From an uncultured Gemmatimonadales bacterium (lineage in GTDB: Bacteria; Gemmatimonadota; Gemmatimonadetes; Gemmatimonadales; GWC2-71-9): 64,000 bases of DNA. Of the stretch, positions 1-64,000 are shown in pieces (position 1 is the stretch's first letter; the number at the start of each line of letters is the position of its first letter). The notes under the pieces were generated by a model. It saw nothing but the letters and a program-made list of their open reading frames with translations. It searched no databases and was not told the DNA's origin. The stretch covers positions 25,921 to 89,920 of the forward strand of contig CAVVKJ010000019.1 of the NCBI GenBank assembly GCA_963748815.1. Reading direction: 5' to 3'. A program made the translations under genes and the position numbers.

Positions 1-57
1 CCGTGAAGGCGGCGCCACCTCCGGCGCCCAAGGCCCCCACCTCAACGAAGCGCCGCA

Positions 58-93
58 CCACAAAGAAATAGCGGGGCAGTTGACCTGCCCCGC
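58..93 (-). terminator. putative intrinsic terminator downstream of the kinase/TPR gene
   Basis: 9-bp GC stem GCGGGGCAG(71-79)/ttgac/CTGCCCCGC(85-93). On the minus strand it is followed by TATTTCTTT and lies just 3' of the TAG at 110-112. Confidence 0.5.
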
Positions 94-109
94 TGCCCCC
101 CTGCCCCGC

Positions 110-1942
110 CTAACTCCCCTTCACCATCTTCTCAAACCGCGGATTCCCCCGCAGCGGATTGAAGGTCGGATCGATGTTCAGCCAGGCCGGCGTGATGATA
201 GTATGGCCTCTGGAGCAGCTGCCTCGATCACGTCGAGCGCCTTTTCCTGCTCTCCCGACGCGCCAGGTAGGTGCGGATCAGCAGGATCATGTTGTAGCTG
301 GTGTTGCTTCTGCCCGCTCGCTTCACCTGCGACGGCGCGTTCGGCAGTAGCGAGCGCGTCGGCCTTCCGGCCGACGTAGGCGAGCATCAGGCCGTAGAGT
401 CCCAGCGTCTGCCCGTCGTTCGGGCGACGCCTGCCAGCTGCGCCTCGGTGGCGGGCAGCGCCGAGTCGGCGTACACCCGGGCCATGTGCCAGGTCGCCCT
501 GTTCCGCGTGCGCGATCGCGAGCGTCTGTCCCCACCACGCGCGGTCGTTGTCGAAGGCGGCCGGAGTCAGGCGGAAGAGCAGGTCGCGCTCGGCTGGTTC
601 GAGCGCCCAGGACAGCTCGTAGTATCCACCGAAGATGGCGGCCACCTGCGGGGCCGGTTCCCGCGGTCAATCGCGACGCGAATCACCTCCCGCGCCCCCT
701 TGAGGTCGCCCTGCGCCAGGTACACGATCGCCTGCCACTCGATCAGGTTGAGGTCGTCCGGCGCCAGCAGGACATGGCGGCCTGGCTCCGGCGTCGATCG
801 CCTCGCGGAATCGCCGCTGGAAGAGGTACACCTGCTGCAGGGAGCCAAGGCGTGGAGCTCGATCGGGGGTCGAGTTCCCGTGCCCGCTCAAGCTTCGCCG
901 TGGCCGCGTCATGCGTCCCGTGCTGAGGTCGGCCCGGCGGCCATGGCCAAGGACCTCGGCGTCGTTCGGCGCCAGCTGCGAGCGCCCGGTATGACCGTGG
1001 CGGCCGCCCGCCGGATCCGGCTCCACGATGCCCGTAGTACGTAGCCGCCGCCAGGTAGCCCGCGGGAGGTCGGGGTTGATCGCGATCGCCCGCTCCATGG
1101 CGCCTGCGCACGGGCGCTCGCGGACGCGGATCCCGACTGCCGTTGAAGTACACCCGGCTGAGCGCGAGCGAGAGCGCGGCCCAGGCGTCCACGAAGGTGG
1201 AGTCGAGCGCCACCGCCTGCTCGAAGTAGCCGGCGGCTGTCCGCATCGTGCCCACGTCCGAGCTGGTGAGCGCCTTGCCCTTCAGGTAGAGGTCGTAGGC
1301 CGCCACGTTTGCGTGGGACGCTCCGCCAGTTCCCGCTGCTTCCTGCGCGCCAAGTTGGGCGCCCAGCGCGCCCGCCACACGCGACGCGATCTGCGACTGG
1401 ACTTCGAACACGTCGGTCACGTCGGTGTCGAAGCTCTGCTGCCAGGTCGTGGCGCCCGTCTGCGACCGTCCACCAGCTCCGGCACCACCTGCACCCGGCG
1501 CGCGCCACCCACCCCGACGGCCCAGCGCACCTTGCCGACCAGGAGATAGTCGGCCCCGAGTTCCCTCGCGATTTCCTGCGGCGATCTTGGCGCTGCCGCG
1601 GTACTGGCTGGCGCTGCTCGACGCGATGACGGTGATGCCGTTGACCCGGGCCAGCTTGCCGCGCACCTCGTCGGCGATGCCGTCGGCAAAATAGGCATCC
1701 TCGGCGGGGCCCTGATTCTCGAAGGGGAGGATGGCCAGGTGATTGCCACCGCGCGCGCCGCGGCACCGCTCCGCCGCCCGGTCCCGACAACGCCAGTGCG
1801 GTCGCGATGCCGGCCCACAGGAGGAGTGCGGCCACCCCGCCGATGGTGGCGAACCGCCAGGTAAACCATCGCCCGAGCGGATGGCGTGACCGAGCCTCGA
1901 CCGGCGCCGCGCCTCCACCTTGCCGGTGATCATCAGGACCAT
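110..1942 (-). pseudogene. frameshifted periplasmic (TolB-N-like) + TPR C-terminal region belonging to the kinase gene
   Basis: Sensible peptide segments alternate between all three minus frames: '[23 protein letters not shown]', '[18 protein letters not shown]', '[19 protein letters not shown]', '[11 protein letters not shown]', '[18 protein letters not shown]', '[12 protein letters not shown]', final 'LNIDPTFNPLRGNPRFEKMVKGS*'. At least 5 frame changes are needed. Confidence 0.55.
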
Positions 1943-3083
1943 CGCGCCGATCCAGAGCAGCCCGAGCGCCAGCCCGAAGGTCCAGCTGCGGCAGGTTCCA
2001 CTGCCGAATCAGCGCGCTCACCAATGCCAGCATCCCCATGCAGCCGAGCGCGAAGAGTCCCCAGACCTGCAGCGGTGCGGGGCCGGCGGACACCGGGACC
2101 TCGCTCGTGCCGCTCCGCGATCCTTCGATAGCGCGGTCCAGCGCGGCGACCATCTCCCCGGCGTTGGCGTACCGGTCGGAAGGGCTCTTGGCCAGCGCCT
2201 TCATCACGGAGCTGTTCACCCCGGCCGGCAGCCCCGCCCGCGACGTGGTAAGCGAGCGCGGCTCCTCGGTCAGGCTGCGGGTGATGATGGCCCGCGCCGT
2301 GGGGCCGGTGAAGGGCGGCTCGCCGGCCATCATCTCGTACATCACCGCGCCCAGCGCGTAGATGTCCGCCCGGCCGTCCACCTCGCGCTCGCCGGTGGCC
2401 TGCTCCGGCGCCATGTACTGCGGCGTGCCGACCGCGAGCCCGGTCTTGGTGAGGACCTCCCCTTCGTCACCCAGCGCGCGTGCAATCCCGAAGTCCGCCA
2501 CCAGCGCATGCCCCGACTGGAGCAGGATGTTCCCCGGCTTGATGTCGCGGTGGATGATGCCGCGGGTGTGTGCGTAGGCCAGCGCTTCGGCCACCTCGCG
2601 CCCCAACCGCATCGTCTCGCTGATCGAAAGCTGCCCCTGCTTGGCGACATACTCCTTCAGCGTCTCCCCTTCCACATACGGCATCACGTAGTACAGGATG
2701 CCATCAGCCTCCCCGGAGTCGTGCATGGGGAGGATGTGGGGGTGATTGAGCTGCGCCGCCACCTGCACCTCGCGCAGAAAGCGATCGGCGCCGAGGGTGG
2801 CGGCCAGTTCCGGTCGCATCACCTTGACCGCCACCTTGCGGTTGTGCTTCTGGTCGTGCGCCAGGTACACCGTGGCCATGCCCCCCTCTCCGAGGACACG
2901 CTCGATCTGGTAGCGGCCGGCGAGCGCCTTCTTCACCTGGGCCACTTCGACCATTCCGGTGGCGGCGGTGCGCGATGGCACTCCCGGATCGGTAGGAGTG
3001 GCAACGCCGCAACGGAGGCAAAATTGTGCCTCTTCAGGCAGTGGTGTCTGGCAGGCGGGACAGGCGCGGGCAGCGGTGGTCAT
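909..3083 (-). CDS. Ser/Thr protein kinase (N-terminal zinc ribbon, Hanks-type kinase domain, one TM helix); true C-terminus continues in other frames
   Basis: ATG at 3083. 'CPACQ..CLRCG' zinc ribbon. Kinase motifs 'GEGGMATVY', 'VAVKVM', '[11 protein letters not shown]', 'VADFGIA', 'YMAPEQ'. Hydrophobic '[20 protein letters not shown]'. After about 1,950 the called frame turns into Arg/Gly-rich nonsense. Confidence 0.85.
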
Positions 3084-3255
3084 CGGTGCTCGGGAACGGG
3101 AAGGCGACCGCACATATATAGATGGGGGAGCCGGTAGAACTTCGCGCCAAACTGGAGCGGGCGCAAGATGCAGGGAGAGACCAGCTTGCCCTCGTTCCGG
3201 TGGCGCCCGGGCCGGGCGGACCGTACCTTCAACGCCTCCGTTACCACGAGCCGCC

Positions 3256-4554
3256 ATGTCCGGTCGAACCACATCCCTCCTGCTCACCCTGGCACTTGCC
3301 GGGGCCCCGATTCTGGTCGCGCAGGGGCTCCCCTCCGGTCAGGCGTCGCGGCTCGGGTTCGATCCGGCACGTCTCGCCCGGATCGACACCCTCTTCCAGT
3401 CTTATGTGGACGCCGGTCGAACACCGGGGGTCGTCGCCATCATCGCGCGGCGGGGACAGGTCGTGTGGAGCGGCGCCTTCGGGATGGCCAATCGCGAGGC
3501 CGGGCGGCCGATGACGCCGGACGCGCTCTTCCGGATCGCCTCCCAAACCAAGGCCGTGACGAGTGTCGCGGCGATGATTCTGATCGAGGAGGGACGGCTT
3601 CGGCTGAGCGAGCCGGTGTCCAAGTACATCCCGGGCTTTGTGGGTGCCCGCGTGGCCGTGGCCACCGATACCGGTCGCGCGTTGGTCGCCATCCACCGTG
3701 CGATCACCATCCGCCAGCTCCTGACCCAGACCGCCGGCCTCTCCTATGGCACCGACTCGCTCCTTCGCGACGACTATCGCGCCGCCGGACTCGGTCCCGC
3801 CGCTGGCTACGGCTGGTACCTGGCCGACAAGCCGGAGCCGATCTGCGCCACGATGGACCGACTGAGCACCCTGCCCCTGGCAGCCCAGCCGGGCGAGGTG
3901 TGGATCTATGGCTATGCCACCGACGTCCTGGGATGCGTCGTGGAGCGGGCCGCGGGAATGCCACTCGATCAGTTCTTCCGGAAACGGATCCTCGCGCCGC
4001 TCGAGATGCGCGATACCTGGTTCTTCCCGCCGGCCTCCGTCCGTGATCGGATGACCACCGTCTACTCCGTCACCCCCGAGGGCACACTGGTGCGCGCGCC
4101 GGACGGGGCGATGGGTCAGGGCGACTACATCGACGGGCCCCGGCAGGATTTTTCCGGTGGCGCCGGGCTGGTGTCCACGGCGGGGGACTACGCGCGGTTT
4201 CTGCAGATGCTGCTCAACGGCGGCCAACTCGACGGGGCGCGCATTCTCTCCCCTGCCACGGTGTCCCTGATGAGCGTCGATCAAGTGGATTCGCTGTACC
4301 CGGTCCGCGGCAGTGGCTTCGGACTCGGCTTCCAGGTCCTCGAGGACCCCGGCCTGGCGGGCGAGTACGGCTCGGTAGGCCGTTTCGGATGGGGAGGAGC
4401 CTACGCGACCAACTATTGGGTGGACCCCGCCGAGGAACTGGTGGTGGTGTTGATGCAGCAACTTCTGCCGGCGCGCGGATTGGACCTGACGGATAAGTTT
4501 CGGACGATGGTCTACGCCGCGCTCATTTCGTCCCCACGCAGCCAAGGACAGTGA
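3256..4554 (+). CDS. serine hydrolase, beta-lactamase/PBP4*-like family (secreted)
   Basis: ATG at 3256. Signal peptide '[17 protein letters not shown]'. Active-site 'ASQTK' (SxxK). Length and '[14 protein letters not shown]' C-terminal block are typical of the class C beta-lactamase fold. Confidence 0.85.
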
Positions 4555-4556
4555 TC

Positions 4557-5141
4557 ATGCGCCTCGTTCGATTCGCCCCTGCGTTCGTCCTCCTCACCCT
4601 CGTGGCCGTGCCGCTCACCGCCCAGGACCGGACCGTCGCCTGGCAGGTCGCCGCCGCAGTCCTCCCCCTCCCCGACAGCATGCGGGCCGGCGCCGAGGTC
4701 CTCGGCTACAAGACCGCCGGCGGGCCGCTGGTGCAGATCCGGGCCGGCACCAACGAGATGATCTGCCTGACCGACGATCCGGCCAACGAGGGCTACGCCG
4801 CTCACTGCTACCACAAGTCGCTGGCGGCGTTCATGTCGCGGGGCCGCGAACTCCGCGCCGCCGGCGTCACGAAGCGCTCGGCGGTCGATTCCGCCCGGCT
4901 CGCCGAAATCAACGCCGGGACCCTCAAGATGCCGGCCGGCGGCGCCGCACTCTATTCACTCTATGCCGACAGCCTCAACTTCGACCCGATGGCTGGGCGG
5001 CCGAAGAACTCAAGCAAGCTGCTCTCGTTCTACCTCCCCTACGCCACGCAGGAATCGACCGGCATCTCGGCGGTGCCGCTCAATGACCAGCCGTGGCTGA
5101 TGTACCCCGGCAAGCCGTGGGCGCACTTGATGATTCAGTAG
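4557..5141 (+). CDS. secreted hypothetical protein
   Basis: ATG 4557 lies 8 nt after 'AAGGA' (alternative GTG 4551 overlaps the upstream stop). Signal peptide 'FAPAFVLLTLVAVPLTAQD'. No family recognised. Confidence 0.6.
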   Translation: MRLVRFAPAFVLLTLVAVPLTAQDRTVAWQVAAAVLPLPDSMRAGAEVLGYKTAGGPLVQIRAGTNEMICLTDDPANEGYAAHCYHKSLAAFMSRGRELRAAGVTKRSAVDSARLAEINAGTLKMPAGGAALYSLYADSLNFDPMAGRPKNSSKLLSFYLPYATQESTGISAVPLNDQPWLMYPGKPWAHLMIQ

Positions 5142-5143
5142 GA

Positions 5144-5219
5144 GGGGAAGCGGGGAAGCGGGGAAGCGGGGAAGCGGGGAAGCGGGGAAGCGGGGAAGCG
5201 GGGAAGCGGGGAAGCGGGG
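5144..5219. repeat. perfect 8-bp tandem repeat (GGGGAAGC)x9 plus a partial unit
   Basis: Counted directly: nine contiguous units 5144-5215, then GGGG. The same motif occurs on the opposite strand at 14060-14085 (about 2.5 units). Confidence 0.95.
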
Positions 5220-5324
5220 CCGAAGTTGCGAAACGCGTGATGGGCTGTCAAGCGCCTCTCTCACGGAATCGATCAACCGGGACGATCCGATCATCCGGCA
5301 CGAAGTGTTGGGTTCGCTTGAATA

Positions 5325-5473
5325 GGGGTGGGCGTGAGCCCACCCCGGTCGATGGGCCCGCGCATGGGATCGCGATCGGGTCGGCGAGCCCACCCCGGTC
5401 GAAGCGCCCGCGCACGGGGTTGCAATCGGCATCGGAATTGATGCCCACCCCGGTCGTTGGGCCCGCGCATGGG
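5325..5473. repeat. palindrome GGGGTGGGCGTGAGCCCACCCC followed by three spaced copies of GCCCACCCCGGTCG-N4-GCCCGCGCAYGGGG
   Basis: Copies at about 5337-5367, 5387-5419 and 5443-5473, spaced about 50-56 bp. The palindrome recurs at 11399-11421. Confidence 0.8.
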
Positions 5474-5506
5474 GCCGCTAGTCGCGCGTTGGCGTCCGCC
5501 CATCCC

Positions 5507-6358
5507 TCATGGCAACAGGTCAAACTCCCAGACATAACCGCCGGCACCCATCACATAGGCGGTCGAGCTGGCATCGTCCGCGATGATGTCCGCGTCGAGC
5601 CAACCCCCGACGCTCCCTTCAGCCTCGGGAGGCGAGTCGAGTCGGCCGAGGAGTGCCAGGGTGGCGGCGTCGTACACCAGGATATCCGGGGCGGATCCCC
5701 GCTGAATCGCCACCAGGAGCCTGGTGTCGTTGCGCGCCAGGGCAAGCCCGAGCACTTCAAAGGCATACACCGGGAGCGGGGCCTGGCCCAGCACCGTGCC
5801 GTCGGATGCCTCCACGACAACGATCCCGCTCGCCCCCACATACAGGGTGCCGCCGTCCGCCGTGAACGCTGCGCCGGAAACTCGCCCAGAGGTCGGCACC
5901 CGGTACAGCGTGTCCCCGGTCGACATCTGGAAGACCACCGCCCCGCCGGAATAGCCGCCGTTGGCGATGGCCCGGTCCGCGACTCTGGACAACGTGAAGT
6001 GATGCGGGTCTTCGATCTGCACTGCATACGTCGGCAGCCCGGGCCGGATGACGTCAGTCGTGTGATTGTGCGTGTTGAGCCACACGTTCTCGCTCAACCG
6101 GACGATGATCCTGGCATAGGGACTCTGCAAGAACGACGGTACCGAATCCACCAGCGTCGGTCCCGGAAGGAGTTGCCATTCGGCGATCATGCCGGCGCTG
6201 TCGCGGAGGATGTAGCGGCTCGAGTCGAAGGTGACTCCAACCGCACGTAGACTCCACACATCGACAGGCTTGACCCCCGGCATCGGGATGACACGCTGCT
6301 GCTCAAGGGCGACGAGCCCGGTCTCACCGGCGAGAGGTTGGGGGTAGACCCCGGCCAC
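5507..6358 (-). CDS. hypothetical protein, beta-rich (probable C-terminal part of the lipoprotein starting at 6791)
   Basis: 283-aa ORF with good GC3 bias. Repeated 'G..LYV/ LLVA' strand-like segments. No start context of its own; overlaps the upstream ORF in another frame. Confidence 0.6.
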   Translation of the reverse strand: MAGVYPQPLAGETGLVALEQQRVIPMPGVKPVDVWSLRAVGVTFDSSRYILRDSAGMIAEWQLLPGPTLVDSVPSFLQSPYARIIVRLSENVWLNTHNHTTDVIRPGLPTYAVQIEDPHHFTLSRVADRAIANGGYSGGAVVFQMSTGDTLYRVPTSGRVSGAAFTADGGTLYVGASGIVVVEASDGTVLGQAPLPVYAFEVLGLALARNDTRLLVAIQRGSAPDILVYDAATLALLGRLDSPPEAEGSVGGWLDADIIADDASSTAYVMGAGGYVWEFDLLP

Positions 6359-6791
6359 GCCGAATGGGCCACCCGTGGACCTGGAATAGTACGGGATTTC
6401 CGAACACTGCTGGACTCGTTATCCAATACTCCCGAAACCCCACAATCCCCACCGAATCGACCAGGTAGCTCGTCGCCCCGTCGATCACCTCGATGGCCGC
6501 TGGTTGTGTGGAAATCGATGGGAGGGTCGCCGAGAGGGTGCTGTCGTCGACACGCGTGACGACCATTTCGATGCCGGCCGCCGTCACCGGCGGCAGCGAA
6601 TCGAGCTCGTCGAAGAACTGCGAGCGAATCAGGATCGCTCCACCGGCCCACTGCGCCGTCGGTGACACGCCAAAGGTGGGCGGCACCGCAGTCGGCTCCG
6701 AGGAGTCGCTGCAGGCGGCCAGGAGCAGGAGAAGGAGAAGGACCAAGCGGGGTGGAGGCGCATCAACACCCCTCGAACGTGGGAGACTCAA
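6324..6791 (-). CDS. lipoprotein N-terminal part (likely one gene with 5507-6358, frameshift near 6,330-6,360)
   Basis: Lipobox 'LLLLLLLAACS'. The ORF ends in Arg-rich junk exactly where ORF 5507-6358 opens in another frame. Confidence 0.55.
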   Translation of the reverse strand: MSLPRSRGVDAPPPRLVLLLLLLLAACSDSSEPTAVPPTFGVSPTAQWAGGAILIRSQFFDELDSLPPVTAAGIEMVVTRVDDSTLSATLPSISTQPAAIEVIDGATSYLVDSVGIVGFREYWITSPAVFGNPVLFQVHGWPIRRGRGLPPTSRR

Positions 6792-6925
6792 GCCACGTTA
6801 CGGCAGGATCTTCAGGCCGTCAATGGCGTCTCGGGCGGCCCCGCTCACCCCATGGAGTGCGGCGGTGGGCACACGGAGCGGCGTGGCCGATGTGACCACC
6901 GCAACGCGAACGCCAAAACGGGGGG

Positions 6926-9055
6926 TTAGGTCGTGGATTCCCGGACCCGGATAGGAAGCGCCACGACCGTCTTGCCCGCCCATTGCAGCCGCCGCTGGAT
7001 GGCCATCGCCGTCTCGTTGTGAAGGATCCGCTGCCACCAGCGGTCCTTCTGGAAGATCATTCTCCCGGTGAAGAACGTGGTGCGAGGGAACTCTCGGGCA
7101 ACCTCGAGGCACAGTCGCTCCGCCTCGGCGACGATCTCCGTCCCGATCGCCATCCTCGACGTGGCCGGCACACCCAGATGGCGGGCGAGCGCAATGTATT
7201 TGTCGAGCATCTCCTCTGTCCGCGCCCGAAGGTCGTCGACCGCGTGTTCCCCCTTGAACTCTCCCGAATCCACGACACCCACGCTCAGGAAGACGACATT
7301 GCCAAAGTGTCCTGGAAAGGACCGGAAGACGTTCAGGACCGTGTGAATCCCCACACCGTCGTAGGACGGCACCAGGACGGCCGCCGTGGGCCGGGCGGGG
7401 TCGACCGCTGTTGGTGAGCTCGCCTCCTCCGACCGCTGCCCTGGCAGGTCGCCCAGTTCGTCGTAGAGGGCGCGCACCCCCGCCGCCGCCCGGCGATAGT
7501 GGGCCCGGATCCGGAAGCAGCATCCAATGACGAGGGCGGTGATCCCCATCGTGACCCAGCCACCTTCGGCGAACTTCTCGTAGAGGGTGACGCCGAGGAT
7601 GGTGGCGCAGAGGAGGAACGCCGATGCGAAGAGCGCCAGCCGGCGCTTCCAGAAGGGCCGTACCCGTCGATGCTGTATCCAGAACCGGAGCATCGCGAAC
7701 ATCGAGAGCGAAAACGTCACGAACACGTTGATGCTGTACATCACCACCAGGTGCCCGACATCCCCGCCCGTGTAGACCAGGGCCGCGCAGCCCGCCCCCG
7801 CCATGAGGAGGATGCCGTTCCGTGTGGTCAGCCGCTCGGAGAGCGCCGCAAACCGGTGGGGGACCCACGAATCCACCGCCATGTTGGCCAGGACCCGGGG
7901 GCCGTCGATGAACCCGGCCTGCGCCGCAACGACCAGGAGCGTCGCCTCCGAGAGCAGGAAGAGCACCACGAAGGTGCCGCCGAGGGGCAATCCCCCTGCG
8001 AGACGCTCGACGAGGACGGCGTTCATGGTCTTCCCCTCGACCGGCGTGAGTTGCCAGAGCAGGTAGCAGAGGAGGAGCCCGGAGGCGGTGAGGGCGAGTG
8101 AGGTGCCCATGTACACCATGGTGCGCTTCCCGGTGGCGGCCTTCGGCTCCCGCATGATGGGAAGTCCATTGGACACCGCTTCGATGCCGGTGTAGGTCCC
8201 TCCGCCCAGCGAATAGGCCCGCAGGAAGAGCACGAGGAGACCCGAGAGTCCGAGGGTGGACAATCCCTGCTGATAGCCGGTACGGAGTGCCGCCGACGTC
8301 TGTTCCAGTCGTGGCGCGGACGCCGCCAGCCCCGCCCCGATGATGAGGGCATGGGTCACCAGGAACAGGAGGAAGACCGGGAGCAGGGTCAGCACCGACT
8401 CGCGGACGCCCCGAATATTGAGCACCGTCAAGAGGAGCAGCAGCCCGAACTCGACGGGGAGTTTTGCGGCGAGCCAGGCCGAAGGCAGGAAGCTGAAGAG
8501 GGCGTCCCCCGCCGCCGCGATGGAGATCGTGATGGTCAGGACGTAGTCGACGAGGAGCGCCGAACCCGAGATCACGCCCGCCTCGGCGCCGAGCAGCTTG
8601 GTCGCCACGACGTACCCGCCGCCGCCGGTCGGGAATTCCTCGATGATCCGTCGATACGCGGCTGCGATGAGCAGTACCGTCGCCGCCATCAGGACGGCGA
8701 GCGGCAGGGCGAGGTAGGGGTGCGCACCGAGCTGCCGAAACGCCTCCTCGGGCCCATAGGCCGACGACGACAGTCCATCGGCCCCGAGCCCGACCCAGGC
8801 CAGGAACGGGACCAACGAGAGTCGGTGGAAGAGGCGGTGATCGTGGAGATCGCGCGGCTTCCCGAACACCACCTGTTTCAGCCGGCGCACGCCGAAGCGG
8901 CGCGGCTCCTGCACAGTCGACACCAGCAGACCCCTGGAGAGTTTGGTGGCCCGAATACTGGCTCGCGGACGACCCGCCGCCAGCCCCGTCCCAAAATCCT
9001 GATACAATCTTGAGGCGCCGATCACGTAGGTTTGACCCCATGGCGAACACTCCAC
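6926..9055 (-). CDS. APC-superfamily permease with a C-terminal cytoplasmic (Usp-like) domain
   Basis: About 12 hydrophobic segments. N-terminal 'KQVVFGKPRDLHDHRLFHRLSLVPFLAWVGLGADGLSSSAYGPEE' is typical of this permease family. About 230-aa soluble tail. Start uncertain (GTG 9055 would overlap the kinase gene; GTG 8924 is an alternative). Confidence 0.8.
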   Translation of the reverse strand: MECSPWGQTYVIGASRLYQDFGTGLAAGRPRASIRATKLSRGLLVSTVQEPRRFGVRRLKQVVFGKPRDLHDHRLFHRLSLVPFLAWVGLGADGLSSSAYGPEEAFRQLGAHPYLALPLAVLMAATVLLIAAAYRRIIEEFPTGGGGYVVATKLLGAEAGVISGSALLVDYVLTITISIAAAGDALFSFLPSAWLAAKLPVEFGLLLLLTVLNIRGVRESVLTLLPVFLLFLVTHALIIGAGLAASAPRLEQTSAALRTGYQQGLSTLGLSGLLVLFLRAYSLGGGTYTGIEAVSNGLPIMREPKAATGKRTMVYMGTSLALTASGLLLCYLLWQLTPVEGKTMNAVLVERLAGGLPLGGTFVVLFLLSEATLLVVAAQAGFIDGPRVLANMAVDSWVPHRFAALSERLTTRNGILLMAGAGCAALVYTGGDVGHLVVMYSINVFVTFSLSMFAMLRFWIQHRRVRPFWKRRLALFASAFLLCATILGVTLYEKFAEGGWVTMGITALVIGCCFRIRAHYRRAAAGVRALYDELGDLPGQRSEEASSPTAVDPARPTAAVLVPSYDGVGIHTVLNVFRSFPGHFGNVVFLSVGVVDSGEFKGEHAVDDLRARTEEMLDKYIALARHLGVPATSRMAIGTEIVAEAERLCLEVAREFPRTTFFTGRMIFQKDRWWQRILHNETAMAIQRRLQWAGKTVVALPIRVRESTT

Positions 9056-10575
9056 GCACCGAGTACGCGCTGGCTACCGGCATCGTCGCCCTGACGACGG
9101 CCGCGGGGTTCGTCCTTCGCGCGCAGCTCAACCCGACCGACGTCGCGATGGGGTTCCTGCTCGCGGTCGTACTGGTCGCGTCGCGGTGCGCCCGCGGACC
9201 GGCGGTGCTGGCCTCGGTGCTCAGCATCGCCATTTTCGATTTCGCGTTCGTCCCGCCCTACTACACCTTCAGCGTACACGATACCTCCTACATCCTGACC
9301 TTCGGCGTGATGCTGGTGGTGGCGCTGGTGATGAGCGGGTTGGTGGCGCAAATTCGCGAACAGGCGGCGGAGGCCCGGGCCCGGGAGAACATGACAGCCG
9401 CCATGTACCTCCTGAGCAAAGACCTCGCAGATGCCACATCCCGAAGTGATGTAATCAACGTCACGGAGTCGCACCTCCGGCGCCTGGTGGCGGGCACCCC
9501 GATCATTGTGCTGCAACGAGAAGGCGCCGCTCCCTCCAGCGCGCTCCATCTCCCTTCCATCGAGCCGTTCGCCAGCCTGGAGGTGCGAGTGGCCGTGGAA
9601 TGGGCGTTTGAACGAGGGGATTCCGCCGGACACGGGACGGCGCATTGCGCTGAGGCGGGCGCGCTGGCCGTTCCATTGCGGACAACGACCGGGACCATGG
9701 GTGTGGTGGCCGTGGTGGCGGGTGCGCACGACGAAGTCCCGACGCCGGCAGCGCGCGCCACGGTCGAGGCGCTGGCGGCCCTGGCGGCCACGGCGCTGGA
9801 GCGCACGGGGCTGGCCGAGCAGCACAAAGTCGCGCGCGCCGAGGTCGAGGCGGAACGGCTCCGCACCTCCCTGCTGAGCTCGTTGTCCCACGACCTGCGT
9901 ACGCCGCTGAGCAGCATTGAGGGCGCCGCCAGCAGTCTCTTCGAGGATCGCGGCGCGTTGCCGGCCGAACTTCGGCGGGATCTGGCGGAGTCGATCCTCG
10001 AGGAGTCGCAGCGGATGTCGCGCCTGGTGGTGAACCTCCTGGACATGATCCGGGTCGAGACGGGCGCGCTCGCGGTCAAGAAGGCGTGGCAGCCGCTCGA
10101 GGAAGTGCTGGGGGTCGTCCTCATCCGGATGGAGGATCGGCTGAAGAGCCACCCGGTCGAGGCTCGGCTCCCGGAGGACCTCCCGCTGGTCCCGGTCGAT
10201 GAGCTGCTGCTGGAACAGGTCTTCGCCAACCTCCTGGAGAACGCCGCCCGGCATACACCGCCCGGGACACCGATCACGATCCGGGCCTGGCCCGAGGCCG
10301 GTGCGGTGGTGGTGGAGGTGGCCGACCACGGCCCCGGCGTTCCGCCGGGGGAGGAGGAGAACATCTTCCAGAAGTTCTATCGCGGCGCGTCGACGACAGC
10401 GCTGCCCGGCAGCAGCACCGGCCTCGGGCTCACGATCTGTCGGGGAATCGTCGCGGTACACGGCGGGCGCATCTGGGTCGAATCGCGGGCCGGAGGGGGG
10501 GCGGCGTTTCGCTTCACCCTCACCCTTGACGGCCCGCCGATGGAGGCGCTGCCGGTCGAGCAGGTCAGCGGCTGA
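9040..10575 (+). CDS. sensor histidine kinase, KdpD C-terminal type (membrane DUF4118-like + HisKA + HATPase), lacking the KdpD N-terminal domains
   Basis: ATG 9040. 'LASVLSIAIFDFAFVPPYYTFSV' membrane block. H-box 'LSHDLRTPLSSI'. 'NLLENAARHTP', 'DHGPGV', 'GLGLTICRGIV' ATPase boxes. Confidence 0.85.
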   Translation: MANTPRTEYALATGIVALTTAAGFVLRAQLNPTDVAMGFLLAVVLVASRCARGPAVLASVLSIAIFDFAFVPPYYTFSVHDTSYILTFGVMLVVALVMSGLVAQIREQAAEARARENMTAAMYLLSKDLADATSRSDVINVTESHLRRLVAGTPIIVLQREGAAPSSALHLPSIEPFASLEVRVAVEWAFERGDSAGHGTAHCAEAGALAVPLRTTTGTMGVVAVVAGAHDEVPTPAARATVEALAALAATALERTGLAEQHKVARAEVEAERLRTSLLSSLSHDLRTPLSSIEGAASSLFEDRGALPAELRRDLAESILEESQRMSRLVVNLLDMIRVETGALAVKKAWQPLEEVLGVVLIRMEDRLKSHPVEARLPEDLPLVPVDELLLEQVFANLLENAARHTPPGTPITIRAWPEAGAVVVEVADHGPGVPPGEEENIFQKFYRGASTTALPGSSTGLGLTICRGIVAVHGGRIWVESRAGGGAAFRFTLTLDGPPMEALPVEQVSG

Positions 10576-10583
10576 GGACGATC

Positions 10584-11291
10584 ATGGCCAACCCTGCACC
10601 GCTGGTCCTGCTCATCGAGGATGAGCCGCACATGCGGCGGTTCCTGCGCGCGGCCCTGCGAGGCCGCGGCTACCAGGTCGTCGAGGCGGCGACGGCGCGC
10701 GAGGGGCTGATGCAGGCGGCCGGCCGGAATCCCGATGTCATCCTCCTCGACCTCGGCCTTCCGGATCAGGACGGCCTGGAGGTGACTCGCACAATCCGCC
10801 TCACAGCCGCGACCCCGATCATCGTCATCTCCGCGCGGGGACTGGAGCAGGATAAGGTGGCCGCGCTCGATCTCGGCGCGGACGACTACCTCACGAAACC
10901 TTTCAGTGAGCCCGAGCTGCTTGCCCGCATTCGCGCCGCGTTGCGGCGCCTCGCGCGACCGGCCAGCGGGGCGGCCAGCGAGACGTTCGAGTCAGGAGAA
11001 TTGCGGGTCGACCTGCTCCGACGGGTGGTGCACCGGGGCGGCCGAGAGGTGCACCTCACGCCCACGGAGTTTCGGCTCCTCGCCACCCTGGTCCGGAATG
11101 CCGGCCAGGTCGTCACCCACCGCCGACTGCTGCAGGAAGTTTGGGGCGCCAACTACCAGGAGCACACACACTATCTCCGAGTCTACATGGCGCAGCTCCG
11201 CCACAAACTGGAGCGGGATCCGAATCGGCCACGGTTGCTTGCCACGGAACCGGGGGTGGGATATCGACTGCGTGAGGCGACGGGGGACTAG
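10584..11291 (+). CDS. kdpE: OmpR-family response regulator, KdpE-like
   Basis: Receiver 'VLLIEDE...DVILLDLGLPDQDG...ADDYLTKPF'. Winged-helix 'LTPTEFRLLATL...THYLRVYMAQLRHKLE...EPGVGYRL', characteristic of KdpE. Confidence 0.85.
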   Translation: MANPAPLVLLIEDEPHMRRFLRAALRGRGYQVVEAATAREGLMQAAGRNPDVILLDLGLPDQDGLEVTRTIRLTAATPIIVISARGLEQDKVAALDLGADDYLTKPFSEPELLARIRAALRRLARPASGAASETFESGELRVDLLRRVVHRGGREVHLTPTEFRLLATLVRNAGQVVTHRRLLQEVWGANYQEHTHYLRVYMAQLRHKLERDPNRPRLLATEPGVGYRLREATGD

Positions 11292-11317
11292 CAACGGGGC
11301 AACGGGGCCGACGGTAG

Positions 11318-11421
11318 CGGGCGTCCCCCCTCTCCATATCATGGACCCCGGCTTTCGCCGGGGTGACGGCCTCGTCCGCCCGCGCATGGAGACGCAAAAA
11401 GGGGTGGGCGTGAGCCCACCC
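11318..11421. repeat. cluster of three intergenic repeat families next to tRNA-Phe
   Basis: Half of family B (GGGCGTCCCCCCTCTCCATATCATGG, 11318-11345) is fused to family C (ACCCCGGCTTTCGCCGGGGTGACGG, 11345-11369). Then the family D palindrome GGGGTGGGCGTGAGCCCACCCC (11399-11421). Confidence 0.8.
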
Positions 11422-11426
11422 CTTCA

Positions 11427-11499
<73 letters not shown>

Positions 11500-11586
11500 T
11501 CAAGCGGCGGGAATATAAGGACTTGGGGTACCAATGCCAAGCTGACCACCCCTCCCTGCCCGCCCCTTCCCTACCTATAATCCCGA

Positions 11587-12979
11587 ATGCCCCTCTGGAC
11601 CGATATCGCAGCCGAAATCGCCGACTTCCGCCGCCGGATCCGGGATCTCCCCGTCATCCCCGACGCGACCCCCGCGACGCTCCGCGCCGAGCTCGAGCCG
11701 CGGTACAGGTTCGACCGGCCGATCGACCTGGAGACCCTGACCGCCGACGTGATGCGACTCCTCCGGACCCAGCAGGTCCACGTCACCCACCCGCGGTACT
11801 TCGGCCTCTTCAACCCGCAGGTGCGCGAGGCCGGCATCGTGGCCGACACCCTCGCCGCGCTCTACAACGCCCAGCTCGCCGTCTGGAGCCACAGCCCCGC
11901 CGCCAATGAGATGGAACGGCTGGCGCTCCGCGCCCTGGCCACCCGGATCGGCTACGATCCGAACGGCATGCTGGCCCAGTTCACCTCCGGCGGCGCCGAG
12001 GCCAACCTCTGCTCCGCGCTCTGCGCCCTGGCCTCCCGGTTCCCGACCTGGGCCGAGTCGGGCGTCGCCGCCCTCGGCACCCGGCCCGGCCATCTACGTC
12101 TCGGGAGAGAGCCACCACTCCTTCGTCAAGATCGCCAAGATGACCGGACTCGGCACCGCGAGTGTGCGCGAGGCACCGGTGCGCGCCGACCTGAAGCTCG
12201 ACGCCGTGGCCCTCGAGCGGTTGATCGAAGCCGACCGGGTGGCCGGGTGGAGCCCCCTCCTTATCGTGGGGACGGCCGGCACCACCGCCGCCGGCATCGT
12301 TGATCCGTTGCCGGAACTTGCGGAGGTGGCCAGACGCACCGGTGCCTGGTTCCACGCCGATGCCGCCTGGGGCGGCGGGGCGCTGATGTCCGACAATCTG
12401 CGGCCGCATCTCGACGGCATCGCGCTGGCCGACTCCGTCACCTGGGACGCACACAAATGGCTGAGCGTGCCGATGGGCGGCGGCATGTTCTTCTGCCGCC
12501 ACCCGGAAGCGGTGAAACAGGCCTTTGCCGCCGTCCACACCTACATGCCCGTCCCGACCGGCGACACGGTGGACAACTTCCAGACCACCCCGCAATGGAG
12601 CCGCCGCGCCACCGGCCTCAAGGTGTTCATGTCGCTGGCAGAACTGGGCATCGAGGGCTACGGCAAGCTGGTGGACCACCAGGCGGCAATGGGGAGGCTC
12701 CTCCGCGAGAAGCTCACCGCGGCAGGCTGGCTGCTCGTCACCGACTCCCCGCTCCCGACCGTCTGCTTCAGCCACCCCGACATCGAGTCGGGCCGGATAT
12801 CGATCGACGAGGTCATCGGTCGAGTGTATGCCAACCGGCAGACCTGGATCAGCCCGGTCATACTCGGCGGGGAGCGCCGGCGGGCGCTCAGGGCGTGCAT
12901 TACCAGCTATGAGACGGACGAACGGGATCTTGACGCGTTAGTGAACGAATTGATTCGCGCCCTTCGCGCCTTCGCGTGA
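11587..12979 (+). CDS. pyridoxal-phosphate-dependent decarboxylase (group II), one frameshift near 12,085-12,095
   Basis: Frame A 11587-12090 ('THPRYFGLFNP', 'FTSGGAEANL'). Frame B from about 12,090 ('IYVSGESHHSFVKIAK', 'GTAGTTAAGIVDP', 'HADAAWGG', PLP-lysine 'DAHKW'). The stop TGA lies inside a family A repeat. Confidence 0.8.
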
Positions 12980-13076
12980 ACCAACTCTGGACCCCGGCTT
13001 TCGCCGGGGTGACGATCGGTGTCAGGATGTAGCTTCGGCCCTCAGCCCTCAGTCCCCAGCCCCCAGTCCTCAGTCC
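12954..13076. repeat. three different repeats in the decarboxylase-upp spacer
   Basis: Family A TTCGCGCCCTTCGCGCCTTCGCGTGAACC (12954-12982). Family C GGACCCCGGCTTTCGCCGGGGTGACG (12989-13014). Family E CCCTCAGCCCTCAGTCCCCAGCCCCCAGTCCTCAGTCC (13039-13076; the inverse copy is at 24611-24643). Confidence 0.8.
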
Positions 13077-13111
13077 TTCTCTCCTCCGCTTTCTGACCCT
13101 ACATTCCACTG

Positions 13112-13747
13112 ATGGGCTCCCCCTCCCTGACCGTCGCTTCCCACCCGCTGATCCAGCACAAGATGGCGCTGCTCCGCGGCGTCGAGACGCCCACCAGGGA
13201 GTTCCGCCAGCTGGTCGGGGAGATCGCCACCCTCCTGGCCTACGAGGCGACCCGGACCCTCGAGACCGAGCCGATCGCCGTGCGCACGCCGCTCGAGATG
13301 ATGGAGGGCCACCGCCTCCCCGGCGACCGGATCGTGCTCGTCCCGATCCTCCGTGCCGGCCTCGGCATGGTGGATGCCGTCGCCGCCCTCTTCCCCAACG
13401 CCGGCGTCGGCCACATCGGTCTCTACCGCAACGAAGAGACGCTCGAGCCGGTCAGCTACTACTTCAAGATCCCGCCCCTCGGCGCGGACAAGGTCTACCT
13501 CGTGCTCGATCCGATGCTCGCGACCGGCGGCAGCGCCTCCGCGGCGATCGCCAAGCTGAAGGAATCGGGCGCGCGGCACCTCCGGCTCATTTCCCTGGTG
13601 GCCGCACCCGCAGGAGTTGACCGGATGAAGAAGGACCACCCCGACGTTCCGGTCTTCGTCGCCGCGCTCGACCGCGAACTCAACGACCACGGATACATCC
13701 TGCCCGGCCTCGGCGATGCTGGAGACAGGCTCTTCGGAACGACCTGA
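13112..13747 (+). CDS. upp: uracil phosphoribosyltransferase
   Basis: 'HPLIQHK..LR', 'LVPILRAGLGM', 'VLDPMLATGGS' (PRPP loop), 'YILPGLGDAGDRLFGT' C-terminal signature. 211 aa. Confidence 0.92.
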   Translation: MGSPSLTVASHPLIQHKMALLRGVETPTREFRQLVGEIATLLAYEATRTLETEPIAVRTPLEMMEGHRLPGDRIVLVPILRAGLGMVDAVAALFPNAGVGHIGLYRNEETLEPVSYYFKIPPLGADKVYLVLDPMLATGGSASAAIAKLKESGARHLRLISLVAAPAGVDRMKKDHPDVPVFVAALDRELNDHGYILPGLGDAGDRLFGTT

Positions 13748-13749
13748 CC

Positions 13750-14085
13750 GGGCGTTCCCCCTCTCCATATCATGGAGAGGGGGACAGGGGGTGAGGTGGA
13801 GAGCTGGCGGGGCAGGTGGGCCGGGAGGCCGGACCTGAAGTCTGTGTCATTCCCGCGCAAGCGGGAATCCAGTTGCATCTTCACTGGACCCCGGCGACCC
13901 TGCCCCGGCGAAAGCCGGGGGCCGGGGTGACGGCGCGCGCGTCGCTTTAGCGACATCAGCCGAGCCGCGGCTTCCGCCGCGAGTTCGCGCGGGAACAACC
14001 TGGACCCCCGCTTTCGCGGGGGTGACGACCTTCCATTGGAGTTCATGGTGCCTTTCACTTCCCCGCTTCCCCGCTTCCCCGCCTC
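13750..14085. repeat. 345-bp spacer almost entirely composed of repeats (families B and C, GGGGAAGC motif)
   Basis: Family B palindrome 13750-13796. TCATTCCCGCGCAAGCGGGAATCC hairpin 13848-13870. Family C variants 13885-13932 and 14002-14027. (GCTTCCCC)x2.5 at 14060-14085. Confidence 0.8.
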
Positions 14086-14091
14086 GCACTC

Positions 14092-15477
14092 GTGCGAATA
14101 ACCTTCCACGGCGCCGCCGGCGGCCAGGTCACCGGCTCGATGCACCTCCTCGAGGCGGCGGGCGCGCGTGTGCTCCTCGATGCGGGCCTCTTCCAGGGGC
14201 GCCGGTCCGAGACGCGCGAGCTGAACGCCAAGCTCCCCTTCGATGCGCGCCTCATCGATGCGGTGGTGGTGAGCCACGCGCACATCGACCACACCGGCCG
14301 CCTCCCCCTGCTGGTCAAGGAGGGGTACCACAACCCGATCATCGCCACGCCGGCCACCCGCGACCTCTCCGCCGTCATGCTCCCCGACTCGGCGCACATC
14401 CAGGAAAGCGATTTCGACTTCCTCAAGCGGCACGACCGCGTCGGCCCCGAGGCGGAGCCGCTCTATAACATGGCCGACGCCGTCGCCGTGCAGGATCTCA
14501 TCGAGGCCGTCCCCTACAATCGGCCGCACCACATCCGCAAGCATCTTGTGACCACCTTCATGGACGCCGGCCACATCCTCGGCTCGGCGTCGGTGGACAT
14601 CCGGATTACCGAGGGGACGGGCCACCGGCTCGTTTTCTCGGGCGACATCGGCCGGAACGACCTCCCCATCATCCGTGATCCGGTGCCGCCCTCGGGCGCG
14701 ATCGACACGCTGATCATCGAGAGCACCTACGGCAACCGCGACCACGAGTCGGTGGCCGGGGCGGAGGAACGCCTCGGCGAGATCGTGCGGCGGGTCGCCG
14801 GCCGCGGGGGCAAGGTCCTGATTCCTTCCTTCGCGGTGGGTCGCACGCAGGAACTGGTCTATGCCCTCCACGCGCTCTGGCTGACCGGCAAGATCCCCGG
14901 GATTCCCATCTACATCGACAGCCCGCTGGCGGTGAACGCCACCGAGGTGTTCCGACTGCACCCGGAAATCTTCGATCAGCGCGAGCAACTCATCGAGCGC
15001 GCCAAGGCCCTCTTCGATTTCCAGCTCGTCACGTATGTCCGCGACGTCGGGGAGTCGAAGGCGCTCAACACCCTGAACGGCCCCGCCGTCATCATCGCCG
15101 CCAGCGGCATGGCCGAGGCCGGCCGGATCCTCCACCACCTGAAGAACGGGATCGGCAGCCACAAGAATGTCGTCCTTTTTGTTGGCTTCCAGGGGGAGCA
15201 CACCCTCGGCCGCCGAATCCAGGAGGGCGCACGCGAGGTGAGGATCTTCGGTGACATGTATCCGGTGGCCGCCGAGGTCGAGACCATCGGCGGCTACTCG
15301 GCCCACGCCGACCGGGGTGAACTCCGCCAGTGGGTGCGGAAGATCGGCGGCCCCGTCAAGCGGGCCTTCGTGGTCCACGGCGAGACGCCCGCGCGCGAGG
15401 CGATGGGGAAGATTCTCAAGGAGGAAGGGGTCCAGGAGGTCGTGCTGCCGGCGCTCGGAGAGGGGTTCGACCTCTAG
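14092..15477 (+). CDS. MBL-fold metallo-hydrolase with beta-CASP domain (RNase J/CPSF-like)
   Basis: GTG 14092. 'VVSHAHIDHTGRLP' (HxHxDH). 'ESTYGNRDH'. C-terminal 'GYSAHADRGEL' (motif C His). 461 aa. Confidence 0.85.
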   Translation: MRITFHGAAGGQVTGSMHLLEAAGARVLLDAGLFQGRRSETRELNAKLPFDARLIDAVVVSHAHIDHTGRLPLLVKEGYHNPIIATPATRDLSAVMLPDSAHIQESDFDFLKRHDRVGPEAEPLYNMADAVAVQDLIEAVPYNRPHHIRKHLVTTFMDAGHILGSASVDIRITEGTGHRLVFSGDIGRNDLPIIRDPVPPSGAIDTLIIESTYGNRDHESVAGAEERLGEIVRRVAGRGGKVLIPSFAVGRTQELVYALHALWLTGKIPGIPIYIDSPLAVNATEVFRLHPEIFDQREQLIERAKALFDFQLVTYVRDVGESKALNTLNGPAVIIAASGMAEAGRILHHLKNGIGSHKNVVLFVGFQGEHTLGRRIQEGAREVRIFGDMYPVAAEVETIGGYSAHADRGELRQWVRKIGGPVKRAFVVHGETPAREAMGKILKEEGVQEVVLPALGEGFDL

Positions 15478-16062
15478 GTGAAATGGCTCAAGACGGTCCT
15501 CGGGTTCGGCCTCCTCTTCGTCGTCGTGGGCTACCTGGTGGCGTTCTTCTCCGTCCTGGCGGTGAGCCGGCAGGACCAGGCGCGCCCCGTTCCCGCCATC
15601 GTCGTGCTCGGCGCCGCCCAGTACAACGGCAAACCGAGCCCGGTCCTCAAGGCTCGGCTCGACCACGCGGCCCAACTCTACGCCGACAGCATCGCCCCCA
15701 TCATCGTGCTGACCGGCGGGGTGGCCACCGGCGACAAGATCAGCGAAGCCGAGGCCGCGGCGGTCTACCTGGCCGGCTCGGTGCCACCCCCCGTCCTGGT
15801 CGTGCTCCCCACCGGGCGCACCACCGACGCGTCGATCGTGGCCGCCGCCGAGTGGTGCCGGGGCTATGGCATTACGGAGGTCGTGGTGGTGAGCGATCCC
15901 TTCCACATGCTGCGCGTTCGGCTCGAAGCGCGGCGGCAGGGGCTCACCGCCTGGACCAGCCCCACGCGCACCAGTCCCATCTCCGCCCGGGTGGGGCGCG
16001 AGTTCCCCTACCTGGTGGCCGAAGCGGCCAAGGTGCTCGTCGCCGGGAGTCGCGGCTGGTAG
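15478..16062 (+). CDS. DUF218 (YdcF/ElyC/SanA-like) membrane-anchored protein
   Basis: N-terminal TM helix. 'AIVVLGAAQYNGKPSPVLKARLDHAAQLY...IIVLTGG' and 'VVVSDPFHMLR' match the DUF218 pattern. Confidence 0.75.
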   Translation: MKWLKTVLGFGLLFVVVGYLVAFFSVLAVSRQDQARPVPAIVVLGAAQYNGKPSPVLKARLDHAAQLYADSIAPIIVLTGGVATGDKISEAEAAAVYLAGSVPPPVLVVLPTGRTTDASIVAAAEWCRGYGITEVVVVSDPFHMLRVRLEARRQGLTAWTSPTRTSPISARVGREFPYLVAEAAKVLVAGSRGW

Positions 16063-16077
16063 CGGTGCCGGGGCGGC

Positions 16078-17409
16078 CTATCGGAGGTACCTCAACCACA
16101 AGTAGACATGCGCAATTCCCACGCTCAGGAGCATGAGCGGCAGGGCGCGCAGCGTGAACTTGCCGAACCGGAACGGTACGCCGGCCCGCTCGGCGAGGCC
16201 GGCCACGGTCAGGTTGGCGCTCGCCCCGATGAGCGTCCCGTTGCCGCCGAGGCAGGCGCCCAGCGCCAGCGCCCACCAGACCGGGTGCAACCCGGCCGCC
16301 CCGCCAAACGCCGATTCGAGCCCCTTCACCAGCGGAATCATCGTGGCCACGAAGGGGATGTTGTCGAGCACCGCGGAGAGCAGCGCCGACATCCAGAGCA
16401 CCGCGAGGACCGTCACCGTCGGGTCGCCCCCGGTGGCGGCGAGCAGTTTGTGGCCCAGAAGCTCGAGCAGCCCCGTTTTCGCCACCCCCTCGACCATCAC
16501 GAACAGGCCGATGAAGAAGAAGAGCGTGATCCACTCCACCTCGCCGAAGCTGGTGTGCACGTGGTGGGTCTGCTCCTCGGCGGTGCGGTCGTGGACGTCG
16601 AGCAGCAGCAGCACCGCCGCGCCGAACATCGCGATGGTGCCGACCTCCAGGTGCGTATACCGGGCGGTCACGAACGCGGCGACGACCCCGGTCAGGACCA
16701 GGAGGACATGCCGGAGGAGCCGCGGGTTGGTGATCGATTCCCGTTCGTCCATGGCCAACACCCGGGCCCGGGCCTCGTCCGAGGCGCGCAGGCGGCGTCC
16801 CCATACCAGGTGGCCGATCGCGCCGTGCACCAGGACGATGATCACGACCACCGGGCCGAGGTTGAAGAGGAAGTCGTTGAAGGTGAAGCCGACGGCGGAC
16901 CCGATCATGATGTTCGGCGGGTCGCCCACGAGGGTGGCGGTGCCGCCTACGTTGGAGGCCATGATCTCCGCGAAGAGGTAGGGCCAGGGGTCCACTTCCA
17001 GCTGCCGGGTGATGGCCAGTGTCACCGGGGCGACGAGCAGGACGGTCGTCACGTTGTCGAGCAGCGAAGAGAAGATGGCGGTGATGACCGCCAGGAGCGC
17101 CAGGATGGCGGCGGGCCGGGCACGGGCCAGCTTGACCGCGTGGATGGCCACGTACTCGAAGAGACCGGTGCGGCCGGCGATGCCCACGATCAGCATCATG
17201 CCGGCGAGCAACATGATGGTGTTCCAGTCCACGCCGCGGATCGCCTCGTCCTGGCTGAGCACGCCGGTCACGATCACCAGGCAGGCGCCGATGCCCACCA
17301 CGACGGCGCGATTCACCCGGTCGGCGATGATGGCGACGTAGGCAATGACGAGAAGGGCGGTGGCGACCCAGATGGGATTGAGGCCGAAGAGGAGGTGCGG
17401 AGACTCCAT
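16078..17409 (-). CDS. ArsB/NhaD-superfamily anion permease
   Basis: 443 aa, 10-12 TM segments. 'SSLLDNVTTVLL', 'NVGGTATLVGDPPNIMIG', second-half repeat 'SAVLDNIPFVATMIP', 'GGNGTLIGASANL'. Confidence 0.8.
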   Translation of the reverse strand: MESPHLLFGLNPIWVATALLVIAYVAIIADRVNRAVVVGIGACLVIVTGVLSQDEAIRGVDWNTIMLLAGMMLIVGIAGRTGLFEYVAIHAVKLARARPAAILALLAVITAIFSSLLDNVTTVLLVAPVTLAITRQLEVDPWPYLFAEIMASNVGGTATLVGDPPNIMIGSAVGFTFNDFLFNLGPVVVIIVLVHGAIGHLVWGRRLRASDEARARVLAMDERESITNPRLLRHVLLVLTGVVAAFVTARYTHLEVGTIAMFGAAVLLLLDVHDRTAEEQTHHVHTSFGEVEWITLFFFIGLFVMVEGVAKTGLLELLGHKLLAATGGDPTVTVLAVLWMSALLSAVLDNIPFVATMIPLVKGLESAFGGAAGLHPVWWALALGACLGGNGTLIGASANLTVAGLAERAGVPFRFGKFTLRALPLMLLSVGIAHVYLWLRYLR

Positions 17410-17519
17410 GGAGCTCGCCGGGAGGAGGAGGAGGGAAGATTACGGCAGGCTGAACGGTATGGCCAGCCGTGGCGAGAATCCCTATCTTGACCAAGTTGCT
17501 CCCCTAACCCCGAGCTCCT

Positions 17520-18395
17520 ATGCGCCGAGTCCTCCGGTGGCTCCGGTACACCGTCGCCATGCTGGTCGTCTTGCTGCTGCTCGCGGCGGCGACGCTGTAC
17601 ACCCTCTCCGAACGCATCCTGCGTCGCACCTACGACGAACCGCTGGTGGCCATCCCGATCCCCGCGGACTCGGGCTCCATTGCCGAAGGGGGCCGTCTGG
17701 CGCTGATTCACGGCTGCCGCGGCTGCCACACTCCAGACCTCTCCGGCCAGTGGTTCGAGGACGATTTCCTGATCGCCCGGTTTGCCGCGCCGAGCCTCAC
17801 CCTGGCGGCCCAGAAATACTCCGACGAGGAACTGGTCCGGATCATCCGGCGCGGCGTGCGCCCCGACGGTCGAAGCGTCTGGGCCATGTCGTCGGAGATG
17901 TTCGCTCCCCTCACGGACGCCGATCTCGGGAAGATCATCGCCTATGTGCGCAGCGTCTCACCGCCGGGTGGGCTGCCGCAGATGCTCAAGCCGGGCCCCC
18001 TGGGTCGCCTCGGGATCACCACCGGCGAGTTCATGCCCGCAGCCAGCCTGGTTCGCGTCACCGACTCGATCACCGCCTCGGGCTATTTCCCCAGCGGGGA
18101 CGCGCCGAACGCCTTCGGCGCCTACCTGGCGAGGACCTCCTGTCCCGAATGCCATAACCTCGCGCTCCAGGGATATCCGGGTGACACCCCCGATCTCAGC
18201 ATCGTGGCGGGCTACACGCCGGAACAGTTCGCCCACTTCTTCGCGACCGGCGAGGCGCTGGGCGGTCGGGAGCTCAAACTCATGAGCGAGATGGCCCGGA
18301 ACCGCTTCAGCAACTTCACCGACGAGGAAGAGGCCGCGCTCTACTCCTACCTGGTGGCCCGGGCGGCCGCCATCCAGGGCGCTCCCGTTCCATGA
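17520..18395 (+). CDS. membrane-anchored dihaem cytochrome c
   Basis: N-terminal TM helix. Two CxxCH motifs ('CRGCH', 'CPECH'). Confidence 0.75.
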   Translation: MRRVLRWLRYTVAMLVVLLLLAAATLYTLSERILRRTYDEPLVAIPIPADSGSIAEGGRLALIHGCRGCHTPDLSGQWFEDDFLIARFAAPSLTLAAQKYSDEELVRIIRRGVRPDGRSVWAMSSEMFAPLTDADLGKIIAYVRSVSPPGGLPQMLKPGPLGRLGITTGEFMPAASLVRVTDSITASGYFPSGDAPNAFGAYLARTSCPECHNLALQGYPGDTPDLSIVAGYTPEQFAHFFATGEALGGRELKLMSEMARNRFSNFTDEEEAALYSYLVARAAAIQGAPVP

Positions 18396-18817
18396 GGCTC
18401 GGTGCCGCCGCCTTCCTGGCCGGTGCCCTCTGGGGGCTGCTCGCCTGGGGACTCGGTGCCCGGGCGTACGGCCCGGGACTCTGGGGCGGTGTCGTGGCGG
18501 CCCCCTTCATCGGCGTCGCCGTTGCCGCCGGACTGCAGGCGCGCTTCGAGTACGCCTCCGGATGGCAGCGCTGGCTCACCGCCCTCGGCAGCCTCTACCT
18601 CGGGGCGACCCTCTTTGCCCTCGCGGTGGGAATCACCGGCGCCCTGACCGGCAGCCCGACCCGCAACCCGCTCGAAGTCGTCTGGGAAGCCGTGCTCGGC
18701 ACCTGGTGGGGAGTCACGCTGACCGGATTCCTGATTGCCCTCTGGCCCCTGGCCTACCTGACCCATATCGTGTTGGGGTACGCAGACGGCATCTCTCCCG
18801 ACCGGAGGTCTTCGTGA
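18392..18817 (+). CDS. hypothetical integral membrane protein
   Basis: Four hydrophobic segments. ATGA overlap with the cytochrome c stop. Confidence 0.55.
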   Translation: MRLGAAAFLAGALWGLLAWGLGARAYGPGLWGGVVAAPFIGVAVAAGLQARFEYASGWQRWLTALGSLYLGATLFALAVGITGALTGSPTRNPLEVVWEAVLGTWWGVTLTGFLIALWPLAYLTHIVLGYADGISPDRRSS

Positions 18818-18969
18818 GTCATTCCAACACCGCCGCCAAGGCCGGCATCGGGTTCGGCAGCGCGCTGGCCATCACCATCTCCTGGAGCGCCAACCACTCC
18901 ATCCTCTGGGCCATCCTGCACGGACTCTTCAGCTGGTTCTACGTCGTCTACTACGCGATCCGCTACTGA
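18814..18969 (+). CDS. small (51 aa) membrane protein
   Basis: GTG 18814 overlaps the upstream TGA (GTGA). 'AGIGFGSALAITISWSANHSILWAILHGLFSWFYVVYY'. Confidence 0.5.
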   Translation: MSHSNTAAKAGIGFGSALAITISWSANHSILWAILHGLFSWFYVVYYAIRY

Positions 18970-18984
18970 CCATCGGAGGGGCGC

Positions 18985-19545
18985 ATGGCGAGGATGAAGA
19001 CCTATCGGCTGGACCGGGTGTTCGTCGAGCGGGGCGAGGCGCATCCCGCGCAGTGGACCTTTGCCGGCACGTCGGTGAGCGGTACCGAGCAGTGGTACGG
19101 CGTCACCGACGGCAACTTCCCGGCGCGGAACAGCTGGGAGTTCGTGCTCCGGATTCCCAAGGCGGCGGGTGAGCGCATCGAGGTTCGGCCGAGAAGCACA
19201 CCGAAGCTGAAGGTCTGGGAGGAGCTGACCGACCGGTCGCTCACCTTCATGCGGGCGACGATGCCCGCCGCGCGGGGCAAGCGGTACTGCCAGGTGGCGC
19301 TGGCCGACACCAAGGGCCAGAAGACCAAGGACGTGGTCCGCACCGACGAGCGGCACCTCCTGCCGAAGTGGTTCGACCTCATCGGGCACCGGCTCCGCGC
19401 CAAGGAGAGTGTCCGGCGCACGCGAGGCACCGACGGGAAGGCGCTGGTGGCGCTGGTGCAGGATACCGACCACGAAATGATGATCCGGTTATTCTTCGCG
19501 ATGAAGGTGTGGGTGCTGAAGGAGAAATTCTCCCTCCCGGAGTGA
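18985..19545 (+). CDS. hypothetical protein
   Basis: 186-aa ORF with ATG start and GC3-rich codons. No motif recognised. Confidence 0.55.
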   Translation: MARMKTYRLDRVFVERGEAHPAQWTFAGTSVSGTEQWYGVTDGNFPARNSWEFVLRIPKAAGERIEVRPRSTPKLKVWEELTDRSLTFMRATMPAARGKRYCQVALADTKGQKTKDVVRTDERHLLPKWFDLIGHRLRAKESVRRTRGTDGKALVALVQDTDHEMMIRLFFAMKVWVLKEKFSLPE

Positions 19546-19549
19546 CACC

Positions 19550-20065
19550 ATGGATCCGCTCTTCCTGCTGATGCGCCTGCTGCACGTGGTCCTGGGTGTC
19601 TTCTGGGTCGGCACGATCGTCTTCGCCGCGACCCTCATGCTGCCGAGCATCCGCGACGCCGGCCCCGACGGGGGCAAGGTCATGTTCGCCCTGCTGCGGC
19701 GGGGATATCTGACGATTCTCCCCATCGTGGCGTTGATAACCATTGTGTCCGGTCTCTGGCTGTACATGGCACTGATGAAGAATGCCGGGCCCGCCTGGGC
19801 CGGCTCGATGGCGGCGCGGGTCTACGGCGTAGGCGCGGTGGCCGCGCTGGTGGCCTTCGGGCTCGGTATCTTCATCATGCGCCCCAATGGGCTGAAAGTG
19901 CGCGCCATCATGGAGGCGCTGCCCACCACGCCCGAGGGACCTGCCCGAGCCGCGCTCATGGACAAGCTGGTCCTGCCGCGGCAAAAGACAGCCGCAATCG
20001 CGCCCTGGATCGCCGGGCTGCTCACGATCGCCGCGATCACGATGGCGGTCGCGCGCTACCTGTAA
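19550..20065 (+). CDS. hypothetical membrane protein (4 TM)
   Basis: ATG 4 nt after the previous stop. Hydrophobic segments 'HVVLGVFWVGTIVFAA', 'ILPIVALITIVSGLWLY', 'VGAVAALVAFGLGIFI', 'WIAGLLTIAAITMAV'. Confidence 0.6.
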   Translation: MDPLFLLMRLLHVVLGVFWVGTIVFAATLMLPSIRDAGPDGGKVMFALLRRGYLTILPIVALITIVSGLWLYMALMKNAGPAWAGSMAARVYGVGAVAALVAFGLGIFIMRPNGLKVRAIMEALPTTPEGPARAALMDKLVLPRQKTAAIAPWIAGLLTIAAITMAVARYL

Positions 20066-20143
20066 GGGCGTCCCCCCTCTCCACATGGTGGAGAGGGGGA
20101 CAGGGGGTGAGGGACTCACGCGAAGTCGCGAAGCCGCGAAGTC
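20066..20143. repeat. family B palindrome followed by a family A repeat (reverse orientation)
   Basis: GGGCGTCCCCCCTCTCCACATGGTGGAGAGGGGGACAGGGGGTGAGGG (20066-20113), then GGACTCACGCGAAGTCGCGAAGCCGCGAAGTC (20112-20143). Confidence 0.8.
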
Positions 20144-20157
20144 ATGGGAGGGAAAGT

Positions 20158-20586
20158 TTGACGAAGCGACTTCTGGGGACGGTGCTCGGCCTGTTCATCC
20201 TCGCCACCGCCGGGTGCTCCAAGAGCACGCCCGAGGGGACCAGCCCGATGCTGTCTCCCGTGGGGACGGAATGGCGCTTGGTCGCCGTGGTGGGCGTGCC
20301 TGCCGGGACCGGCGCCAACGGCAAGCCCGCCACCCTCCTTCTTGAGGAGTTGAGTGGCCGCGCCAGCGGGTTTGCCGGCTGCAACACCTTTTCCGGCAGC
20401 TACACCCTGTCCGGATCCTCGATCGCCTTCGGACCGCTCGCCATGACCCGGATGGCCTGCGCGACGGGTGGCGAGCTCGAGTCCCGCTACGCCGGGGCGC
20501 TCGAGCAGGCCACCGAATGGAAGATGACGTCCCAGGGGTTGGAGCTGCGCAAGGGTTCCACCCTGCTGGCACGGTTCACGAAGTAA
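20158..20586 (+). CDS. META-domain (HslJ-like) lipoprotein
   Basis: TTG 20158 after 'GGGAGGGAAAG'. Lipobox 'LATAGC'. '[16 protein letters not shown]' and 'MTRMAC' are META-domain hallmarks. Confidence 0.75.
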
Positions 20587-20618
20587 CTCACCGCACCGAT
20601 CACGGTCTGGAGGTTGTT

Positions 20619-21074
20619 GTGGCCAAGTTCACCGTCAACGGCAAGGCGATCGATTCCGCTGCCGCACCCGACACCCCCCTGCTCTGGGTTCTCCGCGAGG
20701 ACCTCGCACTCACCGGCACCAAGTTCGGCTGCGGCATCGGCCAGTGCGGCGCCTGCACCGTGCACGTGGACGGCGAGGCGGCCAGGTCGTGCCAGCTCCC
20801 CGTCTCCGCGGTGGAGGGGAAGTCCATCATGACCATCGAGGGCCTCTCCGACGACGGGACGCATCCGCTGCAGGTCGCGTGGATCGAGGAGCAGGTGCCG
20901 CAGTGCGGGTACTGCCAGTCGGGACAGATCATGGCAGCCGCCGCGCTCCTGGCCGACACGCCGAAACCCACCGACGCCGACATCGACGCCGCCATGTCCG
21001 GCAACATCTGCCGCTGCGGCACCTACCAGCGCATCCGGAAAGCCGTCCACCGGGCGGCGGGAGGTGCCTCATGA
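20619..21074 (+). CDS. (2Fe-2S)-binding small subunit of a molybdopterin aldehyde/isoquinoline oxidoreductase
   Basis: GTG 20619 after GGAGG. '[11 protein letters not shown]' and 'CGYCQSG...CRCGTY' cluster motifs. Confidence 0.9.
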
Positions 21075-23203
21075 GCGCCAACGACGTCTCACGCCGCGAT
21101 TTCATGCGTGCCGGCATCGCGGCCGGCGCCGGCCTGACCCTGGCCATCTACCTCCCCGGCTGCTCGCCGCGTGCGCCGGTTGTCACCGGCCCGCCGTTCG
21201 TGCCCAACGCCTGGCTCAAGATCGGCACCGACGGCGTCGTCACGGTCGTGGTGGACAAGTCTGAAATGGGCCAGGGGGTGCTGACCTCCCTTCCGCAGAT
21301 GATCATGGAGGAGCTCGACGGCGACTGGACCACCGTGAAAGTCGAGGAGGCGCCCGTCGGTCCGCAGTACGTCAACGCGGCCTTTGGAATGCAGGGCACC
21401 GGCGGCAGCACCAGCGTGCGGATCTCGATGCAGCCGCTCCGCGAGGCGGGCGCCAGGGCGCGCGCCATGCTCGTCGCCGCGGCGGCACAGCAGTGGGGCA
21501 TTGACCCCTCCGCCTGCTCCACCGAGAACGGGTATGTGAAGGAGACGGGCAAGCGCCGGAAGCTGAGCTACGGCGAGCTCACCGTGGCCGCCGCCGCCAT
21601 GCCGGTGCCCGAGACCGTCACCCTCAAGGACCCGAAGGATTTCACGCTGATCGGGAAGTCGATCAGGCGGCTCGACCTGCAGAGCAAGGTGACCGGCACC
21701 GCCGGCTTCGGGATCGACGCCCACACGCCGGGGATGTTCGTGGCGGTGGTGGCCCGGACGCCGGTCCTCGGCGCCACAGCGACGGGGTTCAGCGCCGAGG
21801 CGGCGCTCGCCGTGCCGGGCGTCAAGCAGGTGGTACAGATCGCCTCCGGCGTGGCGGTCGTTGCCACCGGATACTGGGCCGCGATCAAGGGGCGCGAGGC
21901 GCTCCAGGTGACATGGAGCAAGAGCCCGATGGCGGGCGTCAGCAGCGCCACCCTCGCGGCGAAGTACAAGGCGCTCGCCTCCAAGCCCGGCGTCACCGCT
22001 CGGCACGACGGCGACCCCGCCGGCGCGCTCCGGCGCGCTGCAAAGGTGGTCGAGGCCACGTACACGGCACCGTACCTGGCCCATGCCTGCATGGAACCGA
22101 TGAACTGCGCCGCTTCGGTGGAGGCCGACAAGGTCACCGTCTGGGCGCCGACCCAGTTCCAGTCGGGCGTCGAGATGATCGCCACCCAGTTCACCGGACT
22201 CCCGGCGAGCGCCGTCACGGTCCACACCACCTACCTCGGCGGTGGCTTCGGGCGGCGGTTCGAGCTCGACTTCGTGATCGACGCGGTGCAGACCTCCCAG
22301 GCCGTCGGCGCGCCGGTCAAGGTCATCTGGCCGCGTGAGGACGACATCCGCCACGACTACTTCCGGCCCGCCACCTACAGCACGCTCACCGCGGGACTCG
22401 ACGCGGGCAACCAGATGACCGCCTGGTCGCAGACGGTGGTCACCCCCTCGATCATGACCCGCTTCACGGCCGCCTTCGGCCCGCTCCCCAACGGGGTGGA
22501 CGGGACGTCGGTGGAGGGCACGGCGGACGTCGCCTACGGCATCCCGAACTTCCACTGTGGTTGGGTGGACGCCGAGGTCGGCGTGCCGATCGGGTTCTGG
22601 CGCTCGGTCGGCCACTCACAGAACGGCTTCATCGCCGAGTGCTTCATGGATGAGGTAGCCCAGGCCGCGGGCGCGGATCCCTACGAGTTCCGCCGGAAGC
22701 ACCTCGCCAACTCGCCCCGTAACCTTGGCGTGCTGGAACTGGCCGCCACCAAGGCGGGCTGGGGCACGCCGCTCCCGGCGGGCCGCGCGCGCGGCATCGC
22801 CATGGTCCACTCCTTCGGCAGTCACGCCGCCCAGGTGGCCGAGGTCTCGATCGAGGACGGCAAGGTGCGGGTGCACCGCGTCGTCTGCGCCATCGACTGC
22901 GGCGTGGTAGTCAATCCTGACATCATCGCGGCCCAGATGGAAAGCTCGGTCGTGTACGGGCTCACCGCCGCCCTCTACGGCAACATCACCCTCGAGAACG
23001 GCGCGGTGGTGCAGGGAAATTTCGACACCTATCCGGTGCTCCGCATCGACGAGATGCCGGTGGTCGAGGTGCATATCGTGCCGAGCACGGAGGCGCCGGG
23101 CGGCGTCGGGGAGCCGGGCACGCCGCCGATCGCGCCGGCGGTGGCCAACGCGCTCTTCGCGCTGACCGGGAAGCGGATCCGAACGCTGCCCATCGAGGTC
23201 TGA
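21071..23203 (+). CDS. molybdopterin-dependent oxidoreductase large subunit (IorB/aldehyde dehydrogenase beta-like), Tat-exported
   Basis: ATGA overlap with the small subunit. Twin-arginine 'SRRDFMRAG'. 710 aa. 'YLGGGFGRR' and '[15 protein letters not shown]' conserved blocks. Confidence 0.9.
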
Positions 23204-23300
23204 CACGCAGCCCTTCGCCGAGGACGACTCACGCAACCAGCCGGCCCGGTCCTTCCTGGACCGGCTGGTCCGCCGGTACGCACGGCCTGCGTACATCGTC

Positions 23301-24021
23301 GTGGTCCTCGGCGTCTACGCGATCGTGGCGAGTGCACTCGGGCTGGCGCTGACGCCGGCGGTGCTGGTGTGGCAGGGGGTGGCGGAATGGAGCGCCAGGC
23401 TGTCCATGATGGGGCAGGCGTTCGCCGTCGCCCTTGGGACGGCGGTGGCGTTCTTCGTCTTCGGCTTCGCCCTCCTCATCGTCATCCCCGTGTACAACCT
23501 GGTGCTCCCCACCCGGGTCCGGCCGTTCAAGGGCGGGCTACTACACCCTACAGGCGGCGCCCTGGCTGCTGCACAACGCGCTCTTCTACCTGGTGCGGTA
23601 CACCTTCCTGCCGTTCGTCACCCTCACACCCTTCGGCATCTGGTTTCTCAAGGCCATGGGGATGAAGATCGGGCGACACGCCTTCATCAACACCGAGTAC
23701 ATTTCCGATCCACGCCTGCTCGAGATTGGAGAGGACGCCGCCCTGGGCGGCAGCGTGCGGATCTGCGCCCATTTCGGTGGTGGCGGGCACCTGACGGTGG
23801 CTCCGGTCATCATCGGCGCGCGCGCCACGCTGGGGCTCGCGGTGACCGTCATGGGCGACGTACAGGTGGGTGACGGCGCCACGGTGCTGCCAAACTCTGT
23901 GCTCCTCCCCGGCTCGCGCGTCGGCGCGGGGGAAACGTGGGGTGGCGTACCGGCGCGCCGCATTACGCGCGAGGAGATGGAAGCCTTCAAGGAAGGAATT
24001 CACGGAGTGCAACACCGGTGA
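23301..24021 (+). CDS. membrane-anchored left-handed beta-helix (hexapeptide-repeat) transferase-like protein, one frameshift near 23,535
   Basis: Frame 1 gives TM helices up to 'RVRPFKGG'. Frame 2 (ORF 23434-24021) continues '[18 protein letters not shown]...' with hexapeptide turns '[52 protein letters not shown]'. Confidence 0.6.
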
Positions 24022-24614
24022 CGACCATCGCACTCGCGCCTGAACTCGAAGTCCGCCTCGCCGCGCTCCGCGAGGCGGGCTGGGCGCTCTTCGACCAGTT
24101 CGACCACGACGTGCGCGATCACCGGTGGCATCCCTTCGTGGCCGCCAATTACGAATCGGTGCTCGAGGCGCTCATCGCGCAGCGAGCGCCGGGGCTGAAA
24201 TTCCTGGAATGGGGGTCGGCTACCGGCGTCATCACCATCATGGCCGACCTGCTCGGGTACGAGGCGTACGGCATCGAACTCGACGGATCACTGGTGGACA
24301 CGGCGCGCGCGCTCGCCGCGCGATTCGAATCGAAGGCAACGTTTGTCGCCGGCAGCTTCCTCCCCGAGGGATACGCCTGGAAACCGAAGGACGGCGACGG
24401 CCGGCTCGGCACTATCGGTCAGGGACGTTCCGGGTACCTGGAGCTGGGCAAGCCGCTGGACGAGTTCGACCTCGTCTTCGGATACCCCTGGGCCGGGGAG
24501 GAGGCGATGATGCACGACCTCATGCGGTGCTACGGCGGTCGCGACGCGCGGCTGATGATCCACGGAACCGACCGCGGCGTGGAGATCTATCGGGACGGCA
24601 AGAAACAGGGCTGA
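24018..24614 (+). CDS. putative class I SAM-dependent methyltransferase-like protein
   Basis: GTG 24018 overlaps the upstream TGA. 'FLEWGSATGV' resembles motif I and 'GIELD' motif II. Weak call. Confidence 0.5.
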   Translation: MTTIALAPELEVRLAALREAGWALFDQFDHDVRDHRWHPFVAANYESVLEALIAQRAPGLKFLEWGSATGVITIMADLLGYEAYGIELDGSLVDTARALAARFESKATFVAGSFLPEGYAWKPKDGDGRLGTIGQGRSGYLELGKPLDEFDLVFGYPWAGEEAMMHDLMRCYGGRDARLMIHGTDRGVEIYRDGKKQG

Positions 24615-24697
24615 GAGGTGAGGACTGAGGACTGAGGGCTGAGATCACGATCGCGATCCAGCCTGGACTTCGCACCCCTGGACAGGAGGAGGCCGAA

Positions 24698-25186
24698 ATG
24701 TCGCGTCGCTCCGTCCCTCGATTCGCGGTGGTGGGGCTGTTTGCCGTGTTCGTTGCTGCCAGACAGTCTGCTGCGCAGGAAGGAGCGAGGTCCGCCCAGG
24801 CGGATTCGACCCATCGCGCCGCCGTGCTCGAGATGCTCCAGGTCATGAAAATTGGGGACGGGATCATGGAGATGATCGAGCTGTCCATGGCGGATACAAC
24901 GGCCGGCGGGGGCATGGTCGAACCCCTTCGTTCGGCGTTTCTTGCGAAAGCCAGAGCGCGTCTGCCTGAACTGTTGCAATCCCTCGTGCCGGGATTCGCC
25001 TCCAGGTTGACGCCGGACGACGTGCGGGAGATCACCGCGTTCTTCCGGTCGCCGAGTGGGGAACACTTGACCGCTGCTCGATCGACGGCCGACCCCCAGA
25101 TGGAGCAGGCGGTGGAACGCTGGGCGCTGAAGGTGGTCGGTGAGGTGATGATGGAGATGGGTGACGCACCCATCCCGGAGAAGTAA
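24698..25186 (+). CDS. secreted hypothetical protein (DUF2059-like helical)
   Basis: Signal peptide 'FAVVGLFAVFVAARQSAAQ'. Helical Met/Glu-rich body. The family assignment is from memory only. Confidence 0.55.
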   Translation: MSRRSVPRFAVVGLFAVFVAARQSAAQEGARSAQADSTHRAAVLEMLQVMKIGDGIMEMIELSMADTTAGGGMVEPLRSAFLAKARARLPELLQSLVPGFASRLTPDDVREITAFFRSPSGEHLTAARSTADPQMEQAVERWALKVVGEVMMEMGDAPIPEK

Positions 25187-25214
25187 CGTCGCCGCACGAG
25201 GGTCCCACCGAAGT

Positions 25215-25235
25215 GGCCCGGAGTTGCTCCGGGCC
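25215..25235. terminator. GC hairpin between convergent genes
   Basis: GGCCCGGAG-ttg-CTCCGGGCC, located between the stop at 25186 (+) and the predicted lipoprotein end at about 25253 (-). No T-run. Confidence 0.4.
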
Positions 25236-25252
25236 GCTCACGGCGGGCGCCG

Positions 25253-26352
25253 CTACTGCCGGACCGCCTTCCCCCGCACATCCCGCCGGTGCCGACGTTC
25301 GGTCCCTCCTGGAAGACGTAGTTCGACACCTGGGAAATCAGGTTCCCGTTGGCCGAGAGCTCCCAGGTGAAGTCTTCGCGGTAGGTGCTGCCCGGGGGGC
25401 CGGCAATGAAGTAGCCGCGCGCCTTGTGGGGGCTCCCCGCGATCACCGTCGCCGTGTAGTTGGCGATGTCGCCGGATCCCGGCGGATCCTCGTCTGCGAT
25501 CGAGATGGTGCTGCCGCTCACTGTCAGCGTGTGCTTCGCCTGGCCGTACTCCACCGGGAGGCAGGCCCAGTTCTGCACGAAGACGCCGACCCAGTCGCCC
25601 GCCTTGCCGGTCCCTGCGCAGGGAAAGGTGATCTCGCTGTTCGGCAGGTCGGTCGCGGTCCCGCCGTTGTCGGTATAGGTGGCGCCGGTGACGGTGACCG
25701 TCGCGCTGTTGGACCGGAATTGCCAGACGGATTCGAGCGTGCCCTGGGTGCCCTGGATCTCGAAGAGCGCGTCGCCGTGGAGGCTGTACCCGCAGATGTT
25801 GGCCACGGCGTTCGCCGTGCCGTCGGCGGGCTTGAGGAGCAGCGGGCTCCCGAGCGGGACGGTCAGCGTCGTCATGTTGCCCGTCACCCCTTCGACGAAG
25901 GTGCCGGACCCGGTGGCCTCCCGTCCCACCGCGGTTCGGACAAAGTCCATTTCTCCCGCGAAGTTGCCGAGCCCGCCGGCGGTGGTGAGCGTCATGTCGA
26001 CGTGCCCCGCAAAGCCGGGCGCCGCATCGGCGGGGTCACCATTGAAGGCGGCGGTGCCCGCCACGGTGGTTTCGGTGGAGCCGTTGCCGTCGCCGTCGAG
26101 CGGGGCCGAGAAGGTGTAGGTGTTCGGCGCCCCGGTGGGGGTAAACACGAAGCCACCGGACCCGGCTGATCCGGGATTGAGCATGAAGGGGATCACGGCC
26201 TCGAAATTCGCCATCCGGGTGACGAGCAGCGTCGCCCCGGTCTTCGCGTACGCGGCCAGTGCCGCGGACGGCGTGGTGACCGGGTTCGGTTCGGAGTCGG
26301 AGCTGCACGACACGAAGGACAGGACCAGCAGGCTGGCGAGCAGACGGCGCAC
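25253..26352 (-). CDS. lipoprotein, beta-rich; natural 3' end probably at TAG 25253-25255 after a 1-nt slip
   Basis: Lipobox 'LVLSFVSCS'. Thr/Gly-rich beta pattern to '...YVFQEGPNVGTGGMCGG'. The called 610-aa ORF then runs antisense through gene 24698-25186. A 1-nt change in the C5/G5 run at about 25,274 gives '..KAVRQ*' just before the hairpin. Confidence 0.6.
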
Positions 26353-26581
26353 GAGGCCTCCTCAGGGGGGGACACCGGCAGACGGCGGGCGACGAAGGGC
26401 GATACCTTACAGGCCGGGACAGGGGGAGTCAATAGGAGATCCCGGACCCGAGCGCCTGTACCCACGACCGGATGTGCGGGCGGCTCGATGCCTATCCAAT
26501 CCTGCGCCATGGTGCAGATTACGGGAACGTAGAATGAGGGAGTCACCCTGATTCAGCTCTAACCAACCCGAGGTCGTCGCC

Positions 26582-27687
26582 ATGGGTCCGCTGCTGAAGG
26601 AAATCCGCCACAACAAGCTGCTCTGGCTGCTGGTGTTCGTGCCGGTGCTGTTCGGCGCCACGCGAGTGCAGGCCCGAGGCGCACACCATGTTGTTCGTGC
26701 TCTCGGTGCTGGCCATCGTGCCGCTGGCGGCGCTCCTGAGCCACGCCACCGAGTCGGTCGCCGCCAAGACCGGCGACGCAGTCGGCGGCTTGCTGAATGC
26801 CACGCTCGGCAACCTCACCGAACTGGTCATCGCGCTGGCCGCGCTCCGCGCCGGCCAGTACGCCCTCGTCAAGGCGTCGATCGCCGGGGCCATCGTCACC
26901 AACACCCTCTTCATGCTGGGCGGCTCGTTCCTGCTCGGCGGGCTCAAGCACCACGTGCAGGAGTACAACCGCGCCGGCGCGCGCCTGCAGGCCGGCCTCC
27001 TCTTCCTGGCCACGGTCGCGCTGTTCGTCCCCTCGGCGGTCGCCGATGTCGACTCCCCGGCGGGGCGGCCTTCAGCCGGCAACTCAGCCTCGGGCTGGCG
27101 GTGCTGCTCATCGTGACCTACGGCCTCGGGCTGGTCTTCTCGCTCAAGACCCACCGCAAGTTCTTCGGCGAGCGCAAAGAAGGAGGGGGAGGAGGAGGCG
27201 CACGAGGAGACGCTGGCCGATCGGGGTGGCGCTGGCCACGCTGGCCGGCGTCACGGTGCTGGTGGCGCTGGTGAGCGAGGTCTTCGTCGAGTCGGTCCAG
27301 GAGGCGGCGGTGACGTTCGGCATGACCCCGGCCTTCGTCGGGTTCATCATCGTGGCGCTGGTCGGCGGCGCCGCGGAGATGGCGTCGGCCTTTTCCGCGG
27401 CGCGCAAGGACCGCCTGGACCTGAGCGTCGGCATTGCGATGGGGAGCGCGGCGCAGATCGCGCTGTTCGTGGCCCCGGTGCTCGTCCTGCTCAGCTACGT
27501 GATCGGCCCGACGCCGATGGACCTGCAGTTCTGGCCGGGAGCGGTGGTGATGGTCTTCTTCGCCATGCTGGCCACGACGCTGGTGACGAACAGCGGCCGG
27601 TCGGCGTGGTTCGTCGGCGCCCTGCTGCTGATGGTGTACGCCATCCTGGGGATGACCCTCTACCTCCTGCCACCCCAAGTGATGTGA
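26582..27687 (+). pseudogene. Ca2+/H+ exchanger (CaCA/ChaA-Cax family), about 3 frameshifts
   Basis: Alpha-repeat motifs 'GNLTELVIALAAL' (frame of ORF 26688) and 'GGAAEMASAFSAARKD' (frame of ORF 26797). N-terminus and 'LAVLLIVTYGLGLVFSLKTH' are in the frame of ORF 26582. Confidence 0.8.
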
Positions 27688-27704
27688 TCGATGAGACTCC
27701 CGCC

Positions 27705-28389
27705 ATGACCGACGACACCGCCGCGGCCGCGCCGCGGCGGGCTCAGCGGTCCCGACGTGTCCTCGAACCGATCGAGCGGCTCTCCGAAATCCTCTTCGGA
27801 CTCATCATGGTGCTCACCTTCACCGGCGCGCTCAGTGTGGCGGAGGCGGGGCGCGCGGATGTGCGCGAGATGCTCATCGGGGCGCTGGGGTGCAACCTGG
27901 CCTGGGGCATCATCGACGGGGTGTTCTACCTGATGGGAGCCATGGCCGAGCGGGGCCGCAACCTGCGTGCCCTGCGAGGCGGTGCGAGCGACCGAAGACC
28001 CGGAGGAGGCCGAGCGCCTCATCGTGGACGCGCTGCCGCCGACCATCGCGGCGGTGCTGGAGCCTTCCGAGTTCGTCGACCTGCATCAGCGGCTCGGCGA
28101 ACTCCCCGAGCCGCCCACCGCCCGCGTCTGGGCGGGACGACTGGCGTCGGCGCGCTCGGCGTCTGCCTTCTCGTCTTCGTCTCGACGCTGCCGGTGGTCC
28201 TCCCGTTCACTCTTCATGCACGACATCGCGCCGGCCATGCGCGTCTCCGACGGGATCGCGATCATCTTGCTCGCGCTCACCGGGGCCGCGTTCTCCCGGA
28301 TGACCGGCCGGAATCCCTGGTTCGACGGCGTCATCGCGGTGCTGCTCGGCTCGGCGCTGGTGGCGCTCACCATGGCGCTCGGCGGATGA
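27705..28389 (+). pseudogene. VIT1/CCC1-like membrane protein, several frameshifts
   Basis: ATG 27705. 'RLSEILFGLIMVLTFTGALS', 'GCNLAWGIIDGVFYLMG' then frame changes. The last TMs 'GIAIILLALTGAAF..VIAVLLGSALVALTMALGG*' are in ORF 27967-28389. The family call is tentative. Confidence 0.45.
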
Positions 28390-29043
28390 CGGGCCTGAGG
28401 AGTCTCGCCCTGATCGGGCTCATCTCTTGTCCTGGTGACAAGGGTCGCCAGGGCGCAGTCGCCTGACACCGCCACCGCCTCGGCGTCGGACGCCGACGAG
28501 CGCACCTGGGCATTCGGCGCGGCGGCATACACCTACTTTCTCCAGGATGACGCCGACTACGTCCAACTGGCCGCGACCGCGGACCGCGCGGCGCTGCACC
28601 TCGAGGCGCGCTACAACTACGAGGAGATCGACGCCGCCTCGATGTGGGTCGGCTACAACCTGAGCGCGGAAGGGACGCTGACGCTGGAGTTCACGCCGAT
28701 TCTCGGCGGTGTCTTTGGCAGCATGACCGGGGTCGGACTCGGATACGAAGGGTCGCTGAGCTGGAAGAGCCTGGAGCTGTACAGCGAAGGGGAGTGGATC
28801 TTCGATACCGAGGACTCTTCGAACAATTTCTTCTACAACTGGTCGCAGCTGATCTATTCGCCGGCCGACTGGGTCAACTTCGGGCTGGTCACCCAGCGGA
28901 CCAGGCTGGTGGACACCGACCGCGAGATCAACCGCGGTCCCTTCCTGGGTTTCAGCTACCGGTCCCTCAGCCTGACTGCCTTCGCGGTCAACGTGGGGGC
29001 AGACGACGCGTACCTCATTCTCGGGCTGGAGGTTGGGTTCTAG
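28386..29043 (+). CDS. outer-membrane beta-barrel protein, one frameshift in the signal peptide
   Basis: ATG 28386 (ATGA overlap). 'MTGLRSLALIGL' then, after a +1 shift, 'SLVLVTRVARAQS'. Alternating Tyr/aromatic strands. C-terminal '...LGLEVGF' ends in Phe. Confidence 0.6.
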
Positions 29044-29352
29044 GCCGGAAGAGAGGACGAGGGAAGCGCGGAAGGGTGTCGGAAGCTCGGAAACAACGAA
29101 AAATGCTCAAAAGCGTCAATTTCTTGAAGGATATTCTGTGTTTTCTTCGATCTTCAATCAAATATCTGGGTTTTGCCGCATTTTCTGCGGCTTTCCGGGC
29201 TATCGGCGTGAAGGGATCACCGCCTTGGACCGGGGACGCGGGAGGCGCGGAAGGCTGTCGGAAGCTCGGAAAGGTGGAATATAGACGAATTATCGCAATA
29301 TTGGGTCAATAATCGATTGAAACAGGTCCATTTGTACCATTCTACTGTTGTT
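29044..29352. repeat. AT-rich intergenic module bracketed by a 27-nt direct repeat
   Basis: GCGCGGAAGGGTGTCGGAAGCTCGGAAA (29067-29093) recurs as GCGCGGAAGGCTGTCGGAAGCTCGGAAA (29244-29271). The interior is far below the local G+C. Words 'TTTCTGCG', 'TTTTGCC' are shared with the modules at 29780-29878, 38830-38960 and 63333-63556. Confidence 0.7.
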
Positions 29353-29380
29353 TTCGCGCCTTCGCGTCTTCGCGTGAGCC
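29353..29380 (+). repeat. family A repeat (CTTCGCGY)n-TGAGCC
   Basis: TTCGCGCCTTCGCGTCTTCGCGTGAGCC. Confidence 0.9.
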
Positions 29381-29407
29381 CCGTCCGAACCCCGCCCGGG
29401 AGGCCCC

Positions 29408-29759
29408 ATGTGGCTGATCACCACCACCGGTTTCTACAGCGTCGTCCAGAAACCGTGGGATCAGGCCGCCGACACCCTCACGGTTCGCGCCCGCGCCAAG
29501 GCTGACCTCGACGCACTCCGCGAGGCCGGGCTCCCGGAGCTGGGGGAGATCATGGAGGATCCCGGGCGCCGACTACCGGTTCCGGGCCCAGGCGCCGAGG
29601 GCGGCAGTGACCCGTGCGGTGCGAGGCGCAGGTCGAGGCGATCGACTACGACAACTTCAAGTCGGCGGTGGCCAGGCGGCAGGGATCGGCGCGCGCCCAC
29701 CTGTATCATGGCGTGTGGGATGCGCTGTATCGGATTCAGTCCGGGACTGAAGGGGCCTA
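29408..29759 (+). pseudogene. conserved hypothetical protein, at least 2 frameshifts
   Basis: 'MWLITTTGFYSVVQKPWDQAADTLTVRARAKADLDALRE..' (frame 1), 'DYRFRAQAPRAAVTRAV' (frame 2), 'IDYDNFKSAVARRQGSARAHLYHGVWDALYRIQSGTEGA*' (frame 3). Confidence 0.5.
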
Positions 29760-29878
29760 GGCTTCCCGCGCCCATTGGGCTCCTCGCCAGACAAAAACAC
29801 TCAAGAACGAGCAGTTTTTCTCCAGAACTCCTCAGTTTCTTCCTGTTTTCTGCGAATTCCAGCACAATACGGTGTCTT

Positions 29879-29906
29879 TTCGCGCCTTCGCGCCTTCGCG
29901 TGAGCC
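29879..29906 (+). repeat. family A repeat preceded by an AT-rich module (29780-29878)
   Basis: TTCGCGCCTTCGCGCCTTCGCGTGAGCC. Upstream 'GTTTTCTGCGAATTCC' matches 'GTTTCTGTTGAATTCC' at 63543. Confidence 0.9.
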
Positions 29907-29963
29907 CTTGGGGAGTATCGAAGTGGCTTGCGCCGTTGCTGGTATTATCAGATATTATTCCGT

Positions 29964-30368
29964 ATGCCAAAGCGACCTCCCATTGCCCGGATCTCCATCA
30001 CCATCCCCGCTGACACCCTGCGGCTGGCGGATGAGCTTGCCGCTCGGCTCGATCGGCCGCGCAGCTGGGTGATGGGGGAGGCGGTGCGGCGGTGGGACAC
30101 GAGTTCCCCCGCGACCGGTGCCACAAGCACCGTGCGCGAGGCCGCGGCCCTTCACTACACTGCGCATCGGCCCGGGCTGGGGGAGAGTCGTCTGGCTCAA
30201 CTCCAATCCGACATGGAGTTGAGCGTGGATGAGCGGGTCCTGGCGGCAGAGGAAGGCGCAAAGCTCGATCGCGTGATCCATCCGTCGAGTCCCGGCTCAC
30301 AACTCAGATTCTTCGATCGATACGAGGACTATCTCGCGTGGAAGAAGTATCAAGGGATCGCCCGATGA
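29964..30368 (+). CDS. ribbon-helix-helix (CopG/Arc-like) protein with a C-terminal extension
   Basis: ATG 29964. 'RISITIPADTLRLADELAARLDRPRSWVMGEAVRRW' fits the beta-strand/helix/helix pattern. Confidence 0.65.
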   Translation: MPKRPPIARISITIPADTLRLADELAARLDRPRSWVMGEAVRRWDTSSPATGATSTVREAAALHYTAHRPGLGESRLAQLQSDMELSVDERVLAAEEGAKLDRVIHPSSPGSQLRFFDRYEDYLAWKKYQGIAR

Positions 30369-30832
30369 CCACGTACCAGACCCAGCTCGCGCAGGTCTGC
30401 GCGCTCCTGAATGAGTCCGGAGCGCAGTATGTCCTGGTAGGCGCCCGCGCCCTTCAGCTCTATGGCAGCAGCCGCGCCACGCGTGATATCGACATCCTCA
30501 TTGAGCCCACCATCGACAACGCCAGACGGGTGCTCTCGGCGCTCTCACAGATCGGATTCGGCGTGGCCAGCGATTGGCTTGCAGAGGAGGTCGTCGCCAA
30601 GCAGGTCACCATCATTGGTGACACGCCAAGGGTGGATATCCTGACGGTGGCGTGGAGCGTTCGCTATCGCGATGCCCGACCCGCGGCGACGATCTTCACC
30701 CTGGAATCGGTGGAGATCCCGACGATCTCGATCGAGCACCTCATTGCCTCCAAACGCACCGGCCGCCTGCAGGACGCGGCCGACATCGAAGTCCTCGAGG
30801 AGATTCAGCGACTTCGCGGCGAGGGCATATGA
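30365..30832 (+). CDS. minimal nucleotidyltransferase-fold protein (DUF6036/AbiEii-N-like)
   Basis: ATGA overlap with the RHH gene. 'YVLVGARALQLYGSSRATRDIDILIEP' equals the G-x-A..G..R.T.DxD NTase signature. Confidence 0.6.
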   Translation: MTTYQTQLAQVCALLNESGAQYVLVGARALQLYGSSRATRDIDILIEPTIDNARRVLSALSQIGFGVASDWLAEEVVAKQVTIIGDTPRVDILTVAWSVRYRDARPAATIFTLESVEIPTISIEHLIASKRTGRLQDAADIEVLEEIQRLRGEGI

Positions 30833-31335
30833 CCGTCATCATCCGCGCCCTCCTCGCCGACATCACTACCCTCGACGTGGACGCCATCGTCAACGCCGCC
30901 AACGACCAGTTGGCCCCCGGCGGCGGCGTCTGCGGTGCGATCCATCGCGCCGCCGGCCCCGAGCTCGCCGAGGCATGCGCCCCTCTCCGCCCCTGCCCTG
31001 CCGGCGAAGCGCGCGTCACCCCCGGCTTCAACCTCCCCGCCCGTCTCGTGATCCACGCCGTCGGTCCCCGCTGGCTCGGCGGCGACCAGGGAGAGCCGGA
31101 GCAGCTGGCCGGCGCCTATCGCTCGGCGTTCCGCCTGGCGCAGGAGAGCATGGTCAAGACCCTCGCGTTCCCCGCCATCAGCACCGGCATCTTCGGGTAT
31201 CCGCTGCACCCGGCCACGGCCATTGCCGTGCGGGTGACGCGGGAGGTGGCGCCGGCGTCGGGGGTGGAGGAAGTCATCTTCGTCTGCTTCAGCGAGGAAG
31301 TGCTGGGGGCGTATCGGAAGGAAGGAGTGGAATGA
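30829..31335 (+). CDS. macro-domain protein (YmdB-like O-acetyl-ADP-ribose deacetylase/ADP-ribosylhydrolase)
   Basis: ATGA overlap with the NTase gene. 'DITTLDVDAIVNAAN..L.PGGGVCGAIHRAAGPEL', 'VIHAVGP', 'AFPAISTGIFGYP'. Confidence 0.9.
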   Translation: MTVIIRALLADITTLDVDAIVNAANDQLAPGGGVCGAIHRAAGPELAEACAPLRPCPAGEARVTPGFNLPARLVIHAVGPRWLGGDQGEPEQLAGAYRSAFRLAQESMVKTLAFPAISTGIFGYPLHPATAIAVRVTREVAPASGVEEVIFVCFSEEVLGAYRKEGVE

Positions 31336-31391
31336 TCCCTCGCGCGTGATTCCGGTTGTGACCTTTCGCTGATGGGTACCAAGACTATAGG

Positions 31392-31420
31392 GGCTCACGC
31401 GAAGGCGCGAAGACGCGAAG
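31392..31420 (-). repeat. family A repeat, reverse orientation
   Basis: GGCTCACGCGAAGGCGCGAAGACGCGAAG. Confidence 0.9.
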
Positions 31421-31431
31421 GAGACAGCGGT

Positions 31432-31854
31432 ATGAACGCAGAGGAGGTCTCCTCGGCTATTGTGGATACTGCATTTCACCTGCACAGAGGGATAGGACCG
31501 GGGCTCCTGGAGTCGGTCTACGAATCACTCCTGTCGAGTCTGCTGGAACGTCGGGACCTGAAGGTAGAACGACAAGTACTCGTCGAGTTCGATTTCGACG
31601 GGGTTCACTTCTCGGAGGGATTACGGCTGGACTTGTTGGTGGAAGGCTTGGTGGTGGTTGAACTCAAGTCGGTGGAGCGATTGGCGCCGGTCCACCCGAA
31701 ACAACTTCTGACATACCTCCGACTATTGCATCTCCCGCTCGGCCTCCTCATCAACTTCGGCGCACCCACCTTCAAGGAAGGCGTCAAGCGAGTCGTCAAC
31801 CATCACACCAACTTCGCGTCTTCGCGCCTTCGCGTGAACCAACGGTCCGACTAA
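31432..31854 (+). CDS. GxxExxY-family protein (PD-(D/E)XK-like)
   Basis: 'GPGLLESVYE', 'DLLVEGLVVVELKSV', 'QLLTYLRL...GLLINFG'. The last 14 codons ('NFASSRLRVNQRSD') are read from a family A repeat. Confidence 0.85.
   Translation: MNAEEVSSAIVDTAFHLHRGIGPGLLESVYESLLSSLLERRDLKVERQVLVEFDFDGVHFSEGLRLDLLVEGLVVVELKSVERLAPVHPKQLLTYLRLLHLPLGLLINFGAPTFKEGVKRVVNHHTNFASSRLRVNQRSD
31812..31840 (+). repeat. family A repeat, forward
   Basis: CTTCGCGTCTTCGCGCCTTCGCGTGAACC. Confidence 0.9.
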
Positions 31855-32444
31855 AGAACCCCGGCAATCGCGTAGGCGATCTTCTCCGCCCCCTGCGAGG
31901 ACGGTTCGATCTCCAGCACGAAGTCCTCCTCCTCCGTGCACACTCGCCGCAATTCCAGCACCTCCAGCCCCAATTCCTCGCCGACCCACCGGATCCGATC
32001 GTTGATCAGCCCGAGGGGGACGCGGGCAAGCCGGCCCGCCATCGGCGGCTGCAGCGGCACCTCGTAGATGGTGCAGAGCACCGTCCTTTCCGTGCGCTCC
32101 ATGACCGACCGCGCCGCCACCTCGTACTGCAGGTGGAACCCGTCGGCGATGGCCAGCAGTTCCGCCAGGACCTCGGCCGCCGAGGTGGCGGGCCGCTCGA
32201 TGATCTCGATGTAGGGCACCAGGTCGTTCCCGCCGATGCTCAGCACCGCGACATCCGGCCGATAGTCCAGCGCCTCGAGCTGACGCGGCAGGCCGCGCAT
32301 GGTGGCGCCGTCCTGCGCCAGCCGCTTCACCGACCAGGTCGGGGCCAGCAGCGGCTCCAGGTGCGCGGTCGTGTCCGGCTCCGGGTGGGTGTAAGGGGCG
32401 TTGTCGAGGATCGAATCGCCGAGGAGGAGGAGGGTCTGGGTCAT
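31851..32444 (-). CDS. SGNH/GDSL-family hydrolase
   Basis: ATG 32444. 'LLLLGDSILDN' (block I Ser), 'LSIGGNDL' (block III). 197 aa. Confidence 0.8.
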   Translation of the reverse strand: MTQTLLLLGDSILDNAPYTHPEPDTTAHLEPLLAPTWSVKRLAQDGATMRGLPRQLEALDYRPDVAVLSIGGNDLVPYIEIIERPATSAAEVLAELLAIADGFHLQYEVAARSVMERTERTVLCTIYEVPLQPPMAGRLARVPLGLINDRIRWVGEELGLEVLELRRVCTEEEDFVLEIEPSSQGAEKIAYAIAGVL

Positions 32445-32450
32445 TGATAT

Positions 32451-32485
32451 CTCACGCGAAGACGCGAAGGCGCGAAGGCGCGAAG
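32451..32485 (-). repeat. family A repeat, reverse (4 units)
   Basis: CTCACGCGAAGACGCGAAGGCGCGAAGGCGCGAAG. Confidence 0.9.
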
Positions 32486-32579
32486 CTGGGTCGGACAAGT
32501 ATGTCACACCCCTCTGACATCTTGGCCTTTCACGTTAGTTGGTCTGACCGGAGCATTGACCAGGAGGAGAGGGAACCCG

Positions 32580-32945
32580 ATGCCTGACTGGAAACCGAGC
32601 CCGATTGCCGGGAAGTTCTACACCGTAGAGGACCTCATGAACCTGCCGCCGGCAGGATGCGTCAATCCCGCGAAGTCCCGGGAGGTGAGCCGGAACCTGC
32701 CGGTGCGGTTCTGGATGGAGACGGCCGAGCTGGTGGCCATTCTCGAGGCCAACATCGAGCTGATCAGGCTCAACCAGGAGCGGGCCAGCGCAGATGACGC
32801 CCGCCAGGCCGAGGTGCTGATTGCGCAGCGACGGCTCTGGGTCCGCCACCTGCTGGAGGCAGACGAGGAAGAGACCTTCATCGGCATCTTTCCCGCGTCG
32901 TTCGCCGGCGACGAATACGATCAGGAGGAGGCCATCACCGGCTAG
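32580..32945 (+). CDS. hypothetical small protein, paralogue of 39074-39373
   Basis: ATG 32580 after AGGAGGAGAGGGAA. 'FYTVEDLMNLPPAG...ELVAILEANIELIRLNQERASADDARQAEVLIAQRRLW' aligns with 'FHTVEELMNLPQAA...ELFELQAMNIEIHQANQMECAPEDARQNAILTERRQLG'. Confidence 0.55.
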   Translation: MPDWKPSPIAGKFYTVEDLMNLPPAGCVNPAKSREVSRNLPVRFWMETAELVAILEANIELIRLNQERASADDARQAEVLIAQRRLWVRHLLEADEEETFIGIFPASFAGDEYDQEEAITG

Positions 32946-32950
32946 TTCCT

Positions 32951-32995
32951 CTTCGCGACTTCGCGTGAGCCGAATCAGTTCACACGAAGTCGCGA
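32951..32995. repeat. family A repeat, forward, plus a partial reverse unit
   Basis: CTTCGCGACTTCGCGTGAGCC (32951-32971); CACACGAAGTCGCGA (32981-32995). Confidence 0.85.
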
Positions 32996-33002
32996 TCTTT
33001 CA

Positions 33003-33047
33003 CCTCACCCCCTGTCCCCCTCTCCATGATATGGAGAGGGGGAACGC
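33003..33047. repeat. family B palindrome (inverse orientation)
   Basis: CCTCACCCCCTGTCCCCCTCTCCATGATATGGAGAGGGGGAACGCC. Confidence 0.85.
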
Positions 33048-33056
33048 CGAGCGAAG

Positions 33057-34313
33057 CTACGGCATCCGCATCTTCCTGCCGAGGAGGTCTTTCGCTTCCC
33101 GGATGTTGTAGGACTCGAAACGCTCGCGCTTGAGCGAGTACTGGTCGAACCGCTCCCGGTGCCTGTGGGCCAGCTGTTCCAACTCGCGCACCAGGCGCCG
33201 CATTTCGGGGTCATGTCCGGCGTACTCCTTGATCCGACGGGCGGTGGCCAGCAGTACGCTGCGCGCCTTCTCCAGTTCGCCGATCCGGTTCAGCTCGGCC
33301 GCTTCCTCGCGGGCCTGGGCGGCGTAGCGCTGGGCCACGGCGAGGTCCACCGACTGGTCGCGCACCTGGGCGTCGTTGGCGGGGTGGTCGGCGTACTCCC
33401 ACTCGATCCGCTCGGGGCGGACCTGCAGTACACCGTCACGATCGGCCAGGGAGACACTGATACCGGAGCTGGCGCCCATGGCACCGCGGGGGAACGTCAC
33501 GCGGAGTACCGCGTCCACCTGCTGGCGGCTGACGAGGTCGTCGAGCGCGACTTCCACGGTGCGGCCGTTTCGGGTGACGCGGCGACCGTCGAGCGAGTGA
33601 ATGATCAGGCCGGGGTCGGCTTCGACGACGACGCTGGCGTCCCGTGACACGACCTCGAGCGCCTCGCCCAGTTCGCTCATCAGGAAATCGGCAATCTGTT
33701 CCGGACGCTCGAGGTAGTAGAAGTTCCCGCCGCCGGCCCGGGCCATGCCCTCCATGAGCCGCTCGTCGAAATCGCGCCCGATGCCGAAGGTGCTGGTGGC
33801 GACGCCGCGGGCGCGGAGTTCGCCGGCATGCGTTTGGAGCGCACCCACGTCGGTGATGCCGGCGTTCGCCAGGCCGTCACTCAGCAGCAGCGTGCGGGCG
33901 ACGGTGTTCGCGCGCTCGGCGCGAGCCACCTCTTCGCAGCCCGTCAGCCAGCCGCCGGAGAGGTTGGTGGAGCTGCCGGAATCGAGATGGTCGATTGCCG
34001 AGAGGAGGCGGCGCTTGTGGTCGTGATCGAGGAGCGCGCCGCCGGCCAGGAGCTCCACCTCGGTGTCGTAGGCCACCAGGGCCACGTGGTCGCGGGGGCC
34101 GAGAAGTTCGACCGCGCGGCGGGCAGCCAACTTCGCCAGTTCCAGCTTGTCGCCGTCCATCGAGCCCGACTTGTCGATGACGAGTGCGACGTCGAGCGGC
34201 AAACGTTCGCGCTGACGCGGGGCCTCGGGGGCGGTGAAGCGGATGCGGACATAGCGGGTGCTGTGGACGCCGGCGCGGACCAGCCTCCGGTCGGTATGGA
34301 TGTGCAGTGTCAT
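33057..34313 (-). CDS. von Willebrand factor type A (vWA) domain protein with beta-rich and coiled-coil C-terminal regions
   Basis: ATG 34313. MIDAS 'VIDKSGSMDG'; 'SGSSTNLSGG'; 'LLSDGLAN'. Helical tail 'AQREEAAELNRIGELEKARSVL'. Confidence 0.8.
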   Translation of the reverse strand: MTLHIHTDRRLVRAGVHSTRYVRIRFTAPEAPRQRERLPLDVALVIDKSGSMDGDKLELAKLAARRAVELLGPRDHVALVAYDTEVELLAGGALLDHDHKRRLLSAIDHLDSGSSTNLSGGWLTGCEEVARAERANTVARTLLLSDGLANAGITDVGALQTHAGELRARGVATSTFGIGRDFDERLMEGMARAGGGNFYYLERPEQIADFLMSELGEALEVVSRDASVVVEADPGLIIHSLDGRRVTRNGRTVEVALDDLVSRQQVDAVLRVTFPRGAMGASSGISVSLADRDGVLQVRPERIEWEYADHPANDAQVRDQSVDLAVAQRYAAQAREEAAELNRIGELEKARSVLLATARRIKEYAGHDPEMRRLVRELEQLAHRHRERFDQYSLKRERFESYNIREAKDLLGRKMRMP

Positions 34314-34840
34314 AGACCCTCCCCAGTATTGATGAGCCGATCGGCGAGTTCGACCAGCCGACTCACCAACTTCGTCTCGTGGTGTGACAACGGGCTTCGA
34401 ACGTGCATCTCGATGTTGGGGGTGAGGGATATCCGCTCCCAGGAGTCGCGGGAGCGTTGGGAAGGGGTGGCGACCGTCCGCTGCGGGGTCCGTTCCGCGC
34501 GGAAGAAGGGGGTTTCGCGTTCGGCGCCCATCCGGATGGAGCGGGCGTAGTCGGCGGCGGATTTGCGGCGCTGCTGAACCTCGGCGAGGGTCCTGGCCAC
34601 CTCGGCGTCGTCCATCGGGGCCAGCCGGTCCTGGATCTCGGCCAAGGTCAGGCGCTCCTTTTGGAGGGCCCGGATGAGCTCGAGGCGCTGGACATCGGAG
34701 TCGCCGTAGAGGACCTTGACCCCGCGGAGGCCGGGGGAGTCCATCAGCCCTTCGTTCTGGTAAAACCTTATGGTACGGACACTTAGACCGGTGGCGGCGG
34801 CGAGATCCTGGATGGAGAGGTCGTCGGAGTTGAGGAGCAT
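34310..34840 (-). CDS. MerR-family transcriptional regulator
   Basis: 'LSIQDLAAATGLSVRTIRFYQNEGLM' HTH. ATGA overlap with the vWA gene start. Confidence 0.85.
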   Translation of the reverse strand: MLLNSDDLSIQDLAAATGLSVRTIRFYQNEGLMDSPGLRGVKVLYGDSDVQRLELIRALQKERLTLAEIQDRLAPMDDAEVARTLAEVQQRRKSAADYARSIRMGAERETPFFRAERTPQRTVATPSQRSRDSWERISLTPNIEMHVRSPLSHHETKLVSRLVELADRLINTGEGL

Positions 34841-34852
34841 GGCAGTAAATGT

Positions 34853-34876
34853 ACAGTTTGACTGTTATACTGTCAA
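34853..34876. promoter_or_regulatory. imperfect dyad in the MerR / 34996 divergent spacer (candidate MerR operator)
   Basis: ACAGT-TTG-ACTGT and TTGAC-N9-GTCAA overlapping dyads (34853-34876), 13 nt upstream of the MerR start codon. Confidence 0.35.
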
Positions 34877-34995
34877 TACCCATGGTCCCTGGAGTTGATG
34901 TCTCCGGCCGCTCGTCCAAGCCACTTGTGTTCCGTCCTTTCCGTGACAGACTTTGAAACGCTGATCATCCCACCACCAAGAGCGAGAGGGAAGCG

Positions 34996-35591
34996 ATGGA
35001 ACAGAACCCAATCCATTTCGAGCCCTGGAAGGCGAGTTGTTCAAGAGTGGCGAAGGCCAGCTCGGCTCCAAACGGCTCCTAGTCCTCGGCGAGGCGCATT
35101 ACTCCGACCATCCTGAGGATGAGACCCCGGAGCTCACGTGCAACCTGCTTCAGACCATCACTGATGGGACCAGGTCGATCGCGTATTTCACAAAGCTCGA
35201 GCACCTGCTCGCCGGTTGCCAGAACGGTGACGGAAGACGCCGTGTCGGGCTTCAATGGGGTTCTACACTTTGACAGGGACTCGTCGCGAAGGCGCGAAGA
35301 CGCGAAGACGCGAAGAGGGGGCTCACACGAAGGCGCATTTGCGGTGTGCTGGCAGAATTGAAACCTCAACGAGTCCTCGTCACCGGCGTCGAACTCTGGA
35401 ACGCACTGAGCCATGGACTCTTTCCGGGCTGGACGTCCAGATCAATGACGCCGGGATTCGACGGCCCGATTTACGAATGGAGTTCGGTGGACCACCAGCC
35501 ACAGGTCTGCGCCACCTGGATCAGCCACCCATCCTCCGGCTCATCCGCCTACGAGAAGTGGACCGAGCGGATTGACACGCTCATGGAGTAG
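34996..35591 (+). pseudogene. hypothetical protein interrupted by a frameshift, a TGA and a 51-nt family A repeat block
   Basis: ATG 34996 after GAGAGGGAAG ('MEQNPIHFEPWK'). It then shifts to the frame of ORF 35037 ('ELFKSGEGQLGSKRLLVLGEAHY..'). TGA at 35271-35273. The repeat sits at 35285-35335. The same frame resumes as 'VLAELKPQRVLVTGVELWNAL...ISHPSSGSS..'. Confidence 0.45.
35285..35335 (-). repeat. family A repeat block (4 CGCGAAG units + GGGCTCACACGAAGGCG) inside an ORF
   Basis: CGCGAAGGCGCGAAGACGCGAAGACGCGAAGAGGGGGCTCACACGAAGGCG. Confidence 0.9.
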
Positions 35592-36193
35592 GCAATCAGC
35601 GAACCCTGCTGTCACACCCCCATGCGATTGTTCGGGTCAACCGTACCACCAACCCGAGCGTGCAATGGACTACCCGTCGAACCCACTAACTCTCTTTCCT
35701 CCTGCAATCCATGAGCTGCTCGACCGGCAATGCAAGTCCTGGAAGCCACACCACGCCGCACTTGTTGTTGTCTTTCGTGTATGGCAACTCGGTGCAGCGC
35801 TTCGGTGGAACGTGGCGCCTCCTCCCTGTTCTACGGATTGGTGCGACTCGAATTGGCGTGTGAGCTCCGACCGACTTGGCTGGCTGGCCGAAGGCAGGGA
35901 GTACGTCCGTCGGAGTTCGGGCCTCACTTCATCAGCCTCGTGGCGGGGTGGAGTTGGGCCGGCCGGAACACGTTCCTCATCGGGGGTTTCCGCCTGCCGC
36001 ATCGTACACGCCTCAAGCGGCGGTACCGCGGAGTCTCCGCATGCTGAGCGGGCAATCCAGCGCCGCGCAGCGTGAATTTCCGACAGTGTTCGCGGCTTCG
36101 CGCGAAGAGGGAACGGTCACCTTCTGGAAGGCGCGCGCGGCCAAGTGCGCGTGCCCCCGGTGTCGGAGCATGAAGTCATCCTGGAACCGGGTC

Positions 36194-36773
36194 TCAAGAA
36201 GTCGCTGCTCGACTGGCTGGACCATTTCTGGAATCAGCAGTCAGCGGCTCGGAACTGGGCCTGACGCCGAGGGGACCCCGCTCGGCCACACCCATCATCT
36301 CCGTGTAGCCAGCCGGAATAGGTCCAGTCCCGGCCTTCCCGGACGGGATGGCCATCTGTATGTCGCCACCACCTCAGGGCGGCAAGCCGATTGCTTCAGC
36401 CGATGCTCGGCCTCTCGCGCCAGCTCGGCGAACCGCTGCACGAGGACTTGTCGGCGAGCACCCGGGCGGTGTGTGGCGCGCATCCGTCCAATGTGAAGTA
36501 ATTGTTCTCGGCGTCCCCCGTTGTGTATCGGGCGGCTCGCGCCAAGGGATCGTGATCCAGTCGCACCGTTGTCGTGGAGGATGTACAGGGCAAGCCAGCG
36601 GGTAGGACGCCGCGTCTGTTCGCCGGAAGAACAGGCCGCTCGGTGCGTTCGCGGAGACGATCCGAAGGCCGCTGGTAGCCGCGCTTGTGCAGTTCGTGCA
36701 CCATCTGGAGGACGCGCACTGCCCGGCGGACAATGGGCTCAGGCGAGCGGACGCTCGGCTTGGGAGTAGCCAT
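36194..36773 (-). pseudogene. conserved hypothetical protein, at least 3 frameshifts (last gene of the HEPN/DUF429 operon)
   Basis: ATG 36773 directly abuts the DUF429 stop (TAGATG). 'MATPKPSVRSPEPIVRRAVRVLQMVHELHKRGYQR', then 'LRIVSANAPSGLFFRR', 'ARYTTGDAENNYFT', 'LADKFLVQRFAELAREAEH', 'AGYTEMMGVAERGPL' in changing frames. Confidence 0.45.
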
Positions 36774-37550
36774 CTAGAATGCCCTTTCTGCGGCTTGGAG
36801 GCAGCAGGAGATGGAGCACGCGCATTGAATGGCCAAGGCGAGCATCCTACGCCAGGCCACCATCTCCATGCGAAGTCGGTACTCGTCGCGAGGAGGATTC
36901 TCGGGGAAGCAGACCGCGTCGCCTCGGCGGATTCGCCTGGCAGTCCAGAGGCCAGCGAACGCATTGAGGATGTCATCCGCCTCACAGCCGAGGTCTTGGC
37001 GTGCGGTGAGGGCGGCATCGATAGCTCCCCCAAACTCCGTCCGAAGGAGTCCCGCCCGTCTTGCCTGACCTTCTGGTGAACGCTTCTTCGCGACAATCGG
37101 CTCGCCCCCCGCCAGGTGAAAGAAGCAGAGCTCGGGATGGACTTCGCGCACATGACCCCGGAGGGAGGGGTCACCCCGCATCAGATCGTCGACCTCACGA
37201 ATCTTCGGGAGGATTGCCCAGGCCTGTTTCGACAGGGCCCGACCCTCGATGCGGCGCCCGATGGCACAGGCGTCCGAATAGGTGGATGCCGTGAGCATCG
37301 GCCGGATCGGGGCCGTGAACACTGAACGACCTCTCGGCTGTCCGAGCAGTTGGCGCGCCGCGATGTCGCACTCGCGGCTGCCAGACGACATCAGCCCTAT
37401 CGGGATATCAAGCGCCAGAAGTTCCGGCGGGTTCGGTGAATCAAGAAGAGCCCGGACCGACGGCACGACCTCCCAGGAGATTCGCCCGTCCGCACTCTCG
37501 CGGATCACGGCCCAGCCGCCCTTGCACCCGTCCGCTCCGGCAATGATCAC
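36774..37550 (-). CDS. DUF429-family protein (predicted RNase H-like fold nuclease)
   Basis: 'IIAGADGCKGGWAV', 'LALDIPIGL', 'RECDIAARQLLGQPRGRSVFTAP', 'LSKQAWAILPKIREVD'. GTG 37550 has AGAAGGTGG upstream; the alternative GTG 37586 would overlap the upstream gene. Confidence 0.75.
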   Translation of the reverse strand: MIIAGADGCKGGWAVIRESADGRISWEVVPSVRALLDSPNPPELLALDIPIGLMSSGSRECDIAARQLLGQPRGRSVFTAPIRPMLTASTYSDACAIGRRIEGRALSKQAWAILPKIREVDDLMRGDPSLRGHVREVHPELCFFHLAGGEPIVAKKRSPEGQARRAGLLRTEFGGAIDAALTARQDLGCEADDILNAFAGLWTARRIRRGDAVCFPENPPRDEYRLRMEMVAWRRMLALAIQCACSISCCLQAAERAF

Positions 37551-37578
37551 GAGGCGGCACCACCTTCTCAACGGAGAA

Positions 37579-38806
37579 TCAGCCACGCTTCACCTGACAC
37601 TTCGCCAACTCTACCAGCACCCCGTGACACCCGATCCCCACAATCTGCACACGCCAACGCTGGGCCACCGTCCGCGGGACCCGGGCGGCGTGCGAGCCGG
37701 GGTTCCGGTCCTTCGCCAAGGCGTCGAGAATGGGGGGCAGCTGCGTCGCGTACCACCCGCCGTTCTCCAGCCGCTTCCCCAGGAATTGCGCCCGCTCACG
37801 GTCCCCGCCGATCACGCGCGCAAGCTGCCCAAGCGACAGCGAGCCGCTCCGGGCCAAGTCCTCCGTCGAGCCATCGATGTTCGCCAGCCGGATCGCCTCC
37901 GGCGCGTCTTGCAACGCACAGAGAAGGATCCGGTTCACCTGTACTTCGACGGCCTTGGCCAACGGCCCCATCGACGCCTGAAAGTCGAAGGCGTCATCCT
38001 CCCGATGATCGCGGAACACCTTCTCCCCGGTCGCGACAAACGTCCGGGCAACCGGATTCGAGGGCCTGCCACGCGGCGTCCCCGAGGAGATTCTCGCGAA
38101 GCTCCCGCTGCATCAGGCCCGTCCCCCCCGATTCCGCGTCAAATTCCGCCCAATACCGCCCCTCCGCGAGGGGCGCGTAGGCCGCCTCGTCGAAGTACCG
38201 ATGGCCATCGGGCCGGATCACCACCAGCGGCAAGTCGACCATTCCTCCGTAGAGGGAAACGGGACGGTCGTGGTAGTGGACATTCCGGAGATGACGAACC
38301 TCCTCGACGACGGAAAGGGTGTCGTCGAGCACGAGTCGTCGGATGTCACGAAGCCTGAACCAGCAGTCGCACCGGAGATCATCCTCGCGGTAGTACACGG
38401 GCAGGTGGTCCGGATCGACGCTGGCAACGTCCTCGAAGGTGATCTCGTCCACGTCCGCCACATAGAGCGAACGGTAGTCGGTCAGGTACAGCTGCAATTC
38501 GCGGGTCTGGTCCTGGCGCAACTCCTCCGCCATCCGCTTCAGGTCGTCGCCGTGCGCCATTCCCTGCTGCCGGTTTTCGGACCGAATCTTTCCCCACCAG
38601 ACGTACACGTCGTCGTCGTCGGACTTGCGCTCTCTCCAGGCCTGGATCCGTGACAACAGGATGCCCAGGTGCGCCTCCATCGCATTCGACGCATAGGCCG
38701 GATTCCAGACACCGAGGAGATGCTGAACGGGAGGGTTCACGGGGCCGCCGTTGGGGTGGGTGGGAGGTGCCGGGCTCAAGATGTGGGTACCTCCGGGAGG
38801 GCACAA
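37579..38806 (-). CDS. two-domain hypothetical protein: unknown N-terminal domain + C-terminal HEPN-like domain; one frameshift near 38,060
   Basis: ORF 37994-38806 ('VYVWWGKIRSENRQ', 'LYLTDYRSLYVADV', 'DRPVSLYGGMVDLPLVV') joins ORF 37579-38019 as '..AAWQALES/NPVARTFVATGEKVFRDH..'. C-terminal 'LAKDRNPGSHAARV' fits the HEPN R-x4-H motif. Start uncertain (TTG 38806, GTG 38740, ATG 38680). Confidence 0.6.
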
Positions 38807-39073
38807 CCGGCCGTGGGCTCAGCCGGGGGGAAGCACAAGATGAATGCGAGAGAATTGCCGGTATTCCTCAACATTGCACGAATAGTTGGCAAAAACGCCA
38901 AAAAGCAGCGGTTTCCACGGCTTTTTGCTCATTTCTTGCTCGACATTCCCACAATTGCCTACTGCCGGGACGCACCGGCTCGCACCCAGACACACCCGGA
39001 CGAGAGTACTGACGCCCCTGTCACGCCCCCACCCTACCTTGGGACTCTGACAATTGTACCTCAAGCAGGATAG
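38807..39073. promoter_or_regulatory. AT-rich divergent control region between the HEPN operon and the nuclease-helicase operon
   Basis: G+C is locally much lower (for example 'CAACATTGCACGAATAGTTGGCAAAAACGCCAAAAAGC', 'CTTTTTGCTCATTTCTTGCTCGACATT'). It shares words with the AT-rich modules at 29.1, 29.8 and 63.4 kb. No promoter consensus verified. Confidence 0.3.
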
Positions 39074-39373
39074 CTCCGGGGAACCTCAACGCCACAGCAC
39101 CCCCGCCGTGAGCAGATCATCGGCAGGTTCCACACGGTCGAGGAGCTGATGAATCTCCCCCAGGCCGCCCCGGTCAAGCTCTCGATGGGCAGGGAGGAAT
39201 TGTTCGAACTGCAGGCCATGAACATCGAGATCCACCAGGCCAACCAGATGGAGTGTGCTCCGGAGGATGCCCGTCAGAACGCGATCCTCACGGAGCGGCG
39301 GCAGCTGGGGATCGACTGGCTGAGCCAGCGGGTGGAGGATAGCTTGAGGAGAAGTCGGCGCAGGCGACCCTGA
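39074..39373 (+). CDS. hypothetical small protein, paralogue of 32580-32945
   Basis: The frame is open from 39074. The first ATG (39149) falls inside the conserved 'FHTVEELMNLP' block, so the true start is upstream/non-canonical or lost. Confidence 0.45.
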   Translation, partial: LRGTSTPQHPRREQIIGRFHTVEELMNLPQAAPVKLSMGREELFELQAMNIEIHQANQMECAPEDARQNAILTERRQLGIDWLSQRVEDSLRRSRRRRP

Positions 39374-39392
39374 TGCATTTCCGGAGCCCCAT

Positions 39393-42300
39393 GGAACAGC
39401 CACAACTCGCCTGGATTGCCAACTTCATCTGGGGCATCGCGGACGATAGTCGAGCGGTGGGGGGATTGTCGGCGGAGAGTATCGATTGAGTCACATTTCT
39501 CTCAACGCAGTCGTCAAGAGCGACCTGCAAGAGATTGTGCTGAGGATCGTTAGGCTCCGGGATGAGCCGAGTGACCTTCAGGCGCGCCTCCTCGGGCTTC
39601 GTCAGCAGTTTGAGCGGGCCATTCGACTTCTCGTTCTTGATCCAACGAGGGCATTCCCCGATCACTTCGAGCGCCTCTGCTACGTTTCGCAAAAGCACTC
39701 GCTCTCGACAGATCTCGTTACCCAGCTGCAGCGGACTCGAATCAGGCTCAACAAGATCGTCCATGAGGTTAGTGCGAATCCGAGTGAACAAGACGTTTCC
39801 GAAACCGCGGCCGTGTTGCTCGCCCTGCTCCACGTGTTCGGACTCGCCCCAACGCCAGCACGAACAGCTCCACCACCACCTCCCACCACGCAACTCGCTC
39901 CGCCGGCTCTTCCTCGCACAAGGATCCGGCCGGCCGAGGGAACTACCCCATCGCCGCCGTCGATCGGCGTCACTGGACGAGAAAGCGTCCCTGTCTCAAC
40001 CACGCCTCCAACTGTTGGCGGACGGACAGCTGTCGCATTCGCGCGAGTCTTCGTCCTGGAGGTGGGTACTGCAGGCAAAGAGGGCCACAAGAGCCTCCGC
40101 TGCAGACACGAAGACTTTGACGACCTTCTCACGGTCGAGCTACACATCCCGTGGGCCGATACTGATGTGGTGTCCTTCTCAACGCTTGCGTTGCACACAG
40201 TAGAGCAGGTGTCGCCATTGCTCTGGCGCACCACCGCCGAGAGTTTCGTTGTTCTGGAACCGGACGTACTTGTGCAGGCTACCGACATCGCGACCTGTTT
40301 CCAATCGAGCCCTCCCAGCCACCTCCTCTATGTCTCCTCGCTGCTGAACTCGGTGCAACAAACCCGCCCGATGGCACAGGGCATCGTCGCCAATACCACC
40401 TTCAACATGCTCCTTGCTGAGAACGATGGTACGCCTCCGGAGTCTCTTCTCGCTCGGGCATGTGATGCTCACGCTGAGGCACTTGGCAGCTTACCGGGCG
40501 AGGTGGATGCCGATGTCCGACGCGCCATCCGCACGGACCACCTCGAGGCCCTGACTGAGATCGCGGCACGGCTTCGCAAGCATCACATTACGGTCGAGCC
40601 GGCTCTATTCACATCTCAGTTTGGTTTGCAGGGCCGCCCCGACGTCCTTGTTGAGCGCGATCAGTCATCCAGCTACGTGGTGGACTTGAAGACCGGGAAG
40701 CCCCCGAGAGAAGATGCGGACCCGGAATGGCCGGCGATGGAAGGCGTGAGAGGCTCCTACGCCAAGGAGGCTGCCCAGTTGGTGTGTTACGACCTTCTGC
40801 TGGCCGGTCGAGGTCCCACTGGGCCAACGCATTATCTCTTCTACTCGGCAGCTGGCGCCAAAGCCGGGGTGCGGGCTATTCACGTCACGTACGAAGCGCG
40901 GCGTGATGTCATCCGAGCACGTAATCGCATCATCGCGGCTGAGCGGACAGTGCTGCTGCCCCCATCTGCCGAGACCGCCTCGCTGACTATGGCGGGACTG
41001 CCGCCGAGACTCCCGCCCTACGCCCGGGAGTCTCTCTGTTGGCTGTGGCTCGTTACCGAGCCATCTGTAGTCCCGACGCTCCACGTACGGACACCTTTGT
41101 CGGCGACCAGGTGCGTTCGGTCATGCAGCAGACGTGGCGCGCACGACTGGGAGGGGGCACGCAGTATGAAGGATCTGGTTTTGCCTCCCTCTGGCGTGAG
41201 CGTGACCTGATCCTCAAAGCGGCAAGTTTGGGCGTGCTGGCGTTTCTTCGCTACGCAAGAATGGAAACGGTGGACAGAAGACAGCTCTATCATTTCACGC
41301 TCGACGCATCGAAAAGCCAACCCTTTATCACTGCTGAACTTCGCAAAGACGAGCCGATCGTCCTGTACCCTCACCTGGATCGCTACGTCGACCATTGAAC
41401 GGCCCGATCATTAAGGGTCGACTGAAGCTCGTCGAGCTTGGTGCCGCCGAGCCGCGGGTTGTAGTGGAGTGTTACAGCGCCACCGCCGAGGCGCTACTTC
41501 CGCGGCACGCACATTGGGCTATTGAGCGCGACTATCTCGAGTCGAGCGGCCGCGCCGCATTTCCGGGGCTCGCCCGGCTGCTGTCCATCGATCCCAATCG
41601 GTTGTCCCTCCTTCTCGGTGACCGAGCTCCCCTAGGCCCAGCGCCGACACTCGCCTCGACAACCACCGGTGCAGGGACCACGCTTCAACAGATCGCCGTC
41701 GCTGCCGCCGAGTCCCAAGAGTATTTCCTGAATTCAAGGCCCACCCGGAACGGGAAAGACGAGCACGTTACTCCCAGCCATCGTCAAGCTTGTGCTTGAT
41801 GAGCGACGCACACCGGTGCTACTCCTCGCCGATGAGTAATCGAGCTGTGGACGAGATGCGGGCGGCAATGAGCAGGCATCATTTCGTGCTTGATCCTTTC
41901 CGTGAGGATCGGCTGAGCGCGCCGGAATCGCCAAGCGCACCCGGTGGGGCCAGTATTGTCTTTCGAGAACGATTGGCAAAGACCGAGGTGTACGCCATGA
42001 CGGTTGCCCAGGCGCAGAAGCGCCATGCTTGGCTGGAGGCGATGGCGTTTGACACCGTAGTCGTGGACGAGGCCTCGCAGTTGCTCGACAGCCAGTTACG
42101 GGGGATCCTCAGCACCGCAACACGATTTGTGCTGATTGGCGATCAGCGACAGTTGCCACCTATCCAGCCCGCTGTGGCGGATGCTGATGGTGAGTCCGAG
42201 GGTGGCGAGGTCAAGCCTTCGACATTTGAGCGCTTGCTGGACAAGATGCACTAGCGAGCGGGTGGGACTACGCGTATGGCATGCTCGAAGAGCAGTGGCG

Positions 42301-42956
42301 CATGCACGAAGAGATCCAGGCGTTTCCAAGCGCAGCCTGCTATGGGGGGCGGCTCCGCATCGGTCAGCCAGTGAGGCAGCGTGCCAGAGAGTGGGTGCGG
42401 TTGAGGCCATGGGCAGACAGCACCCGTAGGGACCCTATTCGCCCACCGCGTGGCGTTCGTGTCGGTCCCGGATGATCATGCACAGGAGGTACGGTCAAAC
42501 TACCGTGAAGTGGAAGTCATCGGTCGTGTAATCGACGAGCTTTGTAGTGAGCTGGGCATCACTCCTGGCTCCATGCCGCAAGCCGCTGATGCTACTCTTG
42601 GCGTAATTGCGCCATTTCGAGCCCAGGTAGCTGCCATCAGCCGTCGCCTTCATGAATGGCGGCACTGGGTGAAGGTGGATACCGTGGAGCGCTTTCAGGG
42701 GAGCGAACGCGATGTCATGGTGATCTCCATGACAGCTGACAATGCGCAGGAGCGGACGATGGCCCAGAGTATGTCCGCGGACGGCCTCATTGATCGGAAG
42801 CTGAACGTCGCCATCACGCGTGCCAGAGAACATTTGATCGTCGTTGGGCACGAACCGACCATGGCAGGTGGGGCATTCACGGCGCAGTTCTTGGAGCATG
42901 TGAGACAGTATGGGACGTTTGTGACCGCCAAGGAGCTTGGCCTCAATGGCGGATGA
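39393..42956 (+). pseudogene. very large Cas4/Dna2-like PD-(D/E)XK nuclease + SF1B (Dna2/NAM7, AAA_11/AAA_12) helicase with an N-terminal DUF4145/HEPN-like domain; at least 6 frame changes
   Basis: Pieces: 39393-39486 'MEQPQLAWIANFIWGIADD'. 39486-41210 ('TRIRLNKIVHE', Pro-rich linker, 'GLQGRPDVLVE..YVVDLKTGK..QLVCYDLLL'). 41039-41398. 41395-41799 (Walker A 'GPPGTGKT' out of frame at about 41,740). 41790-42254 ('SNRAVDEM', 'VVVDEASQ', 'LIGDQRQLPP'). 42281-42475 ('EEQWRMHEEI'). 42450-42956 ('VDTVERFQGSERDVMVIS', 'NVAITRAREHLIVVG'). Confidence 0.8.
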
Positions 42957-43308
42957 TATGCTGGTGGCATTCGTGGCGGGGTTACGCCGGCAACTCCTGG
43001 ATAGCCCCAAGGGCTTCAGTGATCCAGCGGACCGAGCGAGCAGGCCGCTCAAAGGTTGGTGGAGCGAATACTTCGATGAACAGGACTCGGACGGACTGCT
43101 ACTGGAATTGGCTAGCCGTGGAGAGACTTTGTCGATGGTCTTGTACCGCGTGGCAGAAGCTCACCTGCGCAACGGTCGCGTTCTGGGCACTACGGAACGG
43201 CCACTGTCGTGTGAGTACGAACAACTGGGAGTAGGCGTTGGTAGATACTGCTCGCGAGCGGTGCGGGCGTGCCTGCAGCGCGAGCTTGGAGTTGTAGAAC
43301 CTCAATAG
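42946..43308 (+). CDS. hypothetical protein
   Basis: ATG 42946 overlaps the helicase stop by 11 nt. 120 aa. No motif recognised. Confidence 0.4.
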   Translation: MADDMLVAFVAGLRRQLLDSPKGFSDPADRASRPLKGWWSEYFDEQDSDGLLLELASRGETLSMVLYRVAEAHLRNGRVLGTTERPLSCEYEQLGVGVGRYCSRAVRACLQRELGVVEPQ

Positions 43309-43487
43309 AGGCCGCGACCCCAGCACACAGACTCCACGACCGTACTCGAAGTGGAAGGAATTCCTAGCGGGTCACTGGTGGCCGCACCACCGGGGCGGCC
43401 CACACGCCACCTATCCGCGTCCACTGATGTCATGCCTGATGTGGGGACCTCTATGCCTAGGGGACCCACCGACCCCGGCGAGATCTC

Positions 43488-44168
43488 CTACGCCATGAAC
43501 CGCTGATCACCCCGGGCCCAACCCGTATATAGCCGGGTCACGCCGAGTGTGGCCAACGGCACGACGGAGCCTGGCTCGGCATCCGCACCGAAGAGCTTCA
43601 GGAATGCCGCAAAGTCCGAGTAACCTGCATCCTGTGTGCTGAACGAGTGAACGAGCAGAATGGCCAGGGGCGCATGGTAGCGATGAGCTGCCAACACTGC
43701 CGATGCCGCCCGGTGAAATAGCTGGTAGCGCAGGGTAGGATCCTGGTCTTCGTCCAAGCCGAGCGTGGCGCAGAGGAAGCTCCAGCGGACTTGTTTCCCG
43801 TTCGATGCGTCTTTCCGCCACTCGCCTAACGTGGGCCCAAACGTCTCAGCGACTTTCCCCTCGACCGCCATGGCAAAGGCGCCGCCCTGCGCTCGGCCCA
43901 AAACCATAACATCGGTCTGCGATGGCCGATCGCCTCCTGGGAGGGCCGTCTCATACTCCGGGACAGCGAGATATGGAGCAGGGTTCGAGAGGGCACCGTC
44001 TGGCGCGGATCCAAGGGCAGCGGAAACTTCAGGCGGTAGGCCATCCGCCGCCTCCCAGCATAGCGCCAACGCCTTCGCGGAATACCCGGTCTTCCAGTGT
44101 TTCTCGGGGTCGGCCAGGTATGGCTTCCAGTCGTCAGGTCCAACGGTGCATGCGAGGATTCTCGACAT
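43488..44168 (-). CDS. conserved hypothetical protein (DUF6946-like, from memory), last gene of the restriction island
   Basis: 'HWKTGYSAKALALCWE', 'LAVPEYETALPGGDRPSQTDVMVLG', 'AVEGKVAETFGP', 'LRYQLFHRAASAVL', 'ILLVHSFS'. The D..E-x-K spacing is compatible with a PD-(D/E)XK core. Confidence 0.6.
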   Translation of the reverse strand: MSRILACTVGPDDWKPYLADPEKHWKTGYSAKALALCWEAADGLPPEVSAALGSAPDGALSNPAPYLAVPEYETALPGGDRPSQTDVMVLGRAQGGAFAMAVEGKVAETFGPTLGEWRKDASNGKQVRWSFLCATLGLDEDQDPTLRYQLFHRAASAVLAAHRYHAPLAILLVHSFSTQDAGYSDFAAFLKLFGADAEPGSVVPLATLGVTRLYTGWARGDQRFMA

Positions 44169-44212
44169 ATCTGCCCCTGGTGAAAGTCACATGCGACGAC
44201 CCGATCGACTAC

Positions 44213-45166
44213 TTAAGGCTTGAGTTCCTGCATGAGCCCTGACTGCCAACCTTCATACCTTCCATCGCGCACCTTTCCGAAAAAGCTCGTGTAGTCTTCC
44301 GGGGACAGGAAATAGAAATGGTAGCGCCACTCTTCGTTCGTATCCTTCAGCCGTTGGTTCAGTGTCTCGAAGTGCTTCACGCCATCTCGGAGCTTTGCCT
44401 TGTTGCGGTTGGAATCATCTCCCTCCGCCTTGATCTCGACGACAAGAATATCATGCCCACCACTGACCCTTAAGAAGAAGTCCGGATTGAAGTTCTCGTT
44501 TGAAACATGCGTCTTTGCGGCCTTGGCTGGTTTATAGGAATACGGGAATGAATAGCCACCAGTGTTAGGCATCTTTACAAAGGCATCAAACAACTTGCCG
44601 TTCTCAAACAGGAGGTCAGAGAACTTGCGCTCTGGCTCATGACTGGCGTAGTGGACGTTCCAGGGCGACTTGAACGCGCTGACGTCCACTTGATGAATCC
44701 GACCTCCGACGGCCTTCGCCTGGTCAGAGGCATCATCTCCGTATTCCGCGCACATTCTTACAAACCTCTGATACTGTTCCCAGAGATGGACTTCGTGGCC
44801 GGTGAACGGTTTGGTGTCTCCATCCACAGCGTAAAGCACACCATCTTCCTTGAGCATGCTTTCGGAGAATGACTGCCGCGCTAAGGCACTCAGGTCCACC
44901 GGGACGAGCTCCCGCCCCGTCTGGCTCATTCGTGGATGCTGCTTGCCCAATTCCCGAAACATCGGGCCGAAGCCCTGCTGAAGGCGCAGCAAGTTTTCCT
45001 TGCTTAAGAACGTTGCGTCTTGCCCCGCGGCTCTGAGCCTTGCCACAATGAACTCGTGCAGCCGCTTCTTCGGCCAGGCTGCGCCCAGCCTAGCGTCCTT
45101 TTCTCGCAGGAAGAGCCGCAACAGTCTCGCAGCATCTTCGATGCTCCAGTATATCGTCATGTTCAA
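44213..45166 (-). CDS. res: type III restriction enzyme Res, C-terminal endonuclease part
   Basis: 'NPDFFLRVSGGHDILVVEIKAEGDD' is a PD-(D/E)XK motif. It overlaps the helicase ORF by 77 nt in another frame, and the frame is open only from a TGA just upstream of the ATG. Confidence 0.7.
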   Translation of the reverse strand: MNMTIYWSIEDAARLLRLFLREKDARLGAAWPKKRLHEFIVARLRAAGQDATFLSKENLLRLQQGFGPMFRELGKQHPRMSQTGRELVPVDLSALARQSFSESMLKEDGVLYAVDGDTKPFTGHEVHLWEQYQRFVRMCAEYGDDASDQAKAVGGRIHQVDVSAFKSPWNVHYASHEPERKFSDLLFENGKLFDAFVKMPNTGGYSFPYSYKPAKAAKTHVSNENFNPDFFLRVSGGHDILVVEIKAEGDDSNRNKAKLRDGVKHFETLNQRLKDTNEEWRYHFYFLSPEDYTSFFGKVRDGRYEGWQSGLMQELKP

Positions 45167-46799
45167 TCTCGACCGCCAGCCTCCCAGTCACGGAGAAGGT
45201 GGAGTACTCCGTCGTTGCGCGGTCCTGGGGCATGAATGTCACATCCGGCTCCTTCGCCCGTTCCCGCTTCGTCTCCACAGTCGTCTGCTCCGGCTCATAA
45301 CGCAGATTGTGTAACGGAAAGAGATACTTGCTGCGACGTTGGTCGAAACCCCACGTAAGGGTATTCTCCACCTCGAGCACTTCCTTGAGCAGATTCCCAA
45401 CTTCCTCAGACCATGCTTCGTGGTTGTTGATGGTGACCAAGGGCTGCGCGCTCAGGCCTGGCGGCACCCGCAAACCACGTCCAAGTACCTGTGCGATCAA
45501 CAATTTGGAGGAAAATGCCCGTGATTCGTGCGGCACGATTTGAAAGATATTCTTGACGTCCCAGCCTTCGGTAAGCATGGAGACTGAAACGATCCACTCC
45601 ACAGGGCTTCCCGGCTCGTCGACCTGCTTGAGCATGGCCAGGTTCTCCATCCGTCGCTTTTCCGGAGAATCCTTGGCATCACGGGGGCAATGGGCTGCCT
45701 CCACCCTCGCCTTCCCGGCACCAGACGGCACACCAGACGTCACCCATATCGCCTTGTTGGTCGCTTCCTCACGCGTGATCTTCTCCTTCTTCATGAGGAA
45801 GTCCACCAGTTCCCTCCAGACCTCCACACACCTGGCAATCTCCTGGGTGACGACAATCGACATCGGCTTCACTAGCTTGCCGTAGTCCTTTTGATTCTGC
45901 TGATGAATAGCGTATGTCTTGCGCCAATCATGATTGGTGTAGGTGTCTTCCAGTTTGTAGTTTGGCTTCTTGACGACCTTGTCGGCGATGGCCTGCTTCA
46001 AGCCATAACGAAAAACGACATCGGGGAAGTAGTCGTCGACTATATATGGTGTGCCGGAAACGTTCACGATCTGTCGGAAGCTGAACTCCTCGTGCTGCAA
46101 GAACTTCATCCATTCCTTCAAACCCTTGTCTGGCGGGCTGAACAGGTGATGCGCCTCGTCGTTCAATACCAGCGTACGCCCACCGCGCCCCCGGAGGCTA
46201 TCTCGGATAGACGAGCCAGTATTCTCGTACACCGCGTGGATATTTTCCACGCAAATGTCGCCTGCATGAATGGTCTCGTTGCCGTGCTTGATGGCGGGAA
46301 TGGCCACCGCGGCGCCAAGTTCTTGCATGATGCCGGAGAGCTCGCCAGTCCCTGCCAGCGAAGTGAACTTCTCCAACAGCCCCTCTTCAATGGTGAGCGA
46401 CGGGCACAGGACCAAGACCCGGTCCACGAGCCCCTCGGCCAGGGCTATGGCCGCCAGAGCATACATCACAAAGCTCTTGCCAGATCCGGTTGCAAGGTCC
46501 AGCGACACCGACTTCCGGTCCCGGAGGGGCATCTTGCTGAGGTAAGCATCAATGCTCTCATGCCGTTGCTGAATCGGCTCGCGCTTGTTCCAATTCTCCC
46601 GTGCAAGCTGCTCGAGGTTCGAATACTTGTCTGAGACAAGGAATCGAAGGACCTCACGGACAGCGTCGCGCTGGAATGCATATTGATCGGCGCAGAGCAT
46701 GTTTAGGAAGGCGTCGTACTTGTGGATCACTGCCTCTGTGGAGTCGCGGCTATCGTCCACCAATAGGACCTGATCGGCAATGCGGAATTGGAGGCTCAT
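45090..46799 (-). CDS. res: type III restriction enzyme Res, SF2 helicase/translocase part
   Basis: ATG 46799. 'DLATGSGKSFV' (Walker A), 'LVLNDEAHHLF' (DEAH), 'VSGTPY', 'MLTEGWDVKNIF', 'QVLGRGLR'. Confidence 0.85.
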   Translation of the reverse strand: MSLQFRIADQVLLVDDSRDSTEAVIHKYDAFLNMLCADQYAFQRDAVREVLRFLVSDKYSNLEQLARENWNKREPIQQRHESIDAYLSKMPLRDRKSVSLDLATGSGKSFVMYALAAIALAEGLVDRVLVLCPSLTIEEGLLEKFTSLAGTGELSGIMQELGAAVAIPAIKHGNETIHAGDICVENIHAVYENTGSSIRDSLRGRGGRTLVLNDEAHHLFSPPDKGLKEWMKFLQHEEFSFRQIVNVSGTPYIVDDYFPDVVFRYGLKQAIADKVVKKPNYKLEDTYTNHDWRKTYAIHQQNQKDYGKLVKPMSIVVTQEIARCVEVWRELVDFLMKKEKITREEATNKAIWVTSGVPSGAGKARVEAAHCPRDAKDSPEKRRMENLAMLKQVDEPGSPVEWIVSVSMLTEGWDVKNIFQIVPHESRAFSSKLLIAQVLGRGLRVPPGLSAQPLVTINNHEAWSEEVGNLLKEVLEVENTLTWGFDQRRSKYLFPLHNLRYEPEQTTVETKRERAKEPDVTFMPQDRATTEYSTFSVTGRLAVEIEHDDILEHRRCCETVAALPARKGR

Positions 46800-46836
46800 G
46801 TTGCCCTACGCCCCTTTCGTGCCCCCGCCTTCTTCT

Positions 46837-48417
46837 TCACGGTCTTTGTAGGCTTGCGACGCGGCGCGCCCTCAAAGTCCCCTCTTTCAGCAGCAGCGCC
46901 TTCTCATTTCCATACCGGTCGCAGAGAATCATCATCATCTGCTTCCCGCTGAAGTCCGCCTCCGCGACTCGCAGTTGCAGCCGCTGCGCGCCTTCCAGCC
47001 CACCAGCTGCCTTGACTATGTCCTCTCCCCACAGCACGTGGCTCAACCGAAAGACGTTTCCGTCGTAGTGGGTATCGACCATGGCCATGGAAAATGTCTC
47101 GAAGTTGCGGAAATCCTCGGGGTCGGTCGCCAGCGTCTGGGCCCGGAATTCCGTGATCTCCAGGACAAAGTCAGCAAACAACTCACCAGGTAGTGCTTCT
47201 TTCTTTGCCTTCCAGGCCACTTGAGGTTGCGAGATGAAGTCGAAGCCTACAGCATCGATCACCTCATTCACAGCGGCTTCACTTGTCGGTTGCTTTAGTG
47301 CGGCTGGCATGCCCTTCTCGATCAGCCGGAGCAGTACCGAGACTGGAACCTTGAGGAAGACATACGTCGTGTCGCCCCTTGTCACCTCGTCTTCCGCAAA
47401 GTCCATCGATATCACGGGAGCAATGACATAGAATCGCTCAGCCGTCTTGCCGCGCAGGGTGCGGTGGAGGTCATCCACGTAGGCGTGGTCTAGCGTGAGC
47501 GCCGGAAAGTCCGGATAGTTCCACAGCAGCACCGAATGGGTGCCGATGTACCCATCGAGCGCCAACCCATAGCGCGTGTGGGGATGCTCCCTGACGCCAA
47601 AGAGCTTCAGCACGAATGGCCTGTAGTCCACCCACGGCAGCCCTTTGATGGTCTCCATGTCATAGACACCTGCCCGGTAGAGCGCGAACTCCTTCGCTGG
47701 CAACGGCTTGTCCTTGGCGGCCTTGTCCTTCGGCTCAATCACCGAGAGCCTGAATTCCACTCCACCAACCACGATGCGTTTGGCACCTGGCCCGTTCTCA
47801 GGTTCCGTCAACCGGTTCGAGGGGATCCGCATTTTCTCAGCTGGGCAGACCAATGACAATGACGCTCCCTGCTTCACCAAGTTGTGTGTTCCGACGAGGG
47901 TAGCCAAGTCCTTGAGCAGCTCCATCGTGACCTCGCACTCGCCTTTTCGCGCCTTGTCAGTGATGAGAAGGACGCTTGGCGCGCCTTTCAGATGGCCCGC
48001 CCAATCCTCCACTCTCTCGGGCTCGTTGCGGTCGTCCTTCCTCGATGTCCCGATGCTCGAGGTGAGTGAGAACAGGCGCTTCTGTGTGGTATAGATGGCC
48101 AACTTACCGCAATCCATGGCGATCCAGCGCCGCCCCAGCTTCTCCGCGACAGCTGGCGTGGTTCCGCTGCCGGCAAAGCAGTCGAGGACGATATCCCCTT
48201 CGTTTGATGAGGCACAGATGATGCGTTCTGCGAGCTGTTCAGGCTTCTGGGTTGGATAAGCGATGCGCTCTGCGGCTTGGCTGTTGACAGCCTTAATGTC
48301 GGTCCAGATCGACTGGATGGCAGCTCCTTTCTGCTCACTGAGGTAGGCTTTCAAGCGCGGCCACCCTCCCTTCTTTGCTGGCCAATAGATGCGCCCTTCC
48401 TTGTCAAGCCGATCCAA
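46837..48417 (-). CDS. mod: type III DNA methyltransferase Mod, C-terminal part (reading actually continues in frame from 48558)
   Basis: 'YPTQKPEQLAERII', 'VLDCFAGSGTT' (motif I), then about 380 aa of target-recognition/other region. Same frame as ORF 48559-49290. Confidence 0.85.
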   Translation of the reverse strand: MDRLDKEGRIYWPAKKGGWPRLKAYLSEQKGAAIQSIWTDIKAVNSQAAERIAYPTQKPEQLAERIICASSNEGDIVLDCFAGSGTTPAVAEKLGRRWIAMDCGKLAIYTTQKRLFSLTSSIGTSRKDDRNEPERVEDWAGHLKGAPSVLLITDKARKGECEVTMELLKDLATLVGTHNLVKQGASLSLVCPAEKMRIPSNRLTEPENGPGAKRIVVGGVEFRLSVIEPKDKAAKDKPLPAKEFALYRAGVYDMETIKGLPWVDYRPFVLKLFGVREHPHTRYGLALDGYIGTHSVLLWNYPDFPALTLDHAYVDDLHRTLRGKTAERFYVIAPVISMDFAEDEVTRGDTTYVFLKVPVSVLLRLIEKGMPAALKQPTSEAAVNEVIDAVGFDFISQPQVAWKAKKEALPGELFADFVLEITEFRAQTLATDPEDFRNFETFSMAMVDTHYDGNVFRLSHVLWGEDIVKAAGGLEGAQRLQLRVAEADFSGKQMMMILCDRYGNEKALLLKEGTLRARRVASLQRP

Positions 48418-48558
48418 CTCCTTATTTGCAAACTTCCAGTGATTGCCTTTCGCTCCCGGGATGAACCCACGCCAAGGGCTTCCCGATGAGCCATTTCGGA
48501 GCCCAGCCTGAGTCGCGTCAATCGTTGCGAAGCGGCGTCCGTCAGCTTCACTGTAAGT

Positions 48559-49290
48559 CTAGTAACGATCGATGTAGCTTGGGTCGTGGGCCAAGAACTG
48601 TTCGTTAAAGCGGAAGTTCGTGGCTTTGGAGTAGAACAGCAGAACATCGTGAATGTGATTGAATGTATGCGAGTCACTGCGGGCAGATGTCCGCTTCCAA
48701 ATGATCTCGTTCTGGAAATTGTCTTCCCCGAACGTCTCGTCCAATACAGCCTTCAAGTAGTGACTCTTCTTCGTATCCAGGTGCACATAGATGCTACCGT
48801 CGTCGGCAAGCAGTTCGCGGAGCAGAATGAGACGGCGCCTGAGGAATTCGATGAACTGTGCGCCGAGGACCTTGTCCCGGTAGGCCTTCTCCTTGTCCTT
48901 CATGAAGTCCTGCCGCGTGGCAAACGGCGGGTCGATATAGATGAGCTTGATCTTGCCGCGTGTGCCGAGGCGGTTCGGCCCCTGTTGGTCGGCGAGCAGC
49001 TCCCGCAAAGCAAGGAGATTGTCCCCCCATACCAGCAGATTGCGCCAGCCGTCGCCATGCGGCCTCTCAGCACAAAAGGACCGCTCCAACTGCCACGGCG
49101 CTGCCGGCGTCTGGGCCAGCACCTCCTCGCGGGACAGCTTCCCCTCATAGACCAGCCGGTACTCCTTGCCGATTTGAGAGGCGCGCCCGACGTCAGGAAA
49201 GAGGCGCTGTCGCCACTGTTCGGATAAGGGAGTCCCCGACTTGAGTAGGTTGTTGAGGTGCTGGCGCTCGGCGTCGTTCAAAGGCTTCAT
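48559..49290 (-). CDS. mod: type III DNA methyltransferase Mod, N-terminal part ending at an in-frame TAG
   Basis: ATG 49290. 'LIYIDPPFATRQDF' (motif IV DPPF, beta-class order). 'IYVHLD', 'NEIIWKR'. TAG at 48559-48561. Confidence 0.85.
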   Translation of the reverse strand: MKPLNDAERQHLNNLLKSGTPLSEQWRQRLFPDVGRASQIGKEYRLVYEGKLSREEVLAQTPAAPWQLERSFCAERPHGDGWRNLLVWGDNLLALRELLADQQGPNRLGTRGKIKLIYIDPPFATRQDFMKDKEKAYRDKVLGAQFIEFLRRRLILLRELLADDGSIYVHLDTKKSHYLKAVLDETFGEDNFQNEIIWKRTSARSDSHTFNHIHDVLLFYSKATNFRFNEQFLAHDPSYIDRY

Positions 49291-49340
49291 GGATAGTGGG
49301 TCCAGTGGTTGTTCTAGGAGTGGGGCGACCGTGGAACCGA

Positions 49341-51137
49341 CTACAACTTTCTGAAGTACTTCTTGATGCGCGCTGCCATTAACCTCCGACGTTCGACCAG
49401 GAAGCTATCATAATCCTCGGCCAAGCCATCGAATATCCCCTCCGGAATGCAGTGCTGCTCCAGGTTCTTGCGAAGGTCTTCCCTGTCGTCTAACCCTCCC
49501 AACTTGCGCTTGCCTCCAACGCATTGCTTCTCAACAGCACGGAAGTAGTCTGATGGGGGACGCGCACCAATCGCAATGTTGATTTCACTCTGCGTCACTG
49601 CAAAGTTCGCGATTTGGTTATACTTGCCGCGCTGCAATCCCTGGGCTTTTAAGTGCTTGCGTGGAAATATATGGTGCACATCGGAATGGTTCTCGATGAG
49701 ATCCTGCACGGTGATATCACGGGACAGGAACCCCAGGTCCCCCAGTTTCACTTGCGCTGCCTGGAACACCAGGAAGAAGGGGCTCCTTGTTGAGGAGGTC
49801 TCCATCTGCTGAGGGAGGAGGACATTCCAGAAGTCATCCGTGAGCGAGGAAGTCACGGTGGTGTCAACGTGCTGCTTGAGACCACGCTCGTCGATCTGCC
49901 GAATATCGGAGTCAAAGGCGGATTCCGGCGTCCCGCTGTAGCGGCCGGTCAGCATCGACATCACAAACCATTGTTTCACAAGGCGCTCGATCTCGGCGGA
50001 CTCCACCTTGTCTGCCCGACCACGCAGATAAATGATGTACGCAAAGTTGATGGCGTTTTGGCTGCCGATGAGGTCCGGGCTCACGAAACCGGCAGATCGC
50101 AGGATCATGATGAGACGCTCAAAGTGCGTCTTGTTGATGAAATTGTGCACGCCGGTGCGCAGTTTAGTGAACGATTCCTCCGCGATGGCCTCCTCGTACT
50201 GCTTCGTTTCGAAATTGCGTCCGGAGAGCAGGGCCACGAGGTCTTGAAGCTTCCCCCGCTTGAACTCGCTCGTGAAGGCCACCCTGAGCATGTCCGTGTA
50301 TGACGGGTCGTAAATGTCGTCGTTGGTGTCCTTCAGCCACCCAATTTTGGGGAAGAACTCTGATTTGGCAAACACAGGGTCACCGTTCTTGATCTTGCTA
50401 TAGAACTCGGGCGCCACTGCCAGGTGACAGAAGTAGTCAATCGCCTTGCGCAGCAGATTCCCGCCATAGGTGTCGTTGGCAGCAATTTTGGACATCGCGA
50501 AGTCGGCCTGACTCAGTTCCTTGCCGGCCGAGTTTACTCGAATGAAAATCTCTGTGACCGTTTCGATGTCGAGGTCGTCAGATAGATCGATGATGCCGAC
50601 ATGGTTATTGATGATCTTGCGAAGTGTCTCGAGCGTGGTGAAGACCGTGTCTTCGCTCATCCCGGGATTGTCCGCGGCATACGCCTTGGTGATCTGGAGA
50701 AGTTTCGCATCCGGCGCGAAGACTGCTGAGACGTCCGGAATCCAGGCCGAGTCCCGCTGAATGGCGGGATTGGACACCTCGAACAGCTCATTGCCCGGAT
50801 GGAAAGCGATCCGGATCCGCGCCGTCTCGTAATCCTTGTTGACCACTTCATAACCGAGGAGTGCCGCCATCAGGGCGGTCACCCTCTGCTGGCCATCGAT
50901 GAGGATGCGCTTGCCTGCTGACGGACTCCCGTCCTTGAGACGTACGGTGGGATTACGCCATGCGATGAGATATCCTACGGGGTATCCGCGGTAGAGCGAG
51001 TCCAACAGACCCCGAACCTGAGTCGCATCCCAGACAAATGGGCGTTGAATTTCTGGGATCGCGATCTCGCCAGACTTGACCCAAGTGAGCAGCGTGTCAA
51101 TTGGGTGCGGAGTGACTGTATATCGCTGGGTTGCCAT
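49341..51137 (-). CDS. GmrSD-like type IV restriction endonuclease (DUF262 + DUF1524)
   Basis: ATG 51137 after AAAGGGA (alternative GTG 51146). '[10 protein letters not shown]', '[11 protein letters not shown]' (DUF262 DGQQR). C-terminal '[11 protein letters not shown]...[10 protein letters not shown]' (His-Me/DUF1524). Confidence 0.85.
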
Positions 51138-51257
51138 CGGTTTCACGTCCCTTTGTCGCGGTATTCAATGAAGGATTGTGACGCGCTGTCCTACCGTCAT
51201 GTGCACATCCGCTCAGGCATGGGTGCCCGCATCAGGCGGTCGCCGCGCAAGCCAATG

Positions 51258-53249
51258 CTACTCGAACGGGTATTGCTCTGGTACGTAATCGTACCCGCTG
51301 CACTCCCACACCCACTGTCGGCATTGCCGAGTTAGGGTGAGCCTGTCAGTGGGGTCTGGAATGAAGGCAATCTCTAAGTGGCTCTGTGTCTGCCGCACCA
51401 CGGCCAAATGGTACTTCGCCCCCATCTGGCGTGCGACGGCTTCCTCATTCGTCGTCAGGGTAAACGACTGGCCAACATAGTCGATGAGCTTTACCTCGAT
51501 GGCCATGCTTTCCCCCTGGTCTGTCCTCCCTTCTATGTCGTAACCGATATTCTCTCTGCTCACATCCTTCACTTGCCAGCCCCGAGAAGCAAGAATGTCG
51601 AGCACTTGCTGCTCGGCGCTCCGCCATTTCTTGAGGCTCACTGGACCTGCAGTAGACCTAGTGGTTTGTTGGCCAACGGCACCGACCTTCCTCGGCGGAC
51701 CCCACTCGCCGAGCAAACGGATTGCAGATGCCTCGTTGCTCATGGCGGTGAGAAGGCGAACGACCTCTCCGCTACTGCGCACCTTCTCCCTGACTTGGTC
51801 GACAAAGGTGGATGCGAGTGGCGTGCCGTGCCGCAGTGCAGTCTCCAAGGACTCAGGTCGAATGCCCGTCGGCCACAACTTCCAAGCACTCTTAAGATTC
51901 CCAGGCGCGATCTGTCTGGTAGATAGAAGGGTCGTCAAGTGCGCGACCACTTCCGCGGCGCCAGACTCAGAGGGAGCTAGGGTGACCAAAGCAGGTGCGA
52001 TGTTCTGAAAGTTTGCCTCCCTCGCACCAAGAAACCTCAGGAAGACCCTCAATCCTTCCGTGGCTTCGAGGTTGCGCGGGACTACTCTTAGACCCGCTTT
52101 GGTGGCCACAGCATAGAAATCGACCGCATTGAGCCAAGTCGGCCGCAAGTAGAGGTCATCCCAATGGTTTGCGGCATATCGTTGAATTGCAGAGTACAAC
52201 TCCGTGCGAAAGGACCGACGCTGGAGGCCAGCCATTCGGGGGTCGGCAATCGGGACCAGAGCGGCAAGCAGGCGGATGTCGCCAGAACTGAATACGCACT
52301 CGCGAACCAGGTCCACGATGAATGCCGCTGCCACGTTGATAGCTCCGGACGTCCGATCGTCCAACACCACCCGAGTGCGCGAAGGGTCGGTGCTGATGTC
52401 ACCATTCAGCTTGAAGGAAAACCCTGAAGCTTCCAACGTTGGGAGGAAGGCATGAACGACAGCCCTCCGTTCATCCAGTCGAACGATGCCCGTCGGATCG
52501 TGGACAAATCCCAAAGCAATGTCATCTCTCTCCATGATCGTCCATTGGAAAGATCCTTCCACGCTCGCCAAGCGCAGCGATCGAACCCCAGGTGCTTGAT
52601 TCTCCCGACGAATGGTGACGAGGGTGTCGATATCCCCACGCAGTTCCATCTGTCGCACGTTGCGCAGGAATAGAAGCCCAGAAGGGTCGAAGGCCGCGAA
52701 TTCTGCCTCGATTCCAGTGGCGATCAACCCGGCAAATACGAAAACGGTATTGAAGCCGTCGGCATTAAGTTTGTCGATTTCCTTGCCGAAGGGTACGCGG
52801 TCTGATGGCAGAAGCGGATGGGGAATGCGAATCAGCGGAACCCGGCTCGCTTCTGGGATGTCAAGTGCGGTACGTTCTCGTGAAAACGTGGCTGCAAGCT
52901 CTCCACTCAAGACGTGCACGGTGTGAGCGAATCCTACGACTGACTTGAAGCCGATACCGCGGAATCCAATGCAAACACCTCTTTCCTTCAAAGAGGACGC
53001 GCTGCGGCACAGGCTTTGGAAGTCATTCAGAGTGAATGAGTTGCCGTCGTTTGCTACCAGCAGGAAACCATCCGTCCGTCGAACACTGAACCTTGCCGCC
53101 CCAGCATCGTCTGCATTCTGAAGGAGCTCGACAAACGAACGCGCGTCGTAGCTCTCAGCAATGTACTGCTCCAGTCCGGCAAGATCCGAAAGCAGGCCGG
53201 GAGACTGGCGGGCCTCACTCAGTAGGCTGTCCCTGACAGTTGTGAGCAT
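51258..53249 (-). CDS. GHKL (sacsin/Hsp90-like) ATPase fused to a C-terminal DUF3883 restriction-endonuclease-like domain
   Basis: 'FVELLQNADDAGA' (N-box ExxxNAxD), 'VANDGNSF', 'GFRGIGFKSV'. C-terminal 'WRSAEQQVLDILASRGWQVKDVS..IGYDIEG...MAIEVKLI..FTLTTNEEAVA..YHLAVV'. Confidence 0.8.
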   Translation of the reverse strand: MLTTVRDSLLSEARQSPGLLSDLAGLEQYIAESYDARSFVELLQNADDAGAARFSVRRTDGFLLVANDGNSFTLNDFQSLCRSASSLKERGVCIGFRGIGFKSVVGFAHTVHVLSGELAATFSRERTALDIPEASRVPLIRIPHPLLPSDRVPFGKEIDKLNADGFNTVFVFAGLIATGIEAEFAAFDPSGLLFLRNVRQMELRGDIDTLVTIRRENQAPGVRSLRLASVEGSFQWTIMERDDIALGFVHDPTGIVRLDERRAVVHAFLPTLEASGFSFKLNGDISTDPSRTRVVLDDRTSGAINVAAAFIVDLVRECVFSSGDIRLLAALVPIADPRMAGLQRRSFRTELYSAIQRYAANHWDDLYLRPTWLNAVDFYAVATKAGLRVVPRNLEATEGLRVFLRFLGAREANFQNIAPALVTLAPSESGAAEVVAHLTTLLSTRQIAPGNLKSAWKLWPTGIRPESLETALRHGTPLASTFVDQVREKVRSSGEVVRLLTAMSNEASAIRLLGEWGPPRKVGAVGQQTTRSTAGPVSLKKWRSAEQQVLDILASRGWQVKDVSRENIGYDIEGRTDQGESMAIEVKLIDYVGQSFTLTTNEEAVARQMGAKYHLAVVRQTQSHLEIAFIPDPTDRLTLTRQCRQWVWECSGYDYVPEQYPFE

Positions 53250-53254
53250 GGATG

Positions 53255-54022
53255 TCAGTTCGGTTCGGGATAGATGCGAATGCGATGTACGGCTGAGATT
53301 TCAAGGTGGTTTATCCATATTTCGAACGTAGAGAAGAGGTTAAAACTCTCCCTATAGAACGAGTCGCTATTGATCGCCAACACACGGCCATGCGGGCCGT
53401 AGACCACCGCCTTCAAAACAGTGTCCTGCGTAAGCGTGGCGCCGTCTCTAGAATAGATTTCGCCAAGAATTGTGAGTTGGTTTGACTCTACGGATACCCG
53501 CACCGAGAGACCCTCTAGTCGAATACCGAGTTGCTCCTCAAGTACTTCTAGTCGTTCGATATGTTCGAGCAATCGGTCTGCTAATTGGCTTTCGGATAGT
53601 GGGAGGTCCTCGACTTGCGTCATTGCAAGCTTCCAACCCTCATCGGCAGGAAGATCGGGGTCGATACAGTCGAACCGCATTGCGATCTTCTTGCCAGAAT
53701 GCGGCACGCTAGCATGGCAGTACAGCGCGTCGCCGATGCAGATCTCCTGAAGGTGGCGCCGATAGAAGACCAGCCCACACTTCCTACTGGCATTGGGAAG
53801 GATCGTTTCCGATTCGACCAGGTAGCCCGTCAACCAAATGCTCTGAGTGAGTTGCTCGCCAGCGGCGGTGACGTACGTAGCCTTGGAAACCTCTATTCCC
53901 CTAGGCACGGAAGCGAAATTTCTAATCGCGAGGTAGAAGAGGTAGGCCTCTTCGTCGTTGTTCATCTCCGTTTCCTCAATCGAGGAGATCTGGAATTGGA
54001 AACCGACGAGATCAGATGTCAT
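53255..54022 (-). CDS. hypothetical protein, no recognisable domain; first gene of the island
   Basis: 255 aa. Its stop TGA (53255-53257) lies 5 nt before the ATG of the GHKL gene. Two beta-rich halves are joined by the helical 'SESQLADRLLEHIERLEVLEEQLGIRLE'. A+T-rich codon usage like the rest of the island. Confidence 0.6.
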   Translation of the reverse strand: MTSDLVGFQFQISSIEETEMNNDEEAYLFYLAIRNFASVPRGIEVSKATYVTAAGEQLTQSIWLTGYLVESETILPNASRKCGLVFYRRHLQEICIGDALYCHASVPHSGKKIAMRFDCIDPDLPADEGWKLAMTQVEDLPLSESQLADRLLEHIERLEVLEEQLGIRLEGLSVRVSVESNQLTILGEIYSRDGATLTQDTVLKAVVYGPHGRVLAINSDSFYRESFNLFSTFEIWINHLEISAVHRIRIYPEPN

Positions 54023-54305
54023 ACCTCACACCCTGGTGCGAGCATAGTATCGGTATCACGTACCATGAAGTTGCCTCGACTGCCGACTAGACATCCAATG
54101 GAAGGACAAGATGTGGAGATGTTGACGTCAGGACTCACCTAACCATGAATGCGATCGGACCGACACGGTGGACCAAGGGTTTGTGCTTCAGCTTGGACCG
54201 AACTTCCAAATGTACCCACTGGATATACCCGCGATAGGGCAGTGTCCTGCCGTGGCGAGCGAGCTTTGCGGGGCCAGACTGCTCCCGCCTCGGCGCTTGG
54301 CCTGC

Positions 54306-54569
54306 CTACCTCGGCACCACCCTTCGCTCCCCGAACACCTCGGCGTCCGCACCGACGCACTTGTAGTCGAGCACCTCTGGAAGATCGCCGGCGTGCAGGT
54401 AGCTGGCGCCCCCGACCTGGCCGGTGGAGGAGTAGATCTCGAAGTTGACCTCGCCGTCGAGCACGAGATGGATCTGCGCCAGGTTGCTCTTCTCGCCACG
54501 GGCCACGTTGACCACCACCGCCTCGATCCGCTTCCCGATCAGATGCTGCCAGCCACCCTTGATGGACAT
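54306..54569 (-). CDS. small hypothetical protein
   Basis: ATG 54569 ('MSIKGGWQHLIGKRIEAVVVN..'). High-G+C codon usage. Downstream of the WYL genes. Confidence 0.45.
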   Translation of the reverse strand: MSIKGGWQHLIGKRIEAVVVNVARGEKSNLAQIHLVLDGEVNFEIYSSTGQVGGASYLHAGDLPEVLDYKCVGADAEVFGERRVVPR

Positions 54570-54638
54570 CCATGCCTCCAAGTCGTTTGACCTCCCTCAG
54601 GTGGCCCTGACGATACGGTGGGGGTGTGACATTCCCTG

Positions 54639-54727
54639 ACGTCCCCCCTCTCCAGGAGGGAGAGGGGTTGGGGGTGAGGGGGTACCCCCCCTCTCCGCTA
54701 GCCGGAGAGGGGGCCGGGGGGTGAGGA
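54639..54727. repeat. two adjacent family B-type palindromes
   Basis: GTCCCCCCTCTCCAGGAGGGAGAGGGGTTGGGGGTGAGGGGG and TACCCCCCCTCTCCGCTAGCCGGAGAGGGGGCCGGGGGGTGAGG. Confidence 0.8.
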
Positions 54728-54730
54728 CGA

Positions 54731-55675
54731 TCATTCCAGGATCTCCTTCAGCCCCTGCGCAATCGCCTCCCGAATTTCCTTCGGCTCCACCACCTCCGCA
54801 TCCGGGCCGTACTGCAGCACATGCCGGAGCGCCCAGTGCGGGTCGGCCAGCGGGTGCTCGAGCGTGACCGTCCCGTCGGCCTCCACCGGCACCCACTCCC
54901 GCTCCGCCACCCACCGCGCCACCCGCGCCGAGTACCGCACGGTGAGCGTCCCCACCCCCTCCGCCACGAACATCTTCCGCTCCCGCAGCACGGCATCCAC
55001 CGAAAACTCCGCCGGCACCTCGAATTCCTCGTCGGTCACCTCCACCGCGTCCATCCGGTCCAATCGGAAGAACCGCAGCCCCGTGGCCCCGTCCGCCAGC
55101 GCCACCAGGTACCAGCTCAGCTCGGCGTACACCACCGCCAGCGGCGCCGCCACCCGCGTGGCCGCCGCGTCCGCCCCGCTCTTGTGATAGGAGAACCGCA
55201 CCCGCGTCCGTTCGCGCACCGCACCACGCAGCAGCGAGAGCATCTCGAGGTCCACCGCCCCGCCCAGCGACGCCGAAAAATCCTTCTCCTGGATGTCCTG
55301 CCCCGGCAGCTTGGCGATCACCTGCCGTAGCCGCTCCCGCGCGCCGTCGATGGCCCGCGTCTCGTCCGGCGGCCGCTCGGCGCGCAGCATCGCGAGCCCC
55401 AGCTCCAGCGCGCAGAGCTCCGGCAAGGTGAGCCGCATCGGGCGGAGGAAGTGATCGGACCGTACCGCCACCTGGTCCGTCTCCAGGAAGATCTGCACCC
55501 CCTCCACGAACCCGCCCGGATCGTCGAACCGCTCGGCGAGGGACTTGAGGTCCTGCAGGAGTGTCGGGCGGTCTACCCCCGCCTGCTCCGCCACCTCGTT
55601 GATGGGATGCGAACGGTCGTCGGCCAGCGTCGGGATCAGGTGCAGGATCCGCCGGAGCTGCAGCGCCGCGCTCAT
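54731..55675 (-). CDS. HTH + WYL + WCX-domain regulator (PafC-like)
   Basis: 'VRFSYHKSGADAAATRVAAPLAVVYAELSWYLVA' WYL core. N-terminal HTH 'INEVAEQAGVDRPTLLQDLKSL'. Confidence 0.8.
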   Translation of the reverse strand: MSAALQLRRILHLIPTLADDRSHPINEVAEQAGVDRPTLLQDLKSLAERFDDPGGFVEGVQIFLETDQVAVRSDHFLRPMRLTLPELCALELGLAMLRAERPPDETRAIDGARERLRQVIAKLPGQDIQEKDFSASLGGAVDLEMLSLLRGAVRERTRVRFSYHKSGADAAATRVAAPLAVVYAELSWYLVALADGATGLRFFRLDRMDAVEVTDEEFEVPAEFSVDAVLRERKMFVAEGVGTLTVRYSARVARWVAEREWVPVEADGTVTLEHPLADPHWALRHVLQYGPDAEVVEPKEIREAIAQGLKEILE

Positions 55676-56739
55676 CGGGCGTAGATCTCCGCCGTGGCGC
55701 CGGCCATCGCGCGGTACTCGGCAATCAATTCCTTCGGCGCCACCGGCGTCGCGTCACCCGCCAACGACAAGAGCCACCGCGCGAAAGCATCCACCCGCCG
55801 CACCTGGAACTTCCGCCGGTCGGGATGATTATTGACCGGTGCGCCGAGGCGGGCGGCGGCACGCGCCGGGCCGGAGCGGCGGTCGAACTCCACCTCCGCC
55901 GTCATCGCGTGGCCGTCGCCCAGTTCCCACGCCTGCCGGGACTGTGCGTGCTTCTTCAGCGAGAACTTCTCCGGTACGGCGTAGTCCGGCGTCCCCGGTG
56001 CCTGCCCATTTGCTGCCGCTCCCGTCATCCGGCTCAACCGGAAGTTCTTGACGATCTCTTCCTCCGGCGCGCGCGCCGCCAGGTACCAGTGCCGCCCCAG
56101 GAAGAAGAGCCCCATCGGCTCGACGGTGCGCTCCGCCTCCTCGTTGCGACCCATCGATCGATACGTGAAGGTGACGCGCTTCCGCCGCTCCAGCGCCCCG
56201 GCCAGCACGTCGAAAATCTCGTCGTGATTCTCGACCGGACCCGCCACCTGCACTTCAGGCGCGCGGGACGCATCCACCGGCAGGTCGAACGCCAGCTTGC
56301 GGCACGCCGAATCGGCCAGCGCCGCCAGCTCCGGCACGCCCAGCGCCCGCACCCGCGCCGCTGCCTCGGCCACCGCCGCGAGCTCGTCCGGCTCGAACGC
56401 CAGCCCGGCCAGCGCCTTGTAGCCGTAGCGGTCCACCCGCTTCGGCGCCGTCTTTCGTCCCTCCACCACCATCGACAGATACGGCAGATAGAATTCCTTC
56501 GCCGCCAGCCGGTATCCCTCGGCCTCTCCCTCGGGCGACAGCACCGTCTCGATCGGCACGCCGAAGGCGCGGAGCTCGTCCTTGTCCCGCTCGAACATCC
56601 GCCGGAGCGCCGCCTTGCTCTGCTTCCCTGGCTGATACCCCGGCACCTCCTGCGCCAGCTCGTCAAATGAGACGGCGTACCGCCGCCTGAGGAGTGCGGC
56701 GAGCAGATCAATCCAGCGCTGGAGCTTCGGTGCAGCCAT
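55672..56739 (-). CDS. HTH + WYL-domain regulator (PafB-like)
   Basis: ATG 56739 overlaps the upstream TGA. 'VTFTYRSMGRNEEAERTVEPMGLFFLGRHWYLAA'. ATGA-type 4-nt overlap with the next WYL gene. Confidence 0.8.
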   Translation of the reverse strand: MAAPKLQRWIDLLAALLRRRYAVSFDELAQEVPGYQPGKQSKAALRRMFERDKDELRAFGVPIETVLSPEGEAEGYRLAAKEFYLPYLSMVVEGRKTAPKRVDRYGYKALAGLAFEPDELAAVAEAAARVRALGVPELAALADSACRKLAFDLPVDASRAPEVQVAGPVENHDEIFDVLAGALERRKRVTFTYRSMGRNEEAERTVEPMGLFFLGRHWYLAARAPEEEIVKNFRLSRMTGAAANGQAPGTPDYAVPEKFSLKKHAQSRQAWELGDGHAMTAEVEFDRRSGPARAAARLGAPVNNHPDRRKFQVRRVDAFARWLLSLAGDATPVAPKELIAEYRAMAGATAEIYAR

Positions 56740-59700
56740 CAGTCCGCCTTGTCGTTGACACCGGGACACCACCCGACCCGCTTGTACCCGCAGAACCCGC
56801 ATTCCTTCGGATGGGCGGTCAGCTCCGCGCCGCCCGCGTCGATGGCGGCCAGCGCGTCCTGCACGCGGCGCCGCGCCCCGGCCCGCTCTTCATCATCGAT
56901 CGGCGTGCTGACCTGCGTCTCGGCGCGCGAGTACTGGAACGCGAACCGCGCCACTGGCATTCCGCCGATCGCCTCGGCGGCGGTCACGTACACGTCCCGC
57001 TGCAGCGCGTACCGGGCCGCGTTCGCGGCCGCCGCCGCGGCGTCACCCTGCGTGGTCTTCACGTCGAGCAGCACCAGGCCATCCGCCTCGCGGGCAGCCA
57101 AGTCGATCATCCCCTCGATCTGCCGGTCCGCTCCCACCAGGTGCACGAACGGCAACTCGTGGCGGCTGGTCGGGTTCTCGGCCACCGCCCGATATTCCGC
57201 TTGCTCGGCCACCAACCGGATCTCCTCGCGCAGCATCTCGCGCAGGTCGCGCTCCTCCGCCGAGTCGGGCGGCATCGCCGAATCATCCCACCGACCGATC
57301 GCGGCATCGAGCAGCGCGTCGGTGTCGGCCTCCTCCTGCATCTGCTCCAGCACGTCGTGCACGATCTGCCCGCGCGCGATGGCGCCGAGGTATCCCTGTC
57401 CCGTCCGCTCGACCGGCGGCTCCTTCAGCCCCGCCACGTATCGCAGCCAGTGCCGCCGAGCGCAGCGCCCGTGACTCATCAGCGAGGTGGCCGAATGGCG
57501 CGCCGGACCCACGGCCACCGGGAGCGGGCCAACCTGCGCCGGCAACTCCGCCGGGAGCGGCTCGACCCACGGATCTGGCGCCTCGACGGACGGTACCGGG
57601 GGACGAGGTGGTGCGAGGTGCACCGTCGCCACGAACTTTCGTCCTCCCTGGCCGGCATACTCAACCTCCCCCCCGTCGACCACCGGCACGGCGAGTCGTC
57701 CCAGCAAGGCTCTGGCTGGGGCAGCTCCACTGCTGGTCGCGCCGCAGACTCCCGCCAGGGTCGATCGCTGCTTGGCCCGCGTGGCCGCCACATACCAGAG
57801 GCGCTTGTGCTCCGCGGCCGACTCCGCATCCTGCTCCGCCTTCAGCGCCGTCCACTCGGCGGGCTGCGGGTCATCCTTGCCGGCATCGGGATCCTTGAGC
57901 GCCAGCGTATCCCGGCCGATGAGGCAGGCGTCGGCGCCCCAGCCCCCGCCGGTCACCGGTTTCCGTTCGAGGTCGCACCAGAAGACGGTGTGCCACTCGA
58001 GCCCTTTGGCGCTGTGGATCGTGGTGAGCGTCATGACATCGTCGGTCGGGCCGTACAGCCGTTCATCTCCTTCTCGATCCTCGCGATCGCGGATGTCCCT
58101 GATGATCTGCAGGAAGTCGCCCACGCTCGAACCCGACTGCTGTCGGGCGATGCGCAGGAACTTTCGCACGTTGGCGATCGCCTGATTCCCCTGCGCGCCC
58201 TGCAGCACCAGGTGGCCCAGGTAACCGCTCCGGTCGAGAAGCCCTTCGAGCAGTTCGTGGATCGGCACGCGATCCCGAAGCACCATCCGTTCCCGCAGCA
58301 GCTCGATTCCCTCGGCAAGCCGTCCGGTTTCGGCCGTGACCGCCTGCGCCAGCGCATCCCACTGCGGCGAGTCCCCCTGCCAGGCGATCTGTAGCAGCGT
58401 TTCGTCCCTGAGCCCGACGAAGGGACTCCGCAGGAATCCCAGGAGCGCCCGGTCGTCCCGCGGATCCCGGATCGTCTCCAGCGCGAGGATGAGATCCAGC
58501 ACCTCGCGCCGCTGGTAGAGTCCCTCGCCCCGCAGGGTGTAGGTCGGGACACCCGCCCGTTCCAGCGCCCGCTGGTAGATCTCCACGTCTCCCATCCCGG
58601 CAAAGAGCGCCGCCATCTCACGGTATGGGACACCCTCCGCCTTCAGCTGCACCGCACGGCGAGCCACCGCCTCCGCCTCCGCCATCCGGCGCGGTTCCGC
58701 GGTGAGCGGCTCGCCGTCGGCGTCGCCCGGCACCACCAGGATTTCCACGGCCCGGTCCGCTGGTCCCTCGGTGGTGTCCACCGCCGTGACCGAGCGGTAG
58801 TTCACCTCGAAGTCCCGGATCGTCGTCCCGTCGATCGGCGTGTCGAGCACCGGCCCGACGGTGGCATCCACGAACCCGAGAATCGGCGCGACGCTGCGGA
58901 AGTTGTCCTCCAGCGCCACGACCGTGCCCAGCCCGCCCTCCTCGAACGCCCGCTCGACCCCACGCCAAACCGTCACGTCGGCGCCGCGGAAGCGGTAGAT
59001 GCTCTGCTTCGGGTCGCCGACCAGCATCAGGCGTGTGGTATCCGCTCGACCTGACTCAGGGTCGGCCAGCAGCCAGGCGATGTCCCGCTGCACCGGGTCC
59101 ACGTCCTGGAACTCGTCCAAGATCAGTGTCCGCAACCGGCGCTGCAGCAGCCGTCGAACCGATCCGTCGTTCCGCAGCAGGTCCCGCGTCCACACGATCA
59201 TCCGATCGAAATCGATCGCGCCCTCGTCTTCCAGTCGACGCTCCAGCAGCAGCCGCGCCCGCTCCGCCAGCTCGGCCACTGCCCGCTCGCCCTCTCCGAG
59301 GCGCGTCGACTGCCGAATCCTCCTCAGCCGGTCGCCATCGCCGAGGAGGCGACGCACCCACCCTTCCACCTCGTCCTGGCGGCGCTGGGCCAGCAGGGCC
59401 TCCAGCCCCGGCACCGCATCCGCATCCAGCGCCTCGATCAGTGCGTCGCGCACCGCCTCAGCGGCCCGTGACCCGCTCTCCCCCTCCTCGAGCACGTTCA
59501 TTCCGGGGTTCTGACCCGACCGCAGCGCCGACTCGCGGAGGATGTCACCACAAAATCCGTGGATCGTCCCGATCCGCGAGTTGTCGACCTGGTAGGCGAC
59601 GTCGCCCAGTCCCGCCTCCCGGAGTGCCGCGCGGAGCTTGCGTTTCAGGTCGGCGGCAGCGGCGTTGGTGAAGGTGATCGCCCCGATCTCCTGCAGGTCG

Positions 59701-59864
59701 ATGGGCGACTCGATCCGTTCTCCCCCCACCTCCGCGCCGAGGAGGTAAAGGATGCGCGCCACGACGGTGGAGGTCTTGCCGGTGCCGGCTCCGGCCGCCA
59801 CCAGCACGTGGCGGTCGACGGCGCGGATCGCCTGCCATTGCGACGGCGTGGGTTGCCGCCTCAC
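56739..59864 (-). CDS. UvrD/Rep-type SF1A helicase with a C-terminal RecB/Cas4-like nuclease (AddA/AdnB-like)
   Basis: 'VAAGAGTGKTS' Walker A, 'LILDEFQDV', 'LEDNFRS', 'TIHSAKGLEW'. C-terminal 'GMIDLAARE..LVLLDVKTT' plus Cys cluster 'C(ARRHW)...ECGFCGYKRVGWC'. Confidence 0.85.
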   Translation of the reverse strand: MRRQPTPSQWQAIRAVDRHVLVAAGAGTGKTSTVVARILYLLGAEVGGERIESPIDLQEIGAITFTNAAAADLKRKLRAALREAGLGDVAYQVDNSRIGTIHGFCGDILRESALRSGQNPGMNVLEEGESGSRAAEAVRDALIEALDADAVPGLEALLAQRRQDEVEGWVRRLLGDGDRLRRIRQSTRLGEGERAVAELAERARLLLERRLEDEGAIDFDRMIVWTRDLLRNDGSVRRLLQRRLRTLILDEFQDVDPVQRDIAWLLADPESGRADTTRLMLVGDPKQSIYRFRGADVTVWRGVERAFEEGGLGTVVALEDNFRSVAPILGFVDATVGPVLDTPIDGTTIRDFEVNYRSVTAVDTTEGPADRAVEILVVPGDADGEPLTAEPRRMAEAEAVARRAVQLKAEGVPYREMAALFAGMGDVEIYQRALERAGVPTYTLRGEGLYQRREVLDLILALETIRDPRDDRALLGFLRSPFVGLRDETLLQIAWQGDSPQWDALAQAVTAETGRLAEGIELLRERMVLRDRVPIHELLEGLLDRSGYLGHLVLQGAQGNQAIANVRKFLRIARQQSGSSVGDFLQIIRDIRDREDREGDERLYGPTDDVMTLTTIHSAKGLEWHTVFWCDLERKPVTGGGWGADACLIGRDTLALKDPDAGKDDPQPAEWTALKAEQDAESAAEHKRLWYVAATRAKQRSTLAGVCGATSSGAAPARALLGRLAVPVVDGGEVEYAGQGGRKFVATVHLAPPRPPVPSVEAPDPWVEPLPAELPAQVGPLPVAVGPARHSATSLMSHGRCARRHWLRYVAGLKEPPVERTGQGYLGAIARGQIVHDVLEQMQEEADTDALLDAAIGRWDDSAMPPDSAEERDLREMLREEIRLVAEQAEYRAVAENPTSRHELPFVHLVGADRQIEGMIDLAAREADGLVLLDVKTTQGDAAAAAANAARYALQRDVYVTAAEAIGGMPVARFAFQYSRAETQVSTPIDDEERAGARRRVQDALAAIDAGGAELTAHPKECGFCGYKRVGWCPGVNDKAD

Positions 59865-62800
59865 ACCGCCTCCCGCGGCCCGCCGGCCACTCGGCAGATG
59901 TCGCGCGCATGGCAGAACGAGGGACAGCCGCAGGAGGGCGGCGGGTTGGCGGGGAATGCGCCGCCGCGCACACTCAGGACGTGGCGCACTACGGCGTCGA
60001 GCGCGGCGTCCATCCGGGTCGCGTCCTCACCGCCGGTGAGCAGCGTCTTCGCCTTGCGATCCACGCTGACCAGCTGGAGACTGTGCACCGCCTCCCGCTG
60101 CTTCAGCGCGCGATACTCCACTCGCGATACCACCGTGCCCGGCCGCAGCGCCGAAAGGGCGTGGGCGTAGAGCGGCACCTGGAGCACCACCCCCTCGTCC
60201 CACGCCTTCTTCTTGCCCCCGCCCGGCGCGGCGTACTTGCTCGACTTGTAGTCCACCGCCGCGACGTAGTGGCTCGACTCGACCCGCTCGTCGATGCCGA
60301 CTTCCACCCGGTCGATGGTGCCCCGGAACCGGAACCGGACGCCTCCCCGTTCGAGGACCGCGTCCGTGAAGCTCAGCTCGTGGCGCTCCACGCCGGTCCG
60401 GAGCACGAACGCGTTGTTGGTGCGATTGTTGAACAGCTTCTCGTTGTAGGCGATCTCGAACTCGAGGTAGCGCGTCAGCATCCGCGCCATGTTGGCCCGC
60501 TTCGCGGGGGCGAGGGAGGGATGGCCGAGCCAGTCCGTCTCCCCCGAGGCGTCGAGGGCCGCGTCGAGCGCGGCGCGGAGCCGCGGGATCGCCTCCGCGT
60601 GGTCGCCCTTGAGGAGCAGGACCGGCTCGCCGCGCCGCGCAAACTCCCCGTCGAAGAACCGGGCGAGCGCGTCGTGGAGGACGGTACCGAAGGTCCTCGG
60701 GTCCATCTCGTCTTCCGGATCCTTCCGTTCCGAAATGCCGAGCAGCCTCGACGAGAAGTACGCCCAGGGACACTTGGCGTACGCCTCGAGCTGGGTCGGG
60801 CTCCAGAGGTACTCGTCCCCGAACTGCCGGCCCAGTCGCGCGACGAGGTCCCGATCGGTGATCTGGCCGTTCCAGGGACCGGGCAGACCCCTGGCTCGGT
60901 CCAGCTCGACGCGCGCCGCATACTCCGCCTGTCGCGCTGCGCCAGGAGTCGCGGCGATCCGCACGCCGGGCGTGAGCACGCGCGACGGCGTCAGGGTGTC
61001 CTCCGCGAGCGTCGCCACTTCGCCGAGCGCCTCGATGAACGCGCTCCGCACCACTTCCCGGCTGGCCGGATCGATGCTCGCGTACGATACCGTGAGCGAC
61101 TCCTGGGCTCCCGCAACAAGGACCCGGAAGAGTTCGCGTTCGCGGCGCTCCCACTCGGCGCGGAGCTCCAGCGAAACGCCCCCTGCCACGAGCGACGCCC
61201 GCTCCGATTCGTCGAGCAGTGGAGAGCCGGGCGCGCGCACCGGGAAGCGGCCCGACTCCATCCCCACCACGAACAGGTGGCGGACATGCCGGTACATCCC
61301 GGCAAGACCCTCAACCACCGGCACGCCCCGCCGGTTCGGCGACCAGAGCGCGATCTCGTGATCCAGCAGGTCGGTGAGTTGTGCGTGGAGATCCACGGCG
61401 CCGAGCGCGGTCGGGCTGGAGCCCCACTCCTCGACCGCCGTTTGCCACTCCTCCACCAGCGTCGTCAGTCCCTTCCATCCCTGGAGGTCGAGCCGCACCA
61501 CGTCGAACCGGTCGCCCGGGACGCGCTCGATGCGCGCCTTCATCTGCCACGGATCGTCGGTGAGGAACCGGTGCAGCCAGGCGAGCCACTCCCTGAGCGG
61601 CTGGCGGACGTCGAGTTCGCGGGCCTGCGCAGCGAATCGGTCGAAGGTGGCTGATTTGCCGTCGGGCGCTGCATCTCGAATGGCCGCCGCCCACTGCTCC
61701 AGGCCGCTCACGCGGCGCGCGAACCCGATCGCGTTGATCTGCGCGGCGTCCACGTCGTTCTCGAAGTACGGCTGGTCGGCCAGCTCCGCGAGCCCGTGCC
61801 GGGACCATCCGTCGGCGGCGGCGCCGAAGAGCGCGGCCAGGGCGCGGACCACGGGGATATCGCGCAGTGCGTGCCGGCGGCGCAGGGTGGCGGGCACCCC
61901 GAACCGTTCCAGCGCGGCGGCGGCCATCTCGGTATAGGGACGGGCCTGGCGGGCCACCACCGCCATCCGGTGCAGCGGGACCCCGTTGTCCGCCAGTTCC
62001 CGGATGCGGCGCGCCACTTCCTCCATTTCGCGCTCCACGTCCGGCGCGGCGATGACCGCGACCGTTCCGGTGCGTGCCGTCGGGGATGAACTGAATAGCC
62101 GGGTGGCGATTGCCTCCGGCTCCTCGAGGCGCTTCACGGTCGGCGCGAGATCGTCACGGAGGTCGAGGAGTTCCGACGAGTAGATGGTGATGCGATCGAG
62201 GGCGGGGTGAGCGCGAAGCGCGCGGAGGAGTGGGCGCCACCCGTTCCGGAGATCCTGCAAACCGAAGAGCCGGAGCTCACGGCGGCCGCCGAGCTGCTCG
62301 GTCGTCCGGTCAGGATCGGCCAGAATGGCCTGGGCGCAGTCCGCCCAGCCATCGCGTCCGTCCCGGCGCCCCGCGGCATTGAGTGCCTCGAGGTACCCGG
62401 CGTAAATGGCCGCGAGCTCGGCATCGCGCACCTGCTCGAAGTCGTCCCTTCCGTCCCGCCCCGCCAGCGCATTTGCGAAGTGCGCCGGTTCGACTCCCTC
62501 ACTGACCAACTCACCGATGAGCCGATCCACCGCCGAGAGGAATCGTTCGAGGTGCCTGAGCCGGCCGAGGAGGCCGGTGGCGCGCTCGCGGATCAGGCGG
62601 GCGAGAAGGGTGCGGCGGTCGAGCTCGGTCAGCGGCCGCCGATCGGTCCGGCCCAGCCACGTCGGGAGTTCCTGGAAGGTGAAGAGCGGCGGATCATACC
62701 AGCCACCCACCCCCCGTTCGAAGGCGAGGGCGTAGAGGTCATCCCGGATGCCCCCCTGCCGGAGCGCCAGGACGACCGATGGTGACGGGAATGGATTCTC

Positions 62801-62905
62801 TGGGGTGGCACGTTGTGGGACCAGGAACTCCGCCGCCGCCTGCTCGAGCAGCAGTCGGGGATCGGTGCCGAGGATCAGGTGCAGCTCGGCCTGGGCAGTG
62901 GCCAC
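59861..62905 (-). CDS. AddB-like subunit: degenerate helicase scaffold + C-terminal PD-(D/E)XK nuclease with an Fe-S-type Cys cluster
   Basis: GTG 62905. No Walker A seen. 'YAKCPWAYF', 'GTIDRVEVG..AAVDYKSSK', 'PSCGCPSFCHARDIC'. GTGA overlap with the AddA-like start. Confidence 0.8.
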   Translation of the reverse strand: MATAQAELHLILGTDPRLLLEQAAAEFLVPQRATPENPFPSPSVVLALRQGGIRDDLYALAFERGVGGWYDPPLFTFQELPTWLGRTDRRPLTELDRRTLLARLIRERATGLLGRLRHLERFLSAVDRLIGELVSEGVEPAHFANALAGRDGRDDFEQVRDAELAAIYAGYLEALNAAGRRDGRDGWADCAQAILADPDRTTEQLGGRRELRLFGLQDLRNGWRPLLRALRAHPALDRITIYSSELLDLRDDLAPTVKRLEEPEAIATRLFSSSPTARTGTVAVIAAPDVEREMEEVARRIRELADNGVPLHRMAVVARQARPYTEMAAAALERFGVPATLRRRHALRDIPVVRALAALFGAAADGWSRHGLAELADQPYFENDVDAAQINAIGFARRVSGLEQWAAAIRDAAPDGKSATFDRFAAQARELDVRQPLREWLAWLHRFLTDDPWQMKARIERVPGDRFDVVRLDLQGWKGLTTLVEEWQTAVEEWGSSPTALGAVDLHAQLTDLLDHEIALWSPNRRGVPVVEGLAGMYRHVRHLFVVGMESGRFPVRAPGSPLLDESERASLVAGGVSLELRAEWERRERELFRVLVAGAQESLTVSYASIDPASREVVRSAFIEALGEVATLAEDTLTPSRVLTPGVRIAATPGAARQAEYAARVELDRARGLPGPWNGQITDRDLVARLGRQFGDEYLWSPTQLEAYAKCPWAYFSSRLLGISERKDPEDEMDPRTFGTVLHDALARFFDGEFARRGEPVLLLKGDHAEAIPRLRAALDAALDASGETDWLGHPSLAPAKRANMARMLTRYLEFEIAYNEKLFNNRTNNAFVLRTGVERHELSFTDAVLERGGVRFRFRGTIDRVEVGIDERVESSHYVAAVDYKSSKYAAPGGGKKKAWDEGVVLQVPLYAHALSALRPGTVVSRVEYRALKQREAVHSLQLVSVDRKAKTLLTGGEDATRMDAALDAVVRHVLSVRGGAFPANPPPSCGCPSFCHARDICRVAGGPREAV

Positions 62906-63015
62906 GCTCGGCTCCGGACGTCGAAGAGGATGGAGGGGTCAATCTCACCCCGGCGTGTGACAGACCTTCATGCTCCAGGGATTGTCACACCCCCATCTCA
63001 AGGTAAGATATCGCT

Positions 63016-63043
63016 CTTCGCGTCTTCGCGTCTTCGCGTGAGC
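63016..63043 (+). repeat. family A repeat, forward
   Basis: CTTCGCGTCTTCGCGTCTTCGCGTGAGC. Confidence 0.9.
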
Positions 63044-63089
63044 TGCGGGCGAGCGCACCGTATCCTGCCGCGGGAGGAGGGTGGACTCT

Positions 63090-63293
63090 ATGGACAACAT
63101 CTTCGACGATCCCTACATCTACTTCATGTTCGAGGACGAGGAAGACGAGGAGAAGAAGCGTCGCCAGGACGCGTTGCAGGAGGAACGCCGGGAAGAGCGG
63201 CGGATGGAACGGGAAGCCGAGCGGGAATTTGGGGACAGCGACGAGGAGGAGGAAGACCTACTGGACGACGACCTGGATGACGACGACGAGTAG
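63090..63293 (+). CDS. small, extremely acidic hypothetical protein
   Basis: ATG 63090 about 10 nt after GGGAGGAGGG. 'MDNIFDDPYIYFMFEDEEDEEKKRRQ...DSDEEEEDLLDDDLDDDDE'. GC3-rich codons. Low-complexity, so coding is uncertain. Confidence 0.4.
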   Translation: MDNIFDDPYIYFMFEDEEDEEKKRRQDALQEERREERRMEREAEREFGDSDEEEEDLLDDDLDDDDE

Positions 63294-63310
63294 GGCCTGC
63301 GGGGACGGCA

Positions 63311-63444
63311 CCTCACGCGAAGCCGCGAAGCGTTTTTTTGTCACTCTCGTCATTTTTCTAAGTTTTTGGCAATATTTTGGCATTTCTTGCCATCATTATG
63401 TCCATTTCTTGTCGTTTTCGCGTCTTCGCGCCTTCGCGAGAGCC
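63311..63444. repeat. 134-bp unit: inverted family A ends bracketing an AT-rich core (MITE-like)
   Basis: Left CCTCACGCGAAGCCGCGAAG (63311-63330). Core 'CGTTTTTTTGTCACTCTCGTCATTTTTCTAAGTTTTTGGCAATATTTTGGCATTTCTTGCC..'. Right TTCGCGTCTTCGCGCCTTCGCGAGAGCC (63417-63444). Confidence 0.75.
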
Positions 63445-63469
63445 CTCGGACCACTGCGGCAGCACCTAT

Positions 63470-63575
63470 CAATCATTGACGAGAATCAGGTTGTTTGTCG
63501 TATTTTTTCCGTATTTCCGGCTGTTTTCCGCTGTTTTCCATCGTTTCTGTTGAATTCCGCGCTTTCGCGTGAGCC
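63470..63575 (+). repeat. second AT-rich module ending in a single-unit family A repeat
   Basis: 'ATCAATCATTGACGAGAATCAGGTTGTTTGTCGTATTTTTTCC...GTTTCTGTTGAATTCCGCGCTTTCGCGTGAGCC'. Confidence 0.7.
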
Positions 63576-63590
63576 CCCAAGCCCTCACCC

Positions 63591-63974
63591 CTACGGGTTG
63601 CACGGCACCCCTTCCCCACCGGACCCGTCTTCGAACCCGCAGCCGCAGGTCACCGCCGGGTCCACTACGACGGCGGCGTAGGTGAAGGGAGCCGCCTGGA
63701 CCGTACAGCTCCCCGCCGAGACCGTCGCCCCGGCGGGATCAAGCACCGTCGTGGTGACCACGGTTCCGCCGGTGAACTCGGTGGTGACCTGCTTCCAGGT
63801 GGCGGGCAGGATCGAGTAGGTGCCGATCGTCCGCGGCCCAACCTGTACCTGCACCCGCAGATCGGTCCTGGCCGTCGAGTTGAAGTAGTCGATGTGCGTC
63901 GGATCCTTGGCGCCCGTCGAGTCGGTGGCGCACCCCGCCACGAGCAGGACGAGAACCGCGAGCCTTCGGAACAT
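63591..63974 (-). CDS. lipoprotein, hypothetical
   Basis: ATG 63974. Lipobox 'LLVAGC'. 127 aa, beta-rich. Confidence 0.6.
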   Translation of the reverse strand: MFRRLAVLVLLVAGCATDSTGAKDPTHIDYFNSTARTDLRVQVQVGPRTIGTYSILPATWKQVTTEFTGGTVVTTTVLDPAGATVSAGSCTVQAAPFTYAAVVVDPAVTCGCGFEDGSGGEGVPCNP

Positions 63975-64000
63975 GGTGCCCCCATGTCGTAATGGTGCCA

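Follow-up and report, generated by a model that had tools for sequence, protein, structure and literature searches.

Fusions of a GHKL ATPase to a nuclease, such as Tiamat and the GHKL-type Shedu, are validated anti-phage proteins. Tiamat, which is catalogued by PADLOC and DefenseFinder, is described in the literature as a single-gene system; its protein, TmtA, begins with a GHKL ATPase of the sacsin type and ends with a DUF3883/NOV_C domain of the PD-(D/E)xK type. In VcSduA, a GHKL + PD-(D/E)xK protein of Vibrio cholerae, mutation of either the ATPase or the nuclease abolishes defence (PMC12137116). GHKL proteins of the paraMORC group have been tied to restriction-modification (R-M) operons (Iyer, Abhiman and Aravind 2008), and DUF3883 has been placed in the PD-(D/E)xK superfamily (PMC3424549).

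We analyzed a pair of genes, here called A and B, in a 64,000-nucleotide stretch of DNA (the window) from an uncultured Gemmatimonadales bacterium. In the list of open reading frames, both lie on the minus strand and start with ATG: A (positions 53255-54022) encodes 255 aa and B (51258-53249) encodes 663 aa. An earlier note, made from the letters of the window, had reported the two ORFs and their 5-nt separation, and both are borne out by the sequence: the stop codon of A (TGA, 53255-53257) is followed on the minus strand by a 5-nt spacer (53250-53254) and then by the start codon of B (ATG, 53247-53249). The last 25 nt of A show no purine run that resembles a Shine-Dalgarno sequence, and translation of B may be coupled to that of A. 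The minus-strand leader 5′ of A (54023-54300), which forms the edge of a low-G+C island, contains no ORF having homologues, and its G+C is below that of the host-like small ORF at 54306-54581. The promoter of the pair presumably lies in this leader; a scan of the locus for sigma-70 consensus promoters and for terminators gave nothing over background. Nor did any RNA gene turn up at the border of the island when Rfam and tRNA models were scanned. The island itself, also pointed out earlier, is real: its G+C is 0.54-0.58 (44001-54000), compared to 0.69-0.72 in one flank (55001-62000), while in the other (39001-44000) it is about 0.60-0.62 and rises to about 0.68 farther out.

B has the two enzymatic ends that the earlier note had assigned to it from the motifs ELLQNADDAGA, GFRGIGFKSV and GYDIEG...IEVK, all of which are present. 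The N-terminal part (52350-53162, minus strand; residues ~30-300) is a GHKL (Bergerat-fold) ATPase of the sacsin/Hsp90/MORC type followed by an S5-like second lobe, and it is matched by NCBIfam P_loop_sacsin (E=9e-19) and by Pfam SACS. In an alignment of 22 homologues, the N-box (E41-L-L-Q-N45-A-D47-D48), which is GHKL motif I, is invariant, while the G1 (D68-G69) and G2 (G95-F-R97-G98-I-G100-F-K102-S) motifs are invariant or nearly so. The AlphaFold model has a low-confidence loop (residues 84-100) at the site expected for the ATP lid. Foldseek matches the model to Hsp90/TRAP1 (E~1e-8), the SR1 region of sacsin (5v46) and the MORC4 ATPase (7k7t), and K280 in the second lobe is again invariant in the 22 homologues; together, these identify a Bergerat fold with an S5-like transducer lobe behind it. 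The middle domain (51699-52349, minus; residues 301-517) is basic, with a pI of 9.6, and consists of helices (298-516) modelled mostly at pLDDT >85; it is a candidate DNA- or partner-binding surface. It is joined by a disordered linker (51624-51698, minus; residues 518-542, pLDDT <50), where the 22 aligned sequences differ in length, to the C-terminal DUF3883/NOV_C nuclease domain (51258-51623, minus, including the stop; residues 543-663). The latter is matched by Pfam PF13020 over residues 549-624 (E=1.2e-12; 48.1 bits, with the curated cut-off at 22.1), and it has eight residues that are invariant in the 22 homologues, namely: E546, D571, E573, E585, K587, N601, E602 and E603. These include the predicted catalytic triad of D571, E585 and K587, which is intact and follows the D...(D/E)-x-K pattern.

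The closest named protein is TmtA. B matches nine TmtA profiles of PADLOC, the best with E=4e-41 over B residues 6-297. That match spans only positions 17-333 of a 1538-position profile, about a fifth, and is thus not full-length; the TmtA profiles are 1063-1782 positions long compared to 663 aa for B, and about 750 residues of the TmtA middle region are missing from B. A genuine TmtA among our loci (L073), with an N-terminal SACS and a C-terminal NOV_C match, instead covers its profile almost entirely (2-1359 of 1370; E=0). Tiamat also lacks a partner gene, whereas the B homologues that we examined, down to about 31% identity, all lie beside a gene for the C-terminal part of A (see below); no segment resembling this part was detected inside 13 large TmtA-like proteins. 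B is a short relative of TmtA with which it has both end domains in common.

In terms of function, the best analogue that we can name for B is VcSduA, the comparison being one of layout. This paraMORC3-type Shedu protein has the size and the layout of B: it begins with a GHKL ATPase, continues with a clamp-like middle domain and ends with a PD-(D/E)xK nuclease. However, its nuclease belongs to DUF4263 rather than DUF3883, its GHKL subfamily is also different, and it is a one-gene system that lacks an Ig-like partner; no DUF4263 or SduA match was found in B with Pfam or PADLOC. Prokaryotic MORC and paraMORC families likewise combine a GHKL + S5 engine with nucleases of the restriction endonuclease fold and are sporadic and laterally mobile, but they accompany SF2 helicases, methylases or Vsr/HNH nucleases, none of which is a conserved neighbour of the pair, and B belongs to the sacsin-like branch, unlike the proteins of the R-M-type operons. 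Three other DUF3883-bearing defence proteins, HmaA, PD-T4-1 and PDC-S36, weakly match the C-terminal domain of B (E=4e-5 to 8e-6); the likeness is limited to the nuclease domain, as their N-termini are helicases or other modules. Among eukaryotic proteins, sacsin shares its GHKL subfamily with B (20-21% identity in the alignment to the SR1 structure, 5v46) and plant NO VEIN ends, like B, in a NOV_C domain, but both are giant proteins with chaperone or developmental roles, and their homology to B is one of domains only. The earlier remark that a named and tested system with this pairing was not known holds for the pair, which PADLOC-DB v2.0.0 does not recognise (A has no match and B only partial TmtA matches), but overlooks a named relative of B, since TmtA shares both of its end domains. 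No description of the pair was found in the literature on DUF3883, GHKL proteins, sacsin and Tiamat in phage defence.

Protein A had been taken for an orphan. An exhaustive HMMER search rejects this, as it recovers a family of 508 cluster representatives at 50% identity; only the C-terminal half of A proved to be the conserved partner domain. The protein looks like an orphan because word-indexed homologue searches (1 match with the single sequence, 3 matches with a 44-sequence profile) and the Pfam, NCBIfam and PADLOC libraries (zero matches) miss its family; in the A-family alignment, conservation is also too low in every stretch for a pattern-based scan of metagenomes. Given this family, a syntenic orthologue at 59% identity and an AlphaFold model with a pLDDT of 95.8, A is a genuine coding gene. 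The model agrees with the earlier description of two beta-rich halves and a joining helix: two Ig/FnIII-like beta-sandwiches of seven to nine strands each (strands at residues 8-139 and 167-254) are linked by helices (144-164). Foldseek matches it to RbmA, the barrel domains of factor XIII, IL-17RA and a viral DUF4352 protein, with TM-scores that are low (0.2-0.3) because the orientation of the domains differs. No enzyme-like match to the model was found, and searches of PDB sequences with profiles of the A and B families found no relatives.

The two halves of A behave differently among the B-associated loci. The constant part, which we call Ac (53255-53602, minus, including the stop; residues ~141-255), consists of the helix (144-164), which bears the motif IERLExFEE, and the C-terminal sandwich (165-255). 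Its near-invariant residues are E156, R157, E162, Y208 and F227, it is acidic (mean pI 4.7 in 28 loci), and stand-alone versions of roughly 110 aa exist. Ac is a newly defined domain family of about 110 residues with no Pfam, NCBIfam or PADLOC model. The N-terminal sandwich, or An (53603-54022, minus; residues 1-140), is a variable head with an Ig/FnIII/DUF4352-like fold (strands 8-139, pLDDT >90). Of the loci of B homologues found by genome scan, just three have it, namely the window, L001 and L008, and it was further seen at three loci looked up from the A family (L082, L083 and L085). Elsewhere, An occurs inside large Lcl_C/InlB-repeat/TerB_C proteins. The N-terminus of the partner is interchangeable: it can be absent, or it can be An, Sel1 repeats, FtsK-gamma or a second Ac. 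In more distant B clades, the partner genes are unrelated to A. We compared partner families of about 300 aa from Actinobacteria, 200 aa from Firmicutes and 150 aa from Bacteroidota with Ac and full-length A using hhalign, and homology was not detectable (probability ≤2%); Pfam gave no matches for these distant-clade families or for most of the alternative partner N-termini.

An Ac gene adjoins each of the top-ranked B homologues, down to about 31% identity, in 28 complete genome loci (Verrucomicrobiota, Bacteroidota, Proteobacteria, Firmicutes, Chloroflexi and other groups) and 3 further look-ups. Conversely, all 6 of the A-family proteins that were looked up adjoin a B homologue, whose gene may come before or after theirs. 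Where the partner is upstream of B, the gap is mostly -4 to +23 nt, with a maximum of 69 nt. The distances of Ac and B are strongly correlated (Mantel r = 0.86; 0 of 2000 permutations as high), and the pair is patchy across phyla, with 50-63% identity between distant lineages. A and B thus form a real, widespread and unnamed two-gene cassette, as the idea of a two-gene module had anticipated. The earlier note had named a lack of co-occurrence between homologues of A and GHKL-DUF3883 genes as grounds for refuting the module, and this outcome was not seen, since the two occur together at every locus examined. These data also bear on whether B could act alone as a miniature Tiamat, with A as an accessory that it does not need or a neighbour that has nothing to do with it. 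Tiamat and the similarly laid-out VcSduA are both single-gene systems and B itself carries both enzymatic domains, but the strict adjacency in all cases examined, in both directions, together with the co-diversification and the tight or overlapping spacing across phyla, indicates that A is not a functionless neighbour of B. We therefore regard action of B alone as very unlikely.

Within the window, the pair stands at the head of the island and is followed downstream by a GmrSD-type gene (49341-51146; Pfam GmrSD_N, E=8e-30) and type III Mod and Res genes, all in the same orientation as A and B. This shared orientation, the single low-G+C island and the association of paraMORC GHKL proteins with R-M operons noted above would fit a larger system, encoded by the island, of which the pair is a component. 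GmrSD also adjoins the pair in L001, but this locus is merely a syntenic relative with 74-76% nucleotide identity. Among 145 neighbours from about 35 other loci, the GmrSD and R-M families do not recur with the pair, nor was any third conserved gene found, as no family appears more than 2 times. Moreover, the type III R-M system is disrupted in the window by an in-frame stop in Mod and a frameshift in Res, so that the island may be decaying. We thus rejected GmrSD and the type III R-M genes as parts of the system, and an island-level system of this kind is still less probable than B acting alone. The neighbours reported earlier are indeed present downstream, but their association with the pair is confined to this lineage and is not kept in others.

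At other loci, the neighbourhood includes scattered defence genes, namely: AbiE, AbiL, dGTPase, AriA, Hhe, type I methyltransferases and PDC candidates. One cassette lies in a MobC/IS200 region, Xre-type HTH genes are found upstream of two others (L083 and L087), and several cassettes (L090, L091) lie among housekeeping genes without defence neighbours. Such core-gene contexts, and a GHKL fold that is closest to Hsp90 and sacsin, raise the question of whether the pair, instead of acting in conflict, is a housekeeping unit that repairs DNA, maintains the chromosome or controls protein quality as a sacsin/Hsp90-like chaperone. Against this stand the patchy distribution with its identity levels between distant lineages, the low G+C of the island, the intact nuclease triad, the homology of B to a validated defence protein and the rarity or absence of the family in phage genomes, where our search found no B homologue. 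Of all the explanations considered, we give a housekeeping role the least credence. A plasmid search returned 5 weak records.

We favour, with somewhat better than even confidence, the view that A and B make up a two-gene cassette that is complete in itself, moves horizontally and most likely serves as an anti-phage or anti-mobile-DNA system. The cassette is probably an undescribed anti-phage system, and we infer that it is a variant of the GHKL-nuclease defence systems. In the mechanism that we propose, B would be the effector. ATP binding would make it dimerise through its ATPase heads, as in the GHKL proteins MutL, MORC and Hsp90, while the basic helical middle would hold DNA or a client, and the flexibly tethered DUF3883 PD-(D/E)xK domain would in turn become free to cleave DNA. 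A would be the non-enzymatic partner, whose acidic Ac may dock on B; a charge contrast between Ac and the basic middle domain of B is seen in the computed values. The exchangeable head of A might set what the complex senses, or might restrain the nuclease until a trigger arrives.

Some of the same features would also suit a toxin-antitoxin-like addiction module, in which B is a DNA-cutting toxin, acidic A is an antitoxin that blocks the basic surface of B, and the cassette owes its persistence to post-segregational killing and not to the sensing of phage. The small acidic partner is usually upstream and tightly coupled, the two-gene unit is mobile and found in contexts as unrelated as the housekeeping neighbourhoods and the MobC/IS200 region described above, Xre-type regulators are nearby at some loci, and distant clades keep B while replacing the partner family. 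This last point suggests that the partner may have a generic task, for instance stabilisation or inhibition in the manner of an antitoxin, and not that of a sensor. On the other hand, B precedes A in some cassettes, the Sel1, FtsK-gamma and An heads resemble recognition modules more than parts of an antitoxin, and for the homologous TmtA one gene suffices, with no antitoxin. We consider an addiction module unlikely, although more plausible than the alternatives above, and addiction and defence roles would be compatible with each other.

Returning to the preferred reading of a defence cassette, a more specific and only tentative proposal is that Ac is a hitherto unrecognised docking domain through which exchangeable sensor heads, including the An beta-sandwich, Sel1 repeats, the DNA-reading winged helix of FtsK-gamma or a duplicated Ac, are attached to a GHKL-nuclease effector. 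If so, immunity of this kind would be modular, with the sensor swapped and a small protein, not the enzyme, deciding what is recognised; a separate subunit would functionally replace the ~750-residue middle of TmtA, and this would explain how proteins of the Tiamat class sense infection. The cassette can be described as a naturally split GHKL-nuclease, with the two catalytic ends and a basic middle in one protein and a small, well-folded, non-enzymatic partner as the other. With this split and the varying head of the partner, it offers a compact and tractable model, of about 920 residues in total, for the control of a nuclease by a GHKL clamp and for the origin of specificity. In at least one source, the A-family ORF was missed by the gene caller; together with the lack of library models for Ac, this means that defence-finding pipelines overlook the system.

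Genes A and B, ORFs of 255 aa (53255-54022) and 663 aa (51258-53249) on the minus strand, were confirmed by ORF calling at the positions assigned in the earlier note, and the 5-nt gap from the stop codon of A (TGA) to the start codon of B (ATG) can be read directly from the sequence. That the two genes head a low-G+C island is also apparent from the G+C profile: the stretch begins with A and B and has values of 0.54-0.58 over 44001-54000; flanking values are 0.69-0.72 at 55001-62000 and about 0.60-0.62 at 39001-44000.

B carries a GHKL ATPase with a nuclease of restriction-endonuclease fold tethered to it, and the two domains look catalytically competent, as judged from domain matches, invariant residues and fold. 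Residues 37-113 match a sacsin-type ATP-binding domain in NCBIfam (E=9e-19) and residues 549-624 match NOV_C/DUF3883 in Pfam (E=1.2e-12), which also gives a weak match to a sacsin domain. When 22 homologous sequences at 50-63% identity are aligned, the GHKL N-box (E41, N45, D47, D48), the G1 box (D68-G69), the G2 box (G95, R97, G98, G100, K102), the second-lobe lysine K280 and the PD-(D/E)xK set (E546, D571, E585, K587) are invariant. In the AlphaFold model (mean pLDDT 83.9), a GHKL domain with second lobe spans residues ~30-300 and is followed by a middle domain made of helices (301-517); a disordered linker (518-542) then leads to the alpha/beta nuclease domain (543-663). By Foldseek, the N-terminal half of the model resembles Hsp90/TRAP1, the sacsin SR1 domain and the MORC4 ATPase. 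The family has at least 1196 cluster representatives in many phyla, mostly of 660-680 aa. It is absent from the 50,697 phage genomes searched and rare on plasmids and in IMG/VR contigs; one plasmid homologue is named 'DUF3883 domain-containing protein' in RefSeq, and the gene adjacent upstream 'hypothetical protein'.

A has no match in the Pfam, NCBIfam or PADLOC libraries, and a word-indexed search returned one homologue, in the syntenic locus L001 of a related organism (74-76% nucleotide identity across flank and island). Its earlier description as an orphan was not borne out, since 508 A-family proteins at E<=1e-3 emerged when 1.84 billion representatives were searched exhaustively with HMMER. 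Three main kinds were distinguished among the best 150 of these 508 matches, namely: 49 full-length relatives of about 250 aa; 47 proteins of about 110 aa matching only A residues ~146-254; and 28 larger proteins with A residues ~7-165 only. As the earlier note had read from the sequence, A consists of two beta-rich halves and a joining helix: the AlphaFold model (44-sequence alignment, pLDDT 95.8) has beta-sandwiches with strands at 8-139 (An) and 167-254, with helices 144-164 between them; helix and C-terminal sandwich together are termed Ac. Structural matches found with Foldseek are all Ig/FnIII-like tandem domains (RbmA, factor XIII barrels, IL-17RA and a viral DUF4352 protein), with no enzyme among them, and no solved structure was found for the A or the B family. 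An and the following helix (A residues ~7-165) are also found near the C-terminus of 400-1300-aa proteins with Lcl_C domains, InlB B-repeats and ankyrin repeats, and with a TerB_C domain after An (P0159, P0164, P0172, P0181, P0183, P0184, P0186, P0194, P0204), an extracellular-looking setting quite unlike the cassette of partner gene and B gene.

The association of the two families was surveyed from both sides. Around B, 80 loci were obtained from a genome scan and ORFs were called around 52 full-length homologues. In the 28 complete loci, including the window and L001, an Ac-domain ORF directly adjoins every B homologue down to about 31% identity, and in four further loci (L020, L022, L034, L044) it is still present beside a truncated or frameshifted B copy. 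These loci span Verrucomicrobiota, Bacteroidota, Beta- and Gammaproteobacteria, Firmicutes, Chloroflexi, Hydrogenedentota and Deferribacteres. The Ac ORF usually lies upstream of B, with a gap of mostly -4 to +23 nt; it is downstream in L013, L017, L021 and L028, and on each side of B in L042. Three more B homologues, looked up on long contigs, all have an adjacent Ac ORF, and all six A-family proteins looked up, one of them an FtsK-gamma fusion, adjoin a B homologue in either gene order. Pairwise distances of Ac and B correlate across the 28 loci (r = 0.86; 0 of 2000 permutations as high). The possibility that A homologues never occur together with GHKL-DUF3883 genes is thus firmly rejected, and the earlier reading of the pair as a linked two-gene module is essentially right, given the adjacency from both sides and the co-diversification; we have little doubt that the pair is a functional unit. 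In L091 the source assembly lacks a gene call for the ~113-aa Ac ORF (7652-7990) that immediately precedes the B homologue, and small Ac partners are probably under-annotated.

Ac is the sole constant part of the partner, and the N-terminal part differs between cassettes. The partner may have no head (~110 aa; L002, L006, L009, L014, L019, L051, L090, L091), an An head (window, L001, L008, L082, L083, L085), a Sel1-repeat head (L004, L089) or a second Ac as head (L042); further heads comprise several unrecognised domains. L089 carries tandem Ac genes (Sel1-Ac, 6585-7631; Ac-only, 7585-8001), and L042 a tandem Ac-Ac protein upstream (7276-7983) and a further Ac gene downstream (10317-10631). 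Close B relatives at 59-61% identity differ in their partner, with An+Ac in some and Ac alone in others, so heads are frequently gained and lost. P0131 (L087, 1630-3396) and P0128 each consist of a full-length A-type protein with an FtsK-gamma winged-helix DNA-reading domain fused to its N-terminus, which hints that some heads bind DNA; in L087 a B homologue directly follows the P0131 gene. Distant B clades have different, likewise conserved adjacent partner families without detectable relation to Ac: ~300 aa and upstream of B in Actinobacteria (L048-L063), ~200 aa and upstream in Firmicutes (L039, L041, L043, L088), and ~150 aa and downstream in Bacteroidota (L027, L031, L036). None of these has a Pfam match. 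A partner gene seems to be a general rule for the short GHKL-DUF3883 form.

The statement in the earlier note that its reader knew no named, tested system with this pairing holds in part: a literature search found no paper describing the pair, but B is a relative of Tiamat, a single-gene anti-phage system according to the literature. In PADLOC, B matches nine profiles of the Tiamat protein TmtA (best E=4e-41), the best match spanning only positions 17-333 of 1538, whereas L073, a genuine TmtA picked up in the genome scan, aligns along the whole of its profile (positions 2-1359 of 1370). L073 and B share a sacsin-type GHKL domain at the N-terminus and NOV_C at the C-terminus. From the partial match and these shared ends, B is a short TmtA homologue whose middle region is about 750 residues shorter; it does not qualify as a full-length TmtA and, in contrast to single-gene Tiamat, has an obligatory neighbour. 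No Ac-like segment was detectable in 13 TmtA-like large proteins. In function, the closest analogue is VcSduA of Vibrio cholerae, which joins a GHKL ATPase to a DUF4263 PD-(D/E)xK nuclease and loses its defence activity when either the ATPase or the nuclease carries point mutations (PMC12137116); it belongs to the paraMORC3 family, first tied to R-M contexts by Iyer et al. 2008. Among defence systems of the GHKL-nuclease class, the pair is a new two-gene variant, and its partner domain had no annotation before; that the pair acts in defence itself we consider somewhat favoured.

By analogy with other GHKL engines, B would dimerise upon ATP binding, its basic middle domain (pI 9.6) would hold DNA, and the nuclease on its tether would thereupon become free to cut. 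Ac is uniformly acidic (mean pI 4.7, net charge -2 to -21, computed over 28 loci) and, being the part that co-evolves with B, most likely docks on it. That the heads are exchangeable points to the partner as the component setting specificity or gating. The main alternative, that the partner inhibits B in an antitoxin-like way, would also be compatible with defence, and the specific adaptor or sensor mechanism is put forward tentatively.

The low-G+C stretch also holds a GmrSD-type gene (49341-51146) and split type III Mod (48559-49290 and 46837-48417) and Res (45090-46799 and 44213-45166) genes. Their position next to the pair, pointed out in the earlier note, proved incidental, and they were rejected as parts of the system: across about 35 loci, the 145 neighbours of the pair include at most two members of any one Pfam or PADLOC family. 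The cassette has no third gene, and neither GmrSD nor type III R-M accompanies it as a conserved partner. Scattered defence genes among the neighbours include AbiE, AbiL, dGTPase, AriA, Hhe, type I methylases and PADLOC candidate families; some cassettes lie between housekeeping genes, and another beside MobC/IS200 genes. In the window, the Mod methyltransferase is broken by a single in-frame TAG (48559-48561), its two ORFs continuing in the same frame, and the Res helicase-nuclease gene is frameshifted at 45090-45166, so the R-M system looks inactivated, unless the interruptions are sequencing errors. Beyond it, just outside the low-G+C stretch (local G+C 0.62), lies a DUF6946 protein (43488-44168, minus strand; Pfam E=1.6e-80) with no match in PADLOC.

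On its other side, the island is bordered by a conserved host block (54731-62905, minus strand; counterpart L001 1-6870), syntenic between the window and L001 at about 76% nucleotide identity. It encodes two PafB/PafC-like WYL/WCX regulators (54731-55675 and 55672-56802) and two ~1000-aa proteins (56739-59864 and 59861-62905), the L001 counterpart of the former having UvrD-helicase and PD-(D/E)xK nuclease domains. A REP-like palindrome, CCCCTCTCC-N7-GGAGAGGGG, occurs in five copies in the window (13758-13782, 20074-20098, 33017-33041, 54643-54667, 54688-54712) against 0.01 expected, two of them between the PafC-like WYL gene and the island; L001 has extra ~72-bp REP-like copies in the same place (6984-7055 and 7160-7231). 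Between these elements and gene A, a small ORF of about 87-91 aa with host-like G+C (54306-54581, minus strand), 80% identical in nucleotides to its L001 counterpart, marks the edge of the island.
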